From Longimicrobiales bacterium (GTDB lineage: Bacteria; Gemmatimonadota; Gemmatimonadetes; Longimicrobiales; Gaopeijiaceae): a stretch of DNA of 64,000 nucleotides. The stretch lies in contig CBDFIQ010000002.1 of NCBI GenBank assembly GCA_965248195.1, positions 1 to 64,000 on the forward strand, given 5' to 3'. The position numbers and the translations under genes are program-made. Under the pieces are notes generated by a model. The model ran no database searches, had not been told where the DNA came from, and was given only the letters and a program-made list of their open reading frames with translations. Positions 1-64,000 of the stretch are shown one piece after another (position 1 is the stretch's first letter; each line of letters starts with the position of its first letter).

Positions 1-768
1 AATCGTTACACAGGCTACGTATCATGGGACCGGGACGAGATTCTGACGTCTGATGTGCTGGAAGGGGAAGACGTGGATGGCGGCGACGAGCGGCAGATTC
101 GCTTCGACGAGATCGCGTCGATCGCCCGGGTCCCGGGCGGAGCTCGGATCGTGCTGGTCAATGGAGTCGAGCGGGACCTCACGGGCACGAGGGACGTGGG
201 CCGCCGAAACCGGGGCATTCAGATTTCGGACATGGGGCTTGGCAGGGTGGAGGTCGAGTGGTCTGAGTTCCGGATGTTGCGACTCCATGAGCCGGAACAG
301 GTCGTTGGCTACGACGCCTTCGATGGAGGCCGGCTCTTGGTCGGTACCGTGGTCACGCAGTCGGGGGAGGAGATCGACGGCCTGATTCGTTGGGACGCGG
401 ACGAAGCAGCGTCGTGGGAGATGCTGAACGGTCGTGCGGACGACGTGGACTTCACCATCGAGCTCGGCAACGTGAGCCGGATCGAACGGGGGGAAGCCTT
501 CGGGGCCACGGTGACTCTTCTGGACGGACGCACCTTCGGGTTGGACGGACGCACTCTCGAGCTGGACGGACGCACCTCCCCGCTGGACGACTCCAATGAC
601 GTCGACTGGGACAACAAGGGGATCCTCATCGCCCCGCTGGATGATAGCGGCACAAGCACAGCCAACGGCAGCGCCAACCCATCCCGGTGGCGTGTGGTCA
701 CCTGGGACGAGTTCCGGGAGATCCGCTTCCGGACCGATGCGACGGCCCGTAGTGGTGGGCAGGAGTAG
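1..768 (+). CDS. hypothetical protein, 5' end outside window
   Basis: Frame open from base 1 to TAG 766-768; acidic repeated beta-type modules (W-D-x-D-E motifs). Confidence 0.75.
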   Translation, partial: NRYTGYVSWDRDEILTSDVLEGEDVDGGDERQIRFDEIASIARVPGGARIVLVNGVERDLTGTRDVGRRNRGIQISDMGLGRVEVEWSEFRMLRLHEPEQVVGYDAFDGGRLLVGTVVTQSGEEIDGLIRWDADEAASWEMLNGRADDVDFTIELGNVSRIERGEAFGATVTLLDGRTFGLDGRTLELDGRTSPLDDSNDVDWDNKGILIAPLDDSGTSTANGSANPSRWRVVTWDEFREIRFRTDATARSGGQE

Positions 769-777
769 GGAGGGGCA

Positions 778-3138
778 ATGACACGGCCGCTCGCGATGGT
801 GTGTTTCGGAGCGTGGGTTCTCGCCACCTTCGCTCTCGGAGTCGAAATCGCTAGGGGGCAGGCTGCCACGGGGCAGACTGCTCAGCCGCAAAGCGCCTCT
901 GCGCAGATCGCCCCGGCTCAAACCTACTCGGCGCAAAGCCGCTCGGCGCAAACCGTATCGGATGCGTTCGTCGATCCTGTGGCGGGCATCCTGTTCGAAG
1001 CGGCCCAGACGAACTGGGCGTCCGTAGACGAATCCGTCGTTCGTTACACCGCCCTCATCCAGCAGAGGATCGCCGCGGCGATTCGGACTCCGCTCAAGGA
1101 TCGGATCATCTACCGGAACGAGACGGCAGTGCGTGCTTTCTGGGATCAAGATTACGACGCGGTCGTCCAGGTTCTGGGCACGCATTCCCAGTATCCGGGC
1201 CGGTCGATCGCGGTGCGCGAGGGTGATCTGGACTGGTTGGACGACCTCCCGTTCGAGGAACCGTTCGAGCCGGGCGGGGAGCGCCTCCTTCTCGGGCTGG
1301 GCGACCAAGACGAATGGGAGGACAACGACCTCTGGATCGCTCACCCGTTGGCTCACGGCGCCGACTCGCTTTACCGCTACGAGAGCGGGGACACGCTGAC
1401 GCTGAGCCTCCCCGACGGACGGCGACTCCAGACGATTCAGTTGGACGTGCTCCCCCGGGAAGCCGACTCCCGCCGCATCACCGGCACACTGTGGATCGAG
1501 CCCGAGTCCGGCGCGCTGGTTCGGGCGGTTTATCGGCTGAGCAGACAATTCGATGCCATACGTGATGTTGCGGAGCTCCAGGAAGAGGAGGAGAGGGGAT
1601 CGTTCAGGTACGTGCCGGGCCTGTTCAAACCCTGGACGTTCGACCTGACGATGGTGGCCGTCGACTATAGCCTCTGGAACTTCGAGGTCTGGCTCCTCCG
1701 GAGTATGCGGATGGAGGGAGAGGTGGGTGCGGGGATTCTCAAGATGCCGGTCTCGATGGACCTGTCGTATCGGATGGAGTCGGTGACCACCCAGTCCGAT
1801 CTGGTCCAGCCCGAGACGGCCCAGCAGGCGGGACTCGTCGAGCGGCACTTCGAGAGCCGCGCCGAAGCCATGGCCTTCATCGCCCAACTGTTGTCCGAGG
1901 ATGATGAGGTCGAGTACGAGGCGGCCCTCGAAGAGTTCGAGGATGAGCGAAATGAGTTCATGATCGTTCCGGAAGTGCGGAGCATGGTGGCCACCAGTCC
2001 GCATCTTCCTCCCCCGATCTGGGAGGACGCTGCGGGATTCCCGTCGGACGATCAGCTCGAGGACTACTTCAGCACCCTGGCGGCCCTGCCAGCGCCGAGG
2101 ATCCAAGGCATACCCTGGGCGGCGAACTGGGGTTGGGCCCGTCCCGATCTGCTCCGCTACAACCGGGTGGAGGGGCCGGCTGTTGGGGGTCGGTTCGAGG
2201 CCAGTCTGGGTGGGCCGTACACGCTCGATGCCAGCGGCTTTTTTGGATTCGCCGATCTCCGCCCCAAAGCGCGGTTGAACTTCGAGCGCACTTCCGTTCG
2301 ACGGCGCCTGGCACTGGGCGTCTACCATGAGCTCACCGCCACCGATCCACGGGGCCGGTACCTGGGATTCGGCAACTCGATGTACGCCTTCCTCTTCGGC
2401 CGAGACGAGGGGGAATACTTCCGGGCCACGGGCACGGACTTCACGTGGCGTCCGCCGGTCGGGGCTCGGGAGTCGTTCGAGTTCAGGGCGTACGCGGAGC
2501 GTCAGGCCTCGGTCGCGACGGAGTCCAGCTTTGCGTTGTTTCGTGTGTTCAACGGAAGCTGGCAATTCCGCCCCAACATCGATGCCGGCGAAGTGGAAGA
2601 GGGTGGAGCCGAACTTCGGCTCTCTCCGTGGCTTGGTGGCGACCCGTTCCGCACCCAGCTCGGGCTCGACCTGTACGCGCACGGGGCTCGCTGGAGGACT
2701 ACGGGGGAGAGCGCCGCGACGAACTATGCGCGGGCCAGTGCCGTCCTGCGGGCGGCAATACCCCTGGTCTATCCCACCTGGCGCCTGGGCTTGGAGGTGG
2801 GTGGTGGAACGACCTGGGGCGACGCACCCATCCAACGCAGCTGGTTCCTGGGCGGGGCCCGCACGCTCCGTGGATATCCCGCCTCGGCCACGATGGGATC
2901 GTCGTTCGCTCGGGGCCGGGTGGACCTGGCCCGGACATTCGACATCGGCACCATGACCATTTTCGGCGACGTCGGCTGGGCCGGCCCCCGAACGGACTTC
3001 GACGCGGACGATCTGCTCTACGGAGTCGGGGTGGGCGGAAGCGTTTTCGACGGCCTCTTCCGCTTGGACCTTTCCCACGGGCTCACGGGTCCCGAAAAGC
3101 AGTTCCGGATCGACCTGTATCTGGACGCGCTGCTCTGA
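778..3138 (+). CDS. secreted/outer-membrane beta-barrel protein
   Basis: 786-aa ORF with signal peptide, RYNRVEG motif and C-terminal amphipathic beta strands (LFRLDLSHG...IDLYLDALL); RBS GGAGG. Confidence 0.75.
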   Translation: MTRPLAMVCFGAWVLATFALGVEIARGQAATGQTAQPQSASAQIAPAQTYSAQSRSAQTVSDAFVDPVAGILFEAAQTNWASVDESVVRYTALIQQRIAAAIRTPLKDRIIYRNETAVRAFWDQDYDAVVQVLGTHSQYPGRSIAVREGDLDWLDDLPFEEPFEPGGERLLLGLGDQDEWEDNDLWIAHPLAHGADSLYRYESGDTLTLSLPDGRRLQTIQLDVLPREADSRRITGTLWIEPESGALVRAVYRLSRQFDAIRDVAELQEEEERGSFRYVPGLFKPWTFDLTMVAVDYSLWNFEVWLLRSMRMEGEVGAGILKMPVSMDLSYRMESVTTQSDLVQPETAQQAGLVERHFESRAEAMAFIAQLLSEDDEVEYEAALEEFEDERNEFMIVPEVRSMVATSPHLPPPIWEDAAGFPSDDQLEDYFSTLAALPAPRIQGIPWAANWGWARPDLLRYNRVEGPAVGGRFEASLGGPYTLDASGFFGFADLRPKARLNFERTSVRRRLALGVYHELTATDPRGRYLGFGNSMYAFLFGRDEGEYFRATGTDFTWRPPVGARESFEFRAYAERQASVATESSFALFRVFNGSWQFRPNIDAGEVEEGGAELRLSPWLGGDPFRTQLGLDLYAHGARWRTTGESAATNYARASAVLRAAIPLVYPTWRLGLEVGGGTTWGDAPIQRSWFLGGARTLRGYPASATMGSSFARGRVDLARTFDIGTMTIFGDVGWAGPRTDFDADDLLYGVGVGGSVFDGLFRLDLSHGLTGPEKQFRIDLYLDALL

Positions 3139-3199
3139 GGGTTTTCCGCATCTAACGGATGCAGCTCGCAACCCTTTTCCAAGCATGGGCCGAGGGCGA

Positions 3200-3927
3200 A
3201 GGCGCTCCAAGCCAAGCGCTTCGATCCGTCGCCCGAGCACGGTACTACAGAAGAGCCTGAGCGCGCTGATCAACTGATTGTGGTAGGAACGCGACACCGC
3301 GCCGTCACGGAGCCTGTCGAGGACGTGCCCCCGCAGCTCGCCGGCGAGATCATCGTCTTCGCCGCCCGAGCCGTCGAGGAATCTCCGTGCGTGCCCGAGG
3401 TAGGCCTTGCGCGTGCGGCGAGCATAGCCCCGCAGCCGCATCTCCTCGTCGAAGCGCGCCAGCAGACGCGAGGCGGGATCCCGTGCGGATTCCGTGTCCC
3501 GGAGGGCGGTGGGCGGCACCGGTTCCGTGGCGGGTGGGTGCGGGTCTGCATCTGGAAACAAGGCGCCCGGCCCTACGCCGAGCATGCTCCGCACCGCCTC
3601 GCGGGTGGCGGGGGTGTCGGGGATCCGCCAGATGCGACGCCCCGGGTCCCAGCGCCGGCCCGAAACAGCACGGATCCGGGCGACCAGCTCGAGGCGGTAA
3701 GGCACCGACAGGTGGATCTCGCCATCCGAGAGGTGGCGCGCGCCTCCTCGGACGTCGGAGGGCCGTGGCTGCGGTATCGGGAGCCCGATGGGTCGCGGGA
3801 GTGCATGACGCAACGTTCGGCCTGGGCCGTGGGCGGAGACATGGCCAGCGGGGACCGGTGCAAGGCACGGCGGGGTTGTTGTGGCGCCGTATCGGCCCCC
3901 CCGCGCATATTCAACCGGCCAGGGCAC
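3200..3927 (-). pseudogene. truncated integron-like tyrosine integrase (HARP-like + SAM4 N-terminal domains; catalytic domain missing)
   Basis: FDEEMRLRGYARRTRKAYLGHARRFL...VSRSYHNQLISALRLFCSTVLGR matches the phage-integrase N-terminal SAM-like pattern. Similarity stops at LER (~3200) with no R-H-R-Y residues. Start codon uncertain. Confidence 0.75.
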
Positions 3928-4079
3928 ACGACAGGCCTACACCCTGACCCCACTCTTCCCGGCCGGCGCTAGCCCTCCTGCGCTTCTCTCTCGCAGGCCC
4001 GCCCGGAGCAAAGGGGTCAGGACGGGCCTCGTCAGGCCGAAAAAGACGGGCAGGCTACCATAAGCATATTTCCCGAACC

Positions 4080-4174
4080 CCTTCGCAGATCCGACGCGCG
4101 GGTCACGCTTCCCGCACGTCGCAGATCCTGGTGTGGGGAGGGTTACACGTACGGCGGGGATTCAAACGTTATTC
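4080..4174 (+). other. putative attI-like recombination site
   Basis: GTTATTCGCCATAC at 4168 is 12/14 complementary to GTACGGCGTATAAC at the first attC, which defines the start of cassette 1. A direct repeat CGCAGATCC occurs at ~4085 and ~4120. Confidence 0.6.
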
Positions 4175-4193
4175 GCCATACCCGAGAGCTCTA

Positions 4194-5249
4194 GTGGAAA
4201 GTCAGACGACACTTGCCGAACTAGGAGGGCCAAACTTCGATCCCGAGAGTTCCCGACTCATCCGGACCAGTTGGATGTTGAATGCCAAGGCGACCCTCAC
4301 AATTGAGGACCCGGCCGTTCGCGTACGCTTTCTCGACGAATCTGAGGCGGCACGCCTGCAAGAGAGTATTCGACAGCGGCACGTTTTCTCTCGGGTTTCC
4401 TATGAGCGGTCGTTCTATGTCACCCGAGCCGGCGAGCTGAGTGGGCGCTCCGTGATCGAGGTGACGCTGCCTGGCGATCCGAAATCTGTAGTCACGGATG
4501 CGAGGCGTATCGCCGCAGCCGTTGAGACCGTTGCAGTCGCATCCACAGTCGTGTATCACTCGCGGCGCCAGCTCCATACTGATTTGGGTATCAGGACGCA
4601 CCGAAAGGATGTTGTGGACCTCACGCTGGGGCCGAAGCTCGGCCACCTCAGTGCCAGTTCACAACGGGAGGTTGCAGTTCGGGGAGTTACGCTCGACAAG
4701 CGTTTCGTGAACCGCTTCAAGAGGCTCGAACTTGAGCGAGTCGTGTCGGCTGCCACTGCGGATTCACCAGCCGGGCGGAGGATACAGCAGGCCCTGAACT
4801 GGCTACTGGAATCCCGTATGGATGCTGGGAGGCCTGCCGCTTCCATCAAGTGTGCCATTGCGCTGGAGACGCTGTTAGGCCGGTCGAGCAATGAGCCTTT
4901 GCGCACCACCCTTTCAGAGCGAAGTGCATTTCTACTTTCTGACAATTCCGAGACGCGGGCGAACGTAAGCAGACTCATTAAGGCCTTCTACGATGCCCGC
5001 AGCTCGATCGTGCATGGTTCGACACGCAAGAAGCCCCGCGGGGTGACGGTTGCGTTACTGGAGTCTGCTGAGCGGATCGTATTTCTTGTACTCCTCACGC
5101 TGGCGTGCAACCCACAAGACCTCGGTGCTGACGACGCGTTACAGAAGTGGGTGGACGGACGCCGGTGGGGAGCTCCACAAGGTATCCCACATCGGCCGTT
5201 TCGCCCCGGGGATCTGAAGCGTGCGCTCGACAGAGGTAACAAGAAGTGA
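4194..5249 (+). CDS. HEPN-domain protein (ApeA-like), cassette 1
   Basis: IALETLL...FYDARSSIVHG carries the RxxxxH HEPN motif. The start must lie after the cassette boundary at 4169 (GTG 4194 or ATG 4275). Confidence 0.75.
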   Translation: MESQTTLAELGGPNFDPESSRLIRTSWMLNAKATLTIEDPAVRVRFLDESEAARLQESIRQRHVFSRVSYERSFYVTRAGELSGRSVIEVTLPGDPKSVVTDARRIAAAVETVAVASTVVYHSRRQLHTDLGIRTHRKDVVDLTLGPKLGHLSASSQREVAVRGVTLDKRFVNRFKRLELERVVSAATADSPAGRRIQQALNWLLESRMDAGRPAASIKCAIALETLLGRSSNEPLRTTLSERSAFLLSDNSETRANVSRLIKAFYDARSSIVHGSTRKKPRGVTVALLESAERIVFLVLLTLACNPQDLGADDALQKWVDGRRWGAPQGIPHRPFRPGDLKRALDRGNKK

Positions 5250-5277
5250 GGTCAACAGCCGCTTGTGCTGGTACGGC

Positions 5278-5374
5278 GTATAACAGTGCGGTTGCCGCCT
5301 GCGCTCACTAGGTTCGCTCCGGTGAAGCACGGCGCGCGTTGCGCACCGCGCCGGCAACCTCCAAAACGTTAGGC
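5278..5374 (+). repeat. attC site 1
   Basis: GTATAAC...GTTAGGC with internal palindrome GGTTGCCG...CGGCAACC, 97 bp. Confidence 0.8.
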
Positions 5375-6161
5375 GCCACTGCACGACAGGATAGGACATG
5401 GAACTCGACTGGAGAGACCTGCCAGAAGTCGGTGCGGAGGTGGTCGGTGTGCGGCGGGATGGGTTTACGTCTCATGGCGACAAGATCCGCCACGCTACGT
5501 TCAAACGACTGCATCTCAAGAAGGGCGAGGTCGAAGGGATCGACTTCAGGCACACCCGATTCCTCGACTGCTACTTTCGACATGTGACCTTTCGAGGGTG
5601 CGACTTTACGGGGGCCGTATTCTCGGATTGTGACATGCCTCACGCCGAGTTCATCGAGTGTAAACTGCCGTACTCTCGCTGGAGGAACACGCGCGTAGAC
5701 ATCCAACAGCTGTTGCCAAACCTTCCCCGGGCATGGCCCCATGTGGCGAGAGATCTTTGTCAGAACCTGAGGAAGAATGCGCAGGAACTCGGCGATGGAC
5801 CTGGTGCACGTCGACTGCTGTTTCAGGCTATGGCGTTTCACCGCGCCACCCTGTGGGAGACCATTCTACTAAGGCAGTCGTGGTACAAGCAGCGGTTCGG
5901 GCTAGGCCATAGAGTGGGAGCCCTCTTCAAATGGGTATGGTCCTGGGCGGAGCGGCTCGTTTGGGGCTACGGTGAGCGACCGCTCCTCCTGATGGCGTGG
6001 GGTGCTGCACTCACCTTCATCTTCGGTATCTACTACTACGCCAGCGGCCTCCCAGATGCTCTGGGCGTGGATGGGTCCCTTGCCGGTCCCCTCTCTGCCA
6101 ACGTACGTGAGACACGGAGCACGCAAAGAATTAGAGTAGGGCGAAGGCAGAGAAAACGAAC

Positions 6162-6611
6162 ATGTTGGGACTGCGAGAGAGAATGGAAGAGAATGGTAGT
6201 GCCCCTGGAATCGGGGAGGCCAAGCGAAGCGCGGCAGCTCCTGCGGACCCGGAGGTAGTAGATAGGCCGCTACGCCGGCGGTTCAGTCCATCGTACAAGC
6301 TGCGGATCGTCGAAGAAGCGGACCGGTGCACCGAGCCCGGCGAGGTGGGTCAGCTCCTGCGGCGCGAGGGCCTGTACTCGTCGCACCTGACGACGTGGCG
6401 CAAGGCGGCGCATAGCGGGTCGCTGAAGGCCCTGTCGAAGAAACGCGGCCGCAAGCCGGAGCGGAATCCGCTGGATGAGAAGGTACGCAAGCTGGAGCGG
6501 CAAAACGCACGGCTCGAGAATGAGCTCAGGAAGGCACACCTGATCATCGACGTGCAGGGAAAAGTTGCGGGGCTGCTGGGGATAAGCCTCGACGACGGGA
6601 CGAACTCTTGA
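6162..6611 (+). CDS. IS3-family transposase OrfA
   Basis: RRRFSPSYKLRIVEEAD...LRREGLYSSHL HTH plus coiled coil. Confidence 0.9.
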   Translation: MLGLRERMEENGSAPGIGEAKRSAAAPADPEVVDRPLRRRFSPSYKLRIVEEADRCTEPGEVGQLLRREGLYSSHLTTWRKAAHSGSLKALSKKRGRKPERNPLDEKVRKLERQNARLENELRKAHLIIDVQGKVAGLLGISLDDGTNS

Positions 6612-7615
6612 AGGCGGCCGATGAGCTGGCTAAGCACGTCGGTGTAAAACCGGCGTGCGCGGCTCTCGAGGTCTCCCGATCGACGTTCTACCGTCGTCGA
6701 GGCCCATCGACCGGGCAACGGCAGCCCCGCCCGACGCCCGCCCGGGCATTGAGCGAGACGGAACGAGGCGAGGTCTTCGACACGCTGTGTTCGGAGCGGT
6801 TCGTGGACCGCTCACCCGCCGAGGTGGTGGCCACGCTGCTCGACGAAGAGGTCTACCTGTGCAGCGAACGCACGATGTATCGTGTTCTGGCCTCCGAGGT
6901 GCCGGTTCAGGAACGCCGGGCGCAGCGCACCCATCCCGAGTACAAGAAGCCCGAGTTGATGGCCACGGCGCCGAACCAGGTGTGGTCCTGGGATATCACG
7001 CGGCTACTCGGGCCGAAGAAGTGGAGCTATTACTACCTCTACGTCATCATGGACATCTACAGCCGCTACGTCGTGGGCTGGATGGTGGCGGACCGGGAGA
7101 ACTCGGCCCTGGCCGGCCGGTTGATCCAGCAGAGCTGCCTGAAGCATGGCGTCCAGCCCCGGGTCCTGACCCTGCACTCGGATCGGGGAGCTCCAATGAC
7201 GAGCCAATGCACCGCTCAACTTCTCGCTGACCTCGGCGTGACTCGCTCGTTGAGCCGGCCTCAGGTGTCGGATGACAACCCGTTTTCCGAGGCTCAGTTC
7301 AAAACCTTGAAGTACCATCCCTCGTTTCCCGGGCGGTTCGGGGATCAGGGCCAGGCCAAGACGTTGTGTCGATCGTTCTTCCGCTGGTACAATGCCGAGC
7401 ACCGCCATGGCGGTATCTCGATGCTAACCCCCGAGCAGGTCCACTTCGGGAACGCCGATCAGGTCATTGCCGGCAGGAAATCCGTGCTCCGCGAAGCATG
7501 GGCCGCTCATCCCGAACGCTTCGTCACAGGTGTGCCGAAGCCCAAACCGCTCCCGGAGGCCGTCTACATCAATCCTCCCATCCCTTCCCTCACCACACAG
7601 GATATTGCTCTCTAA
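6608..7615 (+). CDS. IS3-family DDE transposase OrfB
   Basis: PNQVWSWDIT, HSDRG, DDNPFSEAQFKTLK (rve DDE). Confidence 0.95.
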   Translation: MKAADELAKHVGVKPACAALEVSRSTFYRRRGPSTGQRQPRPTPARALSETERGEVFDTLCSERFVDRSPAEVVATLLDEEVYLCSERTMYRVLASEVPVQERRAQRTHPEYKKPELMATAPNQVWSWDITRLLGPKKWSYYYLYVIMDIYSRYVVGWMVADRENSALAGRLIQQSCLKHGVQPRVLTLHSDRGAPMTSQCTAQLLADLGVTRSLSRPQVSDDNPFSEAQFKTLKYHPSFPGRFGDQGQAKTLCRSFFRWYNAEHRHGGISMLTPEQVHFGNADQVIAGRKSVLREAWAAHPERFVTGVPKPKPLPEAVYINPPIPSLTTQDIAL

Positions 7616-7806
7616 TTAATCCCGTAGAGTGTCCCATTGTCGTTGACAGGTTCCGGTCGGCTTGGAGAGGCTGTTACCTTCAGTGCCCTCGCGTTTGTTG
7701 GGAATGCGGACCGTGCGCCATGGCCCGGTGGACCGACCGCCGCGATTGCAGTACAGGGTGCACTCGGCATTGTGTTCATTGGGGTGTTCGCCGCTGTGGT
7801 GTACAG

Positions 7807-8523
7807 ATGGATATCCATTCGACAGGGCTGAGCATCGCGCCTCAGTGGGTGCCGCATGTCTTGGCGGCGTGGGTGTGCGGATCCGCTGCGCGAGGCGATG
7901 TGGACTCGTCGAGCGATCTCGACGTCACGGTCGTCATAGGGGACGATCTTTCACCCAGCGCGTTCACTGGAGAGCCGGTAGTCTGTACTGCTGCGCCACT
8001 CATCGACTTCTCCGTCTACACGCTGAGTGGCTTCAAGAACCTGATTACCCCTCCGAGTCTTTTCGCCTGGCACCTGGCGCTTGAGGGCCAACTCATCGTT
8101 GGAGCGGACGGTGAAGTTGTCGCGATGCTTGAGCACTTGGGGCCCTTCGTTGACCATGTAGAGGACCTCCTCACTCTTCGGCACCTTGCCCTCGAGTGTG
8201 CCGAATCATTGAGCTTGGGACCGCAGTCGCTCGTTTTCGATCTCGGTGTCCTGGGCACTGTCGTAAGGAACACGGCATTGATTGTAACGCACTTCGACGG
8301 GCGTCCCGACTTCTCTCGGTCAGCCCCCGAGCGACTCGTCAATCATACGGCGGTCCCGCTGCCCATTGGTCCATCTCAGTACGCCGCACTCGCTCAAGCC
8401 AGAAAGGCCGGTGAGGGTGTGGCTATCGTACCCACGGTTTCCTGGCTCGATGCCAAAGGACTAACTGAGCGCGTAACTGAATGGGTCACTCAGTGTCTGC
8501 ACTACGTTGGAGGAGCTTCATGA
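7807..8523 (+). CDS. minimal nucleotidyltransferase-domain protein (cassette 2 gene 2)
   Basis: GSAARGDVDSSSDLDV is the GS...DxD NTase motif; overlaps the end of the channel gene. Confidence 0.8.
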   Translation: MDIHSTGLSIAPQWVPHVLAAWVCGSAARGDVDSSSDLDVTVVIGDDLSPSAFTGEPVVCTAAPLIDFSVYTLSGFKNLITPPSLFAWHLALEGQLIVGADGEVVAMLEHLGPFVDHVEDLLTLRHLALECAESLSLGPQSLVFDLGVLGTVVRNTALIVTHFDGRPDFSRSAPERLVNHTAVPLPIGPSQYAALAQARKAGEGVAIVPTVSWLDAKGLTERVTEWVTQCLHYVGGAS

Positions 8524-8846
8524 GCACCCATCCGTTTGTCACGAGAGTTCGGTTTGAGCGTCTGGTGGTCTCGACCGTCAATGGGGCACGCCCGGAATCG
8601 GTGCGTGAGCTTTCAGGCCTGGGACCGGAGGAGATCTCAAGTTGGGCCGACTTTCTCCCCGTTGCCCTTCCAGAGGCATCCGTGACGCGAGTGCGGCGTG
8701 CCCTCCTAGACCTCTCTTCACGTATTCGCGGGTTTTCATCCAACTCACACCGGGGGGGTGGCTGGAGTTCACACGACGACGTCGGCGACCTCTCTGGTGA
8801 CCTGACTTGGGTGGTCGGGGTGCTCGGTGAGAACCGCAGCGCCTAA
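8520..8846 (+). CDS. small hypothetical protein (cassette 2 gene 3)
   Basis: ATGA overlap with the NTase, RBS GGAGGAG, stop TAA lies inside the attC R'' box GCCTAAC. Confidence 0.65.
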   Translation: MSTHPFVTRVRFERLVVSTVNGARPESVRELSGLGPEEISSWADFLPVALPEASVTRVRRALLDLSSRIRGFSSNSHRGGGWSSHDDVGDLSGDLTWVVGVLGENRSA

Positions 8847-8994
8847 CACTGGGCCTCCGGCTCCGGCCGCATTCGCGGCCTCCGACCCAACCGGCCAAAG
8901 ATGGGCGGGCGTTGGTCAGCAGAGATGATAGATCGAAGGAAGCAGCAGTAAGGAACGAATGTGCGGGCCGGTTCGGACGCCCTGAACGTTATGT
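8841..8994 (+). repeat. attC site 2
   Basis: GCCTAAC...GTTATGT; GCGCCTAAC is the exact complement of cassette start GTTAGGCGC (5368). Confidence 0.9.
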
Positions 8995-9146
8995 GTCATC
9001 CTGATAGCGAGCTGGGCACAGCTGAAGAATCGGTGGTTAGTCGGGAGAACGAAAGGCCTCTTCTTCGCCGAAGGTGTCCCGGTAAATGTTCCCTCGAAGT
9101 GGGTCTCCGATGCCACTGACCTTGTGGAGTCTTTTCGAGAATCGGT

Positions 9147-10202
9147 ATGTCTGAGACGCTGATCATCCTCGGTGCAGGAGCCTCCGCGAGTTGCGGCGCG
9201 CCCCTGATGGCGAACTTCCTGGACCTAGCGGAAGAAGCGCGCAGCGGGTCTCTCGACACGGAGGCAGCGGGCCACTTCGACGCTGTGTTCAATGCGATCG
9301 AAGCTCTGAACCGAGCCCATACCAAAGCGAGTCTGGACACCGACAACGTCGAAGATGTATTCGGAGCTCTGGAGATGGCCGATCTCCTAGAGTTGGACTC
9401 CGTACCCACCGAACTCGCTGCTGCGATGAGGACGGTGATAGCACGGACAATAGAGGCCCACGTCGAGTTCCCGATCACCTCTGGGAGCATCTCGCCGGCG
9501 GAGGACTACCTACTTCTTTTTCTTTCAAATTGGATCAAGGGTGGGATGAGTAGGGCGGTTCCTCGACAGACGGTGCTCACGTTCAATTACGACTGTGCCT
9601 TGGACTTCGCGCTGTGGAAGAACGGACTCGGCATAGACTATGGCCTAAGCGACGATGGACTTGAGCGGCCGGGTGTGGAGTTGCTCAAGCTCCACGGATC
9701 CCTCAACTGGGTTCGGACCGCTGACGACATCGTTCCCTACCCGATTGGTCAGCTAGAGAAGCGCATCACCCATCGCCTCAGCACCATGCCCCCTGGCGGC
9801 TCGGAGTCCGTGACCGTTCCGTTCTCGCAGATGGCACTGCAGCAGCATCACAAGGGCACGGGTGTGGACGGGGAACTTGCCATCGTGCCCCCGGTTTGGA
9901 GTAAGCTCGAGCATTACGGTGCGATGCGGCGGATTTGGTCGCTCGCCGCTGAGGCTCTTCGGCGAGCAGATCGCATCGTTGTTTGCGGCTATTCCCTTCC
10001 GGCCACGGATCAGTTCTTCCGTCATCTCTACGCGCTCGGCACAATCGGCCCGACTCGAATCAAGGGATTCCACGTCCTCGATCCCGACCGGGGAGTCGAG
10101 GCGCGTTTCCAGAACCTCCTCGGGGCACTGACTCGTCAGAGATTCGAGTGGGTTAATGCACGCTCCGATTACCTGGCCCATTGGCTTGAGAAGCTCGTCT
10201 AA
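9147..10202 (+). CDS. SIR2-like domain protein (cassette 3)
   Basis: ILGAGAS, TFNYD, LLKLHGSLNW and CGYSLP motifs of the SIR2_2 type. Confidence 0.85.
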   Translation: MSETLIILGAGASASCGAPLMANFLDLAEEARSGSLDTEAAGHFDAVFNAIEALNRAHTKASLDTDNVEDVFGALEMADLLELDSVPTELAAAMRTVIARTIEAHVEFPITSGSISPAEDYLLLFLSNWIKGGMSRAVPRQTVLTFNYDCALDFALWKNGLGIDYGLSDDGLERPGVELLKLHGSLNWVRTADDIVPYPIGQLEKRITHRLSTMPPGGSESVTVPFSQMALQQHHKGTGVDGELAIVPPVWSKLEHYGAMRRIWSLAAEALRRADRIVVCGYSLPATDQFFRHLYALGTIGPTRIKGFHVLDPDRGVEARFQNLLGALTRQRFEWVNARSDYLAHWLEKLV

Positions 10203-10275
10203 TCTCCGGAATGGGATGACAATCTCGTTGGAGCAGGGAGAGCCTGAACGTGGGATCGAGGTGAGGATGGACGAC

Positions 10276-10432
10276 ACATAACAACTGGGCCTCCGGCTCC
10301 GGCCGCCTGCAGCGGCCTCCGACCCAACCGGCCACAAACGGGAGGGTGTGGTAAGGAGGAGATGATAGGATTGAACGAAGCAGAAGTAGCGAACGAAGGT
10401 GAGGGCCGGTTCGGAGGCCCTGAACGTTATGT
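10276..10432 (+). repeat. attC site 3
   Basis: ACATAAC...GTTATGT with the same arms as attC2; GGACGACACATAAC complements cassette start GTTATGTGTCATCC. Confidence 0.9.
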
Positions 10433-10518
10433 GGAAGAAGCTTCGGGTTGGGGAATGCCGGGAAGGTCGCGGGCCTGGGGATCCTTGGTGGATGCTCCGG
10501 CGCCAGTTGGAGTGTATA

Positions 10519-10590
10519 GAGGGTAACGGGGTTGTATAGAGGTAATGTAACAGCGTATATTACCTCTATTCTCTGAGATGTTACCTCCAT
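10519..10590. promoter_or_regulatory. putative operator/promoter of the Fic cassette
   Basis: AT-rich; inverted repeat ATAGAGGTAAT (10536-46) / ATTACCTCTAT (10559-69) plus extra half-sites. Confidence 0.5.
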
Positions 10591-10612
10591 TCCACCCGAT
10601 GGTTCTGTCGCC

Positions 10613-11674
10613 ATGCAATCCCTGGACTCAGCGTTTCTCGACCGCCTTACGCTGACGACGGCACACGGGTCGACCCTCCGGGCGTTGGGAGAGCACCGAG
10701 GCGAGCAGGAGCTCTACAGCCAGCAGACTCCGCAAGCGTTGGAGACGCTCCGCACCGTCGCGATGGTGGAATCGACCGAGTCGTCGAATCGCCTGGAGGG
10801 CGTTGTAGCTGCGCCTGACCGACTTCGGGAGGTTGTTCTTCGCGACGCGACCCCATCGGACCGCTCAGAACAGGAGATCGCCGGATATCGCGACGCGTTG
10901 GCGCTGATCCATGAGTCGGCGGATCACATGCCGGTAAGCGTGAATGTGATTCAACAGCTCCACGCGATGCTATACCGCTATCAGCCGGGAAGTGGTGGTC
11001 GCTGGAAGTCCCGGCAGAATGACATCGTAGAGCGTGCCCCGGACGGATCGATCGTGCGAGTTCGGTTCCGCCCGGTAAGCCCCGTGGCCACTCCGGGCGC
11101 GATGCGGGATCTCATCAGCCGTTGGGACCAAGCTCTCGATCAGCAACGGGAGCCGTTGTTGATGATACCATTAGCAGTGCTGGACTTCCTGTGCATTCAT
11201 CCCTTCGCCGACGGCAATGGCCGCACAGCACGACTGCTGACTCTGCTTCTTCTGTACCGATCCCGATACGCGGTGGGGTGGTACATCAGCTTGGAGCGGG
11301 TCATCGAAGAAAGCAGGGACACCTACTACGAGGCGCTCGAGGCAAGTTCGCGGGGGTGGCATGAGGGCCAGCACGATCCGTTCCCGTGGTTGGAGTACTT
11401 CTGGGGTGTTCTCCTGCGAGCGTACGCCGAGTTTCGGGATCGGGCCGGACGACTCATGACGGCACGAGGCTCAAAGACGGCGCTGGTCGAAGGTGCGGTG
11501 GAGCGGCGCAGACGGCCGTTCGCAATCTCGGACATTGAGAACGATTGCCCCGGGGTCAGCCGCGATATGATTCGTCACGTGTTGCGGCGAATGCGGGACG
11601 AAGGAAGAGTGCAGGTACGCGGACGGGGTCGAGGCGCAAGGTGGGAGGTCTTAGAGGACCAGAGTGAAGCCTAG
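10613..11674 (+). CDS. Fic family protein (cassette 4)
   Basis: HPFADGNGRTAR catalytic motif, N-terminal SNRLEG inhibitory motif, C-terminal wHTH-like region. Confidence 0.9.
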   Translation: MQSLDSAFLDRLTLTTAHGSTLRALGEHRGEQELYSQQTPQALETLRTVAMVESTESSNRLEGVVAAPDRLREVVLRDATPSDRSEQEIAGYRDALALIHESADHMPVSVNVIQQLHAMLYRYQPGSGGRWKSRQNDIVERAPDGSIVRVRFRPVSPVATPGAMRDLISRWDQALDQQREPLLMIPLAVLDFLCIHPFADGNGRTARLLTLLLLYRSRYAVGWYISLERVIEESRDTYYEALEASSRGWHEGQHDPFPWLEYFWGVLLRAYAEFRDRAGRLMTARGSKTALVEGAVERRRRPFAISDIENDCPGVSRDMIRHVLRRMRDEGRVQVRGRGRGARWEVLEDQSEA

Positions 11675-11908
11675 AACCGGATGTGTGGATGAAGCTGATT
11701 GGACGGATCACCTAGCTGGCTGAAGGCCACCACGCTTCCACCACATAACACGGGGCCTCCGGCTCGGGCCGCTGTAGGCGGCCCTCGACCCAACCGGCCT
11801 CGACGACGCCGAGCACGGTCGCTGGGTCAGCCTGCTGGTAGCTTTGCCTGAGGACCTGAGCATCCCGCCAGCCACCGGCAGCGGCAACGTCCTGATCGGG
11901 TAGATGCT

Positions 11909-13284
11909 GGTCAAGTCCCGATTTGTGTGTAAAAGCGGAGGAAGCTCCTCGCCTTCGGCTAGGCTGCTTGGGCGACCTCCTGTTTCTGGAGGAGTGAGAG
12001 GTCGAGGTAACGCCGGTCGCCCCAGACGTGTGTGGTCCTGAGTGCGACGGCCGTGATGAGCCTGAGGGCGCTGGCCCGGTCCGGGAAGGCGCCGGCGGCC
12101 TTGATCCTGCGTTTGATCTCGCCGTGCAGCCGCTCGAGGCTGTTGGTGGTACGCAGCCGGGGCCAGTGCGCCTCGGGGAACGCGTAGAACTGCGTCGCTG
12201 CCCCGAAGCCCCGCTCCAGGACCTCCACGGCCTCGGGCAGCTCCTTCTTCCAGCGTGCGCCGAACTCGCCCAGGAGCTTCTTCGCCTCGGCGAGTCCGGA
12301 TGTCTGGAAGATCACCGAGACCTCACGCGCCATGCGCTTGCGTAGGCGGTGGGGGACCCTCGCCCCCACATTACGCTGCAGATGGACCGTACACCTCTGA
12401 CGGCGTGCCTCGGGCAGGAAGCGGCGGACCGCAGCTGCCAGGCCTGCGTGCTCATCGGCGATCACGAGCTCGACACCGCCGAGGCCGCGGTCCTGGAGTT
12501 GCTCGAGGAGCTCCGACCAGCTCTGCTGCGACTCCTCAGCGCCCAGCGTGACGGCCAGGAGCCGTCGGTGACCCTCAGGGCCCACTGCATACGCCACGAG
12601 CGCACTCACGTTCTCGACTTTGCGGGCCCAGCGGGCGTCCAAGAACGTGGCGTCCAGGTACAGATAGGGGTGAGGCCCCTCGATCGGCGCACGGCGCAGC
12701 CCTTCCACGGCCTCGTCGAGCCGTTTTGCCACACGACTCACCGTCGAGCGCCCAACACGCTCGCCCATCAGCGCCTCGGTGACGTCGCCCATCTTGCGCT
12801 GTGACACGCCGCTCACATACGCCTCGACCATCATCTCGTCGAGCTCGGGGCTCCTGCGCTGGTAGCGGCCGATCACGTCGGCCGGCGAACCGTTGTCCCG
12901 GCTCCGGGGCATGGCGACCTCGATCTGCCCCAGGCTCGTCAGCAGCCGCCTCAGGTATGTGCCGTTCCTATGGTCCTTCCGGCTTCCCACCCGCTCGAAG
13001 CGGCGTGCACCTACCATGGCCTTCAGCTCCTCTTCCAGCACCATCTCGAGCGTCAGCCGGATCGCGCCTTGAAACAGCTCGCGCAAATCATCGCGTAGCT
13101 CGTCTTGCGTGGCCCGACCGATCTCCACAATCTCTTGCATCGGAAGCTCCTCTCCGGTTCCGAGCCTGCTCTGCAGACCCGGACTCCCGGGTTCATGTGA
13201 CAGTGAACAACAACAGAGGAGCTTCCGTTTTTCTTTCCCTCCTGTCCAGCTTATCCGCTTTTACACAAATCTAGGGACACTACC
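11909..13284 (-). mobile_element. IS256-family element, copy 1 (1376 bp)
   Basis: Imperfect 31-bp terminal IRs ending TGTGTAAAAGCGGA; matches 42932-44307. Confidence 0.95.
11959..13140 (-). CDS. IS256-family (mutator) transposase
   Basis: RNGTYLR, LYLDA, QRCTVH and RTTNSLERLHGEIKRR motifs. Confidence 0.95.
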   Translation of the reverse strand: MQEIVEIGRATQDELRDDLRELFQGAIRLTLEMVLEEELKAMVGARRFERVGSRKDHRNGTYLRRLLTSLGQIEVAMPRSRDNGSPADVIGRYQRRSPELDEMMVEAYVSGVSQRKMGDVTEALMGERVGRSTVSRVAKRLDEAVEGLRRAPIEGPHPYLYLDATFLDARWARKVENVSALVAYAVGPEGHRRLLAVTLGAEESQQSWSELLEQLQDRGLGGVELVIADEHAGLAAAVRRFLPEARRQRCTVHLQRNVGARVPHRLRKRMAREVSVIFQTSGLAEAKKLLGEFGARWKKELPEAVEVLERGFGAATQFYAFPEAHWPRLRTTNSLERLHGEIKRRIKAAGAFPDRASALRLITAVALRTTHVWGDRRYLDLSLLQKQEVAQAA

Positions 13285-13456
13285 GGTCGAAGAATGTGGC
13301 GGTAGATCTAGGCAGGCATTAGAGAATATGGTGCGGGCCGGTTCGGAGGCCCTGGAACGTTATGTGCAATCGCTGGGGGAGAGCGGCACCCTAGGGCGAT
13401 AGAAGAGTGAGTTAGTCAGTGCCAGTCGCCGCACGTCTAGATGGGGGCAGAGGGAC

Positions 13457-14179
13457 ATGAGCTACCAACAGGACTCGTACCTCACCGACCACCTTGCGGT
13501 GAGCGCACAGCTTTGGGTCCAGGAGTTCAGGGCGTTCTGGGGTCTGGATTCGGACGCAGTTCCCGAGGGCGTGGAGCCACAACAGTGGGAGGTCGCAAAG
13601 CTCCTCGACGCGCTAACTGGCCAGGTCGTGAGCGCGGCTAAGACGCTTGAGCGTTCCCCGGGGGACCCGGACGAGGTGCTCGATTCGTACTTCAAGCGGT
13701 TCGGCGAACCGTTGTCTGAGCATCCGCTTTTTCGCCAGGCCCTCGAGGCTCATCTAGCCGAGGACCTTGAAGACGAGCTGGAGAAGATGAGCGCTCACGC
13801 GGTTTGCCTACTCGACTACCTCGTGTCAATTCGGCACGAGCGTCCACGCGCCTACATGGCACGCGTCGGCGCCTGCTATCTGCGTGGACTGGATACGGAA
13901 ACGGTCGTGATGGCGGGCGCCGTCCTCGATGCGGCCATGCAGGAGACCTTCGATGACGCAGTGATCCGAGAGGCGGGCATCAAGTGCGGACGCTACATAT
14001 CTCTCGGCAACCGGATCGAGTACGCGATCCAATCCGGAGTGCTGACGGAAGCCGAAGGTAAAAAGGCGTTCTTTGTTGCACACGAGAGGAACAAGGCTGT
14101 CCATGCCGCGCCCGGCTCGGCCGCTGACCCTGACGACGTCCTTGAGGAACTCGCGGCTGTGCTTGACGCGCTTATGTAG
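13457..14179 (+). CDS. HEPN/DUF4145-like protein (cassette 5)
   Basis: C-terminal TVVMAGAVLD...SLGNRIE...ERNKAVH (RxxxxH). Confidence 0.65.
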   Translation: MSYQQDSYLTDHLAVSAQLWVQEFRAFWGLDSDAVPEGVEPQQWEVAKLLDALTGQVVSAAKTLERSPGDPDEVLDSYFKRFGEPLSEHPLFRQALEAHLAEDLEDELEKMSAHAVCLLDYLVSIRHERPRAYMARVGACYLRGLDTETVVMAGAVLDAAMQETFDDAVIREAGIKCGRYISLGNRIEYAIQSGVLTEAEGKKAFFVAHERNKAVHAAPGSAADPDDVLEELAAVLDALM

Positions 14180-14336
14180 GAGCGTCGACTGCGACAGCAC
14201 ATAACACTGGGCCTCCGGCTCCGGCCGCATGCGCGGCCTTCGACCCAACCGGCCCAAACGAAGGTGGCTTCGGTCATCGAAGGTGATTGAACGAAGCGGA
14301 ACCTGTCAACGACAATGGGACACTCTACGGGATTAA

Positions 14337-15344
14337 TTAGAGAGCAATATCCTGTGTGGTGAGGGAAGGGATGGGAGGATTGATGTAGACGGCCTCCGGG
14401 AGCGGTTTGGGCTTCGGCACACCTGTGACGAAGCGTTCGGGATGAGCGGCCCATGCTTCGCGGAGCACGGATTTCCTGCCGGCAATGACCTGATCGGCGT
14501 TCCCGAAGTGGACCTGCTCGGGGGTTAGCATCGAGATACCGCCATGGCGGTGCTCGGCATTGTACCAGCGGAAGAACGATCGACACAACGTCTTGGCCTG
14601 GCCCTGATCCCCGAACCGCCCGGGAAACGAGGGATGGTACTTCAAGGTTTTGAACTGAGCCTCGGAAAACGGGTTGTCATCCGACACCTGAGGCCGGCTC
14701 AACGAGCGAGTCACGCCGAGGTCAGCGAGAAGTTGAGCGGTGCATTGGCTCGTCATTGGAGCTCCCCGATCCGAGTGCAGGGTCAGGACCCGGGGCTGGA
14801 CGCCATGCTTCAGGCAGCTCTGCTGGATCAACCGGCCGGCCAGGGCCGAGTTCTCCCGGTCCGCCACCATCCAGCCCACGACGTAGCGGCTGTAGATGTC
14901 CATGATGACGTAGAGGTAGTAATAGCTCCACTTCTTCGGCCCGAGTAGCCGCGTGATATCCCAGGACCACACCTGGTTCGGCGCCGTGGCCATCAACTCG
15001 GGCTTCTTGTACTCGGGATGGGTGCGCTGCGCCCGGCGTTCCTGAACCGGCACCTCGGAGGCCAGAACACGATACATCGTGCGTTCGCTGCACAGGTAGA
15101 CCTCTTCGTCGAGCAGCGTGGCCACCACCTCGGCGGGTGAGCGGTCCACGAACCGCTCCGAACACAGCGTGTCGAAGACCTCGCCTCGTTCCGTCTCGCT
15201 CAATGCCCGGGCGGGCGTCGGGCGGGGCTGCCGTTGCCCGGTCGATGGGCCTCGACGACGGTAGAACGTCGATCGGGAGACCTCGAGAGCCGCGCACGCC
15301 GGTTTTACACCGACGTGCTTAGCCAGCTCATCGGCCGCCTTCAA
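14337..15344 (-). CDS. IS3-family transposase OrfB
   Basis: Identical protein to 6608-7615. Confidence 0.95.
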   Translation of the reverse strand: MKAADELAKHVGVKPACAALEVSRSTFYRRRGPSTGQRQPRPTPARALSETERGEVFDTLCSERFVDRSPAEVVATLLDEEVYLCSERTMYRVLASEVPVQERRAQRTHPEYKKPELMATAPNQVWSWDITRLLGPKKWSYYYLYVIMDIYSRYVVGWMVADRENSALAGRLIQQSCLKHGVQPRVLTLHSDRGAPMTSQCTAQLLADLGVTRSLSRPQVSDDNPFSEAQFKTLKYHPSFPGRFGDQGQAKTLCRSFFRWYNAEHRHGGISMLTPEQVHFGNADQVIAGRKSVLREAWAAHPERFVTGVPKPKPLPEAVYINPPIPSLTTQDIAL

Positions 15345-15790
15345 GAGTTCGTCCCGTCGTCGAGGCTTATCCCCAGCAGCCCCGCAACTTTTCCCTGCAC
15401 GTCGATGATCAGGTGTGCCTTCCTGAGCTCATTCTCGAGCCGTGCGTTTTGCCGCTCCAGCTTGCGTACCTTCTCATCCAGCGGATTCCGCTCCGGCTTG
15501 CGGCCGCGTTTCTTCGACAGGGCCTTCAGCGACCCGCTATGCGCCGCCTTGCGCCACGTCGTCAGGTGCGACGAGTACAGGCCCTCGCGCCGCAGGAGCT
15601 GACCCACCTCGCCGGGCTCGGTGCACCGGTCCGCTTCTTCGACGATCCGCAGCTTGTACGATGGACTGAACCGCCGGCGTAGCGGCCTATCTACTACCTC
15701 CGGGTCCGCAGGAGCTGCCGCGCTTCGCTTGGCCTCCCCGATTCCAGGGGCACTACCATTCTCTTCCATTCTCTCTCGCAGTCCCAACAT
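15341..15790 (-). CDS. IS3-family transposase OrfA
   Basis: Identical protein to 6162-6611. Confidence 0.9.
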   Translation of the reverse strand: MLGLRERMEENGSAPGIGEAKRSAAAPADPEVVDRPLRRRFSPSYKLRIVEEADRCTEPGEVGQLLRREGLYSSHLTTWRKAAHSGSLKALSKKRGRKPERNPLDEKVRKLERQNARLENELRKAHLIIDVQGKVAGLLGISLDDGTNS

Positions 15791-16707
15791 GTTCGTTTTC
15801 TCTGCCTTCGCCCTACTCTAATTCTTTGCGTGCTCCGTGTCTCACGTACGTTGGCAGAGAGGGAAGAAAGCAGAAGTAAGGAACGAAAGTGAGGGCCGGT
15901 TCGGAGGCCCTGAACGTTACACGACATGCCTTCATCAGGACAACGACAAGATGATGCGGCTACTCGGGAGGTGGACCATGTGGATTCGTGCGGCGGGGCT
16001 GAGGGTGGCCTCAGTATACACCGTCTTGCTCACTGCCGGGGTCGGGCTCCCCGGCCACGTTCAGGCTCAGTTTCCTGGGGACTCGACTCAGGTGGTAGAC
16101 GTTCTCGGAAGCCCGACGAGCGCACCCACCCTGAGTCGTCGAACCCGCAACTCAAAGCAAGCGGACACCTGCGGCAAAAAACTGGGCCGACGGCGTGTTG
16201 TGCTCATGTGTCTTGACCTCTGGCCCCATAGAAGGGAATCCAAACGCCCTATCGGGGTTCGCCCCTAGCGTAAGCGAGCCGACACCCTGGCCTTGAATGC
16301 TGAACCCAGAGCAGGGTGCGCGCACGCCGTCCAGCCATGCAAGGACGAGACGAGAGGATGCGTGGATGGGCAAGAGATCTTCGAGGTCAGTCCCGCGGCT
16401 GCTTGCGCCTCACCCTCAGCGCATAGGATACTGGGCTCGAGATGCGCGGGCCGAAGATACCGGCCCGGTCCACCTAGCTCCGGAGCCCACCTGTGTCGTC
16501 GATTCGTATGCTGAGCACCGTCGAGTTCGAGCCGTTTGGCGGCGGGACCGAGGTCCGTTGGAAGATGCCGGCCGAGGGACCTCTCCTACACTTTCTGCTC
16601 GTGCGCGTGTGCCAGGCTATGGCGAGGTTCGGGATCGAGCTCGATGAAGCGCTCGACCGTGTCACTGCCCTCCTTTCCGATCCTGACGCGGCGGACGTGA
16701 CCTGACC

Positions 16708-18366
16708 ATGATCGCTCCGGGAGACCCGGCACCGGACTTCTCACTCGCCCGGCTGGACGGCGCCGATTGGCGACTCGAGGAGGCGGCGGCTGAGGGTCCC
16801 CTTCTCCTCGCTTTCATCGAGACCGACTGTCCCACCTGCCGCCTCACCGTCCCATACCTGAAGCGCTTTGCCGAGGCGCTCGGCCCCGAGGGCCACCGGG
16901 TCGTCGTGATCTCGCAGGACGGTGGCCCCGAAACCCGAGAGCTGGCGGAGGCCTATGACGTGAGCTTCCCGGTGCTCCTGGACCTGGATCTGGATGCGTC
17001 TCGCAGCTACGATCCCCCAAGCGTCCCGGCGCTATTCCTCGTGGGCCAGGGGGGACAGGTCGAGTTTTCCGAGGTGGGCTTCCACAAGGAGGACCTCAAC
17101 TCGGCCGCGGAGAGAATGCTCTCTGACTTCGGACTCCCGGTGCGGACGGTGGCCGACCTCGACGACGGGGCTCCCCTGATGAAGCCCGGGTGTGCCTCCC
17201 GCCACCTCGAGTCGGCCATGGCCGTCGGGTCTGTCGAGGCGTTGGGCGGGGCATCTGAGAGGGCGTCTGTCGAGGCATCGCCCGAGCCGATCGATCTACT
17301 TCCCGAGCGCGCGCCGCGGGCCTCACGGCTCACGCTGGCTGAGGACCAGGATCCGTACGAGTACTGCATGAGGGCCGGCTTCTCGCCCTTCCTTCCCGTG
17401 GTCCCGCCCACGGCGGAGCGGGTGGACGCCTTCTTGGCGGTGATCCCACATCCACCGGATCGTGTGGTGGGTTTGGTCCCGCCCTGCTACGGGCCCGCTA
17501 CGATCGAGAAGATTGCAGCCAACGCGGTGATGGCGGGCTGCGAGCCGGAGTACATGGAGGTTCTGATCCCTGTGGTCCGGGCCGCTTGCGACGAGCGCTT
17601 CAACCTGCACGGGGTGCAGGCGACCACGCACTCGGCTACTCCGCTGATCATTCTGAGCGGGCCGGCCGCCACGCGCTTGGGCTTCGCGAGCGGGGCGGGG
17701 GTGTTCGGAAACGTGGCCCGTGCCAACAGCTCCGTGGGCCGGGCGCTCCAGCTCGTTATGGCGAACCTGGGAGGTGCGCTCCCCGGTGAGATCGATATGT
17801 CGGCGCTGGGAAACCCGGGACGCTTCTCGTACTGCGTGGCCGAGAATCACGAGGAGAGCCCGTGGGAGCCTCTCCATGTGGAGCTCGGCTTCGATCAGGA
17901 CGAGAGCACCGTCACACTGTTCGCCGCCGGCGGGCTCACGGAGGTGAGCGAACACACGGCTCGAACCGGGGCCGGGGTGCTCCGCACCATCGCCGCGACG
18001 CTCTCCATGGTCTGGAGCTGGAGGCGGTGCGGGCGGGTCGATGCGGTGGTCGTCTTGTGCCCGGAGCACGCGGCGACCTTGAGCTCCGACGGATTCAGCA
18101 AGAGTGACGTGCGCGACTTCCTCTTCGAGCACACCGGCGTTCCCTTGCGGGCGTTCGACCATGAAGGTACTGAGGGCACCCAACTCCGTGATACCTACGA
18201 GGAGATCCTGATCGACGGCGAGCCCCACTATCGGAAGTTCAAGGACCCGTCGCAGATTCGGATCATCGTGGCGGGCGGCACGGCCGGAAAGTTCTCTGCG
18301 GTCCTGGGGGGTTGGCTGGCGGGCACCGAGGGATCTCAGATCGTGACATACCCCGTGAAATGGTAA
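16708..18366 (+). CDS. redoxin (AhpC/TSA, CxxC) fused to a UGSC-associated oxidoreductase-like domain
   Basis: GDPAPDFSL...TDCPTC N-terminus; LPVVPPT, KIAANAVMAGC, ANSSVGRAL C-terminal domain. Confidence 0.8.
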   Translation: MIAPGDPAPDFSLARLDGADWRLEEAAAEGPLLLAFIETDCPTCRLTVPYLKRFAEALGPEGHRVVVISQDGGPETRELAEAYDVSFPVLLDLDLDASRSYDPPSVPALFLVGQGGQVEFSEVGFHKEDLNSAAERMLSDFGLPVRTVADLDDGAPLMKPGCASRHLESAMAVGSVEALGGASERASVEASPEPIDLLPERAPRASRLTLAEDQDPYEYCMRAGFSPFLPVVPPTAERVDAFLAVIPHPPDRVVGLVPPCYGPATIEKIAANAVMAGCEPEYMEVLIPVVRAACDERFNLHGVQATTHSATPLIILSGPAATRLGFASGAGVFGNVARANSSVGRALQLVMANLGGALPGEIDMSALGNPGRFSYCVAENHEESPWEPLHVELGFDQDESTVTLFAAGGLTEVSEHTARTGAGVLRTIAATLSMVWSWRRCGRVDAVVVLCPEHAATLSSDGFSKSDVRDFLFEHTGVPLRAFDHEGTEGTQLRDTYEEILIDGEPHYRKFKDPSQIRIIVAGGTAGKFSAVLGGWLAGTEGSQIVTYPVKW

Positions 18367-18467
18367 GCCTATGACTCTGCTGGAGCGGTAAGCCCGCGGG
18401 TCCGGTACAAGTGGTAGGCACGTGACCGTATGGCATGCACCTGAACGAAGACACAAAAGGAGATTTC

Positions 18468-18992
18468 ATGTCCACGTTGGTGAACCCTCTCGACGAACGC
18501 TCTGCGGACTGGCTGTCGCCCGCGCTCCGGCTCGATAGCCTCGAGGGCAAGACGCTCGCCTTGCTCGACATCAGCAAACCCCGAGGCAAGGAGTTTCTGG
18601 ATCGGCTGGAGGAGATTCTCAAGGAGCGGTACGGCGTTGCGGAAATCATTCGCGAGATCAAGCCGACGTACACGAAGCCCGCTCCCGGAGCCCTGCTGGA
18701 GAGGCTCGGGTTCGTGGATGGCGTGATCGAAGCGCTGGCCGACTGAGGCTCCTGCACAACGTGCAGTTTGCACGACAGCGTTCGACTCGAAGCGGGAGGA
18801 ATCCCCGCTGTGCCTTTGGCCACGGATGAGTTCCGTACTGCCGCCAGGGTGCAGGCGAGCCGCCTGGGGCGCCCCGACCTGGAGGCGGTGTTCGTTTCAC
18901 ACCCGATCCAAGATCGGACTCCGGCCGAGATCGAGGAGCGGGCGGACGCCGTCATCGAGGAGGTCGTCAGCCGGCTCACGAGGACATCCTGA
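18468..18992 (+). CDS. UGSC-family selenoprotein (Sec at TGA 18744-18746)
   Basis: Two in-frame ORFs joined across TGA give ALAD-U-GSCTTCSLHD; RBS AAAGGAG; hairpin CTGCAC-AAC-GTGCAG right after the TGA. Confidence 0.85.
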
Positions 18993-19116
18993 ATCGGGTC
19001 GGGTGGCACGAGGCGGTGGTGCCGCGCGCCCCACGTGCGCTCCGGCACCGACTGCCCCATTATCGGAACCCTGCCCGTCGCGGCTCATCTCGGCGCACCA
19101 CACCTGGGAGGCACCC

Positions 19117-20145
19117 ATGCTCGCTCGAAGGCTGCTCTGGCTCGTCCCGGCGCTCGTCGCCTTACCACTTCAAGCTCAGGACTTGCAAGTTGCAGAGTTG
19201 GGCGAGTGCGCCCTGGAGAGCAACCAAGTGCTCGCACCGTGCGACCTCGGTTACCGCACCTATGGCGAGCTCAACGCCGCCCGAGACAACGCGATCCTGA
19301 TTTCCACTTGGTTCGGTGGCACGTCGGCCGCCTGGACCGGCATTCTCGGCTCGGGGCTGATCGACCTCGACGGGTTCTACACGATCGTCGTCGACGCCTT
19401 CGGGAACGGCGTCTCGACATCCCCTACGACCAGCCCTACCCAGGGTGGAGAGGCGTTCCCGTTGGTTTCCATCGGAGACATGGTGCATTCTCAATACCGC
19501 TTGGTGACGGACGTCCTGGGGCTGGACGGTCTCTACGCCGTCATGGGTATTTCGATGGGTGGCATGCAGACCTTCGAGTGGCTCGTAGAGTACCCGGACT
19601 TCTTCGGCAAGGCGGTGGCGATCATCGGCTCACCCCGGCTGGGGCCGTACGATATCGCGCGTTGGGAGACCGAGCTGCGCATGCTCGAGCTCTTCGAGGC
19701 TTGCGAGTGCGAGGAAGCGGCGGCTGCCTACTCCGGGCTCAGAATGTTGACCCTGAACTCGCCCGAGTACCACGCTCGGGTCACCGATCGGACCACGGTT
19801 CAGGCCGCCCTGGCCCAGCAAGGCCGCCAAAGCCTTGAGACATTGTCGGGGGGTCGAACCAAGAACATCGCGAGTCAGCTCCGTGCCATGATCAACCTCG
19901 ATATCTCGAGAGGATTCGGCGGTGACATGGCGGCGGCGGCCGCCGCGATCCGGGCCGAACTACTCGTGATCGTGGATGCCGTCGACCACCTCGTGACCCC
20001 GGGGCCGGCGCTCGAGTTCGCCGAGCTGGCGGGCGCCAAGAGCGTCGTGCTGAACGATGACTGCGGCCACCTCAGCGCCTTTCAGTCCCGCTCCGGCACC
20101 GAGATGACGATGGCGATCTCGGCGTTCCTGGCGCGGGACGACTGA
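19117..20145 (+). CDS. secreted alpha/beta hydrolase (MetX-like fold)
   Basis: YRTYGELNAARDNAIL, GISMGG nucleophile elbow, CGH; signal peptide. Confidence 0.85.
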   Translation: MLARRLLWLVPALVALPLQAQDLQVAELGECALESNQVLAPCDLGYRTYGELNAARDNAILISTWFGGTSAAWTGILGSGLIDLDGFYTIVVDAFGNGVSTSPTTSPTQGGEAFPLVSIGDMVHSQYRLVTDVLGLDGLYAVMGISMGGMQTFEWLVEYPDFFGKAVAIIGSPRLGPYDIARWETELRMLELFEACECEEAAAAYSGLRMLTLNSPEYHARVTDRTTVQAALAQQGRQSLETLSGGRTKNIASQLRAMINLDISRGFGGDMAAAAAAIRAELLVIVDAVDHLVTPGPALEFAELAGAKSVVLNDDCGHLSAFQSRSGTEMTMAISAFLARDD

Positions 20146-20288
20146 TCGTGCGCGCCGGTCGACGTATCGCGATCGAGTTTCCTGAATCCTCCGACGACGT
20201 TCTTCCGTAAGGTCTCCCAAATCCGCTAGCAGGGAAGGGCCTGGCACGGCGCTTCTCGGTGCTCTCTATCGTGCAGGAACCGCACCGC

Positions 20289-22727
20289 ATGGATCTCTGG
20301 CAAGATATTCGATTCGGCGCGCGTCTTCTGGTGAAGGCGCGCTGGTTCACCCTGGCCGCAGTCACGGCCCTGGCTCTCGGCATCGGCGCCAACGCGACGG
20401 TGTTCACCCTGGTGAACGCGGTTCTGTTCCGCGGGCTCCCGTTCGATGATGCCGAGAATATTGTGGCCGTCTGGGCCGAGAACGAACAGAACCAGCGGGC
20501 CAATTTTTCCCACCCGAACTACGTGGATCTGCGCGACCAGGCGCGGACGTTGGAAAGCCTCGCAGCCAACCTCAACGCGCCCGTCAATTTGGCGGACGAC
20601 GGACAGCCTCCGGAGCGCGTTGTGGGCGCCTATGTGTCGGGTAACTTCTTTCGGATGCTTGGCGAGCAGCCCGTCCTGGGTAGGGACTTCGTGGATGAGG
20701 ACGATCGGGAAGGCGCCGACCCGGCCGTGCTCCTCGGGCACACGGTCTGGCAGAACCGCTACGGTGGGGACCCCGGTGTCCTAGGGCTTACGATCCGGGT
20801 GAACAGCCTGGTTGCGACGGTAATCGGCGTCATGCCCCCGAACATGCGCTTCCCCCAAAACACGGACGTGTGGATCCCCCTGCACATGCTCCCGCCCGAA
20901 TCGGAGGTCGAGAGGCGCGATCAGGGCAGCAGCTTCCAAGTCGTCGGGCGGTTGGCCCGTGGCGCCTCGATCGAGCTGGCGCGGGAGGAGCTCCAGGCCA
21001 TCGGTCGGCGTCTCGCCGACGAGTACCCGGAGTCGAACCGCGAGCTCAGGTTCAATTTGATGTCCTGGCAGGACCAAGTGACCCAGGGTGAAATCCGTCT
21101 GATTTTCCTTACCCTGATGGGGGCGGTCGTCTTTGTACTCCTGATTGCGTGCGCCAACGTGGCGAACCTGCTCCTCGCGAGATCGGCGGATCGTGAACGG
21201 GAGATCGCGGTGCGCGTCTCGCTCGGCGCCACACGCGGGCGGATCGTTCGGCAGCTCCTCATGGAGAGCATCTTGCTCGCGATCCTCGCGGGCGGGGTGG
21301 GCCTCTTGCTTTCGGTGGTCGGCATTCAGTGGTTCGATGCGGCGGTCACGGAGGAAATTGGGAAGCCTTATTGGATGGAGTTCACGATGGACCCCATCGT
21401 GTTCGTGTTCATGGCGGGCGTGTGCCTCGCCACGGCCGTTCTGTTCGGTCTTGCCCCCGCGCTGCAAGTCTCGAAGACCGACGTGAACGAAGTCTTGAAG
21501 GAGGGATCGCGAGGGAGCAGCAGCGGTCGGCGCGCCCGTCGGTGGGCCGACGCCCTCATCGTCGGCGAGATCGTGCTGACGCTCGTGTTACTGTCCGGGG
21601 CCGCGTTCATGATGGGCAGCTTCGTCAAGCTCGCCTCGATGGATCTGGGCATCGAGACCTCACGGTTGCTGACCATGCAGATGTATCTCCCTTTGACACA
21701 GTATCCGGAGCCCGGCCCCCGAAGGGAGCTGTTCGAGGACCTCGAGGAGCGACTCCGGGGTGTCGTCGCGATCCAAGCCAGCACGTTGACCACGGCGCCG
21801 CTACTGAGCGGGGGAGGGTCTCAAGCGGTGGAGGTCGACGGTAGCGACGGCGACACCGGCGAGGTACTTCCGAGGGCTACCACCCTCTGGGTCAGCGACG
21901 GCTACCTCGACGCGCTTGGAGTGCAGCTGGTGCGCGGTCGTTGGCTCGGTCCGGACGACGGCCTTCCGGGCTCGGAGGTCGCCGTTGTCAACCAGCGATT
22001 CGTGGAGGTGCACCTGGAGGGGAGTGATCCCCTTGGACGTCGCGTTCGATTTGTCCCAGCGGCAGCCGACACTCTCGAGGTCGCGTGGCTCACGATCGTC
22101 GGGGTGATTCCGAACATACGCCAGAGGGCTATAGAAGAACTCGAGACCGATCCCGTAGCTTACATGCCCCTTCGTTCTAACCCACTCAGATCGGTCTCAC
22201 TGATGGTGCGCACGTCGGCCGACCCGGGCAGCGCGACACCGCTCCTTCGGGAGGTCATGAGCGCGGTCCAGCCCGACTTGCCCCTCTTCAACATCATGAC
22301 GATGGACCAACTCCTGGCCGAGCGGCGTTTTATCTTTCGCGTCTTCGGCCTGATGTTCTCCGTTTTCGCGGGTATCGCCCTCGTCCTCTCGGCGGTGGGG
22401 CTCTATTCGGTGACGACGCACTCCGTCACCCAGCGGACTCAGGAAATCGGGATCCGGGTCGCGCACGGTGCGCATCCCCGCCAGGTGACTTGGCTGGTGC
22501 TGCGCAGGGCTCTCGTCCAACTGGGGATAGGCCTGCCCGTGGGGCTCCTCGGCGCGGCCGCCGTGGGTCAGTTGCTTCAGAGCGTAGTGGTCCAGACCAG
22601 TGCCACCGACCCGCTCTTGCTGGGGGCGATCGTTCTGGTGCTGGCCGTGGTCGCCGTGGTGGCCTGCGTCATCCCCGCTCAGCGGGCGGCCCGTCTCGAT
22701 CCCATGGTGGCGTTCAGGGTGGAGTAG
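20289..22727 (+). CDS. ABC transporter permease (duplicated MacB/FtsX, ADOP type)
   Basis: WQDIRFGAR, LLIACANVANLLLAR, QRTQEIGIR, DPMVAFRVE. Confidence 0.9.
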   Translation: MDLWQDIRFGARLLVKARWFTLAAVTALALGIGANATVFTLVNAVLFRGLPFDDAENIVAVWAENEQNQRANFSHPNYVDLRDQARTLESLAANLNAPVNLADDGQPPERVVGAYVSGNFFRMLGEQPVLGRDFVDEDDREGADPAVLLGHTVWQNRYGGDPGVLGLTIRVNSLVATVIGVMPPNMRFPQNTDVWIPLHMLPPESEVERRDQGSSFQVVGRLARGASIELAREELQAIGRRLADEYPESNRELRFNLMSWQDQVTQGEIRLIFLTLMGAVVFVLLIACANVANLLLARSADREREIAVRVSLGATRGRIVRQLLMESILLAILAGGVGLLLSVVGIQWFDAAVTEEIGKPYWMEFTMDPIVFVFMAGVCLATAVLFGLAPALQVSKTDVNEVLKEGSRGSSSGRRARRWADALIVGEIVLTLVLLSGAAFMMGSFVKLASMDLGIETSRLLTMQMYLPLTQYPEPGPRRELFEDLEERLRGVVAIQASTLTTAPLLSGGGSQAVEVDGSDGDTGEVLPRATTLWVSDGYLDALGVQLVRGRWLGPDDGLPGSEVAVVNQRFVEVHLEGSDPLGRRVRFVPAAADTLEVAWLTIVGVIPNIRQRAIEELETDPVAYMPLRSNPLRSVSLMVRTSADPGSATPLLREVMSAVQPDLPLFNIMTMDQLLAERRFIFRVFGLMFSVFAGIALVLSAVGLYSVTTHSVTQRTQEIGIRVAHGAHPRQVTWLVLRRALVQLGIGLPVGLLGAAAVGQLLQSVVVQTSATDPLLLGAIVLVLAVVAVVACVIPAQRAARLDPMVAFRVE

Positions 22728-22737
22728 AGGCCCTAAA

Positions 22738-23217
22738 TCAGTTCTCTGTTCGCGTGGCCGTCCAGTTGACCGTGAAGCGCCCGCCCGGGCCTTCCATCGT
22801 CCCGGCCATCATGTTCCCGTCGATCTCACCGTTGTAGGTGGCCTCGAAGGTGCCACGCGGCGTCTCTCGCTCGACGGTGAACGTGATCTTGTTGCCCTCG
22901 AGCATGATGTTCTTCAGCTCGGCGCTGCCACGCTCGCCCTCGAGCGTGGCCTGGAGCGTCTCACCCTGGAGCGAGAACATCAGCGTCTGGGTGCCGCCAC
23001 CGAACGCGCCGCCGCGACCCCCACCGCCGCCCCCACCGCGCCCGCCGCCTCCACCACCGCGCCCGCCGCCGCCGCCACCCCCACCACGACCCTGTGGCGC
23101 CTCCATCGTGAACTCCCAGCTTCCCGCCAGGTCACCAACGTCCTGGGCCGCGCCCGGCTCGGCGAAGTACGCCACCGAAAGAATTATTGCTCCCACCCCA
23201 AAGATGAACCTTTTCAT
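22738..23217 (-). CDS. secreted protein with Gly/Arg-rich insert
   Basis: Signal peptide MKRFIFG...AAQ and a small beta domain. Confidence 0.75.
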   Translation of the reverse strand: MKRFIFGVGAIILSVAYFAEPGAAQDVGDLAGSWEFTMEAPQGRGGGGGGGGRGGGGGGRGGGGGGGRGGAFGGGTQTLMFSLQGETLQATLEGERGSAELKNIMLEGNKITFTVERETPRGTFEATYNGEIDGNMMAGTMEGPGGRFTVNWTATRTEN

Positions 23218-23366
23218 GTGATCCCCCTCGAATCGAGCTCCTATGCCGTCCACACTTCTGATACCGAAACGACACGCGACGTTAGAAATGCGTTAGTGCC
23301 AAACCCGTAGTTCCAAACCCGCCCGGCCTTCGGGGGCAGGATGGCACGCGGCCGAACTACTGGCCG

Positions 23367-25646
23367 TCAGAGCCTGAACAATCGATTGATCTTCACGACC
23401 AGCCCGCGGTTCCGAAGCTCCGTGAAACGCTCCGGCATCAGCGGATCCGTATCGCGGTCCTCTGAGTAGACCACGAAGAGTTCGCTGCCGGGACTGTACT
23501 GCCAACGGAACCGGAGATTGGTGCTGAACGAGTCCCCACTGGAGCTGTACTGTAGCAACCCGCTGAAGAACATCCGCGGCGTGAAGGTATAGGTGAACCG
23601 TGCCCTGGCGAGTTGGGTGGTGAACGAGCCTTCCGGCAGGTCCACCCAGTTGAACGAGACGCTCGGTTCCAGCGACAACTGAGGGGTGACTTCGACACGG
23701 CCACGGCTGAGGGACACGGCCGTGTTGTTCCCGCTCCAGAAGCCACCGGTTTGAACGGTGATCTGGCCGCTGACTGGCCTCTGGGCACCGAATCGGTACG
23801 AAGCTCGGACGTTCCGGAAATCGTACCCCCCAACCGGAATCGTCACGCCTGGCGAGATGGTGAACGGACTGGTCAGCAACTCGTAGTGGTCATTGAAGAA
23901 GAACGTGAGTTGGTCGCTGGTCTCGAACTCGGATTCGAGGAGGAGCTGAGCTTCGTGCGTCTCGAGCTCTCCCTGGTCGGCGGTGGCGATGTGGTCGAAG
24001 CTGCCGACCACCACGAAGCGCCTGACCAGGTCGATCGAATTGGTGCGCGGACTGAACCGTGCCAAGGCCGAGTTCTGGCGGAAGTTGTCCCGGGGAACGA
24101 ATCCGACTTCGGGGATGAACCTGTCCTCGACCACGAGGTGGCCGTAGGCCAGGCCGTAGCGATCTCCCGCATAATCGAAACGACCCTGATAGCTGTTGTC
24201 CTTGCCGTTCCTTGCCGGGGTCTGCGTATTCGCGAAGTATCCCGCGAGACTGAAATCGTCATAAAAGGCGAGCCTGCCGTCGACGCCGTAGACTTTGCTG
24301 GACCCGTCCCCGACGAGCGACACCGAGCGGTTCGTGAAGATGGCACCAACGGTGCTCCGACGCAGAATATCTCTCTTCACACGGACGACCGTGAAGTTGG
24401 TGGACACCGCGCCCGAGGTCGCCTCATCTCCGGTCTGGATGTTGAGCACACCGACGTCGAAGGGGCCGACCTTGCCGGTCATGCGGCCGCCGGCCGTGAT
24501 CGGGACGATCTGCCCCCCTTCGAGACCGATCCGTCGGCTGAAGAAAAGCGTGGGCAAACCCCCGCCCCTGCGCTCACCACCACCCCGAGCGAAGTCGAAG
24601 TTTCCACGCCCCTCGAGGAAGAACTCACGCTTCTCCGGAAAGAACAGACTGAACCGCGTCAGGTTGACCTGCTGTTCATCGACTTCAACCTGGGCAAAGT
24701 CGGTATTGAGCGTGAAATCGGCCGTCAGGTTTTGTGTGAGGCGGTACTTGACGTCGAGTCCGAAGTCGGCATCCGTGTCATTTTCGGTGGGCGGATTGGC
24801 GTTGAGGTCGGTCTTCAACCCCGCGATCCCGTAGGGTTTGATCTCTGCGTCGATGCTCAGTGGAGGCACTTCGAGTCCGACGAGCGTAGCGGCCTCAGAC
24901 ACGCGCCAGAGTCCGGCGATCACGCTGTTTCCGCGGGCTGCGGAGATGGGTAGCGCCGTCAGGTAGGCCGCTTCGTTCCGGCGACGAACGATGCGGCGCA
25001 GCTGAATGCCCCACACTTGCGTCTCGCCGGGTTGATACCGGAGCGACTTGAATGGGATCTCGATTTCGACGGTCCAGCCGCCCTCGAACCGGCCGGTCCG
25101 CATGTCCCAGACGATATTCCAATCGGTGTTCACGTTCCCTTCGTTGGTAATCGCGAAGTCGGAGTACCCGCCGATCGGAGTCACCAGGAACGCCACGCCG
25201 TTCCGCTGATCATGGAAGGTGTCGAGGAGGAATGAGAACGAATCGTTTTGCCGTAGCTGGCCGACGTCATGACGCATCTCGTTGGCGACCCACTCACTGG
25301 GCGGGGCCGAATCGAAGGCGCGTGCCGTCACATAGAGGCTGTTTTCGTCGAAAAACACCCAGACGTCCGTCCGCTCGCTAGCGGGAGCCCCCTCGTCCGG
25401 GATCTGTTGGATGAGACCGGTGATCGGCCGAACGGTTCGATAGGCGGCTTCGTCGAGCCGGCCATCCAGCCGAATCTCTTGCGTCAACCGGGTGGCACGA
25501 ACCGTGGTTCCGCCCTGATCGTCCCGAGCGACCACCTCTGGCGCCACGGGCATCGGCAGAATTTCCTGGGCCGCGGCCGGGGCGCCGAACCCGAGAGTGA
25601 GGCCAAGGGTGAACCCGAGAGTGACGCCAAGCGTGAGACGCAGCAT
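23367..25646 (-). CDS. DUF5916 / carbohydrate-binding family 9 outer-membrane protein
   Basis: LDGRLDE, EIPFKSLRY, NTDFAQVEVD, FFPEKREFFLEG. Confidence 0.85.
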   Translation of the reverse strand: MLRLTLGVTLGFTLGLTLGFGAPAAAQEILPMPVAPEVVARDDQGGTTVRATRLTQEIRLDGRLDEAAYRTVRPITGLIQQIPDEGAPASERTDVWVFFDENSLYVTARAFDSAPPSEWVANEMRHDVGQLRQNDSFSFLLDTFHDQRNGVAFLVTPIGGYSDFAITNEGNVNTDWNIVWDMRTGRFEGGWTVEIEIPFKSLRYQPGETQVWGIQLRRIVRRRNEAAYLTALPISAARGNSVIAGLWRVSEAATLVGLEVPPLSIDAEIKPYGIAGLKTDLNANPPTENDTDADFGLDVKYRLTQNLTADFTLNTDFAQVEVDEQQVNLTRFSLFFPEKREFFLEGRGNFDFARGGGERRGGGLPTLFFSRRIGLEGGQIVPITAGGRMTGKVGPFDVGVLNIQTGDEATSGAVSTNFTVVRVKRDILRRSTVGAIFTNRSVSLVGDGSSKVYGVDGRLAFYDDFSLAGYFANTQTPARNGKDNSYQGRFDYAGDRYGLAYGHLVVEDRFIPEVGFVPRDNFRQNSALARFSPRTNSIDLVRRFVVVGSFDHIATADQGELETHEAQLLLESEFETSDQLTFFFNDHYELLTSPFTISPGVTIPVGGYDFRNVRASYRFGAQRPVSGQITVQTGGFWSGNNTAVSLSRGRVEVTPQLSLEPSVSFNWVDLPEGSFTTQLARARFTYTFTPRMFFSGLLQYSSSGDSFSTNLRFRWQYSPGSELFVVYSEDRDTDPLMPERFTELRNRGLVVKINRLFRL

Positions 25647-25648
25647 CC

Positions 25649-26293
25649 CTAGTCTGGTCCCGCCGTGTCCGCCCCTAGAATCGCGGCGATGATGCGGCCC
25701 GGCCCGTGGACTCCGGTCACGAGAATTTGGCCGATGTCGGCCGACTTGCTCGGGCCGGAGTGGAGAGCGAGGACCGCCGGAAGATCGTCGCGGCACGCTT
25801 GTAGCGCATCGCCCAACGTCGCGTGCACATCTCGAGCTCGCACCCAGACGAGGTGAACCGGAGGGAGGAGTTGGGCTCGGCGGCCTTCCCTGGAGGAAAG
25901 AAGAAGCGAGCCGGTCTGAGCCGCCGCTCCTACCGCCACCGACACGCCCAGCGCCGCCTCCGGAGGTGGGGCCGCGGGGAGCGCCGGCTGGAGCGCCTCG
26001 GGTACGCCCCTGCAGACGGACACGCTCTCGAACTCGCTCGCGAAATCGTTCAGCCATACCCGGGCCGCCGCCTCGTCGGCGAGCCGAATGACCTCACCGC
26101 CCGCGGCTTGTAGGCGATTCTCAAAGCCACCGACGGGGTCGGCCTCCGCGACCACTCCGGCCCCTGTGGCCTCGCTGAACGGTCCCGGCGGCTCGGCGGC
26201 CTCCGGAAGTGACCCAGGGTGCGAGACAGGTTCGCGATCCCGGTTCGCGTCGCGGACCCGGCTCAGGATGCGCTCTCTCGCGTCTCGACTCAT
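25649..26293 (-). CDS. lutC: lactate utilization protein C (LUD domain)
   Basis: LLPPVHL, SGPSKSADI, GVHGP. Confidence 0.85.
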   Translation of the reverse strand: MSRDARERILSRVRDANRDREPVSHPGSLPEAAEPPGPFSEATGAGVVAEADPVGGFENRLQAAGGEVIRLADEAAARVWLNDFASEFESVSVCRGVPEALQPALPAAPPPEAALGVSVAVGAAAQTGSLLLSSREGRRAQLLPPVHLVWVRARDVHATLGDALQACRDDLPAVLALHSGPSKSADIGQILVTGVHGPGRIIAAILGADTAGPD

Positions 26294-26388
26294 TCGATGC
26301 CCTCTCTCGCGTCTCGACTCACTCGATGCCCTCTCTCGCGTCTCGGCTCACTCGATGCCCTCTCTCGCGTCTCGACTCACTCGATGCC
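26273..26388. repeat. tandem repeat, 4 x 29 bp, at the lutB/lutC junction
   Basis: Unit CTCTCTCGCGTCTCGACTCACTCGATGCC. Confidence 0.95.
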
Positions 26389-27771
26389 CTCGTCCCAAAG
26401 TTCGCGGAAGGTGCGCCCGGCGGCCCGGGGCATCTCGCGGCCGGCGCTCCACTCGCGGAGCATCGGGAGGCGTCGAGCGACCGGTTCCGGAAGGACCCCG
26501 GCCACCTTCTCCGCCCACCCAAAGAGTCGGGAACGCGTCGCGGTGGCGGTCAGGAGACCCAGCACCGAGCGCTCCACATCGCTGGTGAGCCCGCGTTCGA
26601 CCGCCCGTCGGCGCCAGACGTGAAGCAGATCCGGGATCGGGATCCGGACCGGGCACACGTCCGCGCAGGCTCCGCAGGCCGAGGAAGCGAAGGGCAGGGG
26701 CAGCGTCTCCTCCAGGCCGATCAACCCGGGGGCCAGGACGGCGCCGATCGGTCCCGAATAGACGTACCCGTACGCGTGGCCGCCCGTCTGTCGATACACG
26801 GGGCAGATGTTCAGACACGCCCCGCAGCGCACGCAGCGCAGCGCCTCCCAGACCTCGGGATCCGCCAGCAATCGCGTGCGCCCATTGTCTACCAACACAA
26901 CGTGAAGTTCCTCCGGCCCGTCCGGCTCACCCGCGTGGGAGCCTCCCGGCCCCTGAATGATCGAGACGAAGCATCCTACCGGTTGTCCGGTAGCCGATTT
27001 GGCCGTGACTTGGAGAAAGGTCGAGAGATCGGCCCACCTGGGGAGCACCTTTTCGATCCCGACCAGCGCAACGTGGATCCGTGGAACCGAGGTCGAGAGC
27101 CGGATGTTACCCTCGTTCTCGATCAGAGCGATCGAGCCGGTCTCAGCCACCAAGAAGTTACCCCCGCTGATTCCCAGCTCGGCCGTGAGAAAGGCGTCCC
27201 GCAGGAGCTCCCGGGCGGCTGCGGCGAGGCGCTCCGGTGACGCGTCGCGCGGGGTACCCAGCCGCTCGTGGAAGATCGCTCGCGTGTCGTCGAGGCTCTT
27301 GTGGATCGAGGGGCCGACGATGTGGCTGGGCGGCTCGCCGAGGAGCTGGATGATGTATTCGCCGAGATCGGTCTCGAACACCTCGACACCGCAGGATTCC
27401 AGAAAGGGGTTGAGCCCGACCTCTTCACTGAGCATGCTCTTGGCCTTCACGGCTCTCTGAACGTCGTGTTCGCGCATGATGCGCTCGAAGATCTGGTGGA
27501 CGTCCGAAGCCGTCTCGGCCCAGTGGACATGGGCGCCCCGCTCGACGAGCCGAGCCTCCGCCTCCTCGAGATAATCCCCCAGGTGGGTGAGCGCGTGGCT
27601 CTTGACCTGCTCTGCCCATCGGCTCAAAGCGTGCTCGTCGAGGTCGGCATAAGCCTCCCGTCGATGGTCCACGAACGTCCGGGTCGCCGCGGTGACCGCC
27701 TCGCGCACCTCAGGCGTCTCCGCAATGATACGTCGGGCTCGAGCGCGGTAATCTCGGCTATGCACTTCCAC
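26377..27771 (-). CDS. lutB: lactate utilization protein B (Fe-S)
   Basis: ETDLGEYIIQL, ENEGN, CVRCGACLNICP, CGACADVCP. Confidence 0.9.
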   Translation of the reverse strand: MEVHSRDYRARARRIIAETPEVREAVTAATRTFVDHRREAYADLDEHALSRWAEQVKSHALTHLGDYLEEAEARLVERGAHVHWAETASDVHQIFERIMREHDVQRAVKAKSMLSEEVGLNPFLESCGVEVFETDLGEYIIQLLGEPPSHIVGPSIHKSLDDTRAIFHERLGTPRDASPERLAAAARELLRDAFLTAELGISGGNFLVAETGSIALIENEGNIRLSTSVPRIHVALVGIEKVLPRWADLSTFLQVTAKSATGQPVGCFVSIIQGPGGSHAGEPDGPEELHVVLVDNGRTRLLADPEVWEALRCVRCGACLNICPVYRQTGGHAYGYVYSGPIGAVLAPGLIGLEETLPLPFASSACGACADVCPVRIPIPDLLHVWRRRAVERGLTSDVERSVLGLLTATATRSRLFGWAEKVAGVLPEPVARRLPMLREWSAGREMPRAAGRTFRELWDEGIE

Positions 27772-28462
27772 GGCGAGCCTCCCAAAGGACCGAAGCCAAC
27801 GGCCGGAAGCGGATCCGCGTCCCTCGGCGTCGAGCGCGACCGTCCAGCTGGAGCAGGCACCCCCCATCGGCGGATACGACGGTCTCCACATCCGGAAGCG
27901 TCTCGAGCTTCCGGTCGGCCATGGCGACCGATACCTCGGGGGCCTTCACCGAGAAGAGCCCCCCGAACCCGCAACACTCCTGATCCATCTCCCACTGGAC
28001 GACCTCGGCGCCTGCGGATTCGAGAAGCCGCAGGGGCTGCTCTTCCACCTCGAGCTCTCGGAGCGCGTGGCAACCGTGATGGTAGGCGAGCCGACGCCCC
28101 TCCAAACCTCGGCCGAGTTCGGTGACCCCGAGGACGTCCACGATAAATTCGGACAGTTCGTAGGAGCGCTCGGCAACCGCCGGAGAGTCGAGCAGACGAG
28201 GGTATGTGCAGCGCAGCATCGCGGCGCAGCTTCCGGACGGAAGGACCACATAATCAGCGTCGGCAAAAACAGCCGCGGTGTGAGCGGCCATTTCACGGGC
28301 CTGAGGCACGTGGCCCGAGTTCCACGCCGGCTGTCCGCAGCACGTCTGATCCCTCGGGAAGTCCACGTCGACGTCCAACGAGCGGAGGAGGCGAACGGCG
28401 TCGGCCGCCGCGTCCGCGAAAAAACGGTCACCGAGACAGGTGATGAAGAGTGAGACTCGCAT
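27758..28462 (-). CDS. lutA: lactate utilization protein A (CCG domains)
   Basis: MRVSLFITC, QTCCGQP, CCGFGG. Confidence 0.9.
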   Translation of the reverse strand: MRVSLFITCLGDRFFADAAADAVRLLRSLDVDVDFPRDQTCCGQPAWNSGHVPQAREMAAHTAAVFADADYVVLPSGSCAAMLRCTYPRLLDSPAVAERSYELSEFIVDVLGVTELGRGLEGRRLAYHHGCHALRELEVEEQPLRLLESAGAEVVQWEMDQECCGFGGLFSVKAPEVSVAMADRKLETLPDVETVVSADGGCLLQLDGRARRRGTRIRFRPLASVLWEARRGSA

Positions 28463-28707
28463 GGGGACTTGTAATCCAGAGGCTAGTGTCCTGTACCCGC
28501 CAGTTCCGCGGCCGCACTCCGGACTCGGCACTCGGGGTCCGACCAACATAGGATTCGACCAACAATAGGAAAGGCGGGGTCCGATCCGTCGGGGCGACCG
28601 CAACCGACGATCTCAACAGTTTGGCGTGGACAACACCCATTCTTACGCGTAGCATGTCCAAGCAGTGGGATCGGATTCAACGCAGCTTGTCAAACGGAGG
28701 TCAACTT

Positions 28708-29268
28708 ATGAAGCGCATCCTTCTCGCCGTCCTCGGCTTGCTGACGCTTTCGGCCGGTGCGGACGCACAGAGTACGGCACAAACGATCGAGCGTGCCTTA
28801 TTAGCGGCGCCCGCGCGAGCCCGGGAGGACGCCACGGTCATCAGCTGGAGAGCTGACTACACGTATCGGACCCTGAAAGAGGGCACGAGCCAGTTGGTCT
28901 GCTACGACCGGTCCGGAGATCCCGGCCAGCCGGCGTTCGCCGTGGCCTGCACAGTGCTCGGGAACCTGGACAGGATCGCACAAAACCGGCGATTTGCGGC
29001 AGAGGGCGGAGACCGGGCGGGGACTCGCGCGTTGGTAGCCGCCGCCGACGAGAGTGGCACACGAATCCCGCCCGTATTTGGATCGGCGTGGATGGACCTG
29101 GGCGGCGACAATCAGATGAGCGCTCGGACCCACACGACAATCGCTATGCCGGGCGCAACCGAAGCGAGTTCCGGCTTTCCTGAGAGTGGCGCGGGTGGTG
29201 GTGCTTTCCTCATGGCTGCCGGCACTTCGGAGGCCCACCTGATGGTGCCCTACATCGTGGCGCCCTAG
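28708..29268 (+). CDS. secreted hypothetical protein
   Basis: RBS GGAGG, signal peptide, C-terminal AHLMVP. Confidence 0.75.
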   Translation: MKRILLAVLGLLTLSAGADAQSTAQTIERALLAAPARAREDATVISWRADYTYRTLKEGTSQLVCYDRSGDPGQPAFAVACTVLGNLDRIAQNRRFAAEGGDRAGTRALVAAADESGTRIPPVFGSAWMDLGGDNQMSARTHTTIAMPGATEASSGFPESGAGGGAFLMAAGTSEAHLMVPYIVAP

Positions 29269-29312
29269 AAGCAAGTGGTTAGTCTCGCCCGCAGGTAAAA
29301 GCGCTGGTACAC

Positions 29313-29352
29313 AAAAAGCGGGGCACGGCCGATGCGGCCGTGCCCCGCTTTT
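29313..29352. terminator. bidirectional rho-independent terminator
   Basis: AAAAAGCGGGGCACGGCCG-ATG-CGGCCGTGCCCCGCTTTT. Confidence 0.75.
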
Positions 29353-29418
29353 CCGTCAAATCGTCCCAAGCCTTCGCTAGCCCGCCCTCGGCAGGATAGG
29401 GTCCGGCCAGGATCGACC

Positions 29419-29520
29419 CTAAGGCTGCAGTGTGATCTTCTGCACTCTCCAGCTGAGGATCTCGCCCACGTAGAGTTCGTTCTCGTTCCGACAGTCGATC
29501 GCGTGAGTCGAGGCGAACTC
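29419..29520 (-). pseudogene. orphan C-terminal fragment of an NHL-repeat protein
   Basis: EFASTHAIDCRNENELYVGEILSWRVQKITLQP* with no upstream gene body. Confidence 0.55.
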
Positions 29521-30039
29521 TCCCAGCATACGGCCGGCCCTAGGCTAGTCCAACGAAGAAAATTGCGGTCTTTTGTAGCATGGGATCCCCCCGGCGGATG
29601 CTCTGGTGCGGTGGCTCGTACGAAGTCGACCAATGGGCGAACCCGCATTGTCGGGCGAGCGGAGCGGGAAGTCAAATCGTCTTTCAGGTGGTCCCTCACG
29701 TGCGCCTGGTTACCGAGTCTGCCCCAGTGGCGGCCTTGTTGATGTCGGTTATGACGGACGGAGTTGCCCAGACCCCCTTGGCGGGAGACTGGATCTTGTC
29801 GATCAGCAGCCCCGAGGGGGAATTCGACCTACCTGTTCGGCGGCTTGGCCGGTGGCTCTTGGTCTGCCACCCGGGTGGAGGAGCAGCGGCGCGGCGCCGT
29901 ACTCCCACGGGTGGAAAACAGTGGGCGGGGCGCCGTGTGTATGTTATGTTGAGTATCTACGGCGGTTGTTTTCCTTGGGATGGATCTCCTCAGTTTTCCC
30001 GCCTTCCAGCTTTACTCTTGATTTATTGCTTTTGATTCG

Positions 30040-32415
30040 ATGGTGAGGTGCGTGTTGAGCATGGGTATGTTTCCGAACAACGGACCGGGGCAGAGCCGCC
30101 GGAAGATGGAGCCCGTTTCGGCCCTGGTGATCGGGTTTGTTTTGGCCCTCGTGCCAGGCAACGTGGCGGGCCAGGTCGAGGAAGGGACTGAACCCGCACC
30201 CGTGATGGATACGGTCGCGGAGAATCCCGTTGTGATTCCCAGCCGTCCGACGGTGCGTCCAACCCGCACCGGCACGCCTCCGGATATCGACGGACGTCTC
30301 GACGACGAAATATGGAAGACGGCAGCTCTGATCACGGAGTTCGTGCAGCAATCTCCGCTCGACGGTGCGCCCGCGACCGAGCAGACCGAGGTCTACATCG
30401 CTTACGACGCGGACAATATCTACTTCGGGATCTATGCACACTATGAGGACCCTTCGATCATGCGCGCCAACCGGGTGGACCGTGACCGAGCTCAAGCAGA
30501 CGATCTCATAACGATCTATTTCGACACCTTCCTGGACCAGCAGCGCGGGTACGACTTCGACATCAACGGCTACGGGGTCCAGGGTGACGGTATCATCAGC
30601 GGTGGCGGTGGCGGCGGACGGTGGCGGGGTGGGGGTGGCGGTTCCGGCGGCCGCATTCCGCACGCGGATCGCTCGTGGAACACCTTGTTCGAAACCGGTG
30701 CACAGATGGTGGAAGACGGATTTACGGCAGAGATGGCGATCCCCTTCAAGAGCCTACGGTATCCCAGCCGGGCTCGGGACGAGGCGCACCAGTGGGGCTT
30801 CCAGATCGTTCGCGAGGTCAAGGGTAAGGATCAGGAGAACCAAGTTTGGGCGCCCATGTCCCGCGACGAGTCGAGCTTCTTATCGCAGATGGGCGTGCTG
30901 GACGGCATGGTCAACTTATCCACCAGCCGGAACATCGAGATCTTGCCGACCTTCACGACCATCCGGCACGGTGCGATCGACGCGACCGTTCCAGCGTTCG
31001 TCCATCAGAATACCGATCCCGACGCGGGGATGAACGTCAAGTACGGCGTCACGAGCAATCTGACCGCCGACTTTACCGTGAATCCGGATTTTTCGCAGAT
31101 CGAGTCGGACCGCACTCAGATCGAGGTGAACCAACGCTTTCCCATATTCTATCCTGAGCTCCGGCCCTTTTTCGTAGAGGGGGCGGAGATTTTCAACTTT
31201 TCGGGGCCGGTGACGCTGGTCCACACCCGAACCATCGTCGATCCGGACTACGGCGCGAAGCTGACGGGCAAGGTGGGTAGCTTTTCGATCGGTGCGCTGG
31301 CGGCGAACGATCGCGCGCCCGGGAAGGTGGAGGACGAGTCGGACCCTGCGTTCGGCCAGCGCGCCAACACGTTTATCAGCCGTGCGCGATACGACCTGTA
31401 TGCCGAGTCCAACGTCGGCGCCATTGTCACGGATCGGGAGTTCATGGACGGTTATAGCCGGTTGATCGGGGCGGATGGCAACTTCCGGCTCAACCGGACC
31501 ACCTCGGTTTCGGGTCGTGCCCTTCGGACCTGGCAGCGGGCTCCCGGTGAGGTCGAGCGTACCGGTCGTTTGTTGGACGCCAGCATCCGCCAAAACGGGC
31601 GAAACCTGAGCTGGTTCCTCGCGTCCTATCAGCTCTCTCCGGACTTCGGCACCGACGTCGGATTCGTGCGCCGCACGGACCAGCAGCGTGTCGTCTCGAA
31701 TGTTTCTTACCGGTTTTGGCCGGAGGGCCGGATCATCAACTGGGGTCCCCGAGTGAGCGTCAGTCGGAATTGGGACTTCGACAGAGTGCTCCAGGACCGA
31801 GGGCTCGGTCTCGGTCTGAACTTCTCCTTTGCCGGCAACATCAGCTTCAGCACCGACGTGAACCGGAACATGGAACGGTTTCTCGGGACGAGGTTCGAAA
31901 AGACGAGATTTTCCGTGCGGACGAACGTGAATGCCAGCCGTTCATATTCCTTCGGCGGGAACTTCCGGGTGGGTGACGAGATCCTTTACAGCGACGATCC
32001 CGCCCTCGGCCACCAGGTCGCGTGGAGCCTCAGCGCCCAGGTGCGACCCACGCCGAGTATCTCCACGAGACTCAACCTGAACGCGACCCGGCTGACGATC
32101 GGTGGCGTCGAGGAGTTCGCCGTCAAGATCCTGCGTGCCACTACGACGTATCAGGTCACCGAGAAGTTGGGGCTCCGAAACATCACGGAGTTCAACTCGC
32201 TGGATAGGGAGCTCGACCTCAACCTGCTCGCCACGTATCGGATCGATGCGGGGACCGTCTTCTTCGTCGGCTACGACGACCATTACCAGCAGGCCAATCT
32301 CATCGAAGGAGACCGGGACGGCGACGGATTCAACGAGCAACTTTTTTTCCGGAACCGTCTACAGCGAACCAATCGCGCGTTGTTTGTGAAGCTCCAGTAC
32401 TTGCTGCGTTACTGA
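30040..32415 (+). CDS. DUF5916 / CBM9-like outer-membrane protein
   Basis: IDGRLDD, AIPFKSLRY, NPDFSQIESD, ELRPFFVEG; start uncertain. Confidence 0.85.
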   Translation: MVRCVLSMGMFPNNGPGQSRRKMEPVSALVIGFVLALVPGNVAGQVEEGTEPAPVMDTVAENPVVIPSRPTVRPTRTGTPPDIDGRLDDEIWKTAALITEFVQQSPLDGAPATEQTEVYIAYDADNIYFGIYAHYEDPSIMRANRVDRDRAQADDLITIYFDTFLDQQRGYDFDINGYGVQGDGIISGGGGGGRWRGGGGGSGGRIPHADRSWNTLFETGAQMVEDGFTAEMAIPFKSLRYPSRARDEAHQWGFQIVREVKGKDQENQVWAPMSRDESSFLSQMGVLDGMVNLSTSRNIEILPTFTTIRHGAIDATVPAFVHQNTDPDAGMNVKYGVTSNLTADFTVNPDFSQIESDRTQIEVNQRFPIFYPELRPFFVEGAEIFNFSGPVTLVHTRTIVDPDYGAKLTGKVGSFSIGALAANDRAPGKVEDESDPAFGQRANTFISRARYDLYAESNVGAIVTDREFMDGYSRLIGADGNFRLNRTTSVSGRALRTWQRAPGEVERTGRLLDASIRQNGRNLSWFLASYQLSPDFGTDVGFVRRTDQQRVVSNVSYRFWPEGRIINWGPRVSVSRNWDFDRVLQDRGLGLGLNFSFAGNISFSTDVNRNMERFLGTRFEKTRFSVRTNVNASRSYSFGGNFRVGDEILYSDDPALGHQVAWSLSAQVRPTPSISTRLNLNATRLTIGGVEEFAVKILRATTTYQVTEKLGLRNITEFNSLDRELDLNLLATYRIDAGTVFFVGYDDHYQQANLIEGDRDGDGFNEQLFFRNRLQRTNRALFVKLQYLLRY

Positions 32416-32452
32416 GCGCGAGCCCCGACAGACTTTTCGCGCCCGCACTGCG

Positions 32453-33289
32453 TCACCGGATCCTCGGATTAGGGTACTCCGGCACTCGAACCAGCCCCCC
32501 GATCCCGAACACGCGGCTGACTCCCACGACCACTCGGACGTTGGCAACCCCGCGGTTCCACTCGTCGAGCCGGCTCGCGAGCCCCATGTCGATCACCGTG
32601 AGGTTGGTGATTTGCACACGTGTACCGAGTTCGGCCCACGTCCGGGTCGGGCCGGTATCAGCCGGAATCTCGGTGTAAAGATCGCCCATGATCAGCCGGC
32701 TGCTGAAGCCCACCGGGATGTCGAAGGCGATGCCGCCCCGCCAATAATCATCCCCGTCCACCTCTGATGCCAAGACATACCCGCCGTTGACGTGGATCCG
32801 GAATCGGTTGGCAAAGCCTCGTGTGAGGAGCAGATCGACCCCCCAGGCCCAATCTTCTCGGGAGAGATCAGATCCCGTGGGAGCCTCTGCACCGGTTTGA
32901 ATGGCGACCGCGGGCCACGTCCACCCCTCGTGTTTGAAGTTGTAGAGCGCCTCGACTTCCAGCGATTCGAGTCCGTTCGAGGTACTCGCCCCGTCGTCCT
33001 CCGTGGCCACCTGCAGGCCTGCGCCGATCTCGAAGTTCCGAAACAGGCCCGTCTCCAAATCCAGGAGACCCTCGAGCGATCTCCGGCCCCCTTCCGTCCA
33101 ACCACCTTGCAGCCCGAACTGAAACTCCCACTCCAGATACTTCTTCGGATATGCGTCCGTGACCTTGAGAGGACGGCCCGCATCCAGGGATCGAAAATCC
33201 TCCTGTGCGGTCGCTTCTCCGCCCGAAAGCACCGCCATCAACGAGACAGCGAACAACGGTAAATCCCGGACTCGTGCCGTGGCACTCAT
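32453..33289 (-). CDS. outer-membrane transporter-like beta-barrel
   Basis: Signal peptide, amphipathic strands; ATGA-coupled to the upstream gene. Confidence 0.7.
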   Translation of the reverse strand: MSATARVRDLPLFAVSLMAVLSGGEATAQEDFRSLDAGRPLKVTDAYPKKYLEWEFQFGLQGGWTEGGRRSLEGLLDLETGLFRNFEIGAGLQVATEDDGASTSNGLESLEVEALYNFKHEGWTWPAVAIQTGAEAPTGSDLSREDWAWGVDLLLTRGFANRFRIHVNGGYVLASEVDGDDYWRGGIAFDIPVGFSSRLIMGDLYTEIPADTGPTRTWAELGTRVQITNLTVIDMGLASRLDEWNRGVANVRVVVGVSRVFGIGGLVRVPEYPNPRIR

Positions 33290-34425
33290 CTCCCAACCCC
33301 CTCGGGCAGCAAAGGCATCATGAACTGGCCCATGGGAACCATCTGCGACTCGGGGTGGCCTTGCGGCAGCCACGATCCGTCGGGAAGCCGTGTCGGAACG
33401 CGCATCGAGCCCGGGCCCATCGTATGGTCCGCCATGGCCGTTATCCCTGGCGCCACCATTGAGTCCTGCGTGGCATAGATCTGGTTCTCGAGCATCCGGT
33501 CGATCTCTGCCTCCTTCTGCTCCCGGCTGAAGTTCTCGTCCACCATGATGTCATTGGTGATGTCGTGCATCATGTGGAGGTTGTCGAAGATGTGTGCGGC
33601 GGCTGGAAACATCTTGGAAAAACGGGGGGCGGCCTCCGCGGTCAGAGGCATGTACTCAGGGGGATTGACGAGGACCGAATCCACGAACAGGTCGATGACC
33701 CGATCGAGCTCTCGCGCCTGGGCCTCGGGAGTCGGTTCCATGAGCGCCTCGTACACGGCCGCGTGGTGCCAGTGGTATGCCCAGAGGATCCCGTTGATGT
33801 CGGGATACTTGCGGGCAAAAACCCCAGCCCACGTTCCTCCGCCCATCATCCACCGGTGCCCGTATCCTCGGGTGGAAAAGGCCGCCTCGGGGTTCGACAG
33901 GTAATACGCGATAGCGCGCTCGCCGGCGGCCTTCTTCTCGGTTACCGAAGGGTCCGTGAGGATGTCGTAGAGCTGGCTGTGGAGGTGGTGCGTCCAGTCC
34001 ATGTTACGCCCGGTCGGATGAGCCATCCTCATCTAGGCAGGCGCAATGAGCTCCGCAGGTGGCTCGAACCGGGGCGGGGCCGTAACAAACCGGCGAATAC
34101 GCGTCTCCAACTCTGTGAACGCCTCCGTCGCGTCCTCACCCTGCGTGAGTGCGACCTCGTAAATGCCGAAGTGGGCCAAATGGGCGGCGTAGAAAGACTG
34201 AGCCGCTCTCGTGTGGGTGTCGTAGAAAGCGAAGTTGTAATTCCCCGGAAGTTGGAACTGGCTATTCCGGGGAGTCACGCCGGCACAGGAAGTCTCCGCT
34301 AGGGCGATGACAAGAACCGCCATGGGGGTGACTCCCCTACCCCAGACAGGTTTTCGGCGACCGAGCGGACAGAATCGCTTCGGTCCGATGAAAGTCTTGG
34401 CTCCAAGGGGATCGGTGCACTGCAA
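33286..34425 (-). pseudogene. His/Met-rich putative metal-binding lipoprotein with in-frame TAG at 34033-34035
   Basis: ORFs 34033-34425 and 33286-34032 abut in one frame; HWHH, IFDNLHMMHD, WTHHLH motifs. Confidence 0.7.
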
Positions 34426-34471
34426 GTTTAGCTCCTCGTGTTAGCCTGCTGAAACGGGATTCGTTTCGAGC

Positions 34472-34858
34472 TCAGCCTAAACGAGGAGGGGGAGGCACCA
34501 TTTCCGCGTCGGGCGGCATCATTCCGCCGAGGTACGCCACCTGGGCAATAGAAACCCGATCACTCGGCCCCAGGCCGTGTTCGCGGGTAACGGTGATGCC
34601 CGATGCGCAGGCGACCATGGCACACGTGCCCGAGTGATTTCCCCCCGGGGGGCCTGAGTGCTCACCGTGCTGAGACGGACCGTGCTCAGCCATCGAAGCC
34701 GACGCGTGGGCGGCGGGACGGTCCATACCAGCCCCCATGCGGGACTCCACGTGCGACGCATGAAGCACGCAGAGGGCCTGGCCGAGGAATGCCCCAACGT
34801 AAAGCACTAGCACGATCGACGTGGCTCGCTGGAGCACGGTGTCAGGTATTAAGATCAT
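34472..34858 (-). CDS. DUF2946-like small His/Cys protein with C-terminal PPPPR
   Basis: TM helix, His-rich linker, CAMVAC, ends VPPPPRLG; first gene of the operon. Confidence 0.6.
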   Translation of the reverse strand: MILIPDTVLQRATSIVLVLYVGAFLGQALCVLHASHVESRMGAGMDRPAAHASASMAEHGPSQHGEHSGPPGGNHSGTCAMVACASGITVTREHGLGPSDRVSIAQVAYLGGMMPPDAEMVPPPPRLG

Positions 34859-35132
34859 CTGGGCCGGCGCGACAACGCTCTGGGCAATGCCAAGTGGCAA
34901 CGACGGGGCGGTACTTCCCTGGACTCAGCATGTGCCACCTCGCCCTGGGTGGCAAGAGGGCACCCGCCTTCCCTCAAACACATTTGGCTTGACTACCCGT
35001 TGGTGGGGCCCTAGAAATGACTCCGTCCGAGCGCTGTTCGGTCAACGGCACGCACCGAGCGCTTTTCGATCAACGGCACGCACCGGAGAACAATGTTTCA
35101 AATAGGGCCAAGAAAAGGTTGGGGACGTTGAC

Positions 35133-37436
35133 GTGAGAAATGCCGTCCCATGGACGGGTCTGGGGGCGCTCGGATCCCTTCTCCTCCTATCCGCCTCTTC
35201 CGCCTCCGCCCAGTACCGCCGCCCTGTCGACGCCGAGGCGATACAGGCGGTGATGCCCGCCGCCGACAGCTTCTCGGTGAAGGCGGGCCTCCCACCCGTA
35301 TACACCGCGTACGGCCCCAGCTCGGACGGATCACCGCGCAGCGTGGTCGGCTACGTGTACCTGACATCGAATGTACCGCCCACCGTGTACGGCTATAGCA
35401 GCCGGATCGATGTGTTGGTGGGGATGGATCTGGCGGGCCGCCTCACGGGCATGCACATCGTCAACTACCGCGAATCGCTCAGCAGCTCCCGTGGGGACTT
35501 TATGAGGGGAGCCGGCCTCGAGGAGCAAGTTCCGGGTAAACACATTTCCGAGGCGTTCCAGGTCGGGAGGGACTTGGACGGCGTTAGCGGCGCATCGATA
35601 TCTGCCCGTGCCATGTACCGCGGTATCCGTAACTCCGCCCGGCGGGTGGCGCTCGCATACCTGCAGCCTGATCCAGCGACCGCGCCCGCGACGGCTGGAG
35701 CGCTCGAGGACCTCACGTGGCTGCAGATGATTTCGACCGGCTACATCCGAACGATGCAAATCGACAGATTCAACGCGGGCTTGGAGCTCTCGTTCGCGTA
35801 TATGGGCGACGAGGCGCTTGGAAGTCTTCTGATGGGTTTGGTGAGGTACCAAGACGTAAGCTCGCGTGTGGACGGTTTGCTTGGCGACGATCACGCGATG
35901 TTCGTCGGCATCGACGGGAGCGAGGTCGCGGGATTCCGCAGCAACGCGCTCTCGGTCCACCAGGGCGGGGAGGTCTATCCGGTTCCGAGTAGACGGGTGG
36001 TCTTCCTGGGAACGCCGTATGAGGGCAAGGCGGCTGGGCAGATCGTATACACACTGATCATGCGTATGGACGGCGCCGTCGATCTCGCGCAGCCCTTCGC
36101 GATCGTCTACGACGACGGTACGGGCGTCCCGTCCACCACGGAATACATCGTCCAGGAGGAGGTGCTGACAGCCGTCCGCGAGCGAGCCGCGGTTGCCGAG
36201 CTGGCCGCCGCGGAGCAGGGCGCTGAGGAGGCGGGCGCGGAGGAGGCAGCCGCCGTGGAGCCGGCCGTCTCCGGAGATGAATCGGCCGCCGTCCCCCGAG
36301 ACGAGTCGGCCGCCCTCCCCGAAGAGGAATCGGCTCCCGTCCCCGTGCGAGCCAGCGCGACCGAGCCGGCCTCCACGGAATCAGTCGATTCCGGGACGCC
36401 GGCTGCGGAGCCGGTCGCTGCCGTGCCGGCCGAGGCTTCCTCACCGCCCTCTGAGCTGACCGTACCGGACGGGGCCCTTGATTTTACGTCGGACGGCCCG
36501 CCCGAGGGGTCGGCGGCCGAGGACGCGTCAACCGGGTCGGCGCTCCAGGGCATCCCCGAGATGGATTTTTCGGCCTTCGAAGATTTCGAGGATGAGTCGG
36601 CTCTGTCTCGGTTGTTGGTTCAGACCCGGTGGGCTCCAGTAATTCGCCTCGTTCTGCTCCTGGCTCTGGTTTTGTACGCCTTCTTCGCGAAGAGTAAGCC
36701 GGTACGTGTTGTCACTCTCGCCGTCACGCTCATCTATCTCGGATTCTTCGACGGCGGTTTCCTATCCGTCTCGCATATCACCAGTGGATTCGCCGTGGGC
36801 CCGGGCTTCTACCTCCAGGATATGGCGTTGCTGTTCATGGTTGGGTTCACCGTGGTCACCACGCTGCTCTGGGGCCGAATGTTCTGCGGATTTCTCTGTC
36901 CGTTCGGAGCCCTGCAGGACTTGATCACGCATATCGTGCCGCGCCGTCTGCAGCGAAGATTTCCCCAGTGGATCCACGACCGCGCCCTCTACCTCAAATA
37001 CGGGATTCTGCTCTTGATCGTCGGCTTGGCTGCGGTCCCTGCCCAGATCGGAGTGTACCAGTACTTCGAGCCCTTCGGGACCGTGTTTTACCTGAGTTCG
37101 TCGCCTCTGTTGTGGAGTATCGCCGGTGGGTTTCTCGTGGCGTCGGCCGTGGTGCCGCGGTTCTACTGCCGCTACGCGTGCCCTCTGGGTGCCGCATTGG
37201 GCGTTGCTTCACTCCTGGCGGTCTTCCGGATCCGGCGCGTGGAACAGTGCGTCCCCTGCAAGGTGTGCGAAAACGTATGTCCGACTGGCGCCATCCGCGG
37301 ACCCGAAATCGATTTCAAAGAGTGCGTCCGATGTAACGTCTGCGAGACCAAGTTGTTGACCAAGGCGGGCGTATGCCGACACAGTATGGAGTACGTTCGT
37401 TCCCGGCTGGTTCAGTTGAAAACTCCAGTCCGGTAA
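35133..37436 (+). CDS. NosR/NirI-like FMN-binding 4Fe-4S membrane protein
   Basis: DGVSGASIS flavinylation motif, FCGFLCPFGALQ, CRYACPLG, CxxCxxCxxxCP. Confidence 0.85.
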   Translation: MRNAVPWTGLGALGSLLLLSASSASAQYRRPVDAEAIQAVMPAADSFSVKAGLPPVYTAYGPSSDGSPRSVVGYVYLTSNVPPTVYGYSSRIDVLVGMDLAGRLTGMHIVNYRESLSSSRGDFMRGAGLEEQVPGKHISEAFQVGRDLDGVSGASISARAMYRGIRNSARRVALAYLQPDPATAPATAGALEDLTWLQMISTGYIRTMQIDRFNAGLELSFAYMGDEALGSLLMGLVRYQDVSSRVDGLLGDDHAMFVGIDGSEVAGFRSNALSVHQGGEVYPVPSRRVVFLGTPYEGKAAGQIVYTLIMRMDGAVDLAQPFAIVYDDGTGVPSTTEYIVQEEVLTAVRERAAVAELAAAEQGAEEAGAEEAAAVEPAVSGDESAAVPRDESAALPEEESAPVPVRASATEPASTESVDSGTPAAEPVAAVPAEASSPPSELTVPDGALDFTSDGPPEGSAAEDASTGSALQGIPEMDFSAFEDFEDESALSRLLVQTRWAPVIRLVLLLALVLYAFFAKSKPVRVVTLAVTLIYLGFFDGGFLSVSHITSGFAVGPGFYLQDMALLFMVGFTVVTTLLWGRMFCGFLCPFGALQDLITHIVPRRLQRRFPQWIHDRALYLKYGILLLIVGLAAVPAQIGVYQYFEPFGTVFYLSSSPLLWSIAGGFLVASAVVPRFYCRYACPLGAALGVASLLAVFRIRRVEQCVPCKVCENVCPTGAIRGPEIDFKECVRCNVCETKLLTKAGVCRHSMEYVRSRLVQLKTPVR

Positions 37437-37445
37437 GGAGGTCGA

Positions 37446-38480
37446 ATGTCGGAGGCATCCAGTCGCAGCTTGCCGCGGCGCCAGGTTCTGCGGATCACCG
37501 CAGCGGTGGGCGCGTCTGCGATCCTGGGCGGAGGTCTCCTGCGCGCCGCCTTGGAGCGGGCGGGCCTGCACCAAGTGCGCCAGACGCGCACCCAGATGGG
37601 TACGCTGGTCACGATTACGGCTGTGCATCCGGACCCCGAGGCCGCACGAATGATGGTGGCCGCCACGTTCGATGAGATCGAGCGGCTGGAGAGCTTGCTG
37701 AGCCGCCACCGCATGGGCACCCCTGTATGGAGCCTCAACAAGAATGGGGTGGTTCGCGCCCCACCTCGGGAGGTGCTCGAGGTGGTTCAAGGGGGGCTCG
37801 ACTACTCGGCTCTGACCGCAGGGGCGTTCGATATAACGATCGCCCCCCTGCTCAACCTCTACAATTCGAGCTTTTCCGAGACGGGAGCCGCGCCTCCCCA
37901 GGGAGAGGTCCGGCGGGCGCTGGCGCTCGTCGGATTCCGGCATATTCGAGTGAGCGACCGCGAGATCGCCTTCGAGAAGGCCGGGATGGCAGTGACCCTG
38001 GACGGGATCGCCAAGGGATACATCGTGGACCGGGCCGTGGGGGTTCTTCAGGAGCGCGGTGCCACGAGTGTGCTGGTCGACGCCGGAGGCGATATGGCGT
38101 CGGCCGGTGACAGCCTCGGGGGCGACGCGTGGAGGATCGGGCTCCAGGACCCGCGGGTGGCGGATGGAAGCCTCGGAGTCCTTCGGCTGCGAGGCGAGTC
38201 TGTCGCCACCTCCGGTGACTATATGCAGTACCTCACGCCCGACATGAGCCTGCACCATATCATCGACCCCCGGACCGGATCGTCGCCCGGACATACCAGT
38301 GGCGTTTCCGTGGTGGCTCCCTCCGCGATGGCAGCGGATGCCTTGTCGACCGCCGTTCTGGTGCTCGGCCCCGGGGAAGGAATGGAGCTGCTCGACCGCC
38401 TCGACGGAATAGAGGGGATGATCGTCACGAAGGATCAGACGGTTCTGAGGTCGAGAGGGCTGGGCCGGTACACCGCATGA
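37446..38480 (+). CDS. apbE: FAD:protein FMN transferase
   Basis: Tat signal RRQVL, MGT, GAFDIT, GIAKGY, ATSGDY, HIIDPRTG, ADALST. Confidence 0.92.
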   Translation: MSEASSRSLPRRQVLRITAAVGASAILGGGLLRAALERAGLHQVRQTRTQMGTLVTITAVHPDPEAARMMVAATFDEIERLESLLSRHRMGTPVWSLNKNGVVRAPPREVLEVVQGGLDYSALTAGAFDITIAPLLNLYNSSFSETGAAPPQGEVRRALALVGFRHIRVSDREIAFEKAGMAVTLDGIAKGYIVDRAVGVLQERGATSVLVDAGGDMASAGDSLGGDAWRIGLQDPRVADGSLGVLRLRGESVATSGDYMQYLTPDMSLHHIIDPRTGSSPGHTSGVSVVAPSAMAADALSTAVLVLGPGEGMELLDRLDGIEGMIVTKDQTVLRSRGLGRYTA

Positions 38481-38602
38481 GGAAGTCTCCGCTGCAGCGT
38501 CGGCGGATTTTTTTCTTCTAGTGAACCCGGCGCCGGGAGTCCAATATTCAATAGGGAAATGCACTCTTCATTCATACTCGCGCACCGAGCCCCCGAGGGT
38601 AT

Positions 38603-39508
38603 ATGATCCGGTACGATGAGAAAAAGCCGATGACTGAGGTTGTGATGACTGAGGTTGTAGAGAGCCGCTGGGTCAGGGGCGCTCTTGTGGCGTTCGGGGT
38701 GATGGCCCTGGGTCTCGGGACGGCCCGTGTCTCGGCTGCACAGACCATCGACGAGCGCCTGCGCGCCTCCCGCCAGTCCTCCGGAGGGACTGAGGGTTTT
38801 GTGGACCCGTCGGGGAGGGCCTTCACTTTCTGCCGGGTCGCCTACCGGCAAGTGCGCCGCGAGCCGATGGGTCAGGGTTGGCGCACCGACTATCCGGATG
38901 CCGACCGGAACCTCATGCTCCGGCTCTCGCAACTCACGACGACCCCGATCAGGACGACCCCACAGGGACGCCCCGACCACCTCATCGTGCAACTCACCGA
39001 TGATGAAATCTTTCAGTGCCCCTTCGTTTTCATGTCTGACGTGGGGACGATGGCGCTCGACTCGGAGGAGGCGGAGCGTCTCCGCAAATATCTCCTGCGG
39101 GGAGGGTTTCTATGGGTCGACGATTTCTGGGGTGAGTATGCCTGGGATAGGTGGGTTGAAGAGATCACCAAGGCGCTTCCGCCGGGCGAGTACCCGATCG
39201 AGGACCTCCCCGCCGGCCATATGATATTCAACGCGCTTTACAACGTCTACGACGTGCCCCAGGTGCCGTCCATTCAATATTGGCGTCGGAGCGGCGGGGG
39301 CACCTCGGAGCGCGGCTCCGGCAGTGCCGTCCCGCACCTCAGAAGCATTCGGGACCACAATGGGCGGATCATCGTCCTGATGTCCCACAACACCGACATC
39401 GCCGATGGCTGGGAGAGAGAAGGGGAGGACGAGGCGTTCTTCTTCCGGTTTTCTCCCAAGGCCTACGCGCTCGGGATCAACATCATCCTGTACGCTCTGA
39501 CCCACTAG
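38603..39508 (+). CDS. DUF4159 domain protein
   Basis: WRTDYPDADRNL, LRGGFLWVDDFWG, NTDIADGWE, GINIILYALTH. Confidence 0.85.
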   Translation: MIRYDEKKPMTEVVMTEVVESRWVRGALVAFGVMALGLGTARVSAAQTIDERLRASRQSSGGTEGFVDPSGRAFTFCRVAYRQVRREPMGQGWRTDYPDADRNLMLRLSQLTTTPIRTTPQGRPDHLIVQLTDDEIFQCPFVFMSDVGTMALDSEEAERLRKYLLRGGFLWVDDFWGEYAWDRWVEEITKALPPGEYPIEDLPAGHMIFNALYNVYDVPQVPSIQYWRRSGGGTSERGSGSAVPHLRSIRDHNGRIIVLMSHNTDIADGWEREGEDEAFFFRFSPKAYALGINIILYALTH

Positions 39509-41091
39509 GCGTTTGCCGCGCCTCGGCGTTTGAGTTCCTCGTCGAACGCCACGATCTCGAACTCGTCCTCGAACCCGGCTCGGTCGGGCGAGGGGAGGTA
39601 GGCCGTCAGGTCGACCTCGGCAGCCAACTCGCGGTCGAAGGCGGCCTGATCCCGCTCGGACGCCTCCTCGGCCGAATCCCCGCTCGAGTAGACGACCTCG
39701 CCGAGCTTACGGTCCTCGAGCTTGAGTTGTCGCCGAACCGTCTCGCTGGCTAGGAACTGCTTCCGAATGGCGGGGAAGGAGAAGCGAAGGGGGCCGCCCT
39801 CCCCGGACGACACGTCCGCATCGAACTCGGCGGCGAGCTGGTGAAGGGCGGCTTCGACTTCCGATGGATCCACTGTCCGATCCTTCATTCTCGCCTGCAC
39901 ATGCGCGGTCGCCGCTTCGACCGTGACGGAGCCGCCCCCGGCGAGCGCCTCTCTGTATACGAGTCCGAGGACCAGCCGCCGCACATTACGGGCCTCACGA
40001 GCGCGGTTCTCGCGGCGCACACCAAGGACGCGGAGGAGCGGGACCGAGAAGAACAGGACGCTGAATACCACGGGGATGAGGACCAGGCCCACCAAAGCAG
40101 CGGTGCCCCCTATGCCGAGCTGAGGGAAGATGAACCAGGGTGCGGTGGCACCCGCCACCAGGGTGAACCCATTCATCCCGATGATCACCGCGTCGTGCTT
40201 TTTCTCGTTGCCCGTCAGCTCCAGCGGATACTCCATCCGCATCCATGCCGGGTTCGGCTCTCGGGCCTTCACGGGTCCGTGGGCGCTCGTCATGAGCTCG
40301 GGGAACGCATAGACGAGCTCCCCGTCCGGGGACACGGTGGGCTCCCCAGCGTACGATCCCAGAAGCCGGCCCATCTCCTCTTCCGCGTCGGGCAGCGCGA
40401 GCGCCGTATGCTCGACGAGCTCGGCCGTCGTGAGCGCCCCCCGCCGCGCGCGGATGAGGCGTAGCGTGCTGCGGTCGAGCTGCTTCCGAGTCGGCTTCGG
40501 TCGGTCGGGTCCGAAGACGAACGCGAAGACCTTCTTGTAGAACGGAGGCCGGCTGTCCTTTTCGAGCGTCGCCTCCCAGCGGCGGCCGTAATAGGGATTG
40601 CCCAGCCGCCAGCGCGGGGTCCAGATATAGTACCAGAGCCAGAAGCTCGGAAAGTGGAAGTGCCCGTGATGCCGGCCGACGCCGCGCCCCCAGCTTCCAC
40701 CACTCCGGCGGTCGCCGCCTCTGGACATCATCGCAACGATCGCCGCGACGACCAGCGCCACGAAGACCACGAAATAGACCACGAGCATGGTCACGATCCA
40801 CGCCTTGAACGCCCCGGTGAGCACCCGTTTGGCCGCGCGCTTGAGCCGTTGGATGGTCGGGACCCGATCCCGCCGGATCAGCTTGCGGTCGAAGAGGTAG
40901 ACCAACTCTCCCGACTCGGATACCTCGAGATGCCCCTGGTGGGACTCCAAGAGGGTCTTGAGGGTGCCCTCGACCTGGTCCCGCGGTAGGCCCACGCTGG
41001 ACACCACGTCTCCTACGGTACCCCGCCCGCGAAGGGAACGGAGGGCCTTCAGAACATCGGGTTGTGCTTCGGCGGTCGCGACGCTGTTCAC
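39505..41091 (-). CDS. membrane protein of unknown function
   Basis: Long ORF with TM segments, VSESGELVYLF and FAFVFGPD motifs; GTG start inferred. Confidence 0.75.
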   Translation of the reverse strand: MNSVATAEAQPDVLKALRSLRGRGTVGDVVSSVGLPRDQVEGTLKTLLESHQGHLEVSESGELVYLFDRKLIRRDRVPTIQRLKRAAKRVLTGAFKAWIVTMLVVYFVVFVALVVAAIVAMMSRGGDRRSGGSWGRGVGRHHGHFHFPSFWLWYYIWTPRWRLGNPYYGRRWEATLEKDSRPPFYKKVFAFVFGPDRPKPTRKQLDRSTLRLIRARRGALTTAELVEHTALALPDAEEEMGRLLGSYAGEPTVSPDGELVYAFPELMTSAHGPVKAREPNPAWMRMEYPLELTGNEKKHDAVIIGMNGFTLVAGATAPWFIFPQLGIGGTAALVGLVLIPVVFSVLFFSVPLLRVLGVRRENRAREARNVRRLVLGLVYREALAGGGSVTVEAATAHVQARMKDRTVDPSEVEAALHQLAAEFDADVSSGEGGPLRFSFPAIRKQFLASETVRRQLKLEDRKLGEVVYSSGDSAEEASERDQAAFDRELAAEVDLTAYLPSPDRAGFEDEFEIVAFDEELKRRGAANA

Positions 41092-41355
41092 GCTGGCCTC
41101 ACCTGAGGGATGTCGAGGGCCACGCCCTCCTGATGTCATAGATGAAAGCCCCATTCCTGCCGAGGAGATCCACAATGAACCAGGATGTACTGGCCGTCCC
41201 ATGAACCAGGATGGTACTGGCGGTCCCATCGGGGTTCAAGGTGACGACGTAAAGACAGGTATCAAGGCTCTACCTTCCCACGCCTCGGTTGCCTGCTACT
41301 TTAGCTCACCTCGGTGCCGAGCCGGGATCCACTTCTTTTTCCTTCGTGAGGGCGA

Positions 41356-41985
41356 ATGAACCTCTGCATCCCCAAACCCCGGCTGGCTCCGTTGGGCCGT
41401 TTCTCGAAGTGTGGCTCCACACGGCTGGCGTTGATCTCTGTGGCCGTCGGACTTTTGGTGTCGGTATCACCCGTCGTTTTAGAGGGTCAAGGCACCGGTC
41501 CCCTGAGCGAAAGCTGGACGGTCGGTCTGTCCGGCGGTGCATTCAGCTACGAGCCGTCAGGCGACGAAGGTTTTCCGATCATCGCGCTGCGGATGGATCG
41601 ACCCGTATCGAGATGGGTTCGCTTCGAGGTGGGAACGACCTACACCAGGCCCGAGATTCAGACCAACGCCGCGATGATGTTCGATCCCACCCTGCCCGCC
41701 GAGCACACGAACCTTTTTACGGTCACATTGGGCGGTCAGGCCAAGTGGACATTGGGTCCGCTGGAGCCCTACGGTGGCTTTTCGGCCGGGTTCTTCGGCC
41801 GCTACGACGGGGGCCCCGGGGACCGTAGGTTTGGGCGTTCGACGCTCCAGTTCCCCTTCGGCATCCGGCTTTGGGTCACAGACCACATCGGTGTACGGGC
41901 TGAATACAGGTTCGACGAAGACAACCACGAGGTAGTGACCCACTCCGACAGCGAATGGACCACAGGAGTGTTTTGGACATTGTGA
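41356..41985 (+). CDS. small outer-membrane beta-barrel protein
   Basis: Signal peptide, 8-strand pattern, aromatic C-terminus. Confidence 0.7.
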   Translation: MNLCIPKPRLAPLGRFSKCGSTRLALISVAVGLLVSVSPVVLEGQGTGPLSESWTVGLSGGAFSYEPSGDEGFPIIALRMDRPVSRWVRFEVGTTYTRPEIQTNAAMMFDPTLPAEHTNLFTVTLGGQAKWTLGPLEPYGGFSAGFFGRYDGGPGDRRFGRSTLQFPFGIRLWVTDHIGVRAEYRFDEDNHEVVTHSDSEWTTGVFWTL

Positions 41986-42045
41986 GACTGGTCCGAAGGC
42001 CGTTGTTCTAGGCCACCCATAAAGGTAGACTAAGGGGCATGAGGA

Positions 42046-42420
<375 letters not shown>

Positions 42421-42429
42421 TCCGCCGTT

Positions 42430-42503
<74 letters not shown>

Positions 42504-42506
42504 CTA

Positions 42507-42548
42507 GCGAGGGCCCCAGGGGACGCGGTTTCCCCTGGGGCCCTCGCT
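42507..42548 (+). terminator. GC hairpin after tRNA
   Basis: GCGAGGGCCCCAGGGGA...TCCCCTGGGGCCCTCGC. Confidence 0.6.
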
Positions 42549-42672
42549 ATTGGGACCTGGTGCGGACTCGCTTCTTTGGTTCGAGCCGAGGCGGAGAAGT
42601 GTACCTCCGCGAAGCGGACCTGCATGCCGACCGCCGAGACGAGCGAGGAGGCCCGAAGGGCCCCCGCAGCTC

Positions 42673-42690
42673 AATCCTGTCGGGCGTACT
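42673..42690 (+). repeat. att-like duplication of the tRNA-Arg 3' end
   Basis: AATCCTGTCGGGCGTACT identical to 42488-42505. Confidence 0.85.
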
Positions 42691-42931
42691 GAAGTAAAGC
42701 GAGTCTCCGTAAGGCGTTACAGCCATGCGGGGCCTCTGTCGTAAGACTTTATTTTATGGATTGCATCCCGTTTGCATCCGGAAATGAGTACAAAAAAATG
42801 CAGACGGAGCTACTCACCGGCCTCGACGACGCCGAGCACGGTCGCTGGGTCAGCCTGCTGGTAGCTTTGCCTGAGGACCTGAGCATCCCGCCAGCCACCG
42901 GCAGCGGCAACGTCCTGATCGGGTAGATGCT

Positions 42932-44307
42932 GGTCAAGTCCCGATTTGTGTGTAAAAGCGGAGGAAGCTCCTCGCCTTCGGCTAGGCTGCTTGGGCGACC
43001 TCCTGTTTCTGGAGGAGTGAGAGGTCGAGGTAACGCCGGTCGCCCCAGACGTGTGTGGTCCTGAGTGCGACGGCCGTGATGAGCCTGAGGGCGCTGGCCC
43101 GGTCCGGGAAGGCGCCGGCGGCCTTGATCCTGCGTTTGATCTCGCCGTGCAGCCGCTCGAGGCTGTTGGTGGTACGCAGCCGGGGCCAGTGCGCCTCGGG
43201 GAACGCGTAGAACTGCGTCGCTGCCCCGAAGCCCCGCTCCAGGACCTCCACGGCCTCGGGCAGCTCCTTCTTCCAGCGTGCGCCGAACTCGCCCAGGAGC
43301 TTCTTCGCCTCGGCGAGTCCGGATGTCTGGAAGATCACCGAGACCTCACGCGCCATGCGCTTGCGTAGGCGGTGGGGGACCCTCGCCCCCACATTACGCT
43401 GCAGATGGACCGTACACCTCTGACGGCGTGCCTCGGGCAGGAAGCGGCGGACCGCAGCTGCCAGGCCTGCGTGCTCATCGGCGATCACGAGCTCGACACC
43501 GCCGAGGCCGCGGTCCTGGAGTTGCTCGAGGAGCTCCGACCAGCTCTGCTGCGACTCCTCAGCGCCCAGCGTGACGGCCAGGAGCCGTCGGTGACCCTCA
43601 GGGCCCACTGCATACGCCACGAGCGCACTCACGTTCTCGACTTTGCGGGCCCAGCGGGCGTCCAAGAACGTGGCGTCCAGGTACAGATAGGGGTGAGGCC
43701 CCTCGATCGGCGCACGGCGCAGCCCTTCCACGGCCTCGTCGAGCCGTTTTGCCACACGACTCACCGTCGAGCGCCCAACACGCTCGCCCATCAGCGCCTC
43801 GGTGACGTCGCCCATCTTGCGCTGTGACACGCCGCTCACATACGCCTCGACCATCATCTCGTCGAGCTCGGGGCTCCTGCGCTGGTAGCGGCCGATCACG
43901 TCGGCCGGCGAACCGTTGTCCCGGCTCCGGGGCATGGCGACCTCGATCTGCCCCAGGCTCGTCAGCAGCCGCCTCAGGTATGTGCCGTTCCTATGGTCCT
44001 TCCGGCTTCCCACCCGCTCGAAGCGGCGTGCACCTACCATGGCCTTCAGCTCCTCTTCCAGCACCATCTCGAGCGTCAGCCGGATCGCGCCTTGAAACAG
44101 CTCGCGCAAATCATCGCGTAGCTCGTCTTGCGTGGCCCGACCGATCTCCACAATCTCTTGCATCGGAAGCTCCTCTCCGGTTCCGAGCCTGCTCTGCAGA
44201 CCCGGACTCCCGGGTTCATGTGACAGTGAACAACAACAGAGGAGCTTCCGTTTTTCTTTCCCTCCTGTCCAGCTTATCCGCTTTTACACAAATCTAGGGA
44301 CACTACC
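42932..44307 (-). mobile_element. IS256-family element, copy 2
   Basis: 9-bp target duplication GTAGATGCT (42923-31 / 44308-16). Confidence 0.95.
42982..44163 (-). CDS. IS256-family transposase
   Basis: Identical protein to 11959-13140. Confidence 0.95.
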   Translation of the reverse strand: MQEIVEIGRATQDELRDDLRELFQGAIRLTLEMVLEEELKAMVGARRFERVGSRKDHRNGTYLRRLLTSLGQIEVAMPRSRDNGSPADVIGRYQRRSPELDEMMVEAYVSGVSQRKMGDVTEALMGERVGRSTVSRVAKRLDEAVEGLRRAPIEGPHPYLYLDATFLDARWARKVENVSALVAYAVGPEGHRRLLAVTLGAEESQQSWSELLEQLQDRGLGGVELVIADEHAGLAAAVRRFLPEARRQRCTVHLQRNVGARVPHRLRKRMAREVSVIFQTSGLAEAKKLLGEFGARWKKELPEAVEVLERGFGAATQFYAFPEAHWPRLRTTNSLERLHGEIKRRIKAAGAFPDRASALRLITAVALRTTHVWGDRRYLDLSLLQKQEVAQAA

Positions 44308-44634
44308 GTAGATGCTTCCGCTCCGTCGCCCAGAGGCGTCGGTATGGGTGGAAGACACCGCCCTGCAGCTTGGGCAGCTTTGCGAGGCTCTCGGACTTCA
44401 GGAGCCAACGGGCGGTCAGGTCACGACGTATAGGGAGATCGGGTCTCCGTGGGGAGGGGAAGAGCGGCACATCTCCCACCCTGGGATTCCCCAAAAGGTA
44501 AATGTCCAAACCTTGCCGTGTGCGATCGCTGATCGGCGTCACGGTCGCGTAGCCCATTTTGTCTTCGGCCTCACGCCATCTGATGGCGCCGTGCGGCATA
44601 TGTTTGGCTGAATTGGTGGATCGACGAGTATTGC

Positions 44635-45068
44635 GTGGATTTTAATTCGGCGGCAGCAGCTCGACGGGCTGGCTATAGTGAAAAAACCGCACACCAGATC
44701 GGCTACGAGAACCTGAGAAAACTTGACTTGAAGCAGGCCATTGGGGAGCGGCTGGATGATCTATCTCTTGGGGCCGCCCAGATTACGCAACTGTTGTCCG
44801 CACAGGCCATAGGCAAAGTCCCATCGAGTGTGAAGGAAGTCGAAGCTCCAGATGGTGAAGTGACACCTACAACAGTCTTGGCGCGTTGGACAAGCTGGCG
44901 AGGGCTCGGGGTCTCTACGAGAAGAGGCTGTTGAAGCAGCGGCAGTTCGGCCTGGAGGAGCTGGGCGTCGTGATCCTACCCGAACTCGACGACGAGCCAG
45001 ATTGGGAACGCATTGAGGACGGCGACCCCCGCTACTCGTTCGTGCGACCACCGCAGGAAAAGGGTTAG
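44635..45068 (+). pseudogene. phage terminase small subunit remnant (frameshifted)
   Basis: DFNSAAAARRAGYSEKTAHQIGYENLRK; continues in another frame (LDKLARARGLY...VVILPE). Confidence 0.7.
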
Positions 45069-45222
45069 AGACGGTTAGTTCGAGCCGACGATCAGCACGC
45101 CTTCCACGAAGACGCGAAGCCAGGGGATCTGAGCCTTCAATTCCCCATCCGGCTTGCTTCAGTTGCTCGAAGAAGTTCACGACGAGAGCCGGGGGTACAG
45201 CGCACCGATGAGAAACTGCAGG

Positions 45223-47061
45223 CTAACCAGGACCGAGTCTAACCCCACAGATAAACCCGTTGCCGTCCCGGTCGGCGTTTCGGTAATCCTGGGTGTCGGG
45301 CATACTTAGACCTTCGTTGTCGGGTTTGAATATGCAGGTCTGGATCAGTCCGCCGAGCTGAGCAACCTGCAGGGGAACCACATTGCCAAGCTGGTTAGCC
45401 GAGAGGTTCAGGTCCTGGAGGTTTGACAGGCTCCCGAGCTCAGCGGGGATCGAGCCGGTCAGCTGATTCCCCTGGAGGCCCAGGATTGTGAGGTTTGACA
45501 GGTTCCCGAGCTCAGCCGGGATCGAGCCGGTCAGCTGATTCCGCCAGAGCTGCAGGTGAGCGAGGCTCGACAACTTCCCGAGCTCAGGAGGGATCGAGCC
45601 GGTCAGCTGGTTGTCACGGAGGTCCACGCTCTGGAGGCTTGACAGGTTCCCGAGCTCAGGGGGGATCGAGCCGGTTAGCTGATTCGCCTGGAGCCACAGG
45701 ACTGAGAGGTTCGACAGGTTCCCGAGCTCAGGAGGGATCGAGCCGGTTAGCTGATTCTCCCAGAGGCCCAGCCTTGTGAGGTTCGAGAGGTTCCCGAGCT
45801 CAGGGGGGATCGAGGTCAACTGGTTTAGACCGAGCGCCATTCGCAGGAGGCCCGACAGGTTCCCGAGCTCAGGGGGGATCGAGCCGGTCAGCTGGTTGTT
45901 AAAGAGGTTCAGGTCCTGGAGGTTTGACAGGTTCCCGAGTTCAGCCGGGATCGAGCCGGCTAGCTGATTCTCCTGGAGCCACAGCTCCTGGAGGTTCGAC
46001 AGGTTTCCGAGCTCAGGGGGGATCGAGCCGGTTAGCTGATTCACCCCGAGGCTCAGGCTTCCAAGGCTTGACAGGTTCCCGAGTTCAGGGGGGATCGAGC
46101 CGGTTAGCAGGTTAGCCGAGAGGTACAGGCCCTGGAGGTTTGACAGGTTCCCGAGCTCAGCGGGGATCGAGGTCAACTGGTTTTGGGCTAGCCCCAGCTC
46201 AAGGAGCTCCGACAGGTTCCCGAGCTCAGCCGGGATCGAGCCGCTCAGCTGGTTACCCGAGAGGTGCAGGCTTGTGAGGTTCGACAGGTTCCCGAGCTCA
46301 GGAGGGATCGAGCCGGTTAGCTGATTCCCCTGGAGCGACAGGACTGAGAGGTTCGACAGGTTTCCGAGCTCAGGGGGGATCGAGCCGGTTAACTGGTTTT
46401 CGATTAGCACCAGCTCAGCGAGCTCCGACAGGTTCCCGAGCTCGGGGGGGATCGCGCCCGTCAGGCTGTTGTCACGCAGGTTCAGGTTCTGGAGGCTTGA
46501 CAGGTTCCCGAGCTCAGGGGGGATCGAGGTCAACCCGTTTTGTGTGAGCTGCAGGCGTGTGAGGCTCGACAGGTTCCCGAGTTCAGGGGGGATCGAGCCC
46601 CTCAGCGAATTGGCGAAAAGGTCCAGGATCTGGAGGTTCGACAGGTTCCCGAGCTCAGGAGGAATCGACCCGTTCAGCCGGTTTCGCCGTAGGGAGAGGC
46701 CGGTAACAGCATCGCCGTTAGCACAGGACACACCGTGCCAACTGCATGGCGTCGTGCTCGTCAACCATCCCGTTATAAGTGTCCATTCTGGCCCGTTCGT
46801 AGCGACGTACAACGCCACTAGCGCGTCACACTCAACTGCGGAGATTGCCGATTGTGCTGAGCAAAGGGCGTTGACGGCAGGGGTCGGCTGGGTTGGGCTG
46901 TCGCTTCTCTTGCATGACGATGTGAGCACCACCGCGAGTCCCAGAAGAGTGAGACCCCAGAATCGACGAATGACGACTCCAAGCCTACAGACAAGAGGGG
47001 CATCGAGCTTCTGTGGCGGCCCCCTTGAGGCTCTACTCAAACGGGGGATGGAATCGGACAT
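45223..47061 (-). CDS. plant-type leucine-rich-repeat lipoprotein
   Basis: ~18 repeats of LxxNQLTGSIPPELGNLSNL, LRRNT cap (ALVALY...W...CSWHGVSC), lipobox-like TSSC; start uncertain. Confidence 0.9.
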   Translation of the reverse strand: MSDSIPRLSRASRGPPQKLDAPLVCRLGVVIRRFWGLTLLGLAVVLTSSCKRSDSPTQPTPAVNALCSAQSAISAVECDALVALYVATNGPEWTLITGWLTSTTPCSWHGVSCANGDAVTGLSLRRNRLNGSIPPELGNLSNLQILDLFANSLRGSIPPELGNLSSLTRLQLTQNGLTSIPPELGNLSSLQNLNLRDNSLTGAIPPELGNLSELAELVLIENQLTGSIPPELGNLSNLSVLSLQGNQLTGSIPPELGNLSNLTSLHLSGNQLSGSIPAELGNLSELLELGLAQNQLTSIPAELGNLSNLQGLYLSANLLTGSIPPELGNLSSLGSLSLGVNQLTGSIPPELGNLSNLQELWLQENQLAGSIPAELGNLSNLQDLNLFNNQLTGSIPPELGNLSGLLRMALGLNQLTSIPPELGNLSNLTRLGLWENQLTGSIPPELGNLSNLSVLWLQANQLTGSIPPELGNLSSLQSVDLRDNQLTGSIPPELGKLSSLAHLQLWRNQLTGSIPAELGNLSNLTILGLQGNQLTGSIPAELGSLSNLQDLNLSANQLGNVVPLQVAQLGGLIQTCIFKPDNEGLSMPDTQDYRNADRDGNGFICGVRLGPG

Positions 47062-47202
47062 GGGCGCACTCCGGGATCAGACTGTGCTCAACATCCGAGA
47101 GCGGGCCGGTAGGCGCAAGCAGAAGCCTCGCGCTACTCGATCACACTGCCGCCGCTGGAGTCCGAAAACGGCCATGATCCGAGCAGTCGCAACCGCTGGC
47201 GA

Positions 47203-47284
47203 GATGCAAACGGGATGCACGCCGACCGGAAACGCTGTGATTTGGGGGTGAACGGCCCTAGAACGCTTTCCCAATCGGAATGCG
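47203..47284 (+). repeat. ~82-bp dispersed repeat, copy A
   Basis: Similar to 49177-49259; first 17 nt are the exact reverse complement of 42762-42778. Confidence 0.8.
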
Positions 47285-47321
47285 GCCTCAGTCTTCCCTA
47301 GGCGGCATACCCCCCCCTCTC

Positions 47322-48676
47322 TCACCCCCCCTCCCGGAGCGCCTCGGTCGGCTGGATGCGTAGCGCTCTTCTCATGGGCCTCCCGCAAGCGATGAGACCC
47401 ATGATGAGAATGAGGGCTGTAATCCCCACGATGGGTCCGGGTCCCTGAGTGAAGACCCGCCCGTTCGTACCGGCGAACCCGAGCCCGAGTCCTAGAAACG
47501 TGCCTACGGCAAGTTGCAGGATCGCTCGTGAAAAAACTTCACTGACGACCCGTCGCGGGTTTGCACCGAGCGCGGTGCGGATGCCAATCTCCCGGGTGCG
47601 CTGCGAGACCGTGAAGGACATCAACGCATAGAGGCCAGCTGTCGCGAGCCCCAGGGCTGCGAATACCAGCAGGCCGATTCCGAGACCGAGGAGGTGCATC
47701 ACTGTAGCCCCGATGCCGACGATCTCCGCGAGCGGTCTAGGCCGATGCAGCACCAGTGATGGGTCCAATTCCCCTCCGATCGCTCTCAACCGGCCCAGGA
47801 ACTGAGATGGATCCTCCCGAAGATGCACTGCCAAGTGAATCGGACCGGCAGCCGTCACCAGAGGGAAGTAGATTGCGGGCCATTGTCCGGCGCTGCTCCC
47901 GAGGTCCACGGTCAAGTCGGGCACGACGCCTACGATCTCCGCCCACTGTCCAGGCGCGAGTTCTCCCCGGGGGTTGAGCCGGATACGCTGCCCAATCGGC
48001 TCGCCAAATCTCAATATCCGCCGAACAAAGGCATTGTTCACGATGGCGACACGTGCCTCGGAACCCGTGAGGTCCCCGGCATCGAACTCCCGTCCAACCC
48101 GCACCTGAACGCCGAACACGTCGAAGTAGCTCGGCTCGACCCAAGCGACGCGCGCGCGATGACCAGCCGCACCCTCGAAGCGAGGTGGAATCCCCTCTGC
48201 TTGGAAGAATCGCACTGGGTGTTCCATTCCGGGGAGTCGCGAGCCGAGCGTGACGCCCAGCACAGCCGGCTCGAGGGATACTCGTCGACCGAGCTCTCGC
48301 CAGATCTCGGAGTCTCGAGCGAAGTCGGCCACCCGATCTCCGTCCAGGTCTTGAAGAGCATGCGTACGCCGAGCTTCAAGTCTAAGAGTGAGATGCCGAA
48401 CGAAAGACGACGGAGTTTCACGATACCAAATTCAGCCCGCCGATCGGCAACCGCACGCAAACCCGAGGCCTCGCGGAGTCGCTCGGCGAGAAACCGCCCA
48501 GAGAACGTCATCGCCTCTCGCCAATACCAAAGTCGAGCCCGCACGCGACCTCGCCCACGAGATCGGTCCCGGAAGACCTCGTCCAGGTCACCCGTGATGT
48601 CGTCTCGCCGATCCTCGGGAAGCGCCCACCGAATGAGACGGCGTGCGAGTCTGGGAGGGCGCCCTGCCTCGCTCAC
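47322..48676 (-). pseudogene. ABC permease with large internal deletion/frameshift
   Basis: N-terminus (PPRLARRL...GDLDE...DLKLGVRMLFK) is joined out of frame at ~48340 to the C-terminal half (SQRTREIGIRTALGA). Confidence 0.8.
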
Positions 48677-49005
48677 TGGACGTCCTCGATCATCAGATCC
48701 AGCCCTTGCCACATTTGCTCCATGAGCCCCCGGGATTCTTGGAGTAATCTCCGCCCTTCGGGCTCCACCCGCACGCATCGCCGAGGCTCTCCACCTCGCC
48801 CCGGGGTGGGATCACTCATCCAGGAGGACAGAAGCCCCTTCTTCTCCAGCCTCCGAAGCGTGACGTAGACCGCCGATCGCGAGACCGAACGCCCGGTGCG
48901 ACGCTCGATTTCATCGACGACCGGGATCCCATACACCTCACCCTCCAGGTGTAGGATCGCCAACAACACCATCTGCTCGAACTCGCCCAGGCCTTTATGC
49001 GACAT
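48673..49005 (-). CDS. PadR-family transcriptional regulator
   Basis: LGEFEQMVLLAIL...YG...AVYVTLRRLEKKG; GTGA-coupled to the permease. Confidence 0.9.
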   Translation of the reverse strand: MSHKGLGEFEQMVLLAILHLEGEVYGIPVVDEIERRTGRSVSRSAVYVTLRRLEKKGLLSSWMSDPTPGRGGEPRRCVRVEPEGRRLLQESRGLMEQMWQGLDLMIEDVQ

Positions 49006-49176
49006 CGCAGTTTCCTGCCAAGTGGATCCCGACAACGGGTGTATGTTTACATCGTTGTCATAATATACGGGTGGGCCCATTCGAACACCCCCACCGTCGA
49101 GGGGGCGACACATGACAGGAAGTCTACTGCCGTCTGTGTGAACGCCCGGGTCTGAGCGCTTCTAACCCTCAGAACA

Positions 49177-49259
49177 GATGCAAATGGGATGCACACTGAT
49201 CGGAAACGCTGTGATCTCAGGGGCGAACGCCCGTAGAGCGCTTTCCTAAATAGAATGCG
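49177..49259 (+). repeat. ~82-bp dispersed repeat, copy B
   Basis: Similar to 47203-47284. Confidence 0.8.
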
Positions 49260-49507
49260 CCGCCCGATCCTGGGCGAATCTGGATGAGCGCGCCAAGATG
49301 GAGAACATGTCCCTGGTAGTCACCGCCGTGGTCGCTGGAACGGTACTGGTGCGGATGCTTGCCTGCTTGGTGCCGAGAGGCGGGTCGGCGGATCGGGCCG
49401 CGACCCGCTGTGTAGTTCATTGATGGTCGGAGTGTGGCTAGGGATCTGCGAGGGCTTGTCTCCGGGCTGAGCTGGGAGACAGAAACCGCAACAACGGGAG
49501 GCGGCAG

Positions 49508-51952
49508 ATGCGCAGTCCGATCGAGGCCTGGAGAAGAGACTTCATGCACGCGGCTCGCGCTCTTCGCCGCGCGCCGGGTTTCACGGTCGTGACGGTGGCG
49601 ACGCTCGCCCTCGCCATCGGTTCCAACGCAGCGATTTTCAGCGTCGTCGACACCGTCCTGCTCGATCCGCTCAGCTTCCCCGCGGCGGATCGACTGGTCG
49701 TCATCCGAGCGTCCGCCCCCGGCACCGACCAGCCAGATGAATTCGGCCCCGGGGCCGAGTTCTATGTGCAGTACCGCGACAACGCCGGCATGCTCGAGGA
49801 CCTGGGGATGTGGAACCAGGGCCAGACCACGGTGCGGTCGGACGAGCGCACCGAAAGGCTCTTCATAGTACAGGTGACCCCTGACCTATACACCACGCTC
49901 GGTGTGACGCCGGTGCTGGGCCGTCTGTCCACCGCTGAAGATGGCTCAGCTGATGTGGTCGTGATCAGCAACTGGCTTTGGACGACGTGGTTCGATGCCG
50001 ACCCCTCGGTTATCGGCCGCTCGTACGAGATCTCCGGCACCATGCGCACGGTGATTGGTGTTATGGGCCCCGAATTTCGATTTCCCGATGATCGGACGGC
50101 CCTGTGGATTCACGCGATGTTTGAGGAAGAGAACGAGATCCGGCCAGGAAACTTTGGGTTCAATTTCGTTGGGCGGATGACGCCGGGAACCGATCACGCT
50201 TCCCTGGAAGGGCAACTGGCCGTCCTTGCCAGCCGCCTTCCCGAGCTTTACGGCGGCTCAGCCCGCTACGCTGAAATCATCGAACAGCACATCCCCATCG
50301 TGCGCTCGCTGGAGGAAGAATTGGTGGGCGACATCGCGGGCCGGCTCTGGCTGCTATTGGGCGCGGTCGTGATCGTGCTCCTCATCGCATGTGCGAACCT
50401 TGGCAACCTGTTTATCGTCCGGGCGGAGAGCCGGCGGGGCGACCTAGCAGTGCGGCAGGCCCTGGGCGCGGGACGTGCCGGCCTGGTCCGCACCCAGATG
50501 GCGGAGGCCCTGCTTCTAGCGGCAGCGGGTGGTACAGGCGCCGCGCTTCTCGCATGGGCAGCGGTCCCGTTGCTCGTCCGCGCCGCTCCGGAGAACATCC
50601 CCAATCTCGACGCGGCGAGCCTCGACTTCGCCACGCTGATCTTCACTGCGGTCGTCTCGATGCTGGCCGCATTAGCGTTCGGCCTCCTGCCGGCAATCCG
50701 GTTCTCGAGACCGCAACCCGTGGGCGCTTCGAAGCAGGCGGGTCGAGGGTGGGGAGCGGGCGGTCACTGGAGCCGCCACGCTCTGGTGTTGCTGCAGACC
50801 GCAGCTGCCCTCGTGCTTCTCGTGGGCTCGGGTCTGCTCATACGCAGCTTCTGGGCGCTGACTCACGTCGATCCGGGGTATGACACGGACGACATCTTCA
50901 CCTTTCAGGTCGCCCCCCAGCGCGAAGAGTTGAACGACGGGCCATCGTACGCGCGGTTCCACGAGGCATTCATGGAGCGCGTGGCCGGCCTGCCCAGTGT
51001 CGAGTCCGTGGGTCTCACGATTTTACTCCCCTTGGACGAAGGCGCAGCGAGCGGCCGTTTCAACACCGAGCGTACCCTGGCCAGTGGTGAAACACCGCCA
51101 ATCATTAGGTTCACCGCTGTGGGTGGCGAGTACTTCCGGACGATGGGGATCGCCATCACACGCGGTCGACGGCTTGAGCCCAGCGACCACCGCCTAGGTA
51201 TAGTGAACCTCATCGTCAGCGAGTCCACCGCCGAGCTGCTCTGGCCCGGCGAGGATGCCCTCGGCAAGCGGCTCCTGCAGGGCGCCGACACCACCCTTTG
51301 GATGAACGTCGTGGGGGTCGCGGAGGACATCTTTCTGGAAGACTTCCGGCAACAGGCGCGCGATGCCATGCTCTACCTGCCGATGGTGGGCCCCACGGCC
51401 GGGACCTATGCGGTCGGGTCACCGGCGTACGTCGTAAAGACGACGCGAGCCGAGTTGATCGCTCCCGAAATTCGCGCCCTCATGCGGGAGGTCGTGCCCG
51501 AATCCCCGATGTACAGGATCTTCACCATGGAGGGCCTGGCCCAGCGCTCAATGGCCCAACTCTCGTTCACCATGCTCATGCTGGCCATCGCGTCGGGGCT
51601 GGCTTTGATCCTCGCCGCCGTCGGATTATACGGAGTCCTCTCGTACGTAGTAGCTCATCGCGCTCCAGAGATCGCCGTGCGGATGGCGTTGGGTGCGGAA
51701 GCGCCACAGGTTCGTCGGATGGTGGTCCTGCAAGGGGCACGTGTCACGCTCGCCGGAATCGCCCTTGGCCTCTTGACGGCCCTCGCATTGACCCGAGTCC
51801 TGGACTCCTTGCTGTTTGGGGTGGGGACGCTGGACGTGCCCACGTTCTTCGCAACGGCGGGCGTGATGGTGGCGGTTGCCTTACTGGCCAGCTACATCCC
51901 GGCGCGGCGGGCGTCGCTGGTGGATCCGATGCTGTCGCTGAGGGCGGACTGA
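49508..51952 (+). CDS. ABC transporter permease (ADOP type)
   Basis: ALRRAPGFT, LLIACANLGNL, DPMLSLRAD. Confidence 0.9.
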   Translation: MRSPIEAWRRDFMHAARALRRAPGFTVVTVATLALAIGSNAAIFSVVDTVLLDPLSFPAADRLVVIRASAPGTDQPDEFGPGAEFYVQYRDNAGMLEDLGMWNQGQTTVRSDERTERLFIVQVTPDLYTTLGVTPVLGRLSTAEDGSADVVVISNWLWTTWFDADPSVIGRSYEISGTMRTVIGVMGPEFRFPDDRTALWIHAMFEEENEIRPGNFGFNFVGRMTPGTDHASLEGQLAVLASRLPELYGGSARYAEIIEQHIPIVRSLEEELVGDIAGRLWLLLGAVVIVLLIACANLGNLFIVRAESRRGDLAVRQALGAGRAGLVRTQMAEALLLAAAGGTGAALLAWAAVPLLVRAAPENIPNLDAASLDFATLIFTAVVSMLAALAFGLLPAIRFSRPQPVGASKQAGRGWGAGGHWSRHALVLLQTAAALVLLVGSGLLIRSFWALTHVDPGYDTDDIFTFQVAPQREELNDGPSYARFHEAFMERVAGLPSVESVGLTILLPLDEGAASGRFNTERTLASGETPPIIRFTAVGGEYFRTMGIAITRGRRLEPSDHRLGIVNLIVSESTAELLWPGEDALGKRLLQGADTTLWMNVVGVAEDIFLEDFRQQARDAMLYLPMVGPTAGTYAVGSPAYVVKTTRAELIAPEIRALMREVVPESPMYRIFTMEGLAQRSMAQLSFTMLMLAIASGLALILAAVGLYGVLSYVVAHRAPEIAVRMALGAEAPQVRRMVVLQGARVTLAGIALGLLTALALTRVLDSLLFGVGTLDVPTFFATAGVMVAVALLASYIPARRASLVDPMLSLRAD

Positions 51953-51982
51953 GGCGTTAGGCCCGGTCTCGTGGGGTCCAGG

Positions 51983-52775
51983 CCTGGAGTTGCTCGAGGA
52001 GCTCCGACCAGCTCTGCTGCGACTCCTCAGCGCCCAGCGTGACGGCCAGGAGCCGTCGGTGACCCTCAGGGCCCACTGCATACGCCACGAGCGCACTCAC
52101 GTTCTCGACTTTGCGGGCCCAGCGGGCGTCCAAGAACGTGGCGTCCAGGTACAGATAGGGGTGAGGCCCCTCGATCGGCGCACGGCGCAGCCCTTCCACG
52201 GCCTCGTCGAGCCGTTTTGCCACACGACTCACCGTCGAGCGCCCAACACGCTCGCCCATCAGCGCCTCGGTGACGTCGCCCATCTTGCGCTGTGACACGC
52301 CGCTCACATACGCCTCGACCATCATCTCGTCGAGCTCGGGGCTCCTGCGCTGGTAGCGGCCGATCACGTCGGCCGGCGAACCGTTGTCCCGGCTCCGGGG
52401 CATGGCGACCTCGATCTGCCCCAGGCTCGTCAGCAGCCGCCTCAGGTATGTGCCGTTCCTATGGTCCTTCCGGCTTCCCACCCGCTCGAAGCGGCGTGCA
52501 CCTACCATGGCCTTCAGCTCCTCTTCCAGCACCATCTCGAGCGTCAGCCGGATCGCGCCTTGAAACAGCTCGCGCAAATCATCGCGTAGCTCGTCTTGCG
52601 TGGCCCGACCGATCTCCACAATCTCTTGCATCGGAAGCTCCTCTCCGGTTCCGAGCCTGCTCTGCAGACCCGGACTCCCGGGTTCATGTGACAGTGAACA
52701 ACAACAGAGGAGCTTCCGTTTTTCTTTCCCTCCTGTCCAGCTTATCCGCTTTTACACAAATCTAGGGACACTACC
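51983..52775 (-). mobile_element. IS256-family element, truncated copy 3
   Basis: Matches the 5' ~790 bp of the other copies; transposase truncated at LEQLQ. Confidence 0.9.
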
Positions 52776-53290
52776 TCGAGGACGCTGCCTCGGCTACCGC
52801 CTGGGTGCTCGAGAACATCGCTCGCTACGGCGGGGATCCGAGACGAGTCTACATCTCCGGCCATTCAGCTGGGGCCTACCTCGCCGCCCTCTTGGCACTC
52901 GACGACTCCTATCTAGCGACGCATGGGCTGAGCTCAGATCAGATCCAAGGCACGATACCGATTAGTCCGTTCCTCTACGTAGAGGAGACAGCGCCAGACC
53001 GGCCCAAGGACGTCTGGGGAGACGATCCTTCCGACTGGCTCGCCGCGTCAGTCACTCCGCACATCACATCGGGGAAGGGTCCGATGTTGTTGATCTACGC
53101 AGACGGCGACGACGAGTGGCGTCGGCACCAGAACGATAGGTTCGGCGAGGCTATGCGGGCCGCGGGAAACAGCGCGGTCCACGTCGTCGAGGTGCCGGAT
53201 CGGTCACATCTTTCCATACGATCGGACATGGCGGCTGCGGATGACAAGGTAGGCGATCTGATCCTGCGATTTATTGAGGGCCGCCACTAG
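52776..53290 (+). pseudogene. 5'-truncated alpha/beta hydrolase (esterase)
   Basis: EDAASATAWV...GGDPRRVYISGHSAG begins directly at the IS end. Confidence 0.8.
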
Positions 53291-53475
53291 GCCCTCCGGT
53301 GCCCCTCTTCCGTGTCCCGAACCCTCTTCCTCAGACCGGGTAGTTGTGGATCGTCACCGGGAGAGCAACTGGGCGAAATTGGGATGAGCCGGGCCGTGGC
53401 CGTTGGGAGGTTGTGATGGGTCGTCAGAGGAACCGTGCCACAGGGAAGGGGAAGGGCAGCCGAGCCCGGACCCTC

Positions 53476-53883
53476 ATGGTGCCACTCATCCTTCTCGTAT
53501 TGCTGGCGCCTGCTGCGTGCAACTCCGATCCCACCGCCACGGACGAAGACGAGCTGTTCCAAGCTCTTTTCGGGACCTGGTCGTGGATCCAGGCCACGGG
53601 TGGGATCGCCGGTACGACCCGAACGCCGGACAGTGAGGGATACACGCGGACCCTCACCTTCACACGCCCAAACCAGGTAGAGATGCTCCGGAACGGAGTC
53701 CCGGAAGTGACGACCACCTTTGAGTTCGTCCCCCTGATAGACAGCGGCTCGGCGCAGCTGCTCTACGCCCAACCCCTCACTGGCTTCGACGCACAAGGGG
53801 TGGAGATCACCGAGGCCGGTGACCTGGTTCTCTCCGATCCGTGCTGCGACGGCTTCGTATACGAGTGGCGTCGGGAGCAGTAA
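53476..53883 (+). CDS. lipoprotein
   Basis: Lipobox PAAC; W-x-W...GGIAG, DPCCDG; followed by hairpin 53895-53927. Confidence 0.7.
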   Translation: MVPLILLVLLAPAACNSDPTATDEDELFQALFGTWSWIQATGGIAGTTRTPDSEGYTRTLTFTRPNQVEMLRNGVPEVTTTFEFVPLIDSGSAQLLYAQPLTGFDAQGVEITEAGDLVLSDPCCDGFVYEWRREQ

Positions 53884-54019
53884 ACCCTAGCTAGGACGGC
53901 CACCCTCATCGTTCGGAGGTGGCCGTCTTCGCGTTCAGAGGTGCGGGTATGATGGCGCAGAAGGTGCGCGCCATCTAAGATCAGATCTTGGACAAATGGG
54001 CCGTCAGGAGGGCTCAGGG

Positions 54020-54367
54020 ATGAACCGTCTTGTACTGCCGTTCATTATCGGCTCGCTTCTTTTCCCGATGGGCTGCGGCGACTCGACTGGGCCGAAGCTT
54101 GCTAGCGTCGATGTCAGTCCGGCAACGACGACCTTGGCGGTGATCGGCGGCACGGTCCAGTTTACCGCCATTGGCCGGGATTTGAATGGGAATGCGATCA
54201 TAAGCGGGGGATTTGTCTGGTCGTCCTCCAACCCGCAGGTGGCGACCGTGGGCGAATCCAGCGGTCTGGCCACGGCGGTGGCAAACGGGAGCACCATGAT
54301 CTCCGCTGACAGCCCGTCGCTTCTTGGCCAGTCGGGGTCCGCTACGTTGACTGTGGCTGCACCGTAG
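54020..54367 (+). CDS. Ig-like (Big_2) domain lipoprotein
   Basis: MGCGDSTGP; VSP, WSSSNPQVATV, GLATAV. Confidence 0.8.
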   Translation: MNRLVLPFIIGSLLFPMGCGDSTGPKLASVDVSPATTTLAVIGGTVQFTAIGRDLNGNAIISGGFVWSSSNPQVATVGESSGLATAVANGSTMISADSPSLLGQSGSATLTVAAP

Positions 54368-55583
54368 CTGGCCCGCGAGACGCCATCGGTCGGTTCGGCC
54401 GCGTCCGGGACGGAGCCATGCACACGATCAAAGGCCGCAGGGTATGAAGCACCTCGATGGTGTCGCCTTGGGCCTCAAGTACATCCGGAAGCCGGCGGTA
54501 CGCCTGGGGGGCTTCGTCTAGGTCGCCGCCGCGGAGCACGACGCCCTTGTCGTCCAGCCACGTTTGCATCTCTTCATGGCTGATTTTGCCCGGCCTCACC
54601 ATCCGCCCCTTCTTCCATTTGCCAGCGGCCTCCATCCTGCCCATCACGCGGCCCGCTCCGTGGACGGTGGAGAATAGAGCGTTCCCCTTCATCGCCCAGT
54701 CGTCGGGATCCGGGGAGTGTTGCCCCTGGAGGATCACCGAGTCGTCCCCCATCGAGCCGCCGACGAAACCCTTCTGGCCGGGGAACGCGGGTGTCGCTCC
54801 CTTACGTACAACGACCAACTCCTCGCCGTCGTGCTCCTCTTTCCACGCGAAATTGTGGTGATTGTGGACCAACTCCATTTCTTGCCCGCCGATGATCTCG
54901 ACGACCTTGCGTGTCACCCACTCGCGACCAGCGTAGGCGTACTCTCCGGCCAGGCTCATCGCTTCCCAATAGTCATGTCCCAGCGGGGTGGAGAGATCCA
55001 GCAACACTTCCGCGTTCATGTCGGGCCGGTCGCCCCAATAGAGACCTTGAGCTAGTGCGACGAAGTTGTGAGCGAGGTTGAAGCCGAGCGCCCGGCTCCC
55101 AAAGTGGACGCCCACCCATACCGCTCCCACCTCATCGGAGAACACGTCCACGTAGTGATTGCCACCACCCATCGTACCGAGTTGCGCCCGAGACTTCCCC
55201 TGAAGGTTACCTCGGTGCTTCCTCGGGATGACGGCCCACCTGGGGTCCTCGAACAGCGGATCGTCTTTCGGTGCGTCGTCGCAGGAGTTCGACATCCCCG
55301 GCCCGAACGCGATCGTATCGAAGATTTCGTCAGCCAGGTCGGGCAGGTCGTCCACCAGAGCTTCGGCAATCAGATCGGTGCGGATCGCCGCGTTCCCGCA
55401 GCCGATGTCCACCCCCACGCCGATCGGTGAGACCCTGTTCCGATACGCGGCTACGCCTCCGATCGGCATGACGTACCCCAAGTGCCCGTCGGCCATCAAC
55501 GCCGCCCGGTCTGCTCTTGAGGCAACATCGTTGAATTGCTCCAGGGTCTTGTCGTCATGAACTCCAAATACGTGTGAAATCAT
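54342..55583 (-). CDS. rtcB: RtcB-family RNA ligase
   Basis: MADGHLGY, GVDIGCG, GGGNHY, HFGSR, HHN, RKGATPA, HGAGR, DEAPQAY. Confidence 0.93.
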   Translation of the reverse strand: MISHVFGVHDDKTLEQFNDVASRADRAALMADGHLGYVMPIGGVAAYRNRVSPIGVGVDIGCGNAAIRTDLIAEALVDDLPDLADEIFDTIAFGPGMSNSCDDAPKDDPLFEDPRWAVIPRKHRGNLQGKSRAQLGTMGGGNHYVDVFSDEVGAVWVGVHFGSRALGFNLAHNFVALAQGLYWGDRPDMNAEVLLDLSTPLGHDYWEAMSLAGEYAYAGREWVTRKVVEIIGGQEMELVHNHHNFAWKEEHDGEELVVVRKGATPAFPGQKGFVGGSMGDDSVILQGQHSPDPDDWAMKGNALFSTVHGAGRVMGRMEAAGKWKKGRMVRPGKISHEEMQTWLDDKGVVLRGGDLDEAPQAYRRLPDVLEAQGDTIEVLHTLRPLIVCMAPSRTRPNRPMASRGPATVQPQST

Positions 55584-55790
55584 TCGCTCGTCAGCCCTCA
55601 GCCAGACGTCTCCCACCCAATACGAAAGGGAGCACGCTCGAGTCGCTTGAGTCTCTAGTCCTAAACTGTCCACTGTACGGGGGCAACTCCAAACGCCTCT
55701 CTAGGCCACGAGGATGGAGCCATACCCCGGCGCGTAAGCTGCGCAGGATGTTGCTTGGCGTAGCGGTCGCCCTCGACCCGCGGGATGACC

Positions 55791-57503
55791 TCACAGCACC
55801 TTGAGGTACTCCAGGAGCGCGGTCTTCTGCTCTTCCGTGAGCGACCTGAACTCGGTCTCATGGCCTGACCGGCCCCTTCCCGGCGAGCCGGTATCGTAGA
55901 GGGTCGGGCTGGACCAGGGGGTGTAGCCGGCTGGATAGCCGTACACGCCCGCATCGTCCCGCTCGCCGGCAATGCCCACGTGCTCGAAGTCGAGCATGTG
56001 CCCACCGACCATGAAACGGTCGGGCCGCATCTCGGGGTGCATCAAGTGCCAAAGCGTCGGGACCGAGCCGTTGTGCAGATAAGGCGCGGTCGCCCAGAGG
56101 GCCGTCAGAGGCTGCGCGACGTATCCGCCGGTGGTCGTCACGTCCAGGTATCGTCCGTACGGTGTGGCGTGGACCTCGTCGGCGAACTCTGCGGTCGCCA
56201 GCTCCCACCGGTGCGGGTCAGTGCCCATCGAGTCCTGCGGTACGAGTCGATTGGGGAAGCTGACCAGGACCACGTCCTCGAGGCCCTCCGAGAACTTGCC
56301 GTGACAGGCGGCGCAGTCCTGTTGGTAGATTCGCCGTCCATCCATCGCGAGAGCCGAATCGATCGAGCTCGGGAACGGCGGTGCGCGGAGCACCTCCAGA
56401 ATTTCCATGAAGTACCGAACGCCGTCGTAACCGTCACGCGCCTTGTTCGGCGGGACCCCCAGGGTCGGCACGACGAAGAAGGTCGTGATGTCGGCAAGTC
56501 CGTCGAGGTGCGTGTTGGTGACCTGCGCGAGCTGCATCTCCGCGAAGCGAGGTCGATGGGGTAGTCCGTACGTGCCGTCGTACAGCAAGGAACTCCGCAG
56601 GACTGTGCCACCGAGATCCGGGATGGACGTGAACGCCACCTCGGTGGCAGTCTCGTCCTCTCCCAACATGCCGAGGATGTTCTTGATCGACGCCACCCCG
56701 TTCGTGAGGCCCGCGCTCCCGTTGATGAACGGGAGCGGTGAGGCTCGCCCTCGCCACTCCTCTGCGAAGCGATCCCGGAGAAGGGGAAGCGCGTGATCAC
56801 GGATCGTGTCGCGCTCGCGGATCGACATATCCCCGAAAAGTGTGTCCATCGCTTCCCAGAACCGCTCCTCCTGGCCCTGGAAGTGGGCGAGGCTCCGAAA
56901 CAGTGTGGTCACATAAGCCTCGAGGTCGAGCGACGTGTTCGGGAGGCCGATCCAGGCGTCTCGAGTCGCGCGGCCGGTCTTGTCGTAGAGCACGCCGGTA
57001 TGGCACGCGGCGCATCCCACGTTTGCTCCCTCCAGCTCCACGGACGGGAACCCACGCGACATCGTGCCGCGCACGAGGCCGATGGGTCCGTCGAGCGCGG
57101 GCGGCGGGCCCCGCCAGTTGAGGATCGAGTCGGCTTGAATGAAGCCCATCTCGGCGAGCAGACGGGTGAGCGTCGCGAGCTCGAGCGGCAGACCCCCCTC
57201 GTCGTGGGCCTCGAGCACCATAGCCGTGGCGGCGACCTTCCACGGTACCGTGTGCCGGTCCAGGCCGTCCGTGTTGAGGCTGCCCCAGTCGTCATAGAAG
57301 AAGTGCGCCACTCCGAGCGCCGCCGGGTCACCACCGGCTTCTTCGATCGAAGAGACGGCGGGGTCGAGCCCGATCGGGCGACCCGAGGCGTACCCGCGGA
57401 GCAGCCTACCCGGCCATGCGCATCCGATAGCGAGGCCACAGAGAAGGACGACCGACGAGAAGCGAAGGACGACCAACGAAAAGCGGAAGACGTTCATAAT
57501 CAC
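55791..57503 (-). CDS. dihaem c-type cytochrome, RoxA/peroxidase-like
   Basis: Two CAACH motifs, GTDP, LWATAPYLHNGSVPTL, GH...LLEYLKVL. Confidence 0.8.
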   Translation of the reverse strand: MIMNVFRFSLVVLRFSSVVLLCGLAIGCAWPGRLLRGYASGRPIGLDPAVSSIEEAGGDPAALGVAHFFYDDWGSLNTDGLDRHTVPWKVAATAMVLEAHDEGGLPLELATLTRLLAEMGFIQADSILNWRGPPPALDGPIGLVRGTMSRGFPSVELEGANVGCAACHTGVLYDKTGRATRDAWIGLPNTSLDLEAYVTTLFRSLAHFQGQEERFWEAMDTLFGDMSIRERDTIRDHALPLLRDRFAEEWRGRASPLPFINGSAGLTNGVASIKNILGMLGEDETATEVAFTSIPDLGGTVLRSSLLYDGTYGLPHRPRFAEMQLAQVTNTHLDGLADITTFFVVPTLGVPPNKARDGYDGVRYFMEILEVLRAPPFPSSIDSALAMDGRRIYQQDCAACHGKFSEGLEDVVLVSFPNRLVPQDSMGTDPHRWELATAEFADEVHATPYGRYLDVTTTGGYVAQPLTALWATAPYLHNGSVPTLWHLMHPEMRPDRFMVGGHMLDFEHVGIAGERDDAGVYGYPAGYTPWSSPTLYDTGSPGRGRSGHETEFRSLTEEQKTALLEYLKVL

Positions 57504-58705
57504 CCCGGGCTCAGTAGCCTGGCATACTTCTGCAGCAACGCCATCTCCAGCATGGGATTATACGTACTCGTGAACTGCGGAAGATTTAGTAGTAGGAATG
57601 CGTACGGTTTCTGCGAGAGGAGCGCGACGTGTGTCATGCCGTTCTGCTCGAGAAGCCCGATGAGCTGCTCCGTCCCTTCACGATCGTCCTGACGCTTGCC
57701 GAGACCGGCCCTGAGGCTCGATAGCGTGCACACCGCATCTGCCCCGTCCAACACGTCCGCCATCTCCGCCGGCTCGTAAAGGTCCAGGTCCGATCCACGA
57801 ACGACTAAGTGCTCCCGAGCGAGGGGGAGGCGATAAAGCGAGTCGATGAAGTCGTTGATCGACCCGGTTCGTGCATCCAGGAGCCACCGGAAGAAGGAAG
57901 TGCTCTGGCTGTCGCGCCGCAGGCTCCTCAACCGCTCGAGAATGATGAAGAGCAAGACGAAGGAGAAGGACACGAAGAACATCGCGAAGTACAGGTCCGT
58001 GGCCCCGCCCGGGGCGAGGACCGCTAAGGTGCTGGTGACCACCAAAGCCCCGGCACCGACCCAGAACAGTTCTCGAACCACGAACACCCATGACTCATCC
58101 GGGTCCGTGAACCGCACGCAGACGTAGACGAAGATCAGGCCGCCGATCCCGCCGAGCCGGAAGTGCAGCCAGCTCGGAGCGATCTGGAGATCGGTCAGCG
58201 CGAGCACGAACGCGATGGCCAGGGCGGTCGTCACTCCCGTGATGAGGCGGTTCTCCATGGGAGCGTGTCCCCTCCGGTCCCGGAAGGCGACAACGAGAGC
58301 GAGCCCTGCGAAAGTTCCGAGCGTGACCACCTTGGAGATCGTCCAGAGGTCGTCCCGACTGACGAGAGGGACCAGGTTCAAAACGACGCAGGCCAGGGTG
58401 CCGACCGCCATGAACACCTTGAAAGAGGGACGTAGGTGTCGTCGCGTGAGCGCCTCCACAAACAGCCCCAGGGCCAGTGGGAGAAGTGTGGCCGGCACAA
58501 ACGAAGTCACCTGGAGGCGCTCGTCTTCCGTGAGCCAATAGAATCCTCTGCTGATGAAGAGCGCGGCCAGGCAATACAGCAGCACCAGCATCATCAGTTC
58601 GAGGTAGCTCCGGCTGCGATCTCGGTGGATATGCGCGATGTAGGCGATGGCTCCCGCGGCACCGACGAAGCTGAGGATCGGATCGGTCCAGGTCTCAAAT
58701 CCCAT
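57500..58705 (-). CDS. polytopic membrane protein with soluble C-terminal domain
   Basis: ~9 hydrophobic helices; GTGA overlap with the downstream gene. Confidence 0.75.
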   Translation of the reverse strand: MGFETWTDPILSFVGAAGAIAYIAHIHRDRSRSYLELMMLVLLYCLAALFISRGFYWLTEDERLQVTSFVPATLLPLALGLFVEALTRRHLRPSFKVFMAVGTLACVVLNLVPLVSRDDLWTISKVVTLGTFAGLALVVAFRDRRGHAPMENRLITGVTTALAIAFVLALTDLQIAPSWLHFRLGGIGGLIFVYVCVRFTDPDESWVFVVRELFWVGAGALVVTSTLAVLAPGGATDLYFAMFFVSFSFVLLFIILERLRSLRRDSQSTSFFRWLLDARTGSINDFIDSLYRLPLAREHLVVRGSDLDLYEPAEMADVLDGADAVCTLSSLRAGLGKRQDDREGTEQLIGLLEQNGMTHVALLSQKPYAFLLLNLPQFTSTYNPMLEMALLQKYARLLSPG

Positions 58706-59597
58706 CGGTCAGCCTCCGCATGAACCGTCGTACCAACCAGCCGAGTACCCAGGCTGTTGGCCGGCCTCTCGGCCGCTCGACACGCGCCGTCCATGGATTG
58801 AAGAAGTAGCCGCGATGATCGGTACCGGATCGCCTACCGAGGATGAGATTGATCGCCTCGAAGCACATGAGATTTCCGGCCGTGATCACCATGGGGGCGA
58901 ACGACATCCGGCTCCGCTCCCCGGTCAGCATCTCGGCGGCGATCTCTAGATCGAGATGGTGGCGGGAGGTAGAGTGGACGAGGACGTGCTCGATCTCCCG
59001 ACGCAGGCAGGTGTCTTCGTCCTCCGAAGAGACCTCGGTCCACGCCTTGTCCAACGTCGGGAAACGGAGTCGCTCCTCCGGCCGAGGGTCGCTTGGCCCG
59101 ACGACGTAGACCGACGGGAGAGGCGACGCATAGGCGTCGATCACCGTGGCTCCGTGCTCGCGGGCCTTCCGGTACAGCTGCACGCCGCTCGGGATGTGAT
59201 CCATGCCGTTGATCACGATCGGGTGCTCCGGAAGTAGGTCGTCGAGCTGCTCGATCCATTCCCCTGCCCGGGTCGTGACGTCCAGCTCGGGATTGATCGT
59301 GAGGAGCTGTCCGCGGACGGCCTCCACCTTGTTCTCACCCACCGTATCCATCGAGGCGAACACCTGGCGGTTCAGGTTGGACAGCTCGAAGCGATCGATA
59401 TCGGCGATCGTGAGCTTGGAGACGCCCGCTCGGGCGAGCGAGAGCGCACAGGCACCACCCATGCCCCCCACGCCACAGACGAATACTTCCGCACCTCGGA
59501 TCCGCTCCTGCTCCGCCTCGGTGACGAAGCCGATGTTGCGTTGCACGAACTCGGCGTAGTCGAAGGCCGAAGCTGGCGGCGGGTTCATTTCTTCCAT
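58695..59597 (-). CDS. ThiF/HesA/MoeB-family adenylyltransferase
   Basis: RNIG, GVGGMGG, ADIDRFELSNLNRQ, K; no Zn-binding CxxC pair. Confidence 0.9.
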   Translation of the reverse strand: MEEMNPPPASAFDYAEFVQRNIGFVTEAEQERIRGAEVFVCGVGGMGGACALSLARAGVSKLTIADIDRFELSNLNRQVFASMDTVGENKVEAVRGQLLTINPELDVTTRAGEWIEQLDDLLPEHPIVINGMDHIPSGVQLYRKAREHGATVIDAYASPLPSVYVVGPSDPRPEERLRFPTLDKAWTEVSSEDEDTCLRREIEHVLVHSTSRHHLDLEIAAEMLTGERSRMSFAPMVITAGNLMCFEAINLILGRRSGTDHRGYFFNPWTARVERPRGRPTAWVLGWLVRRFMRRLTDGI

Positions 59598-60529
59598 GGT
59601 CTCAAATCGCGGAATTGGGTGCCGGCGCTGAACCAGTGGAGCATCGGGAGGAGGACGGAGCCTCCGAGTAGGAAGAGCGCCTGATAGAGGATGGACCCGA
59701 GCGATCGGCGAGGCACGGAGCGCAGGAGGTACCGCCTGGCGGTGGGAAGCCTGAACTGACCGATCTGGAGGAAGTCGTCTCCCCGATCGTAGTCGAGCTC
59801 GGTAGCGCAGACTTCGTTGTGCGAGTCCTGTCGATGTTTGGGAGCCGCGTCGAACGTTTTCTTGAGATTGTCGGAACCACCTGTGTAAGAGTCGGTGATG
59901 ACGAAGCGCTCGACGTCGAAGCCCGCTTCGTCGGCCACGCCGAAAACGTGTCGATGATCGGCCATGATTTGGCGGGCGATCGTAAGATGATTGTACGACC
60001 TCCGTGTCTCCCCGGAGCCTGACGGGAAGACATCGTCGAAGCTCTCAGATACCATGCCGAACACGGCTGGGACCTGGGTGACACTGCTGATCCAGAGAGG
60101 TCTCAGCTGCCGGTGGAAGAAGGTGAGCATCACGCTCAGTCCGTAGAGCACCCACGAGAGCCGCTTGCTCCGGAAGTCCGGATCGACCATGACCAGGCCC
60201 ATGTGGAGCAAATCCTCCTGGACGCCTCGAACATCCAGTGTGATGAGGGACAACGCGTTGAACGCAACCGGTCGGTTGGCCCCACATTCGTAGAGCACGG
60301 TCAGGACTGCGCGGTCGAGACAATCGGAGTTGCCGGTCAGGACGCCGTATTCGAGGGGCCCTCCCTCGAGCGAGCTCGCCGCGACCGTGCGCAAGTCTTC
60401 GACGAGGTCCTGAAGCTCATCAGGGGACATCCACAGACCCGGGCACTCCACGACACGTGCCCGCTGGTTGTTCGCGACGGAAAGCTCGACGTCGAGATAC
60501 CTGGCGCTCAGCTTGCGAATGCGCACCAT
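59585..60529 (-). CDS. hypothetical protein, possible GNAT/acyltransferase fold
   Basis: LHMGLVMVDPDFRSKRLS resembles GNAT motif A. Confidence 0.6.
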   Translation of the reverse strand: MVRIRKLSARYLDVELSVANNQRARVVECPGLWMSPDELQDLVEDLRTVAASSLEGGPLEYGVLTGNSDCLDRAVLTVLYECGANRPVAFNALSLITLDVRGVQEDLLHMGLVMVDPDFRSKRLSWVLYGLSVMLTFFHRQLRPLWISSVTQVPAVFGMVSESFDDVFPSGSGETRRSYNHLTIARQIMADHRHVFGVADEAGFDVERFVITDSYTGGSDNLKKTFDAAPKHRQDSHNEVCATELDYDRGDDFLQIGQFRLPTARRYLLRSVPRRSLGSILYQALFLLGGSVLLPMLHWFSAGTQFRDLRPWKK

Positions 60530-61567
60530 CTAGACCAGCAACTCGTCGGGTGGAAGGCGCGGGCTCTTAGGGGCGCCGTCCGGTGGGGCCTTCCCTACTC
60601 GGAACACGTTGATCACGGAAGCGTCTGGTTCGAGTCCACACCGTGTGCGCAAGCTCGCGCACTCGTCGAGATCGTCGGCCAACGCCGACATAGGGCATGC
60701 GCTCAACCCGCGGCGTGTGAGCTCGAGCCAGATCCGGTAGAAACTCCGGCCGGCCTCGAACCAGCCAGCGCTCTGACCCTGGTGGAGAACCAGCAGCGCA
60801 GCGGCAGAGCGGGTCGCACCGGCCTCGGCAGTGGCGAGTCGACCGAGGCCCGTGAGCTTCAAAACTCTGAACATGCCTGGCCTGAAGAGCATGACGGCTG
60901 CCCGAGCTTCGAGGGACGACATCGCCATACAGTCGGCGGTCAGGCCATCGCGTTGCCAGTCGGGGTGCGCCGGTGTGAAGCGGAGCCATGCATAAAGCTC
61001 GGCCTGCAACTCGGGGATCTCGAGGAACCGATAGGAGCTCCGGTCGTGGGCGCACGCCAGGTCGGCGATCTCTGTCGGAGCATCGATGACGGAGAGGCCC
61101 TCCTGAGTGTCGGCGAGACTTCGGACGCTCTTGAGCGCACTCGGGTCCGCCTGGAACCGGCTGCGGTAGCTTCGCCGGAGGGTGACAAACTCGGCGAGCG
61201 GTTCGCGGGCTCCTATCTCCGCGAGGGTGGTGCTGGCGACCAAGCGATATGGCCCTCCGTCGGTAGCCCCGCCCTCCGTTGGGTCCCCGAGGTCGAGGTC
61301 CGCCAGGTCAGGGGCACTGAGGCCGAGCCCGCGACAGGATAGAGCCAGGCTCATGCCCTCGAAGGCCGCTCCCAGGCTGACCATCGCGTCCTTTCCGGTC
61401 GGGTCCGCGAAAGGGACGCGCCTGCTCACGTCCACCAGCAAAAGCACACGCCCTCCCGGCAGAAACCGCCACCTGGCCGGCTGCGTATTGTGCGCGCTCG
61501 GAGACCGGTTCGCCTCGGCTACAAGGGCCAGAGCGTCCTCGCGGGTGAGGTCGACCATCGGGCTCAT
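60530..61567 (-). CDS. nitroreductase-fold (Acg-like) FMN protein
   Basis: RSPSAHNTQP, SLGAAFEG, RRSYRSRF, AGR...WLELT. Confidence 0.85.
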   Translation of the reverse strand: MSPMVDLTREDALALVAEANRSPSAHNTQPARWRFLPGGRVLLLVDVSRRVPFADPTGKDAMVSLGAAFEGMSLALSCRGLGLSAPDLADLDLGDPTEGGATDGGPYRLVASTTLAEIGAREPLAEFVTLRRSYRSRFQADPSALKSVRSLADTQEGLSVIDAPTEIADLACAHDRSSYRFLEIPELQAELYAWLRFTPAHPDWQRDGLTADCMAMSSLEARAAVMLFRPGMFRVLKLTGLGRLATAEAGATRSAAALLVLHQGQSAGWFEAGRSFYRIWLELTRRGLSACPMSALADDLDECASLRTRCGLEPDASVINVFRVGKAPPDGAPKSPRLPPDELLV

Positions 61568-62673
61568 CAGAGGGGTCTCCGGAAGAGATGAAGCCGATGG
61601 AGCGGCCGACCCCCCAGCTTCTCCACCTGGCGGAGGCTGGCCTTGTTCTCGTCCGCGATCCACGTCAAGCCGAGGTGCGTGTAGCCAGCACCCTTGAGAG
61701 CCGTCGTGACACAATGGAGCATGGCCGGGTTCAGTCCCTGTCCCCACATCGACGGATGTACGGCCCAAAAGATGATCACCGCGCGACGGCGGTTCCCCAA
61801 ATACTTCAGGTAGCGGAAGGGGAAGGAGGGGCCGAACCGGGAGCCCGCGCTCTTCAGCAGGGGATTCAGGTCGGGAATACAGACCACTACGCCGACCGGT
61901 TCGTCCTCTCGGTACACGAGGTGGGACAGCCGCCCGTCGATGATCCACATCATCTCCTCGGCCTGGAAGAAGAACTCCTTCCTTGTGGGGGGCACGAACA
62001 TCGGGTTCCGGTCGAAGCTCACGTTCAGAACCGTGCGCATGTCCTCCAGCTGCCTACGGAAGCCGCGCCGCCGTATCGGGACCCAGCGCAGTTCGCTGCG
62101 GTCGAGCAACTCCTGGACCTTTGGATTCACCATTCGCTCGGCGGCGAACCCATCTAGCTCGAGCTCATGCGTAGTCATGGGGAAGAACGGCTCGAAGCCG
62201 CATTCAACAAGAAGACGCGGGATGTGTTGGGGGTTGTAGTGCATGTCGGTGTAGGCCGGGTTCCCGAAGCCCTCGGTCACGATGCCGATCTGTTGCATCG
62301 CTGTGAGATTGAAGTTGCCGGCAAGCTCCTCACACCCTTTCTGCCTACTCCACTCGGCTGCAGCTCCGAGCAACTCGCCTGCCACCTCCACGTCGTCCAC
62401 GCAATCGAAGAAGCCGAAGTAGGCTCGCCTGAGGCCATGGCGCTCGTTGGAATCGTGGTGGACATGTGCTACGACGCGCCCGAGCGACTGGCCATTACGA
62501 CGGACGCTGAAGTAGGTGAAGTCCCCGTGGTCTCTGAAAAGCGGATTCTTCCGGCCGTCCAGGAGCCGGGCGAGATCCGAGCGCATGAGGGACGTGAACA
62601 CGGGGTCGTCCCCGTACGAGTCGAAGGGGGCGGCGAAGAAGCTGTCGAAGTCGCGTTCGCAGAGTTCGTTCAC
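61567..62673 (-). CDS. GNAT-family N-acyltransferase (YghO-like)
   Basis: GRVVAH, YFGFFDC, YNPQH, IPDLN, AVHPSMWGQG, WIADEN. Confidence 0.8.
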   Translation of the reverse strand: MNELCERDFDSFFAAPFDSYGDDPVFTSLMRSDLARLLDGRKNPLFRDHGDFTYFSVRRNGQSLGRVVAHVHHDSNERHGLRRAYFGFFDCVDDVEVAGELLGAAAEWSRQKGCEELAGNFNLTAMQQIGIVTEGFGNPAYTDMHYNPQHIPRLLVECGFEPFFPMTTHELELDGFAAERMVNPKVQELLDRSELRWVPIRRRGFRRQLEDMRTVLNVSFDRNPMFVPPTRKEFFFQAEEMMWIIDGRLSHLVYREDEPVGVVVCIPDLNPLLKSAGSRFGPSFPFRYLKYLGNRRRAVIIFWAVHPSMWGQGLNPAMLHCVTTALKGAGYTHLGLTWIADENKASLRQVEKLGGRPLHRLHLFRRPL

Positions 62674-62682
62674 GGATCCGTC

Positions 62683-63885
62683 CTAAAAGAACAGGGTGAA
62701 ACTGAGCGACAGGTACTTGTCGAGCCGCCGAACGAACGTCGGCTCGTCCGAGGAATTGCCACCGAAGAGACGGCCGTCGAGCTCCACCGTCGCCCGGTCG
62801 CTTATCCTCCGGGATGCCGTGGCGGACGTGATCACGTTGCCACTCCGATAGTCGACCAAGGTGCGGCCCGAGACGGTCCAATCCTGCGTGAGGAGCCGGG
62901 CTCCGACGAAGAAATCGTTCTCCGTAGATGCCGTCGCGTCCTCTCCCCTGCCGTCGTACAGGTACTCGACGAAGACGCTCAGGTATGGGGCGAGCGCGTA
63001 CTCGAGGCCGCCAACGACTGCATAGAACTCCTCGAAGTCCGAAGCGCGGCGGAGCAACTCGACCTTCAGAAGTAGGGCGTCGCGCGTCCACTGTGCGTCG
63101 AGACTGGTCTGATTGATCTGGTCGTAGAACGGGATCCAACCCCGACCACCCCCGACCTGGGGTGATGGCTCGAAGCGCGGGTCGCGGTTGGTCCCCGAGA
63201 AGTGGGCCACGCCGAGGTCGAAGCCCCCCACGAAGTGGCTCCAGCGGAGGGCCCAGTCTATGTGTTCACGGCCCCGCTCGTGCTCGAACTCAACCGCGTC
63301 CTCATCGACCGGCAGCGAGGACCAGAGTGCTCCCCCTCGTCCCGCGAAACTCCGCTCCCGAAAGTACGGAAGCACGTAGCCCTCGAAGCTCCCCAGCGAC
63401 GTGAACGTCTTGAGGTTGAGGAGCGGCTGACCGAGCCGGCCCGGCGCCGGCGCGTCTTCCCCGAAGTCCCGCTGGTTGATCACGTCTACGAGCGCGACCG
63501 ACTCCGCCACGCCCCAGTTGAGCTGTCTCATGCCGACCGCAACTTCCCAGTCGTCCCAGATCTTCTCCCACACCAGATCGCGGAAGTCGAGGCGAGTTCG
63601 CGACTCGTTGTTCGGGTCGATGCGGATGAAGGGTGCGACGGTCAGGATCTGGGACCGGTCGTCCCATGTGAGTGAGCCTTCGACTTGCACGGTGAGGCTC
63701 AGCTCGTGGCGCGGGGCTTCCCCCGGGGCACTGTCGGAATAACCACGGGTGCCGATGGCTGCGCTTCCCGACCACTGCGCGGAGGCGGATGCTGGAGCGA
63801 CACCCCAGCAGGTGATCACGAATGCCAGCGTGCGCGTGAGGGAAGGATGTCGGACGCCTTCACCGGGTCGTCGAGGTAGTTGCAC
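62683..63885 (-). CDS. outer-membrane beta-barrel protein
   Basis: Signal peptide, WGVAES..VDVINQRD, LPYFRER, terminal F. Confidence 0.8.
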   Translation of the reverse strand: MQLPRRPGEGVRHPSLTRTLAFVITCWGVAPASASAQWSGSAAIGTRGYSDSAPGEAPRHELSLTVQVEGSLTWDDRSQILTVAPFIRIDPNNESRTRLDFRDLVWEKIWDDWEVAVGMRQLNWGVAESVALVDVINQRDFGEDAPAPGRLGQPLLNLKTFTSLGSFEGYVLPYFRERSFAGRGGALWSSLPVDEDAVEFEHERGREHIDWALRWSHFVGGFDLGVAHFSGTNRDPRFEPSPQVGGGRGWIPFYDQINQTSLDAQWTRDALLLKVELLRRASDFEEFYAVVGGLEYALAPYLSVFVEYLYDGRGEDATASTENDFFVGARLLTQDWTVSGRTLVDYRSGNVITSATASRRISDRATVELDGRLFGGNSSDEPTFVRRLDKYLSLSFTLFF

Positions 63886-63892
63886 GGGGCGG

Positions 63893-64000
63893 CTACCTGC
63901 GTCCCAGGCGCCGAGGATCGAAAACCCCGTCGCTCAGATCGGTCGCGAAGGCGTACTCGCTCCACTCCAAGGTGGTGGACTTCCCCGACGCGAGCTCGTT
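63893..64000 (-). CDS. C-terminus of an outer-membrane lipoprotein-sorting (LolA-like) protein, partial
   Basis: NELASGKSTTLEWSEYAFATDLSDGVFDPRRLGRR*. Confidence 0.65.
   Translation of the reverse strand, partial: NELASGKSTTLEWSEYAFATDLSDGVFDPRRLGRR

Follow-up and report, generated by a model that had tools for sequence, protein, structure and literature searches.

The left part of the window, that is, of the whole 64,000-nucleotide stretch of Longimicrobiales DNA analyzed here, raises the question of whether integron cassettes can be captured by a tyrosine recombinase other than IntI. An earlier note had proposed that an integron-type array of five cassettes was run there by a divergently oriented recombinase outside the classical IntI clade, in which a HARP-like domain could recognize folded attC sites. 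In our view, the array and the recombinase gene probably represent a chromosomal integron of non-classical type that has decayed, and the intact recombinase is probably the arrays' own integrase, an activity suggested by the position and the conservation of its gene.

The array described in the earlier note was recovered in full. Reading and computation located all five proposed box pairs in the window: cassettes start with GTT boxes at 4168, 5368, 8988, 10426, and 13359, and the reverse-complement boxes, whose 7-mers begin at 5278, 8841, 10276, 11743, and 14199, end with AAC at 5284, 8847, 10282, 11749, and 14205. The two boxes agree at 10/10 positions in one pair and at 9/10 in four pairs. 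Box pairing is symmetric under reverse complement and therefore gives no strand information. Also, the boundary-box criterion by itself is loose, and 2 of 200 dinucleotide shuffles of 3000-17000 yielded, at least once, four cassettes chained in a row with gaps the size of an attC. The inter-box stretches (from AAC to the following GTT) form a conserved repeat family (families D1-D5), and a covariance model, R1, built mostly from sites of other genomes, found the three unbroken attCs of the window at 5274-5377, 8837-8997, and 10272-10435 (E from 9e-11 to 1e-17). Region 4168-15922 thus holds five cassettes and a partial sixth with conserved hairpin sites as attCs, each of the five being closed by a foldable attC with R''/L''/L'/R' boxes. 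The features of the segment and its array are the following.

3141-16486, no strand: whole segment, recombinase remnant and array (13,346 bp)
4060-4175, plus strand: candidate attI, crossover at G|TT 4168
4169-5368, plus strand: cassette 1, ORF of unknown function (end 5249) and attC1
5272-5374: attC1, short form of ~100 nt, 66.2 bits with model R1
5369-8988, plus strand: cassette 2, pentapeptide-repeat gene, nucleotidyltransferase-like ORF, small ORF, and attC2
from 5398: pentapeptide-repeat gene of cassette 2 (Pfam pentapeptide families)
6089-7655: IS3-family element inside this pentapeptide-repeat gene
about 7780-8523: nucleotidyltransferase-like ORF of cassette 2 (NTP_transf-type Pfam matches under cut-off)
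8481-8846: small ORF of cassette 2
8838-8994: attC2
8989-10426, plus strand: cassette 3, SIR2-like gene and attC3
9147-10202: SIR2-like gene of cassette 3 (PADLOC SIR2 at 2.7e-9)
10270-10432: attC3, 102.2 bits with R1
10427-13359, plus strand: cassette 4, Fic-family gene and split attC4
10613-11674: Fic-family gene of cassette 4 (PADLOC SoFic 2e-37; Pfam Fic 1.8e-15)
11741-11792 and 13287-13365: halves of attC4
11793-13286: interruption of attC4, an IS256-family element together with a 116-nt piece; transposase at 11959-13140 on the minus strand (PF00872, 1.4e-99)
13360-15916, plus strand: cassette 5, ORF of unknown function (13457-14179) and split attC5
14196-14296 and 15864-15922: halves of attC5
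14297-15863: second IS3-family copy, inverted, in attC5
15917-16486, plus strand: start of a sixth cassette, cut at the right end of the segment, no closing attC

The candidate attI lies ~240 bp upstream of the open frame of the recombinase remnant and diverges from it. Its stretch ACCCCTTCGCA ... ACGGCGGGRAT ... ACGTTAT is conserved upstream of a 69%-identical gene in genome G186, and the bases following GTT 4168 complement the R'' box of attC1, so that a predicted attI with the first cassette boundary adjoins the integrase gene. The listed GTG start of the cassette 1 ORF (4131) precedes this boundary, with in-frame starts available from 4194 on; the ORF gave no match in Pfam, NCBIfam or PADLOC. 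Cassette 2 showed weak HalA/HalB-like matches, far under cut-off. At the other end, a GTTACACG box at 15916, following the right half of attC5, opens the sixth cassette. The array thus carries defence-type genes (Fic, SIR2-like, and a pentapeptide and nucleotidyltransferase pair), and integron cassettes rich in such genes are described in a preprint (bioRxiv 10.1101/2024.07.02.601686).

The recombinase gene is only a remnant, made up of the following parts.

3196-3732, minus strand: tyrosine recombinase remnant, with N-terminal extra domain, linker, and SAM-like core-binding domain kept
3223-3465, minus strand: SAM-like core-binding domain (Phage_int_SAM_4, PF13495), P0001 residues 156-236, TIGR02249 positions 2-85
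3565-3747, minus strand: HARP-like N-terminal domain, 61 aa, beta-beta-alpha-beta-beta-alpha

Its start codon is uncertain, the frame being open up to 3927. Residues 67-245 of the remnant (P0001) are 91% identical to residues 38-216 of P0002; homology to the 423-aa relative ends at residue 216 of the latter, and nothing is left of the catalytic domain, which takes up 207 residues in the closest relative. In the Pfam search, the remnant matched PF13495 (29.8 bits) and gave no PF00589 match, so the gene in the window has no R-K-H-R-H-Y catalytic domain; its TIGR02249 score was 22.8 bits. The integrase segment quoted in the earlier note is nevertheless present, although the gene is truncated. Three IS copies interrupt the array, one cassette and two attCs being split by IS3- or IS256-type elements. 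Because the catalytic half has been lost, no intact copy of the recombinase was found in the same genome, and IS elements split the array, the integron system of this genome is dead. The recombinase does belong to a non-IntI family, but nothing is run by it in the window now, since its gene has no catalytic domain. Moreover, segment 3141-16486 is absent from a second contig (C1) of the same assembly, in which its flanks are joined: C1:1001-4140 is the reverse complement of positions 1-3140 of the window (100% identity), and C1:1-966 matches 16635-17600 at 97%.

The nature of the family was read from its full-length members, which have about 365-430 aa. Most of the 81 relatives are 360-430 aa long and carry PF13495 and PF00589. 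R255, K280, and H345 do not vary, conservation of R348, H371, and Y380 is 90% or higher, and the catalytic residues are kept across 28 full-length members. These relatives are without the insertion of ~42 residues (I2) that is specific to IntI. They match TIGR02249 in two stretches, skipping profile positions ~185-235, and all 10 tested scored under its cut-off (190-208 versus 265 bits), this being nonetheless the first or second best model for proteins of the family. Aligned with VchIntIA (2a3v), 25 profile positions stand opposite 67 residues of the chain, whereas the alignment with XerA (4a8e) is continuous. In a quick tree search without bootstrap, all 26 family rows fell outside a clade of SH-aLRT 100 that comprised the 13 IntI rows (IntI1, Gemmatirosa, 8 IntIs of Gemmatimonadota, and 3 HARP-IntIs), in line with the proposed position outside the classical IntI clade. 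Five rows (famArr_L143, famArr_L138, IntI_L158, Xer_C2_2032, and L015) had been left out of it because their frames were wrong, their branch was long or their ORF was empty. The family is not one clade in this quick tree (3 label changes, inner supports 65-87); IntI and the family join in a larger clade with a support of 98%, outside which the archaeal relatives branch. The difference from IntI in the SAM motifs, on which the earlier note had relied, is real but not diagnostic.

The HARP-like resemblance of the N-terminal segment was also retained, but it is weak. The AF2 model of the domain has a mean pLDDT of 84.8, and its top Foldseek match is the HARP domain of SMARCAL1 (4o66; E 0.12, probability 0.90, TM 0.55). 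Pfam HARP (PF07443) gave 14.6 bits for the copy of the window (E 0.025, cut-off 25 bits) and matched 12 of 22 family members, all weakly (best E 5.4e-6). With VIA-align, Z did not exceed 5.2 and unrelated folds came out on top; the matches included XPB (4.5) and UvsW (4.4). Three canonical IntIs also have this domain as a fusion, and the arrays of these HARP-IntIs carry bulge-type attCs in two of three contigs examined; two array-linked members of the family appear to be without it. The idea that this domain reads folded attC thus found no support, because it also occurs on canonical IntIs.

In many genomes of relatives, the family gene is located next to attC arrays. On long contigs, it lay at the attI end in 12/12 loci, with the array starting downstream on the same strand; in seven loci, 79-260 nt separate the stop codon from a GTT box that is complementary to R'' of a downstream attC. 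The divergent order is therefore genuine in the window but a minority arrangement, the gene reading towards the array in all 12 long-contig relatives; the window and G186 have a conserved divergent attI instead of a downstream one. Arrays beside the family gene are long and homogeneous: L140 has 13 sites, and G387 and G252 have more than 20 each. Among 121 genomes, most of them fragmented MAGs, both the N-domain and type-A attCs (described below) were found in 34, the N-domain only in 13, attCs only in 20, and neither in 54, a table that is not independent, because the attC model was trained on arrays picked for the adjoining family, and that is further inflated by related genomes. In open-access papers and bioRxiv, we found no description of such a recombinase with attC arrays.

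The attCs of these arrays have an architecture of their own, here called type A: an R box, a spacer of 4-6 nt, a perfectly paired L box of 8-9 bp, and then a second helix. One arm carries an insertion of ~29 nt (16-41 nt, median 29), usually in the form of a small GC hairpin flanked by two CTCCG motifs; a hairpin is present in 47 of 64 sites. The hairpin is degenerate in the G387/G192 subfamily, and 17/64 sites have an MFE above -3. No bulge column, and so no extrahelical base, was seen in the L box across the 64 sites; its 8-9 contiguous pairs are paired in 89.6% of cells. Over the attC, the paired share of cells is 91.8% and drops to 26-45% when the partners are slid. Both sides have changed in 7/9 pairs of the L box and 6/7 pairs of the second helix, and this covariation indicates continued selection on the fold. 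The boxes hence pair in the fold, although z-scores for folding of single attCs are modest (-0.6 to -2.8 versus mononucleotide shuffles). In the canonical-IntI arrays of the same phylum that were read (3 plain-IntI and 2 HARP-IntI loci), the attCs show a bulge of one base, and the type-A model detected nothing in 12 canonical-IntI loci.

In its intact form, the recombinase would combine the HARP-like N-domain and the SAM-like domain with a Xer-length catalytic domain bearing R-K-H-R-H-Y. Like IntI, it would cut the folded attC strand at G|TT and link it with attI or a further attC, and replication would resolve the single strand exchange. The folded strand may mimic a duplex with two arms, in the way that single-stranded DNA of the CTX phage presents such a site to XerC, and the one-sided insertion would mark the strand used. 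We infer such duplex mimicry, by analogy with the phage, as the likeliest mechanism. It is as likely as not that this amounts to a second kind of integron, combining a recombinase that never had or has lost I2, an insertion regarded as essential for recombination of single-stranded attC, with attCs in which a one-sided branch, the hairpin flanked by CTCCG motifs, marks strand and polarity in place of bulged bases.

An unlikely explanation is that a canonical IntI, whether present, lost or unassembled, acts in trans on what are ordinary integron arrays, the Xer-like neighbor stabilizing or resolving the array or being a passenger. Canonical IntI is common (over cut-off in 31/121 genomes) and left a pseudogene in the genome of the window (G000, C1:1112697-1113260); TIGR02249 is matched in 16 of the 34 genomes with both features, and type-A attCs occur in the absence of the N-domain gene in 20 genomes, 5 of them with a canonical IntI match, one just under cut-off. 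However, no canonical IntI was found in 3/5 array genomes or, at E<=1e-65, in 18 of those 34, including the near-complete G162 (1 contig), G192, and G387, which consist of one or few contigs and hold large arrays; the loci of canonical IntI hold bulged attCs and zero type-A sites, and it is the family gene that occupies the attI end, not only in the 12 long-contig loci but also in the two divergent cases.

Rather less probable is an offshoot of IntI that secondarily lost I2 and its activity, the adjoining arrays being fossils kept by inertia. The rank of TIGR02249 among the models, the larger clade and the HARP-like domain common to both groups speak for it, as do broken copies, that of the window and several others with stops inside the matches. 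Conserved catalytic residues, homogeneous long arrays, covarying helices and an IntI clade that excludes the family speak against it. As for a lineage-specific interspersed repeat (REP/MITE-like) with a coincidental cassette look, the chains in shuffled sequence and the type-A sites scattered in some genomes would fit, but we disfavor it as very improbable: each repeat comes with one ORF-sized unit, 34 cassettes have their longer ORF on the top strand of the attC versus 16 on the other strand, box complementarity goes with the cassette and not with the repeat in several genomes, and the arrays are tightly clustered with a fixed start beside one gene family. We thus favor a decayed integron of which the recombinase was the integrase.

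In the current view, as given in PMC7790495, the I2 insertion of IntI and the extrahelical bases of attC make cassette capture possible; I2 recognizes attC via these bases, and Xer proteins are without I2. Both traits also serve as marks for integron detection, while a family without I2 consistently heads arrays whose attCs have no bulges. If the family is active, the definition of the integron widens, some attC clusters regarded as integrase-less are explained, and a natural test case is provided of how a Xer-like enzyme can be held to a single strand exchange when its DNA is folded. If these are indeed a second kind of integron, cassette capture at hairpin sites has more than one molecular solution, and many integrase-less clusters have an unrecognized integrase. 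The arrays also give access to a reservoir of cassettes, many with defence-type genes, in a poorly studied phylum; the element of the window itself is a fossil of little direct consequence.

The sedentary chromosomal integrons (V. cholerae superintegron, VchIntIA, VCR) likewise consist of arrays of promoterless ORF-plus-attC cassettes, with GTT/AAC boxes of which the outer bases move together with the cassette, attCs that are homogeneous hairpins, and an attI beside the recombinase gene; in some IntI integrons, intI also reads the same way as the cassettes, as in the array-linked family. In contrast to them, the family is without the I2 insertion and outside the IntI clade, carries the extra HARP-like domain, and has attCs with an unbulged L box and the ~29-nt insertion on one arm instead. 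A CALIN, a category of IntegronFinder, is a cluster of attC sites lacking an integron integrase. The window as it stands resembles one, with no working integrase nearby, and a tool requiring the IntI-specific domain would probably file the window and the arrays of the relatives as CALIN; the difference is a dedicated recombinase gene (a remnant in the window) at the attI end. Archaeal XerA (PDB 4a8e, 5hxy) is the best match among solved structures, with an alignment unbroken from the SAM-like domain through the catalytic one (E 5e-52), but it is without the HARP-like domain, and the 10/10 relatives scored under the curated cut-offs of the XerC, XerD, and XerA (NF040815) models, with 171-183, 172-187, and 193-208 bits versus 335, 330, and 220. 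XerC and XerD act on folded single-stranded DNA of the CTX phage (IMEX elements), according to PMC7790495. On CTX, a Xer-length enzyme without I2 works on a hairpin mimicking a duplex two-arm site, as proposed for the family, whereas the sites of the latter are arrayed cassette ends with a dedicated neighboring recombinase.

The window holds a real cassette array with its cassette signature, as the earlier note had proposed for positions 3200-15922. All five GTT/AAC box pairs were recovered, each GTT-led box being the reverse complement of the AAC-ended box in the site that closes the same cassette, with an identity of 10/10 bases in one pair and 9/10 in four pairs. The ORFs lie immediately upstream of their attCs, on the + strand.

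Features of the cassette array in the window
3927-3196, - strand: recombinase remnant
4168, GTT-led box, paired with AAC-ended box 5278-5284: cassette 1, + strand, ORF without family match
5368, GTT-led box, paired with AAC-ended box 8841-8847: cassette 2, + strand, pentapeptide-repeat gene and nucleotidyltransferase-like ORF, both weakly HalA/HalB-like, far below cut-off
6089-7655: IS3-family element of 1567 bp, within cassette 2
8988, GTT-led box, paired with AAC-ended box 10276-10282: cassette 3, + strand, SIR2-like gene (PADLOC 2.7e-9)
10426, GTT-led box, paired with AAC-ended box 11743-11749: cassette 4, + strand, Fic gene (PADLOC SoFic 2e-37)
11793-13286: IS256-family element with a 116-nt extra piece, within attC4
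13359, GTT-led box, paired with AAC-ended box 14199-14205: cassette 5, + strand, ORF without family match
14297-15863: identical, inverted copy of the IS3-family element, within attC5
15916: start of a sixth cassette

Taken alone, the boundary-box criterion is weak evidence for an array. A chain of four cassettes with attC-sized gaps was obtained in 2/200 dinucleotide shuffles and, because the criterion is strand-symmetric, an opposite-strand control is meaningless. The attC repeat between the boxes is stronger evidence. The stretches from each AAC to the next GTT constitute a conserved repeat of ~160 nt, with a short form of ~100 nt at 5272-5374, and an attC covariance model built mainly from other genomes, a check that the earlier note had suggested, matched the three unbroken sites of the window (E 9e-11 to 1e-17). 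Rfam at gathering thresholds returned only RNase P and one tRNA in the window, and no attC family. The two genes of cassette 2 (5398-8523), which are parted by the IS3-family insertion, showed a weak likeness to the Hailong two-gene defence system (E 2e-5 and 3e-6, far below cut-offs).

The array is damaged by three insertion sequences, belonging to an IS3-family element with 52 copies in the genome and an IS256-family element with 104. Only two copies of the IS256-family element have the 116-nt piece in front of them (11793-11908 and 42816-42931), and the second of these copies (42816-44308) is located just after RNase P RNA (42043-42427) and a tRNA (42430-42503). The piece could belong to a longer version of the element, or be a small mobile piece in its own right. 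The earlier note had also described a system run by an integrase, and this reading fails for the window itself. The reading frame at 3927-3196 (-) is 91% identical to P0002, its closest relative (423 aa), covering only P0002 residues 38-216. It keeps an N-terminal extra domain, a Pro-rich linker and a SAM-like domain (PF13495, 29.8 bits), and Pfam found no catalytic domain in the window's recombinase. Homology stops 55 nt from 3141, the position at which segment 3141-16486 abuts a large + strand gene at its stop codon. In the source genome, neither the family gene nor its N-terminal domain was found a second time. The canonical intI (TIGR02249 integron integrase) on contig 1 of the same assembly is a pseudogene (C1:1112697-1113260, locus L001/L168) with two in-frame TAG stops, scoring 238.7 bits over profile positions 120-307; no type-A attC, the bulge-free form with a side insertion found beside family genes, was detected within 10 kb either side of it. 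The window cassettes are thus without any enzyme to act on them today, and the local element is a fossil.

The start of contig 1 (C1:1-4140) joins both flanks of the array (window 1-3140 and 16487-17600) without segment 3141-16486, identity being 100% for the left flank and 97% for the right one, where a ~100-nt difference lies in a small ORF at 16493-16705. Segment 3141-16486 is accordingly an indel that distinguishes haplotypes or repeats within the assembly. Other long exact duplications connect the ends of the window contig and contig 1; haplotypes may have been mixed in the assembly, or repeats left unresolved. Another genome of the genus (G141) was considered as the ancestral state and rejected, being without type-A attC or family gene and having the two flanks 1.1 Mb apart. 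A second IS-riddled cassette array, with attC forms of ~100 nt and ~160 nt and no family recombinase, occupies C1:95000-105000 on the - strand. It ends at IS256 copies, and beyond it (C1:105215-107311) lies an IS91-type transposase that has a 295-aa recombinase of its own.

We retrieved 81 relatives of the remnant, mostly from Gemmatimonadota/Longimicrobiales metagenomes, typically of 360-430 aa and with PF13495 and PF00589. In a 28-member alignment, catalytic residues R255, K280 and H345 were invariant, and R348, H371 and Y380 were at least 90% conserved. The family search gave 47 matches in 40 of 401 genomes of the class, from which we took the 12 whose contigs extend far enough to be read on either side of the gene. 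The attC arrays that the earlier note had looked for beside full-length homologues were there: arrays of a ~150-nt repeat were present downstream of the gene, on its strand, in 12/12 loci, and none was found in the flanks upstream of 20 family genes. An iterated nhmmer profile confirmed ten loci with 76 full-length sites, all on the gene's strand; the arrays of G294 and G255, whose attC subtype differs, were confirmed by reading. The cassette boundary rule is obeyed in these arrays. In seven loci, a GTT box complementary to the R'' box of a downstream attC occurs 79-260 nt past the stop codon. For example, the first boundary at locus L140 falls between TTTA and GTTAAGCGCC, 83 nt past the stop codon, and fits GGCGCTTAAC of the first attC. 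So the usual order is gene, attI, cassettes, in one direction. Of the cassettes, 34 have their longer ORF on the attC top strand and 16 on the other.

The window gene has the opposite orientation, in common with a 69%-identical gene of G186 whose upstream region is conserved with window 4060-4175 through the ACGTTAT box, the G186 contig ending just beyond. The gene is at the attI end in both orders. An IS-mediated inversion was rejected as the origin of the divergent order, since the + orientation is retained by the two parts of each split attC; it is also contradicted by G186, which has the same divergent attI.

The ten relatives tested all scored 190-208 bits with TIGR02249 (cut-off 265), the match being in two stretches with profile positions ~185-235 skipped. 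Their scores on the archaeal XerA model were about equal and likewise under the cut-off. The family profile aligned with XerA (4a8e) in one continuous alignment (E 5e-52), and with VchIntIA (2a3v) in two pieces, 25 profile positions standing opposite 67 residues. Therefore, a search of the full-length homologues for the IntI-specific insertion (I2), also proposed in the earlier note, shows that the family is without ~42 of its residues. We then placed the family in a quick maximum-likelihood tree (57 rows, SH-aLRT as the sole support measure), from which five rows had been removed beforehand (wrong frames, long branch, empty ORF). Three HARP-IntI fusions and eight IntIs of Gemmatimonadota grouped with a Gemmatirosa integrase and the IntI1 of an E. 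coli plasmid in an IntI clade (support 100). One of the eight is, along its entire length, 46.5% identical to IntI1, so that the reference clade is the classical IntI clade. As the note had proposed, the family falls outside it: 26/26 rows joined IS91-associated and Bacteroidota recombinases in a group sister to IntI (support 86; 98 for both groups together), and the family was not recovered as a single clade. A scan of genome contigs with alignment A1 was dominated by the generic pattern PH[VI]LRHSFA and gave distant recombinases from many phyla instead of the close family, with no clear repeat array in the 14 of these loci that were inspected. Recombinases of other phyla (L009-L030: Bacteroidota, Treponemataceae), at 30-40% identity, also carry the N-terminal domain, and that of a Treponemataceae MAG clusters with a family member in the tree.

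The attC structure was examined on a non-redundant set of 64 type-A sites, taken from the window and ten genomes. The sites do fold with paired boxes: the named structure was paired in 91.8% of cells, versus 26-45% with partners slid by 1-3 columns, and both sides had changed in 7/9 L-box pairs and 6/7 second-helix pairs. The L box is an unbroken helix of 8-9 bp. The stretch separating L'' from the second helix measures 16-41 nt (median 29) in the top-strand 5' arm and one base in the opposite arm. This insertion in the 5' arm mostly has the form CTCCG, small GC hairpin, CTCCG; its MFE is -3 kcal/mol or lower in 47/64 sites. Sites of the G387/G192 subfamily have a degenerate hairpin. RNAalifold on a MAFFT alignment recovered the L box alone, and the side hairpin was folded per sequence because inconsistent gap placement prevents column counts. 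Whole-site folding energies of single attCs were modestly below those of shuffles. As passages of PMC7790495 put it, I2 recognizes attC via extrahelical bases and Xer proteins are without I2; a recombinase without I2 beside bulge-free attCs is thus a matched pair. In the mechanism proposed from this pairing, the folded attC hairpin would imitate a duplex site, and the side branch would serve as a strand mark.

Canonical IntI has to be weighed as an alternative agent. Among five array-bearing genomes it was present in two, 227 kb off in G252 and on another contig in G294, and was not found in the three others. Of 121 sampled genomes of the taxonomic family, 54 had type-A attCs and 47 the N-terminal domain (both 34, domain only 13, attC only 20, neither 54), counts that are not independent, as the attC model was trained on arrays beside the family gene with some training genomes sampled, related genomes have features in common and many of the genomes are in fragments. 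A TIGR02249 match at 1e-65 was absent from 18 of the 34 genomes with both, including G162 (one contig), G192 (three) and G387 (seven). The reverse test is fairer than these counts: the type-A model gave no match at 12 canonical-IntI loci or around the intI pseudogene of the source genome. Arrays at three plain-IntI and two HARP-IntI loci have one extra base in the L'' box, for example CGTTT[G]CTAC versus GTAGAAACG, which is the classical bulge. At L156, L158 and L161 (G252, G436, G457), canonical intI likewise reads towards the array ('inverted' order), if the bulged base is in the L'' arm.

The N-terminal domain, modelled from a 22-sequence alignment, is small and confident (pLDDT 84.8), with a beta-beta-alpha-beta-beta-alpha order. 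The HARP resemblance noted earlier stands in part. Pfam HARP matched weakly in 12/22 members (best E 5.4e-6) and the top Foldseek PDB match was the SMARCAL1 HARP domain (E 0.12, probability 0.90), then the XPB N-terminal domain; but the window copy reached 14.6 bits (cut-off 25), and VIA-align against all PDB representatives gave no specific match (Z<=5.2). DUF5710 matched 7/22 members. The name HARP-like is thus plausible but unproven. The domain is also fused to three canonical IntIs (G411:C56, G213:C178, G425:C144), which have the IntI insertion and are over the TIGR02249 cut-off.

HARP-IntI fusions
L163, 8103-9317, - strand
L164, 8434-9636, - strand
L165, 635-1909, - strand

Their frames have 490-577 aa, and bulge-type attCs make up the arrays examined, those of two of the contigs (L163, L164). 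Conversely, G294 and G255 have array-linked recombinases that apparently lack the domain, matching P0002 from about residue 124 only, and neither genome is among the domain matches. The presence of the domain therefore does not parallel the lack of I2. The role in recognizing folded attC that the earlier note had suggested for it is not supported, and the domain as reader of the side hairpin was dropped, because it also occurs on canonical IntIs with bulge-type attCs.

Altogether, the comparative picture, drawn from sequences, supports the central idea of a cassette-capture system that would be run by a recombinase outside the IntI clade. We found no published description of such a recombinase-plus-array system in open-access papers and bioRxiv. 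Integrons as such are known from Gemmatimonadota (PMC8618304), and chromosomal integron cassettes carrying defence genes have already been published (bioRxiv 10.1101/2024.07.02.601686).

Follow-up and report, generated by a model that had tools for sequence, protein, structure and literature searches.

In the known bacterial oxazolone pathways, ThiF and FDO enzymes are paired with an N-acyltransferase, and the tyz genes adjoin mmpL9 (PMC10404671). The systems compared with the present locus were OxzAB of Pseudoalteromonas rubra (bioRxiv 10.1101/2020.06.11.147165), TyzACB (PMC10404671), TrzAS (PMC12856293) and the stieleriacine-type clusters (PMC12479983); one report states that the role of the bacterial oxazolone lipids is unresolved (PMC12856293). 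Like OxzAB, TyzACB and TrzAS, our locus clusters a GNAT-fold acyltransferase with a ThiF protein and an Acg/FDO-type nitroreductase. As in tyz, the genes are split and an MMPL gene is a neighbor, and versions without ThiF and the oxidase are known both here and in the oxazolone pathways. Unlike those pathways, however, the locus encodes an acyltransferase family, here called X, with no profile similarity to any of the eight FeeM/OxzA-like proteins it was compared with, its ThiF proteins form their own clade, and it adds a seven-helix fixed partner (TM), a ceramide-synthase homologue and a di-haem enzyme, which do not appear in the consulted portions of the oxazolone papers. Our literature search found no description of the cassette.

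The operon and its conservation

The cassette was found in the window (the whole 64,000-nucleotide stretch analyzed, contig positions 1-64,000), where the minus strand at 55791-64000 carries seven complete genes plus the 3' terminal part of another. Reading the same contig beyond 64,000 completed an operon of nine abutting minus-strand genes, in agreement with the initial annotation, which had described abutting or overlapping co-directional genes running past the window and had suggested looking upstream for MMPL. An MMPL/RND-type transporter of 789 aa is indeed the first gene, just outside the window (contig 64685-67054; PF03176, E 5e-31), followed by a LolA-like periplasmic carrier of 258 aa (contig 63893-64669, of which 63893-64000 lies in the window; PF17131, E 4e-57) and a probable outer-membrane β-barrel of 400 aa (62683-63885). 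The barrel call is a weak one, based on position, sequence pattern and a DUF2490 match of E 0.026; a paralogue adjoins another MMPL/LolA pair at C2:572-576 kb. From the MMPL gene to the di-haem gene the spacers are 15, 7, 9, -1, 0, -4, -11 and +2 nt, the -4 spacer between X and ThiF being an ATGA overlap. The gene upstream of MMPL is divergent (contig 67203), and a promoter/terminator scan 5' of MMPL detected neither element.

A genome of the same genus (G005) keeps all nine genes, their order unchanged, within a single 11.3-kb block at 88% nucleotide identity, and six of the genes recur across 80 related loci in four phyla, which argues that the arrangement did not arise by chance. The cassette is a real, co-inherited unit spread over at least four phyla; the initial annotation had made such co-conservation a test of its reading. 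The export genes had been taken as part of the pathway; as a general part of it they were not supported, since MMPL was present in 1 of the 80 loci and the LolA-like and barrel genes in 2 each, and the export trio is confined to the present lineage.

X and TM were both present in every one of the 80 GTDB loci. Among the 71 uncut loci (L003 and L125, apparently the same contig, were counted once), 33 were complete and one more had a partial haem gene, 12 were without the haem gene, 5 were without GNAT and haem, and 15 contained the X-TM pair alone. GNAT and ThiF accompanied the haem gene in every uncut locus that had one (35/35), and each uncut locus with a full GNAT carried ThiF (47/47). The oxidase was seen once without ThiF (L004), and ThiF, GNAT and haem were also seen without the oxidase (G030 and G595). 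The nested presence, together with the separate pattern of the oxidase, agrees with a series running X, ThiF, GNAT, haem, the desaturase being independent of it; the nesting is suggestive and is not a statistic, 12 GNAT-keeping loci having also lost the haem gene. The fixed core is therefore the two unannotated proteins X and TM, and not ThiF and the nitroreductase, which the initial annotation had placed at the center of the pathway and which proved to be dispensable add-ons.

In-frame fusions join X to ThiF (P0271) and ThiF to GNAT (P0272 and P0273), and P0280 joins an X-like domain to a PlsC-type acyltransferase, an architecture of lipid synthesis; each fusion type is known from 1-4 sequences. 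The partial X-TM joins in P0172, P0267 and P0279, and the GNAT-oxidase read-through in L039, were taken as likely artefacts and are not used as evidence.

The core proteins X and TM

X (314 aa; 59585-60529) is highly conserved but matches no Pfam or NCBIfam model, and none of the 120 homologues listed, out of 2780, carries a Pfam domain. Against PDB sequences, the X profile gave a single chance match (E 0.62). A structure search with the AF2 model (pLDDT 86) returned GNAT matches at Z 9-11, in support of the suspected GNAT fold. X carries a motif of the CoA-binding type, and its C-terminal tail is hydrophobic (residues 279-297). X is predicted to be an acyl-CoA N-acyltransferase. The assignment of the acyltransferase to the FeeM/OxzA-type N-acyl amino acid synthases was not supported, as neither cassette acyltransferase is one by sequence. 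X had no profile similarity to eight such proteins (hhalign probability 0.2%) or to the tandem GNAT of the cassette, and gave no FeeM, Acetyltransf_5 or Autoind_synth match, whereas two control proteins from OxzB-like loci did. In the fold search, FeeM and AHL synthases sit among near-tied rows, with FeeM at row 45 (Z 9.1, rmsd 3.2, 155 aligned) below many protein acetyltransferases. Because FeeM ranks low and shares no profile similarity with X, a protein, or an amine other than an amino acid, is conceivable as the acceptor.

The hydrophobic tail, scored by coverage of a profile built from TM-bearing copies, is kept in all 80 TM-bearing GTDB loci and is absent from the TM-less copies G030 and G595, where X lies in a four-gene set with ThiF, GNAT and haem. 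Both TM-less copies fall on one tree branch, so the correlation between tail and TM may reflect a single event. A strict regular expression for the tail was too narrow (49/75 matched). A metagenome scan from a TM-less X yielded 24 loci, of which 21 had TM and 3 were cut, and no further TM-less copies.

TM (401 aa; 57500-58705) has nine helices within its N-terminal 277 residues, followed by a small cytoplasmic α/β domain that is GAF-like only as an Atlas lead (0.81-0.86). In the model (AF2 pLDDT 88) the first seven helices form a predicted GPCR-like bundle. GPCRs and GPCR-like proteins made up nearly all of the top 50 rows of the fold search (best Z 14.9, rmsd 4.0, 204 aligned), although Z values of 12-15 lie close to the chance level for helical bundles. 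The earlier suggestion of a membrane protein as possible sensor agrees with this receptor-like prediction. Neither a PDB search with the TM profile (below E 0.05) nor Foldseek on the model (below E 0.001) gave a match. Sequence links to known 7TM sensors are weak: among 76 members, 5 matched 7TMR-DISM_7TM, and the best match (E 2e-4) was below the cut-off, as was the window protein; alignment to six HisKA_7TM domains gave an hhalign probability of 2.8%, and HisKA_7TM occurs on 22% of the members of an Atlas neighbor at 0.90. Residues R53, P76, E84, H90, K96, D172 and P367 are invariant in 76/76. No kinase, cyclase or DNA-binding/HTH output domain was found in TM. Of the best 150 of 621 relatives, 147 do not exceed 450 aa; among the three that do, two represent X-TM joins and the third has an unassigned N-terminal extension.

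Quorum systems such as LuxM/LuxN and CqsA/CqsS combine a synthase with a membrane receptor. The X-TM pair resembles them in that a signal-synthase-like enzyme is stably paired with a multi-helix receptor-like protein; unlike LuxN/CqsS, HisKA_7TM and 7TMR-DISM proteins, TM has no output domain, no regulator in its neighborhood is conserved across phyla, and its sequence links to those 7TM families are below cut-off. Docking of X with TM gave a predicted complex at 0.43 against 0.01 for the best control, with 100% of contacts agreeing between runs and partner pLDDT of at least 77. Among solved pairs 116 of 157 attain the docking mark, as do 2 of 215 mismatched pairs, but scores of 0.60 or below include only 18 of those solved pairs and both mismatches, and the models therefore suggest only weakly that TM docks on X.

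The add-on enzymes

The ThiF/E1-like adenylyltransferase (297 aa; 58695-59588, alternative ATG 59597) matches PF00899 at E 2e-36; its best NCBIfam models, PRK08223 followed by ThiF, MoeB and PRK14851, are all below cut-off. The cassette ThiF profile scored OxzB-like ThiFs at 99-132 bits and other ThiF/MoeB matches at 52-87 bits, the OxzB-like sequences being stand-ins picked by architecture and not characterized proteins. Cassette and OxzB-like ThiFs share an N-terminal R-[NT]-x-G-[FW] signature, which the genome's MoeB lacks, and in the tree the cassette clade lies near the OxzB-like group and is not nested inside it. Canonical ThiF/MoeB sulfur-carrier activators have C-terminal zinc-binding CxxC motifs. 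Such a motif after residue 100 is present in the separate MoeB of the host genome and in 0/60 cassette ThiFs.

The nitroreductase-fold flavoprotein (345 aa; 60530-61567), of the monomeric Acg/FDO type, matches PF00881 and, at best among NCBIfam models, the Acg family NF047509 (E 5e-45, 154 bits against a cut-off of 199), with further matches to PRK07877 and PRK14851; its sole PDB match is Acg (2ymv). It also matches the oxidase parts of OxzB-like loci, and it is predicted to be a desaturase. A 472-aa reading frame was rejected as an over-call, the homologues being about 320-340 aa, which fits the ATG at 61567. In line with the expectation of oxazolone-type enzymes, the nearest kin of ThiF and of the nitroreductase appear to be the oxazolone-pathway subfamilies, beside which the cassette ThiFs form a clade of their own.

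The tandem-GNAT protein (368 aa; 61567-62673; PF00583) is homologous over its full length to the bCerS/Aca/YghO family (PMC11087976, PMC9386255), with 23% identity to E. coli YghO (E 3e-35) and shared motifs; yghO is given as an aca gene alongside CC_1154 (PMC9386255). It is predicted to be an amide-forming acyltransferase. Unlike bacterial ceramide synthesis loci, the operon lacks Spt and reductase genes, neither was recognized among the recurring neighbors in the 80 loci, and the GNAT is tied, and twice fused, to ThiF. A Spt-like locus lies elsewhere in the genome (C2:103-107 kb), and the separate Spt-linked ceramide-synthase-type copy is only 25% identical to the cassette GNAT.

The di-haem c protein (568 aa; 55791-57497, alternative GTG start 57503) matches PF21419 (E 6e-20) and has RoxA (4b2n) as its only close PDB relative. 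Within the di-haem cytochrome c peroxidases it resembles the subfamily of RoxA and the Pseudomonas aeruginosa PA2077/PA2078 oleate-diol synthase (PMC4496055) in being exported, of about 60 kDa, and in having two CxxCH motifs, PYxHNGSVP and a C-terminal distal His. In 29/29 homologues both CxxCH motifs and the C-terminal GH are invariant, the His of PYxHNGSVP is found in 25/29, and the N-termini are signal-peptide-like as judged by eye. Unlike RoxA, RoxB and RoxC, the protein scores far below the respective cut-offs (53, 58 and 73 bits against 1000, 900 and 900) and just under NF040606 (144.6 bits against 150), and the similarity is patchy. It is predicted to be a periplasmic lipoprotein or a membrane-anchored oxygenase/peroxidase. 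A RoxA-like di-haem enzyme had been placed in the operon; the likeness stands, extending to oleate dioxygenases, and the gene is co-directional here, but in most other loci it is convergent and not co-transcribed.

Proposed function and alternatives

The product of the cassette is likely a fatty-acyl amide lipid akin to the recently discovered oxazolones, made by a relative of the oxazolone/N-acyl-amino-acid pathways. Of the split OxzB-like pathway proposed initially, the split ThiF and nitroreductase genes of oxazolone-type kin were retained, and the acyltransferase type and the core were not. We tentatively favor, at not quite an even chance, a scheme in which X makes an N-acyl amide, the add-ons cyclize, desaturate, re-amidate and oxidize this product, and TM is a regulator that binds a ligand and docks on X. 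X, with the predicted fold and held by its C-terminal tail, would join acyl-CoA to an amine, probably an amino acid. By its kinship with OxzB/TyzB, ThiF would adenylate the carboxyl, closing an oxazolone or leaving an activated acyl donor, and the Acg-type flavoprotein, as with TyzC, would desaturate the amino-acid part before or after this step. The ThiF-GNAT fusions and the nested presence suggest that the ceramide-synthase-like GNAT turns the ThiF product into a second amide; the resulting lipid would be larger and might have two tails. The exported di-haem protein may, by analogy to RoxA and PA2077, oxygenate or destroy the product outside the cytoplasm, and in the present lineage the MMPL, LolA-like and barrel proteins would export it. 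As TM has no kinase, cyclase or DNA-binding domain, it might bind the lipid or an outside cue and tune X directly.

A bolder form of this scheme is doubtful. It would make the pair a new two-protein signaling unit, in which a GPCR-fold receptor without output domain binds and switches a lipid-amide synthase, the oxazolone is the donor for the ceramide-synthase homologue in a new lipid class, and the di-haem oxygenase matures or clears the signal.

The same acyl-amide chemistry could instead yield a structural, ceramide-like membrane amino-lipid, with TM as a subunit of X that serves catalysis, lipid presentation or transport rather than as a sensor. We consider this rather unlikely. The ceramide-synthase homologue in the cassette, the X-like domain fused to PlsC and the lack of an output domain in the best 150 of 621 TM relatives agree with it, and the invariant charged residues inside the membrane part of TM could be catalytic. 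Rhizobial copies also adjoin an MFS-PlsC-AMP-binding gene (a neighbor cluster of 18 loci), but this Aas-like neighbor may be inherited synteny. The receptor-like fold and Atlas neighbors of TM argue against a structural lipid, as do the two genomes holding X without TM and the presence of the cassette in only 3/41 relatives, which suits an accessory trait.

Less likely still is a reading in which X is the output of a receptor, TM, and acetylates a protein or small molecule under control of the signal, while the other enzymes make or clear the ligand of TM. By itself the X-TM pair is stable, and four of the genomes with only this pair carry no cassette-type ThiF at any other site; protein N-acetyltransferases are among the best fold matches of X, and a complex is weakly predicted. 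However, X is also found with ThiF, GNAT and haem but without TM, its fusions to ThiF and, distantly, to PlsC tie it to biosynthesis, and the recurring neighbors (ORFs of 100 aa or more were clustered) include no regulator or target gene conserved across phyla.

GNATs and nitroreductases often detoxify, and the cassette might be a catabolic or detoxifying unit in which the haem protein oxidizes an outside lipid or toxin that is then activated, acylated and reduced inside. RoxA and PA2077 do oxidize hydrophobic substrates (PMC4496055), and MMPL, LolA and barrel proteins could run in either direction; this reading is nevertheless improbable, as the haem gene is most often missing and never occurs without GNAT and ThiF, the reverse of what an entry step would give, and ThiF and the oxidase are nearest to biosynthetic subfamilies. 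That the partner of ThiF is a sulfur carrier, a ubiquitin-like protein, a tRNA or a precursor peptide, in cofactor synthesis, defense or a RiPP, is very improbable, because its generic matches to MoeB, MccB, TcdA and defense E1-E2 models cover just the N-terminal ATP-binding part, the CxxC is missing, the genome has its own MoeB, the abutting genes leave no room for a small carrier, and PADLOC gave only the generic E1-E2 matches for ThiF and none for the five other cassette proteins, so that defense was dropped. With neighbors clustered from 100 aa upward, a smaller partner encoded in the flanks might have escaped notice.

The cassette brings to light a new acyltransferase family, whose roughly 2,800 members are largely unannotated, a candidate dedicated receptor, and two enzymes that would act after oxazolone formation, one of them a ceramide-synthase homologue not located in a sphingolipid locus. 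Cultured Ensifer, Shinella, Cupriavidus, Mesorhizobium, Bradyrhizobium and Yoonia strains form a natural deletion series, so that the steps can be assigned by strain comparison.

Operon layout in the source genome

The stretch at 55791-64000 holds seven complete genes plus the 3' terminus of an eighth, all on the minus strand, and reading on beyond the window edge gave a LolA-like gene (63893-64669) followed by an MMPL gene (64685-67054, contig coordinates). The claim of at least eight co-directional genes running past the edge was thus confirmed, and the upstream inspection for an MMPL gene succeeded. The gene order is MMPL, LolA-like, barrel (these three forming the export trio), tandem GNAT, nitroreductase, X (an unnamed 314-aa predicted acyltransferase, 59585-60529, minus strand), ThiF, TM (a 401-aa multi-helix membrane protein, 57500-58705, minus strand) and di-haem protein (the last six forming the cassette), with intergenic spacers of -11 to +15 nt. 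The nitroreductase start was placed at ATG 61567 (345 aa), replacing one at 61948. A genome of the same genus carries all nine genes as one 11.3-kb block, 88% identical in nucleotide sequence.

Upstream of MMPL, a divergent gene starting at contig position 67203 (67203-70721, plus strand) encodes a 1172-aa cyclase-AAA-TPR protein and has its upstream region in common with the operon; TPR proteins also lie upstream of the cassette in loci L006 and L007. An RtcB-family RNA ligase gene (54342-55673, minus strand) is directly downstream, and was not recognised among the recurring neighbours of other loci. The region is flanked by two copies, one whole and one partial, of a transposase-like ORF (42982-44163 and 51957-52631) and by a further such ORF (contig 71331-72338), which may belong to the IS256 and IS3 families. 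The gene at 45223-47061 (minus strand) encodes a 612-aa leucine-rich-repeat protein whose N-terminus is lipoprotein-like and which, by eye, looks like plant receptor LRRs.

Distribution and modularity of the cassette

Counting the source genome, only 3 of 41 relatives had X, as did 5 of 301 genomes in the phylum, and the nearest named relatives were from Gemmatimonadota. A GTDB search with an X profile listed at least 591 pattern matches, among them at least 548 relatives, and the best 80 loci were retained (Pseudomonadota 67, Gemmatimonadota 8, Acidobacteriota 2, Myxococcota 1, unassigned 2). TM was found in all 80, once cut, by profiles built from the same loci; the commonest arrangement was X-ThiF-TM-GNAT-oxidase (the nitroreductase) with a convergent haem gene. 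Gene content was counted in the 71 loci whose downstream sequence extended for 6.5 kb or more: all six genes were present in 33, and one more had part of the haem gene; 15 had X and TM only, 12 lacked the haem gene, 5 lacked GNAT and haem, and 5 were single other forms. The co-conservation of the genes was therefore borne out, by the six-gene set in 33/71 loci and by TM beside X in the best 80. The cassette is real, widespread and modular. A literature search of titles and abstract beginnings, with subscription papers mostly outside it, returned no paper on it.

The export genes, which the initial annotation had included, belong with the cassette in the source genome and the rearranged locus L004, but are rare overall (MMPL in 1, LolA-like in 2 and barrel in 2 of the best 80 loci). 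Because the trio is still attached in L004, we regard it as a lineage-specific accessory. A second trio lies without the cassette at 572321-575683 of the same contig.

A FastTree phylogeny covered 79 loci together with the window (L061 was left out for its truncated X). On it, the ThiF-less state required 9 changes, of which starred branches enforced 7; such counts give no direction. Gene loss is shown by the Mesorhizobium locus L053 (10927-12843), where the cassette is eroding, since stubs of ThiF, GNAT and oxidase remain around intact X and TM. No cassette-type ThiF was detected elsewhere in four X+TM-only genomes of unstated completeness (best E 2e-24 vs 2e-141 in the control). Two genomes have the opposite form, X-ThiF-GNAT-haem without TM and oxidase. 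In rhizobial loci (e.g. L025:15135-19637), the recurring neighbours of the cassette include MFS-PlsC-AMP-binding (Aas-like), TetR and PspA genes; these neighbour clusters, spanning 18, 20 and 11 loci, respectively, may be inherited synteny.

Acyltransferases and the candidate pathway

The predicted structure of X (pLDDT 86) has a GNAT fold, as had been supposed (best Z 11.1, rmsd 3.5, 179 aligned), with RpaI (Z 10.0), LasI (9.7) and FeeM (9.1) amid many near-tied rows, and X contains a V-D-P-x-x-R-S-x-G-L-S stretch similar to the CoA-binding motif of GNATs. Membership of the OxzA/FeeM-type synthase family did not hold: X had no profile similarity (0.2%) to eight FeeM/OxzA-like proteins of OxzB-like loci, of which the two scanned both match FeeM. 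Homologues of X numbered 2780 among 4382 candidates, with no Pfam family on the 120 listed, and its Atlas cluster was 94% bacterial. The protein P0271 joins X to ThiF. In P0280 (603 aa; four ENA records) a distant, X-like GNAT is joined to a PlsC-type acyltransferase, and the Ala-rich make-up of this protein may point to a eukaryotic source.

Every part co-occurs with X by construction, because the loci were fetched by X. Within them presence was nested, haem occurring only with GNAT and ThiF, and GNAT only with ThiF, while the oxidase was loosely tied; ThiF is also fused to a cassette-type tandem GNAT in two proteins. The nesting and the fusions suggest the step order X, ThiF, GNAT, haem, with desaturation possible at either point, as PMC12856293 reports for TyzB/TyzC. 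On these grounds we favour, tentatively and at somewhat below even chances, a pathway to a fatty-acyl amide in which the oxazolone or adenylate would be passed to a further amide-forming enzyme, and in which TM would dock as a regulator that binds a ligand. The cassette likely works as an extended version of the oxazolone/N-acyl-amide pathways, although its synthase family differs.

The tandem GNAT and E. coli YghO are homologues, and PMC9386255 gives yghO as the gene for the ceramide N-acyltransferase (aca). With the source genome's own Spt-linked copy the tandem GNAT shares only 25% identity. That the product is instead a structural lipid, TM being an enzyme or carrier subunit, appears clearly less probable. 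At contig 102966-107365 (L084:6966-11365), genes for a YghO/bCerS-like GNAT, a DxD glycosyltransferase, an Spt-like PLP enzyme and an epimerase/reductase stand in a row, probably a sphingolipid locus of this Gemmatimonadota-related genome.

Membrane protein, haem protein and ThiF

The TM model (pLDDT 88) retrieved GPCRs or GPCR-like proteins in nearly all of the top 50 rows (best Z 14.9, rmsd 4.0, 204 aligned), where the tool warns that Z ~13 is reachable by chance for helical bundles; Foldseek gave no match under E 0.001. Complete or almost complete conservation across 76 sequences was seen for R53 and D172, which are inferred to lie at the outer ends of helices 2 and 6, and for the motif E84-x3-R-R-H-x5-K that follows helix 3. 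Prediction of an X-TM complex gave a score of 0.43 (best control 0.01), with runs agreeing in 100% of contacts and a partner pLDDT of at least 77. In a benchmark, the mark was reached by 116/157 solved and 2/215 mismatched pairs, scores of 0.60 or less comprising only 18 solved pairs and both mismatches, and the model thus lends weak support to docking. All 80 TM-bearing GTDB loci (the best 80) retain the hydrophobic tail of X; both TM-less copies lack it, but these lie on one branch. No output domain was found on the best 150 of 621 TM relatives; that X itself is the output of a TM receptor is an unlikely reading.

The haem protein has two CxxCH motifs, PYxHNGSVP and a C-terminal His aligned with that of RoxA, which agrees with a RoxA-like di-haem enzyme, but its scores fell well short of the Rox cut-offs and marginally short of that for NF040606. 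Oxygenation of oleate is reported for PA2077, a periplasmic di-haem enzyme related to RoxA (PMC4496055). A detoxification unit would be an improbable role for the cassette. Elsewhere on the contig (2848578-2849195), a second RoxA-like haem protein region matches the C-terminal portion of the cassette haem protein at 34% identity.

The cassette ThiF, by our assumed residue roles, keeps the ATP-binding residues, and CxxC was absent beyond residue 100 in all 60 cassette ThiFs. With the ThiF profile, OxzB-like ThiFs scored above MoeB/ThiF; these served as stand-ins for the characterised enzymes and were taken from 22 genomes, among 300 scored, in a search that used a ThiF-nitroreductase fusion. 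Action of ThiF on a carrier protein or tRNA is very improbable. The proposed OxzB-like pair is partly supported, in that ThiF is nearer to OxzB-like ThiFs than to MoeB/ThiF, with the former of which it has an N-terminal signature in common, and the nitroreductase is of the Acg/FDO type, but ThiF forms a separate clade (44 rows, one outgroup, base unresolved). These ThiFs or oxidases may appear as unnamed nodes in the network figures or tables of PMC12856293 and PMC10404671.
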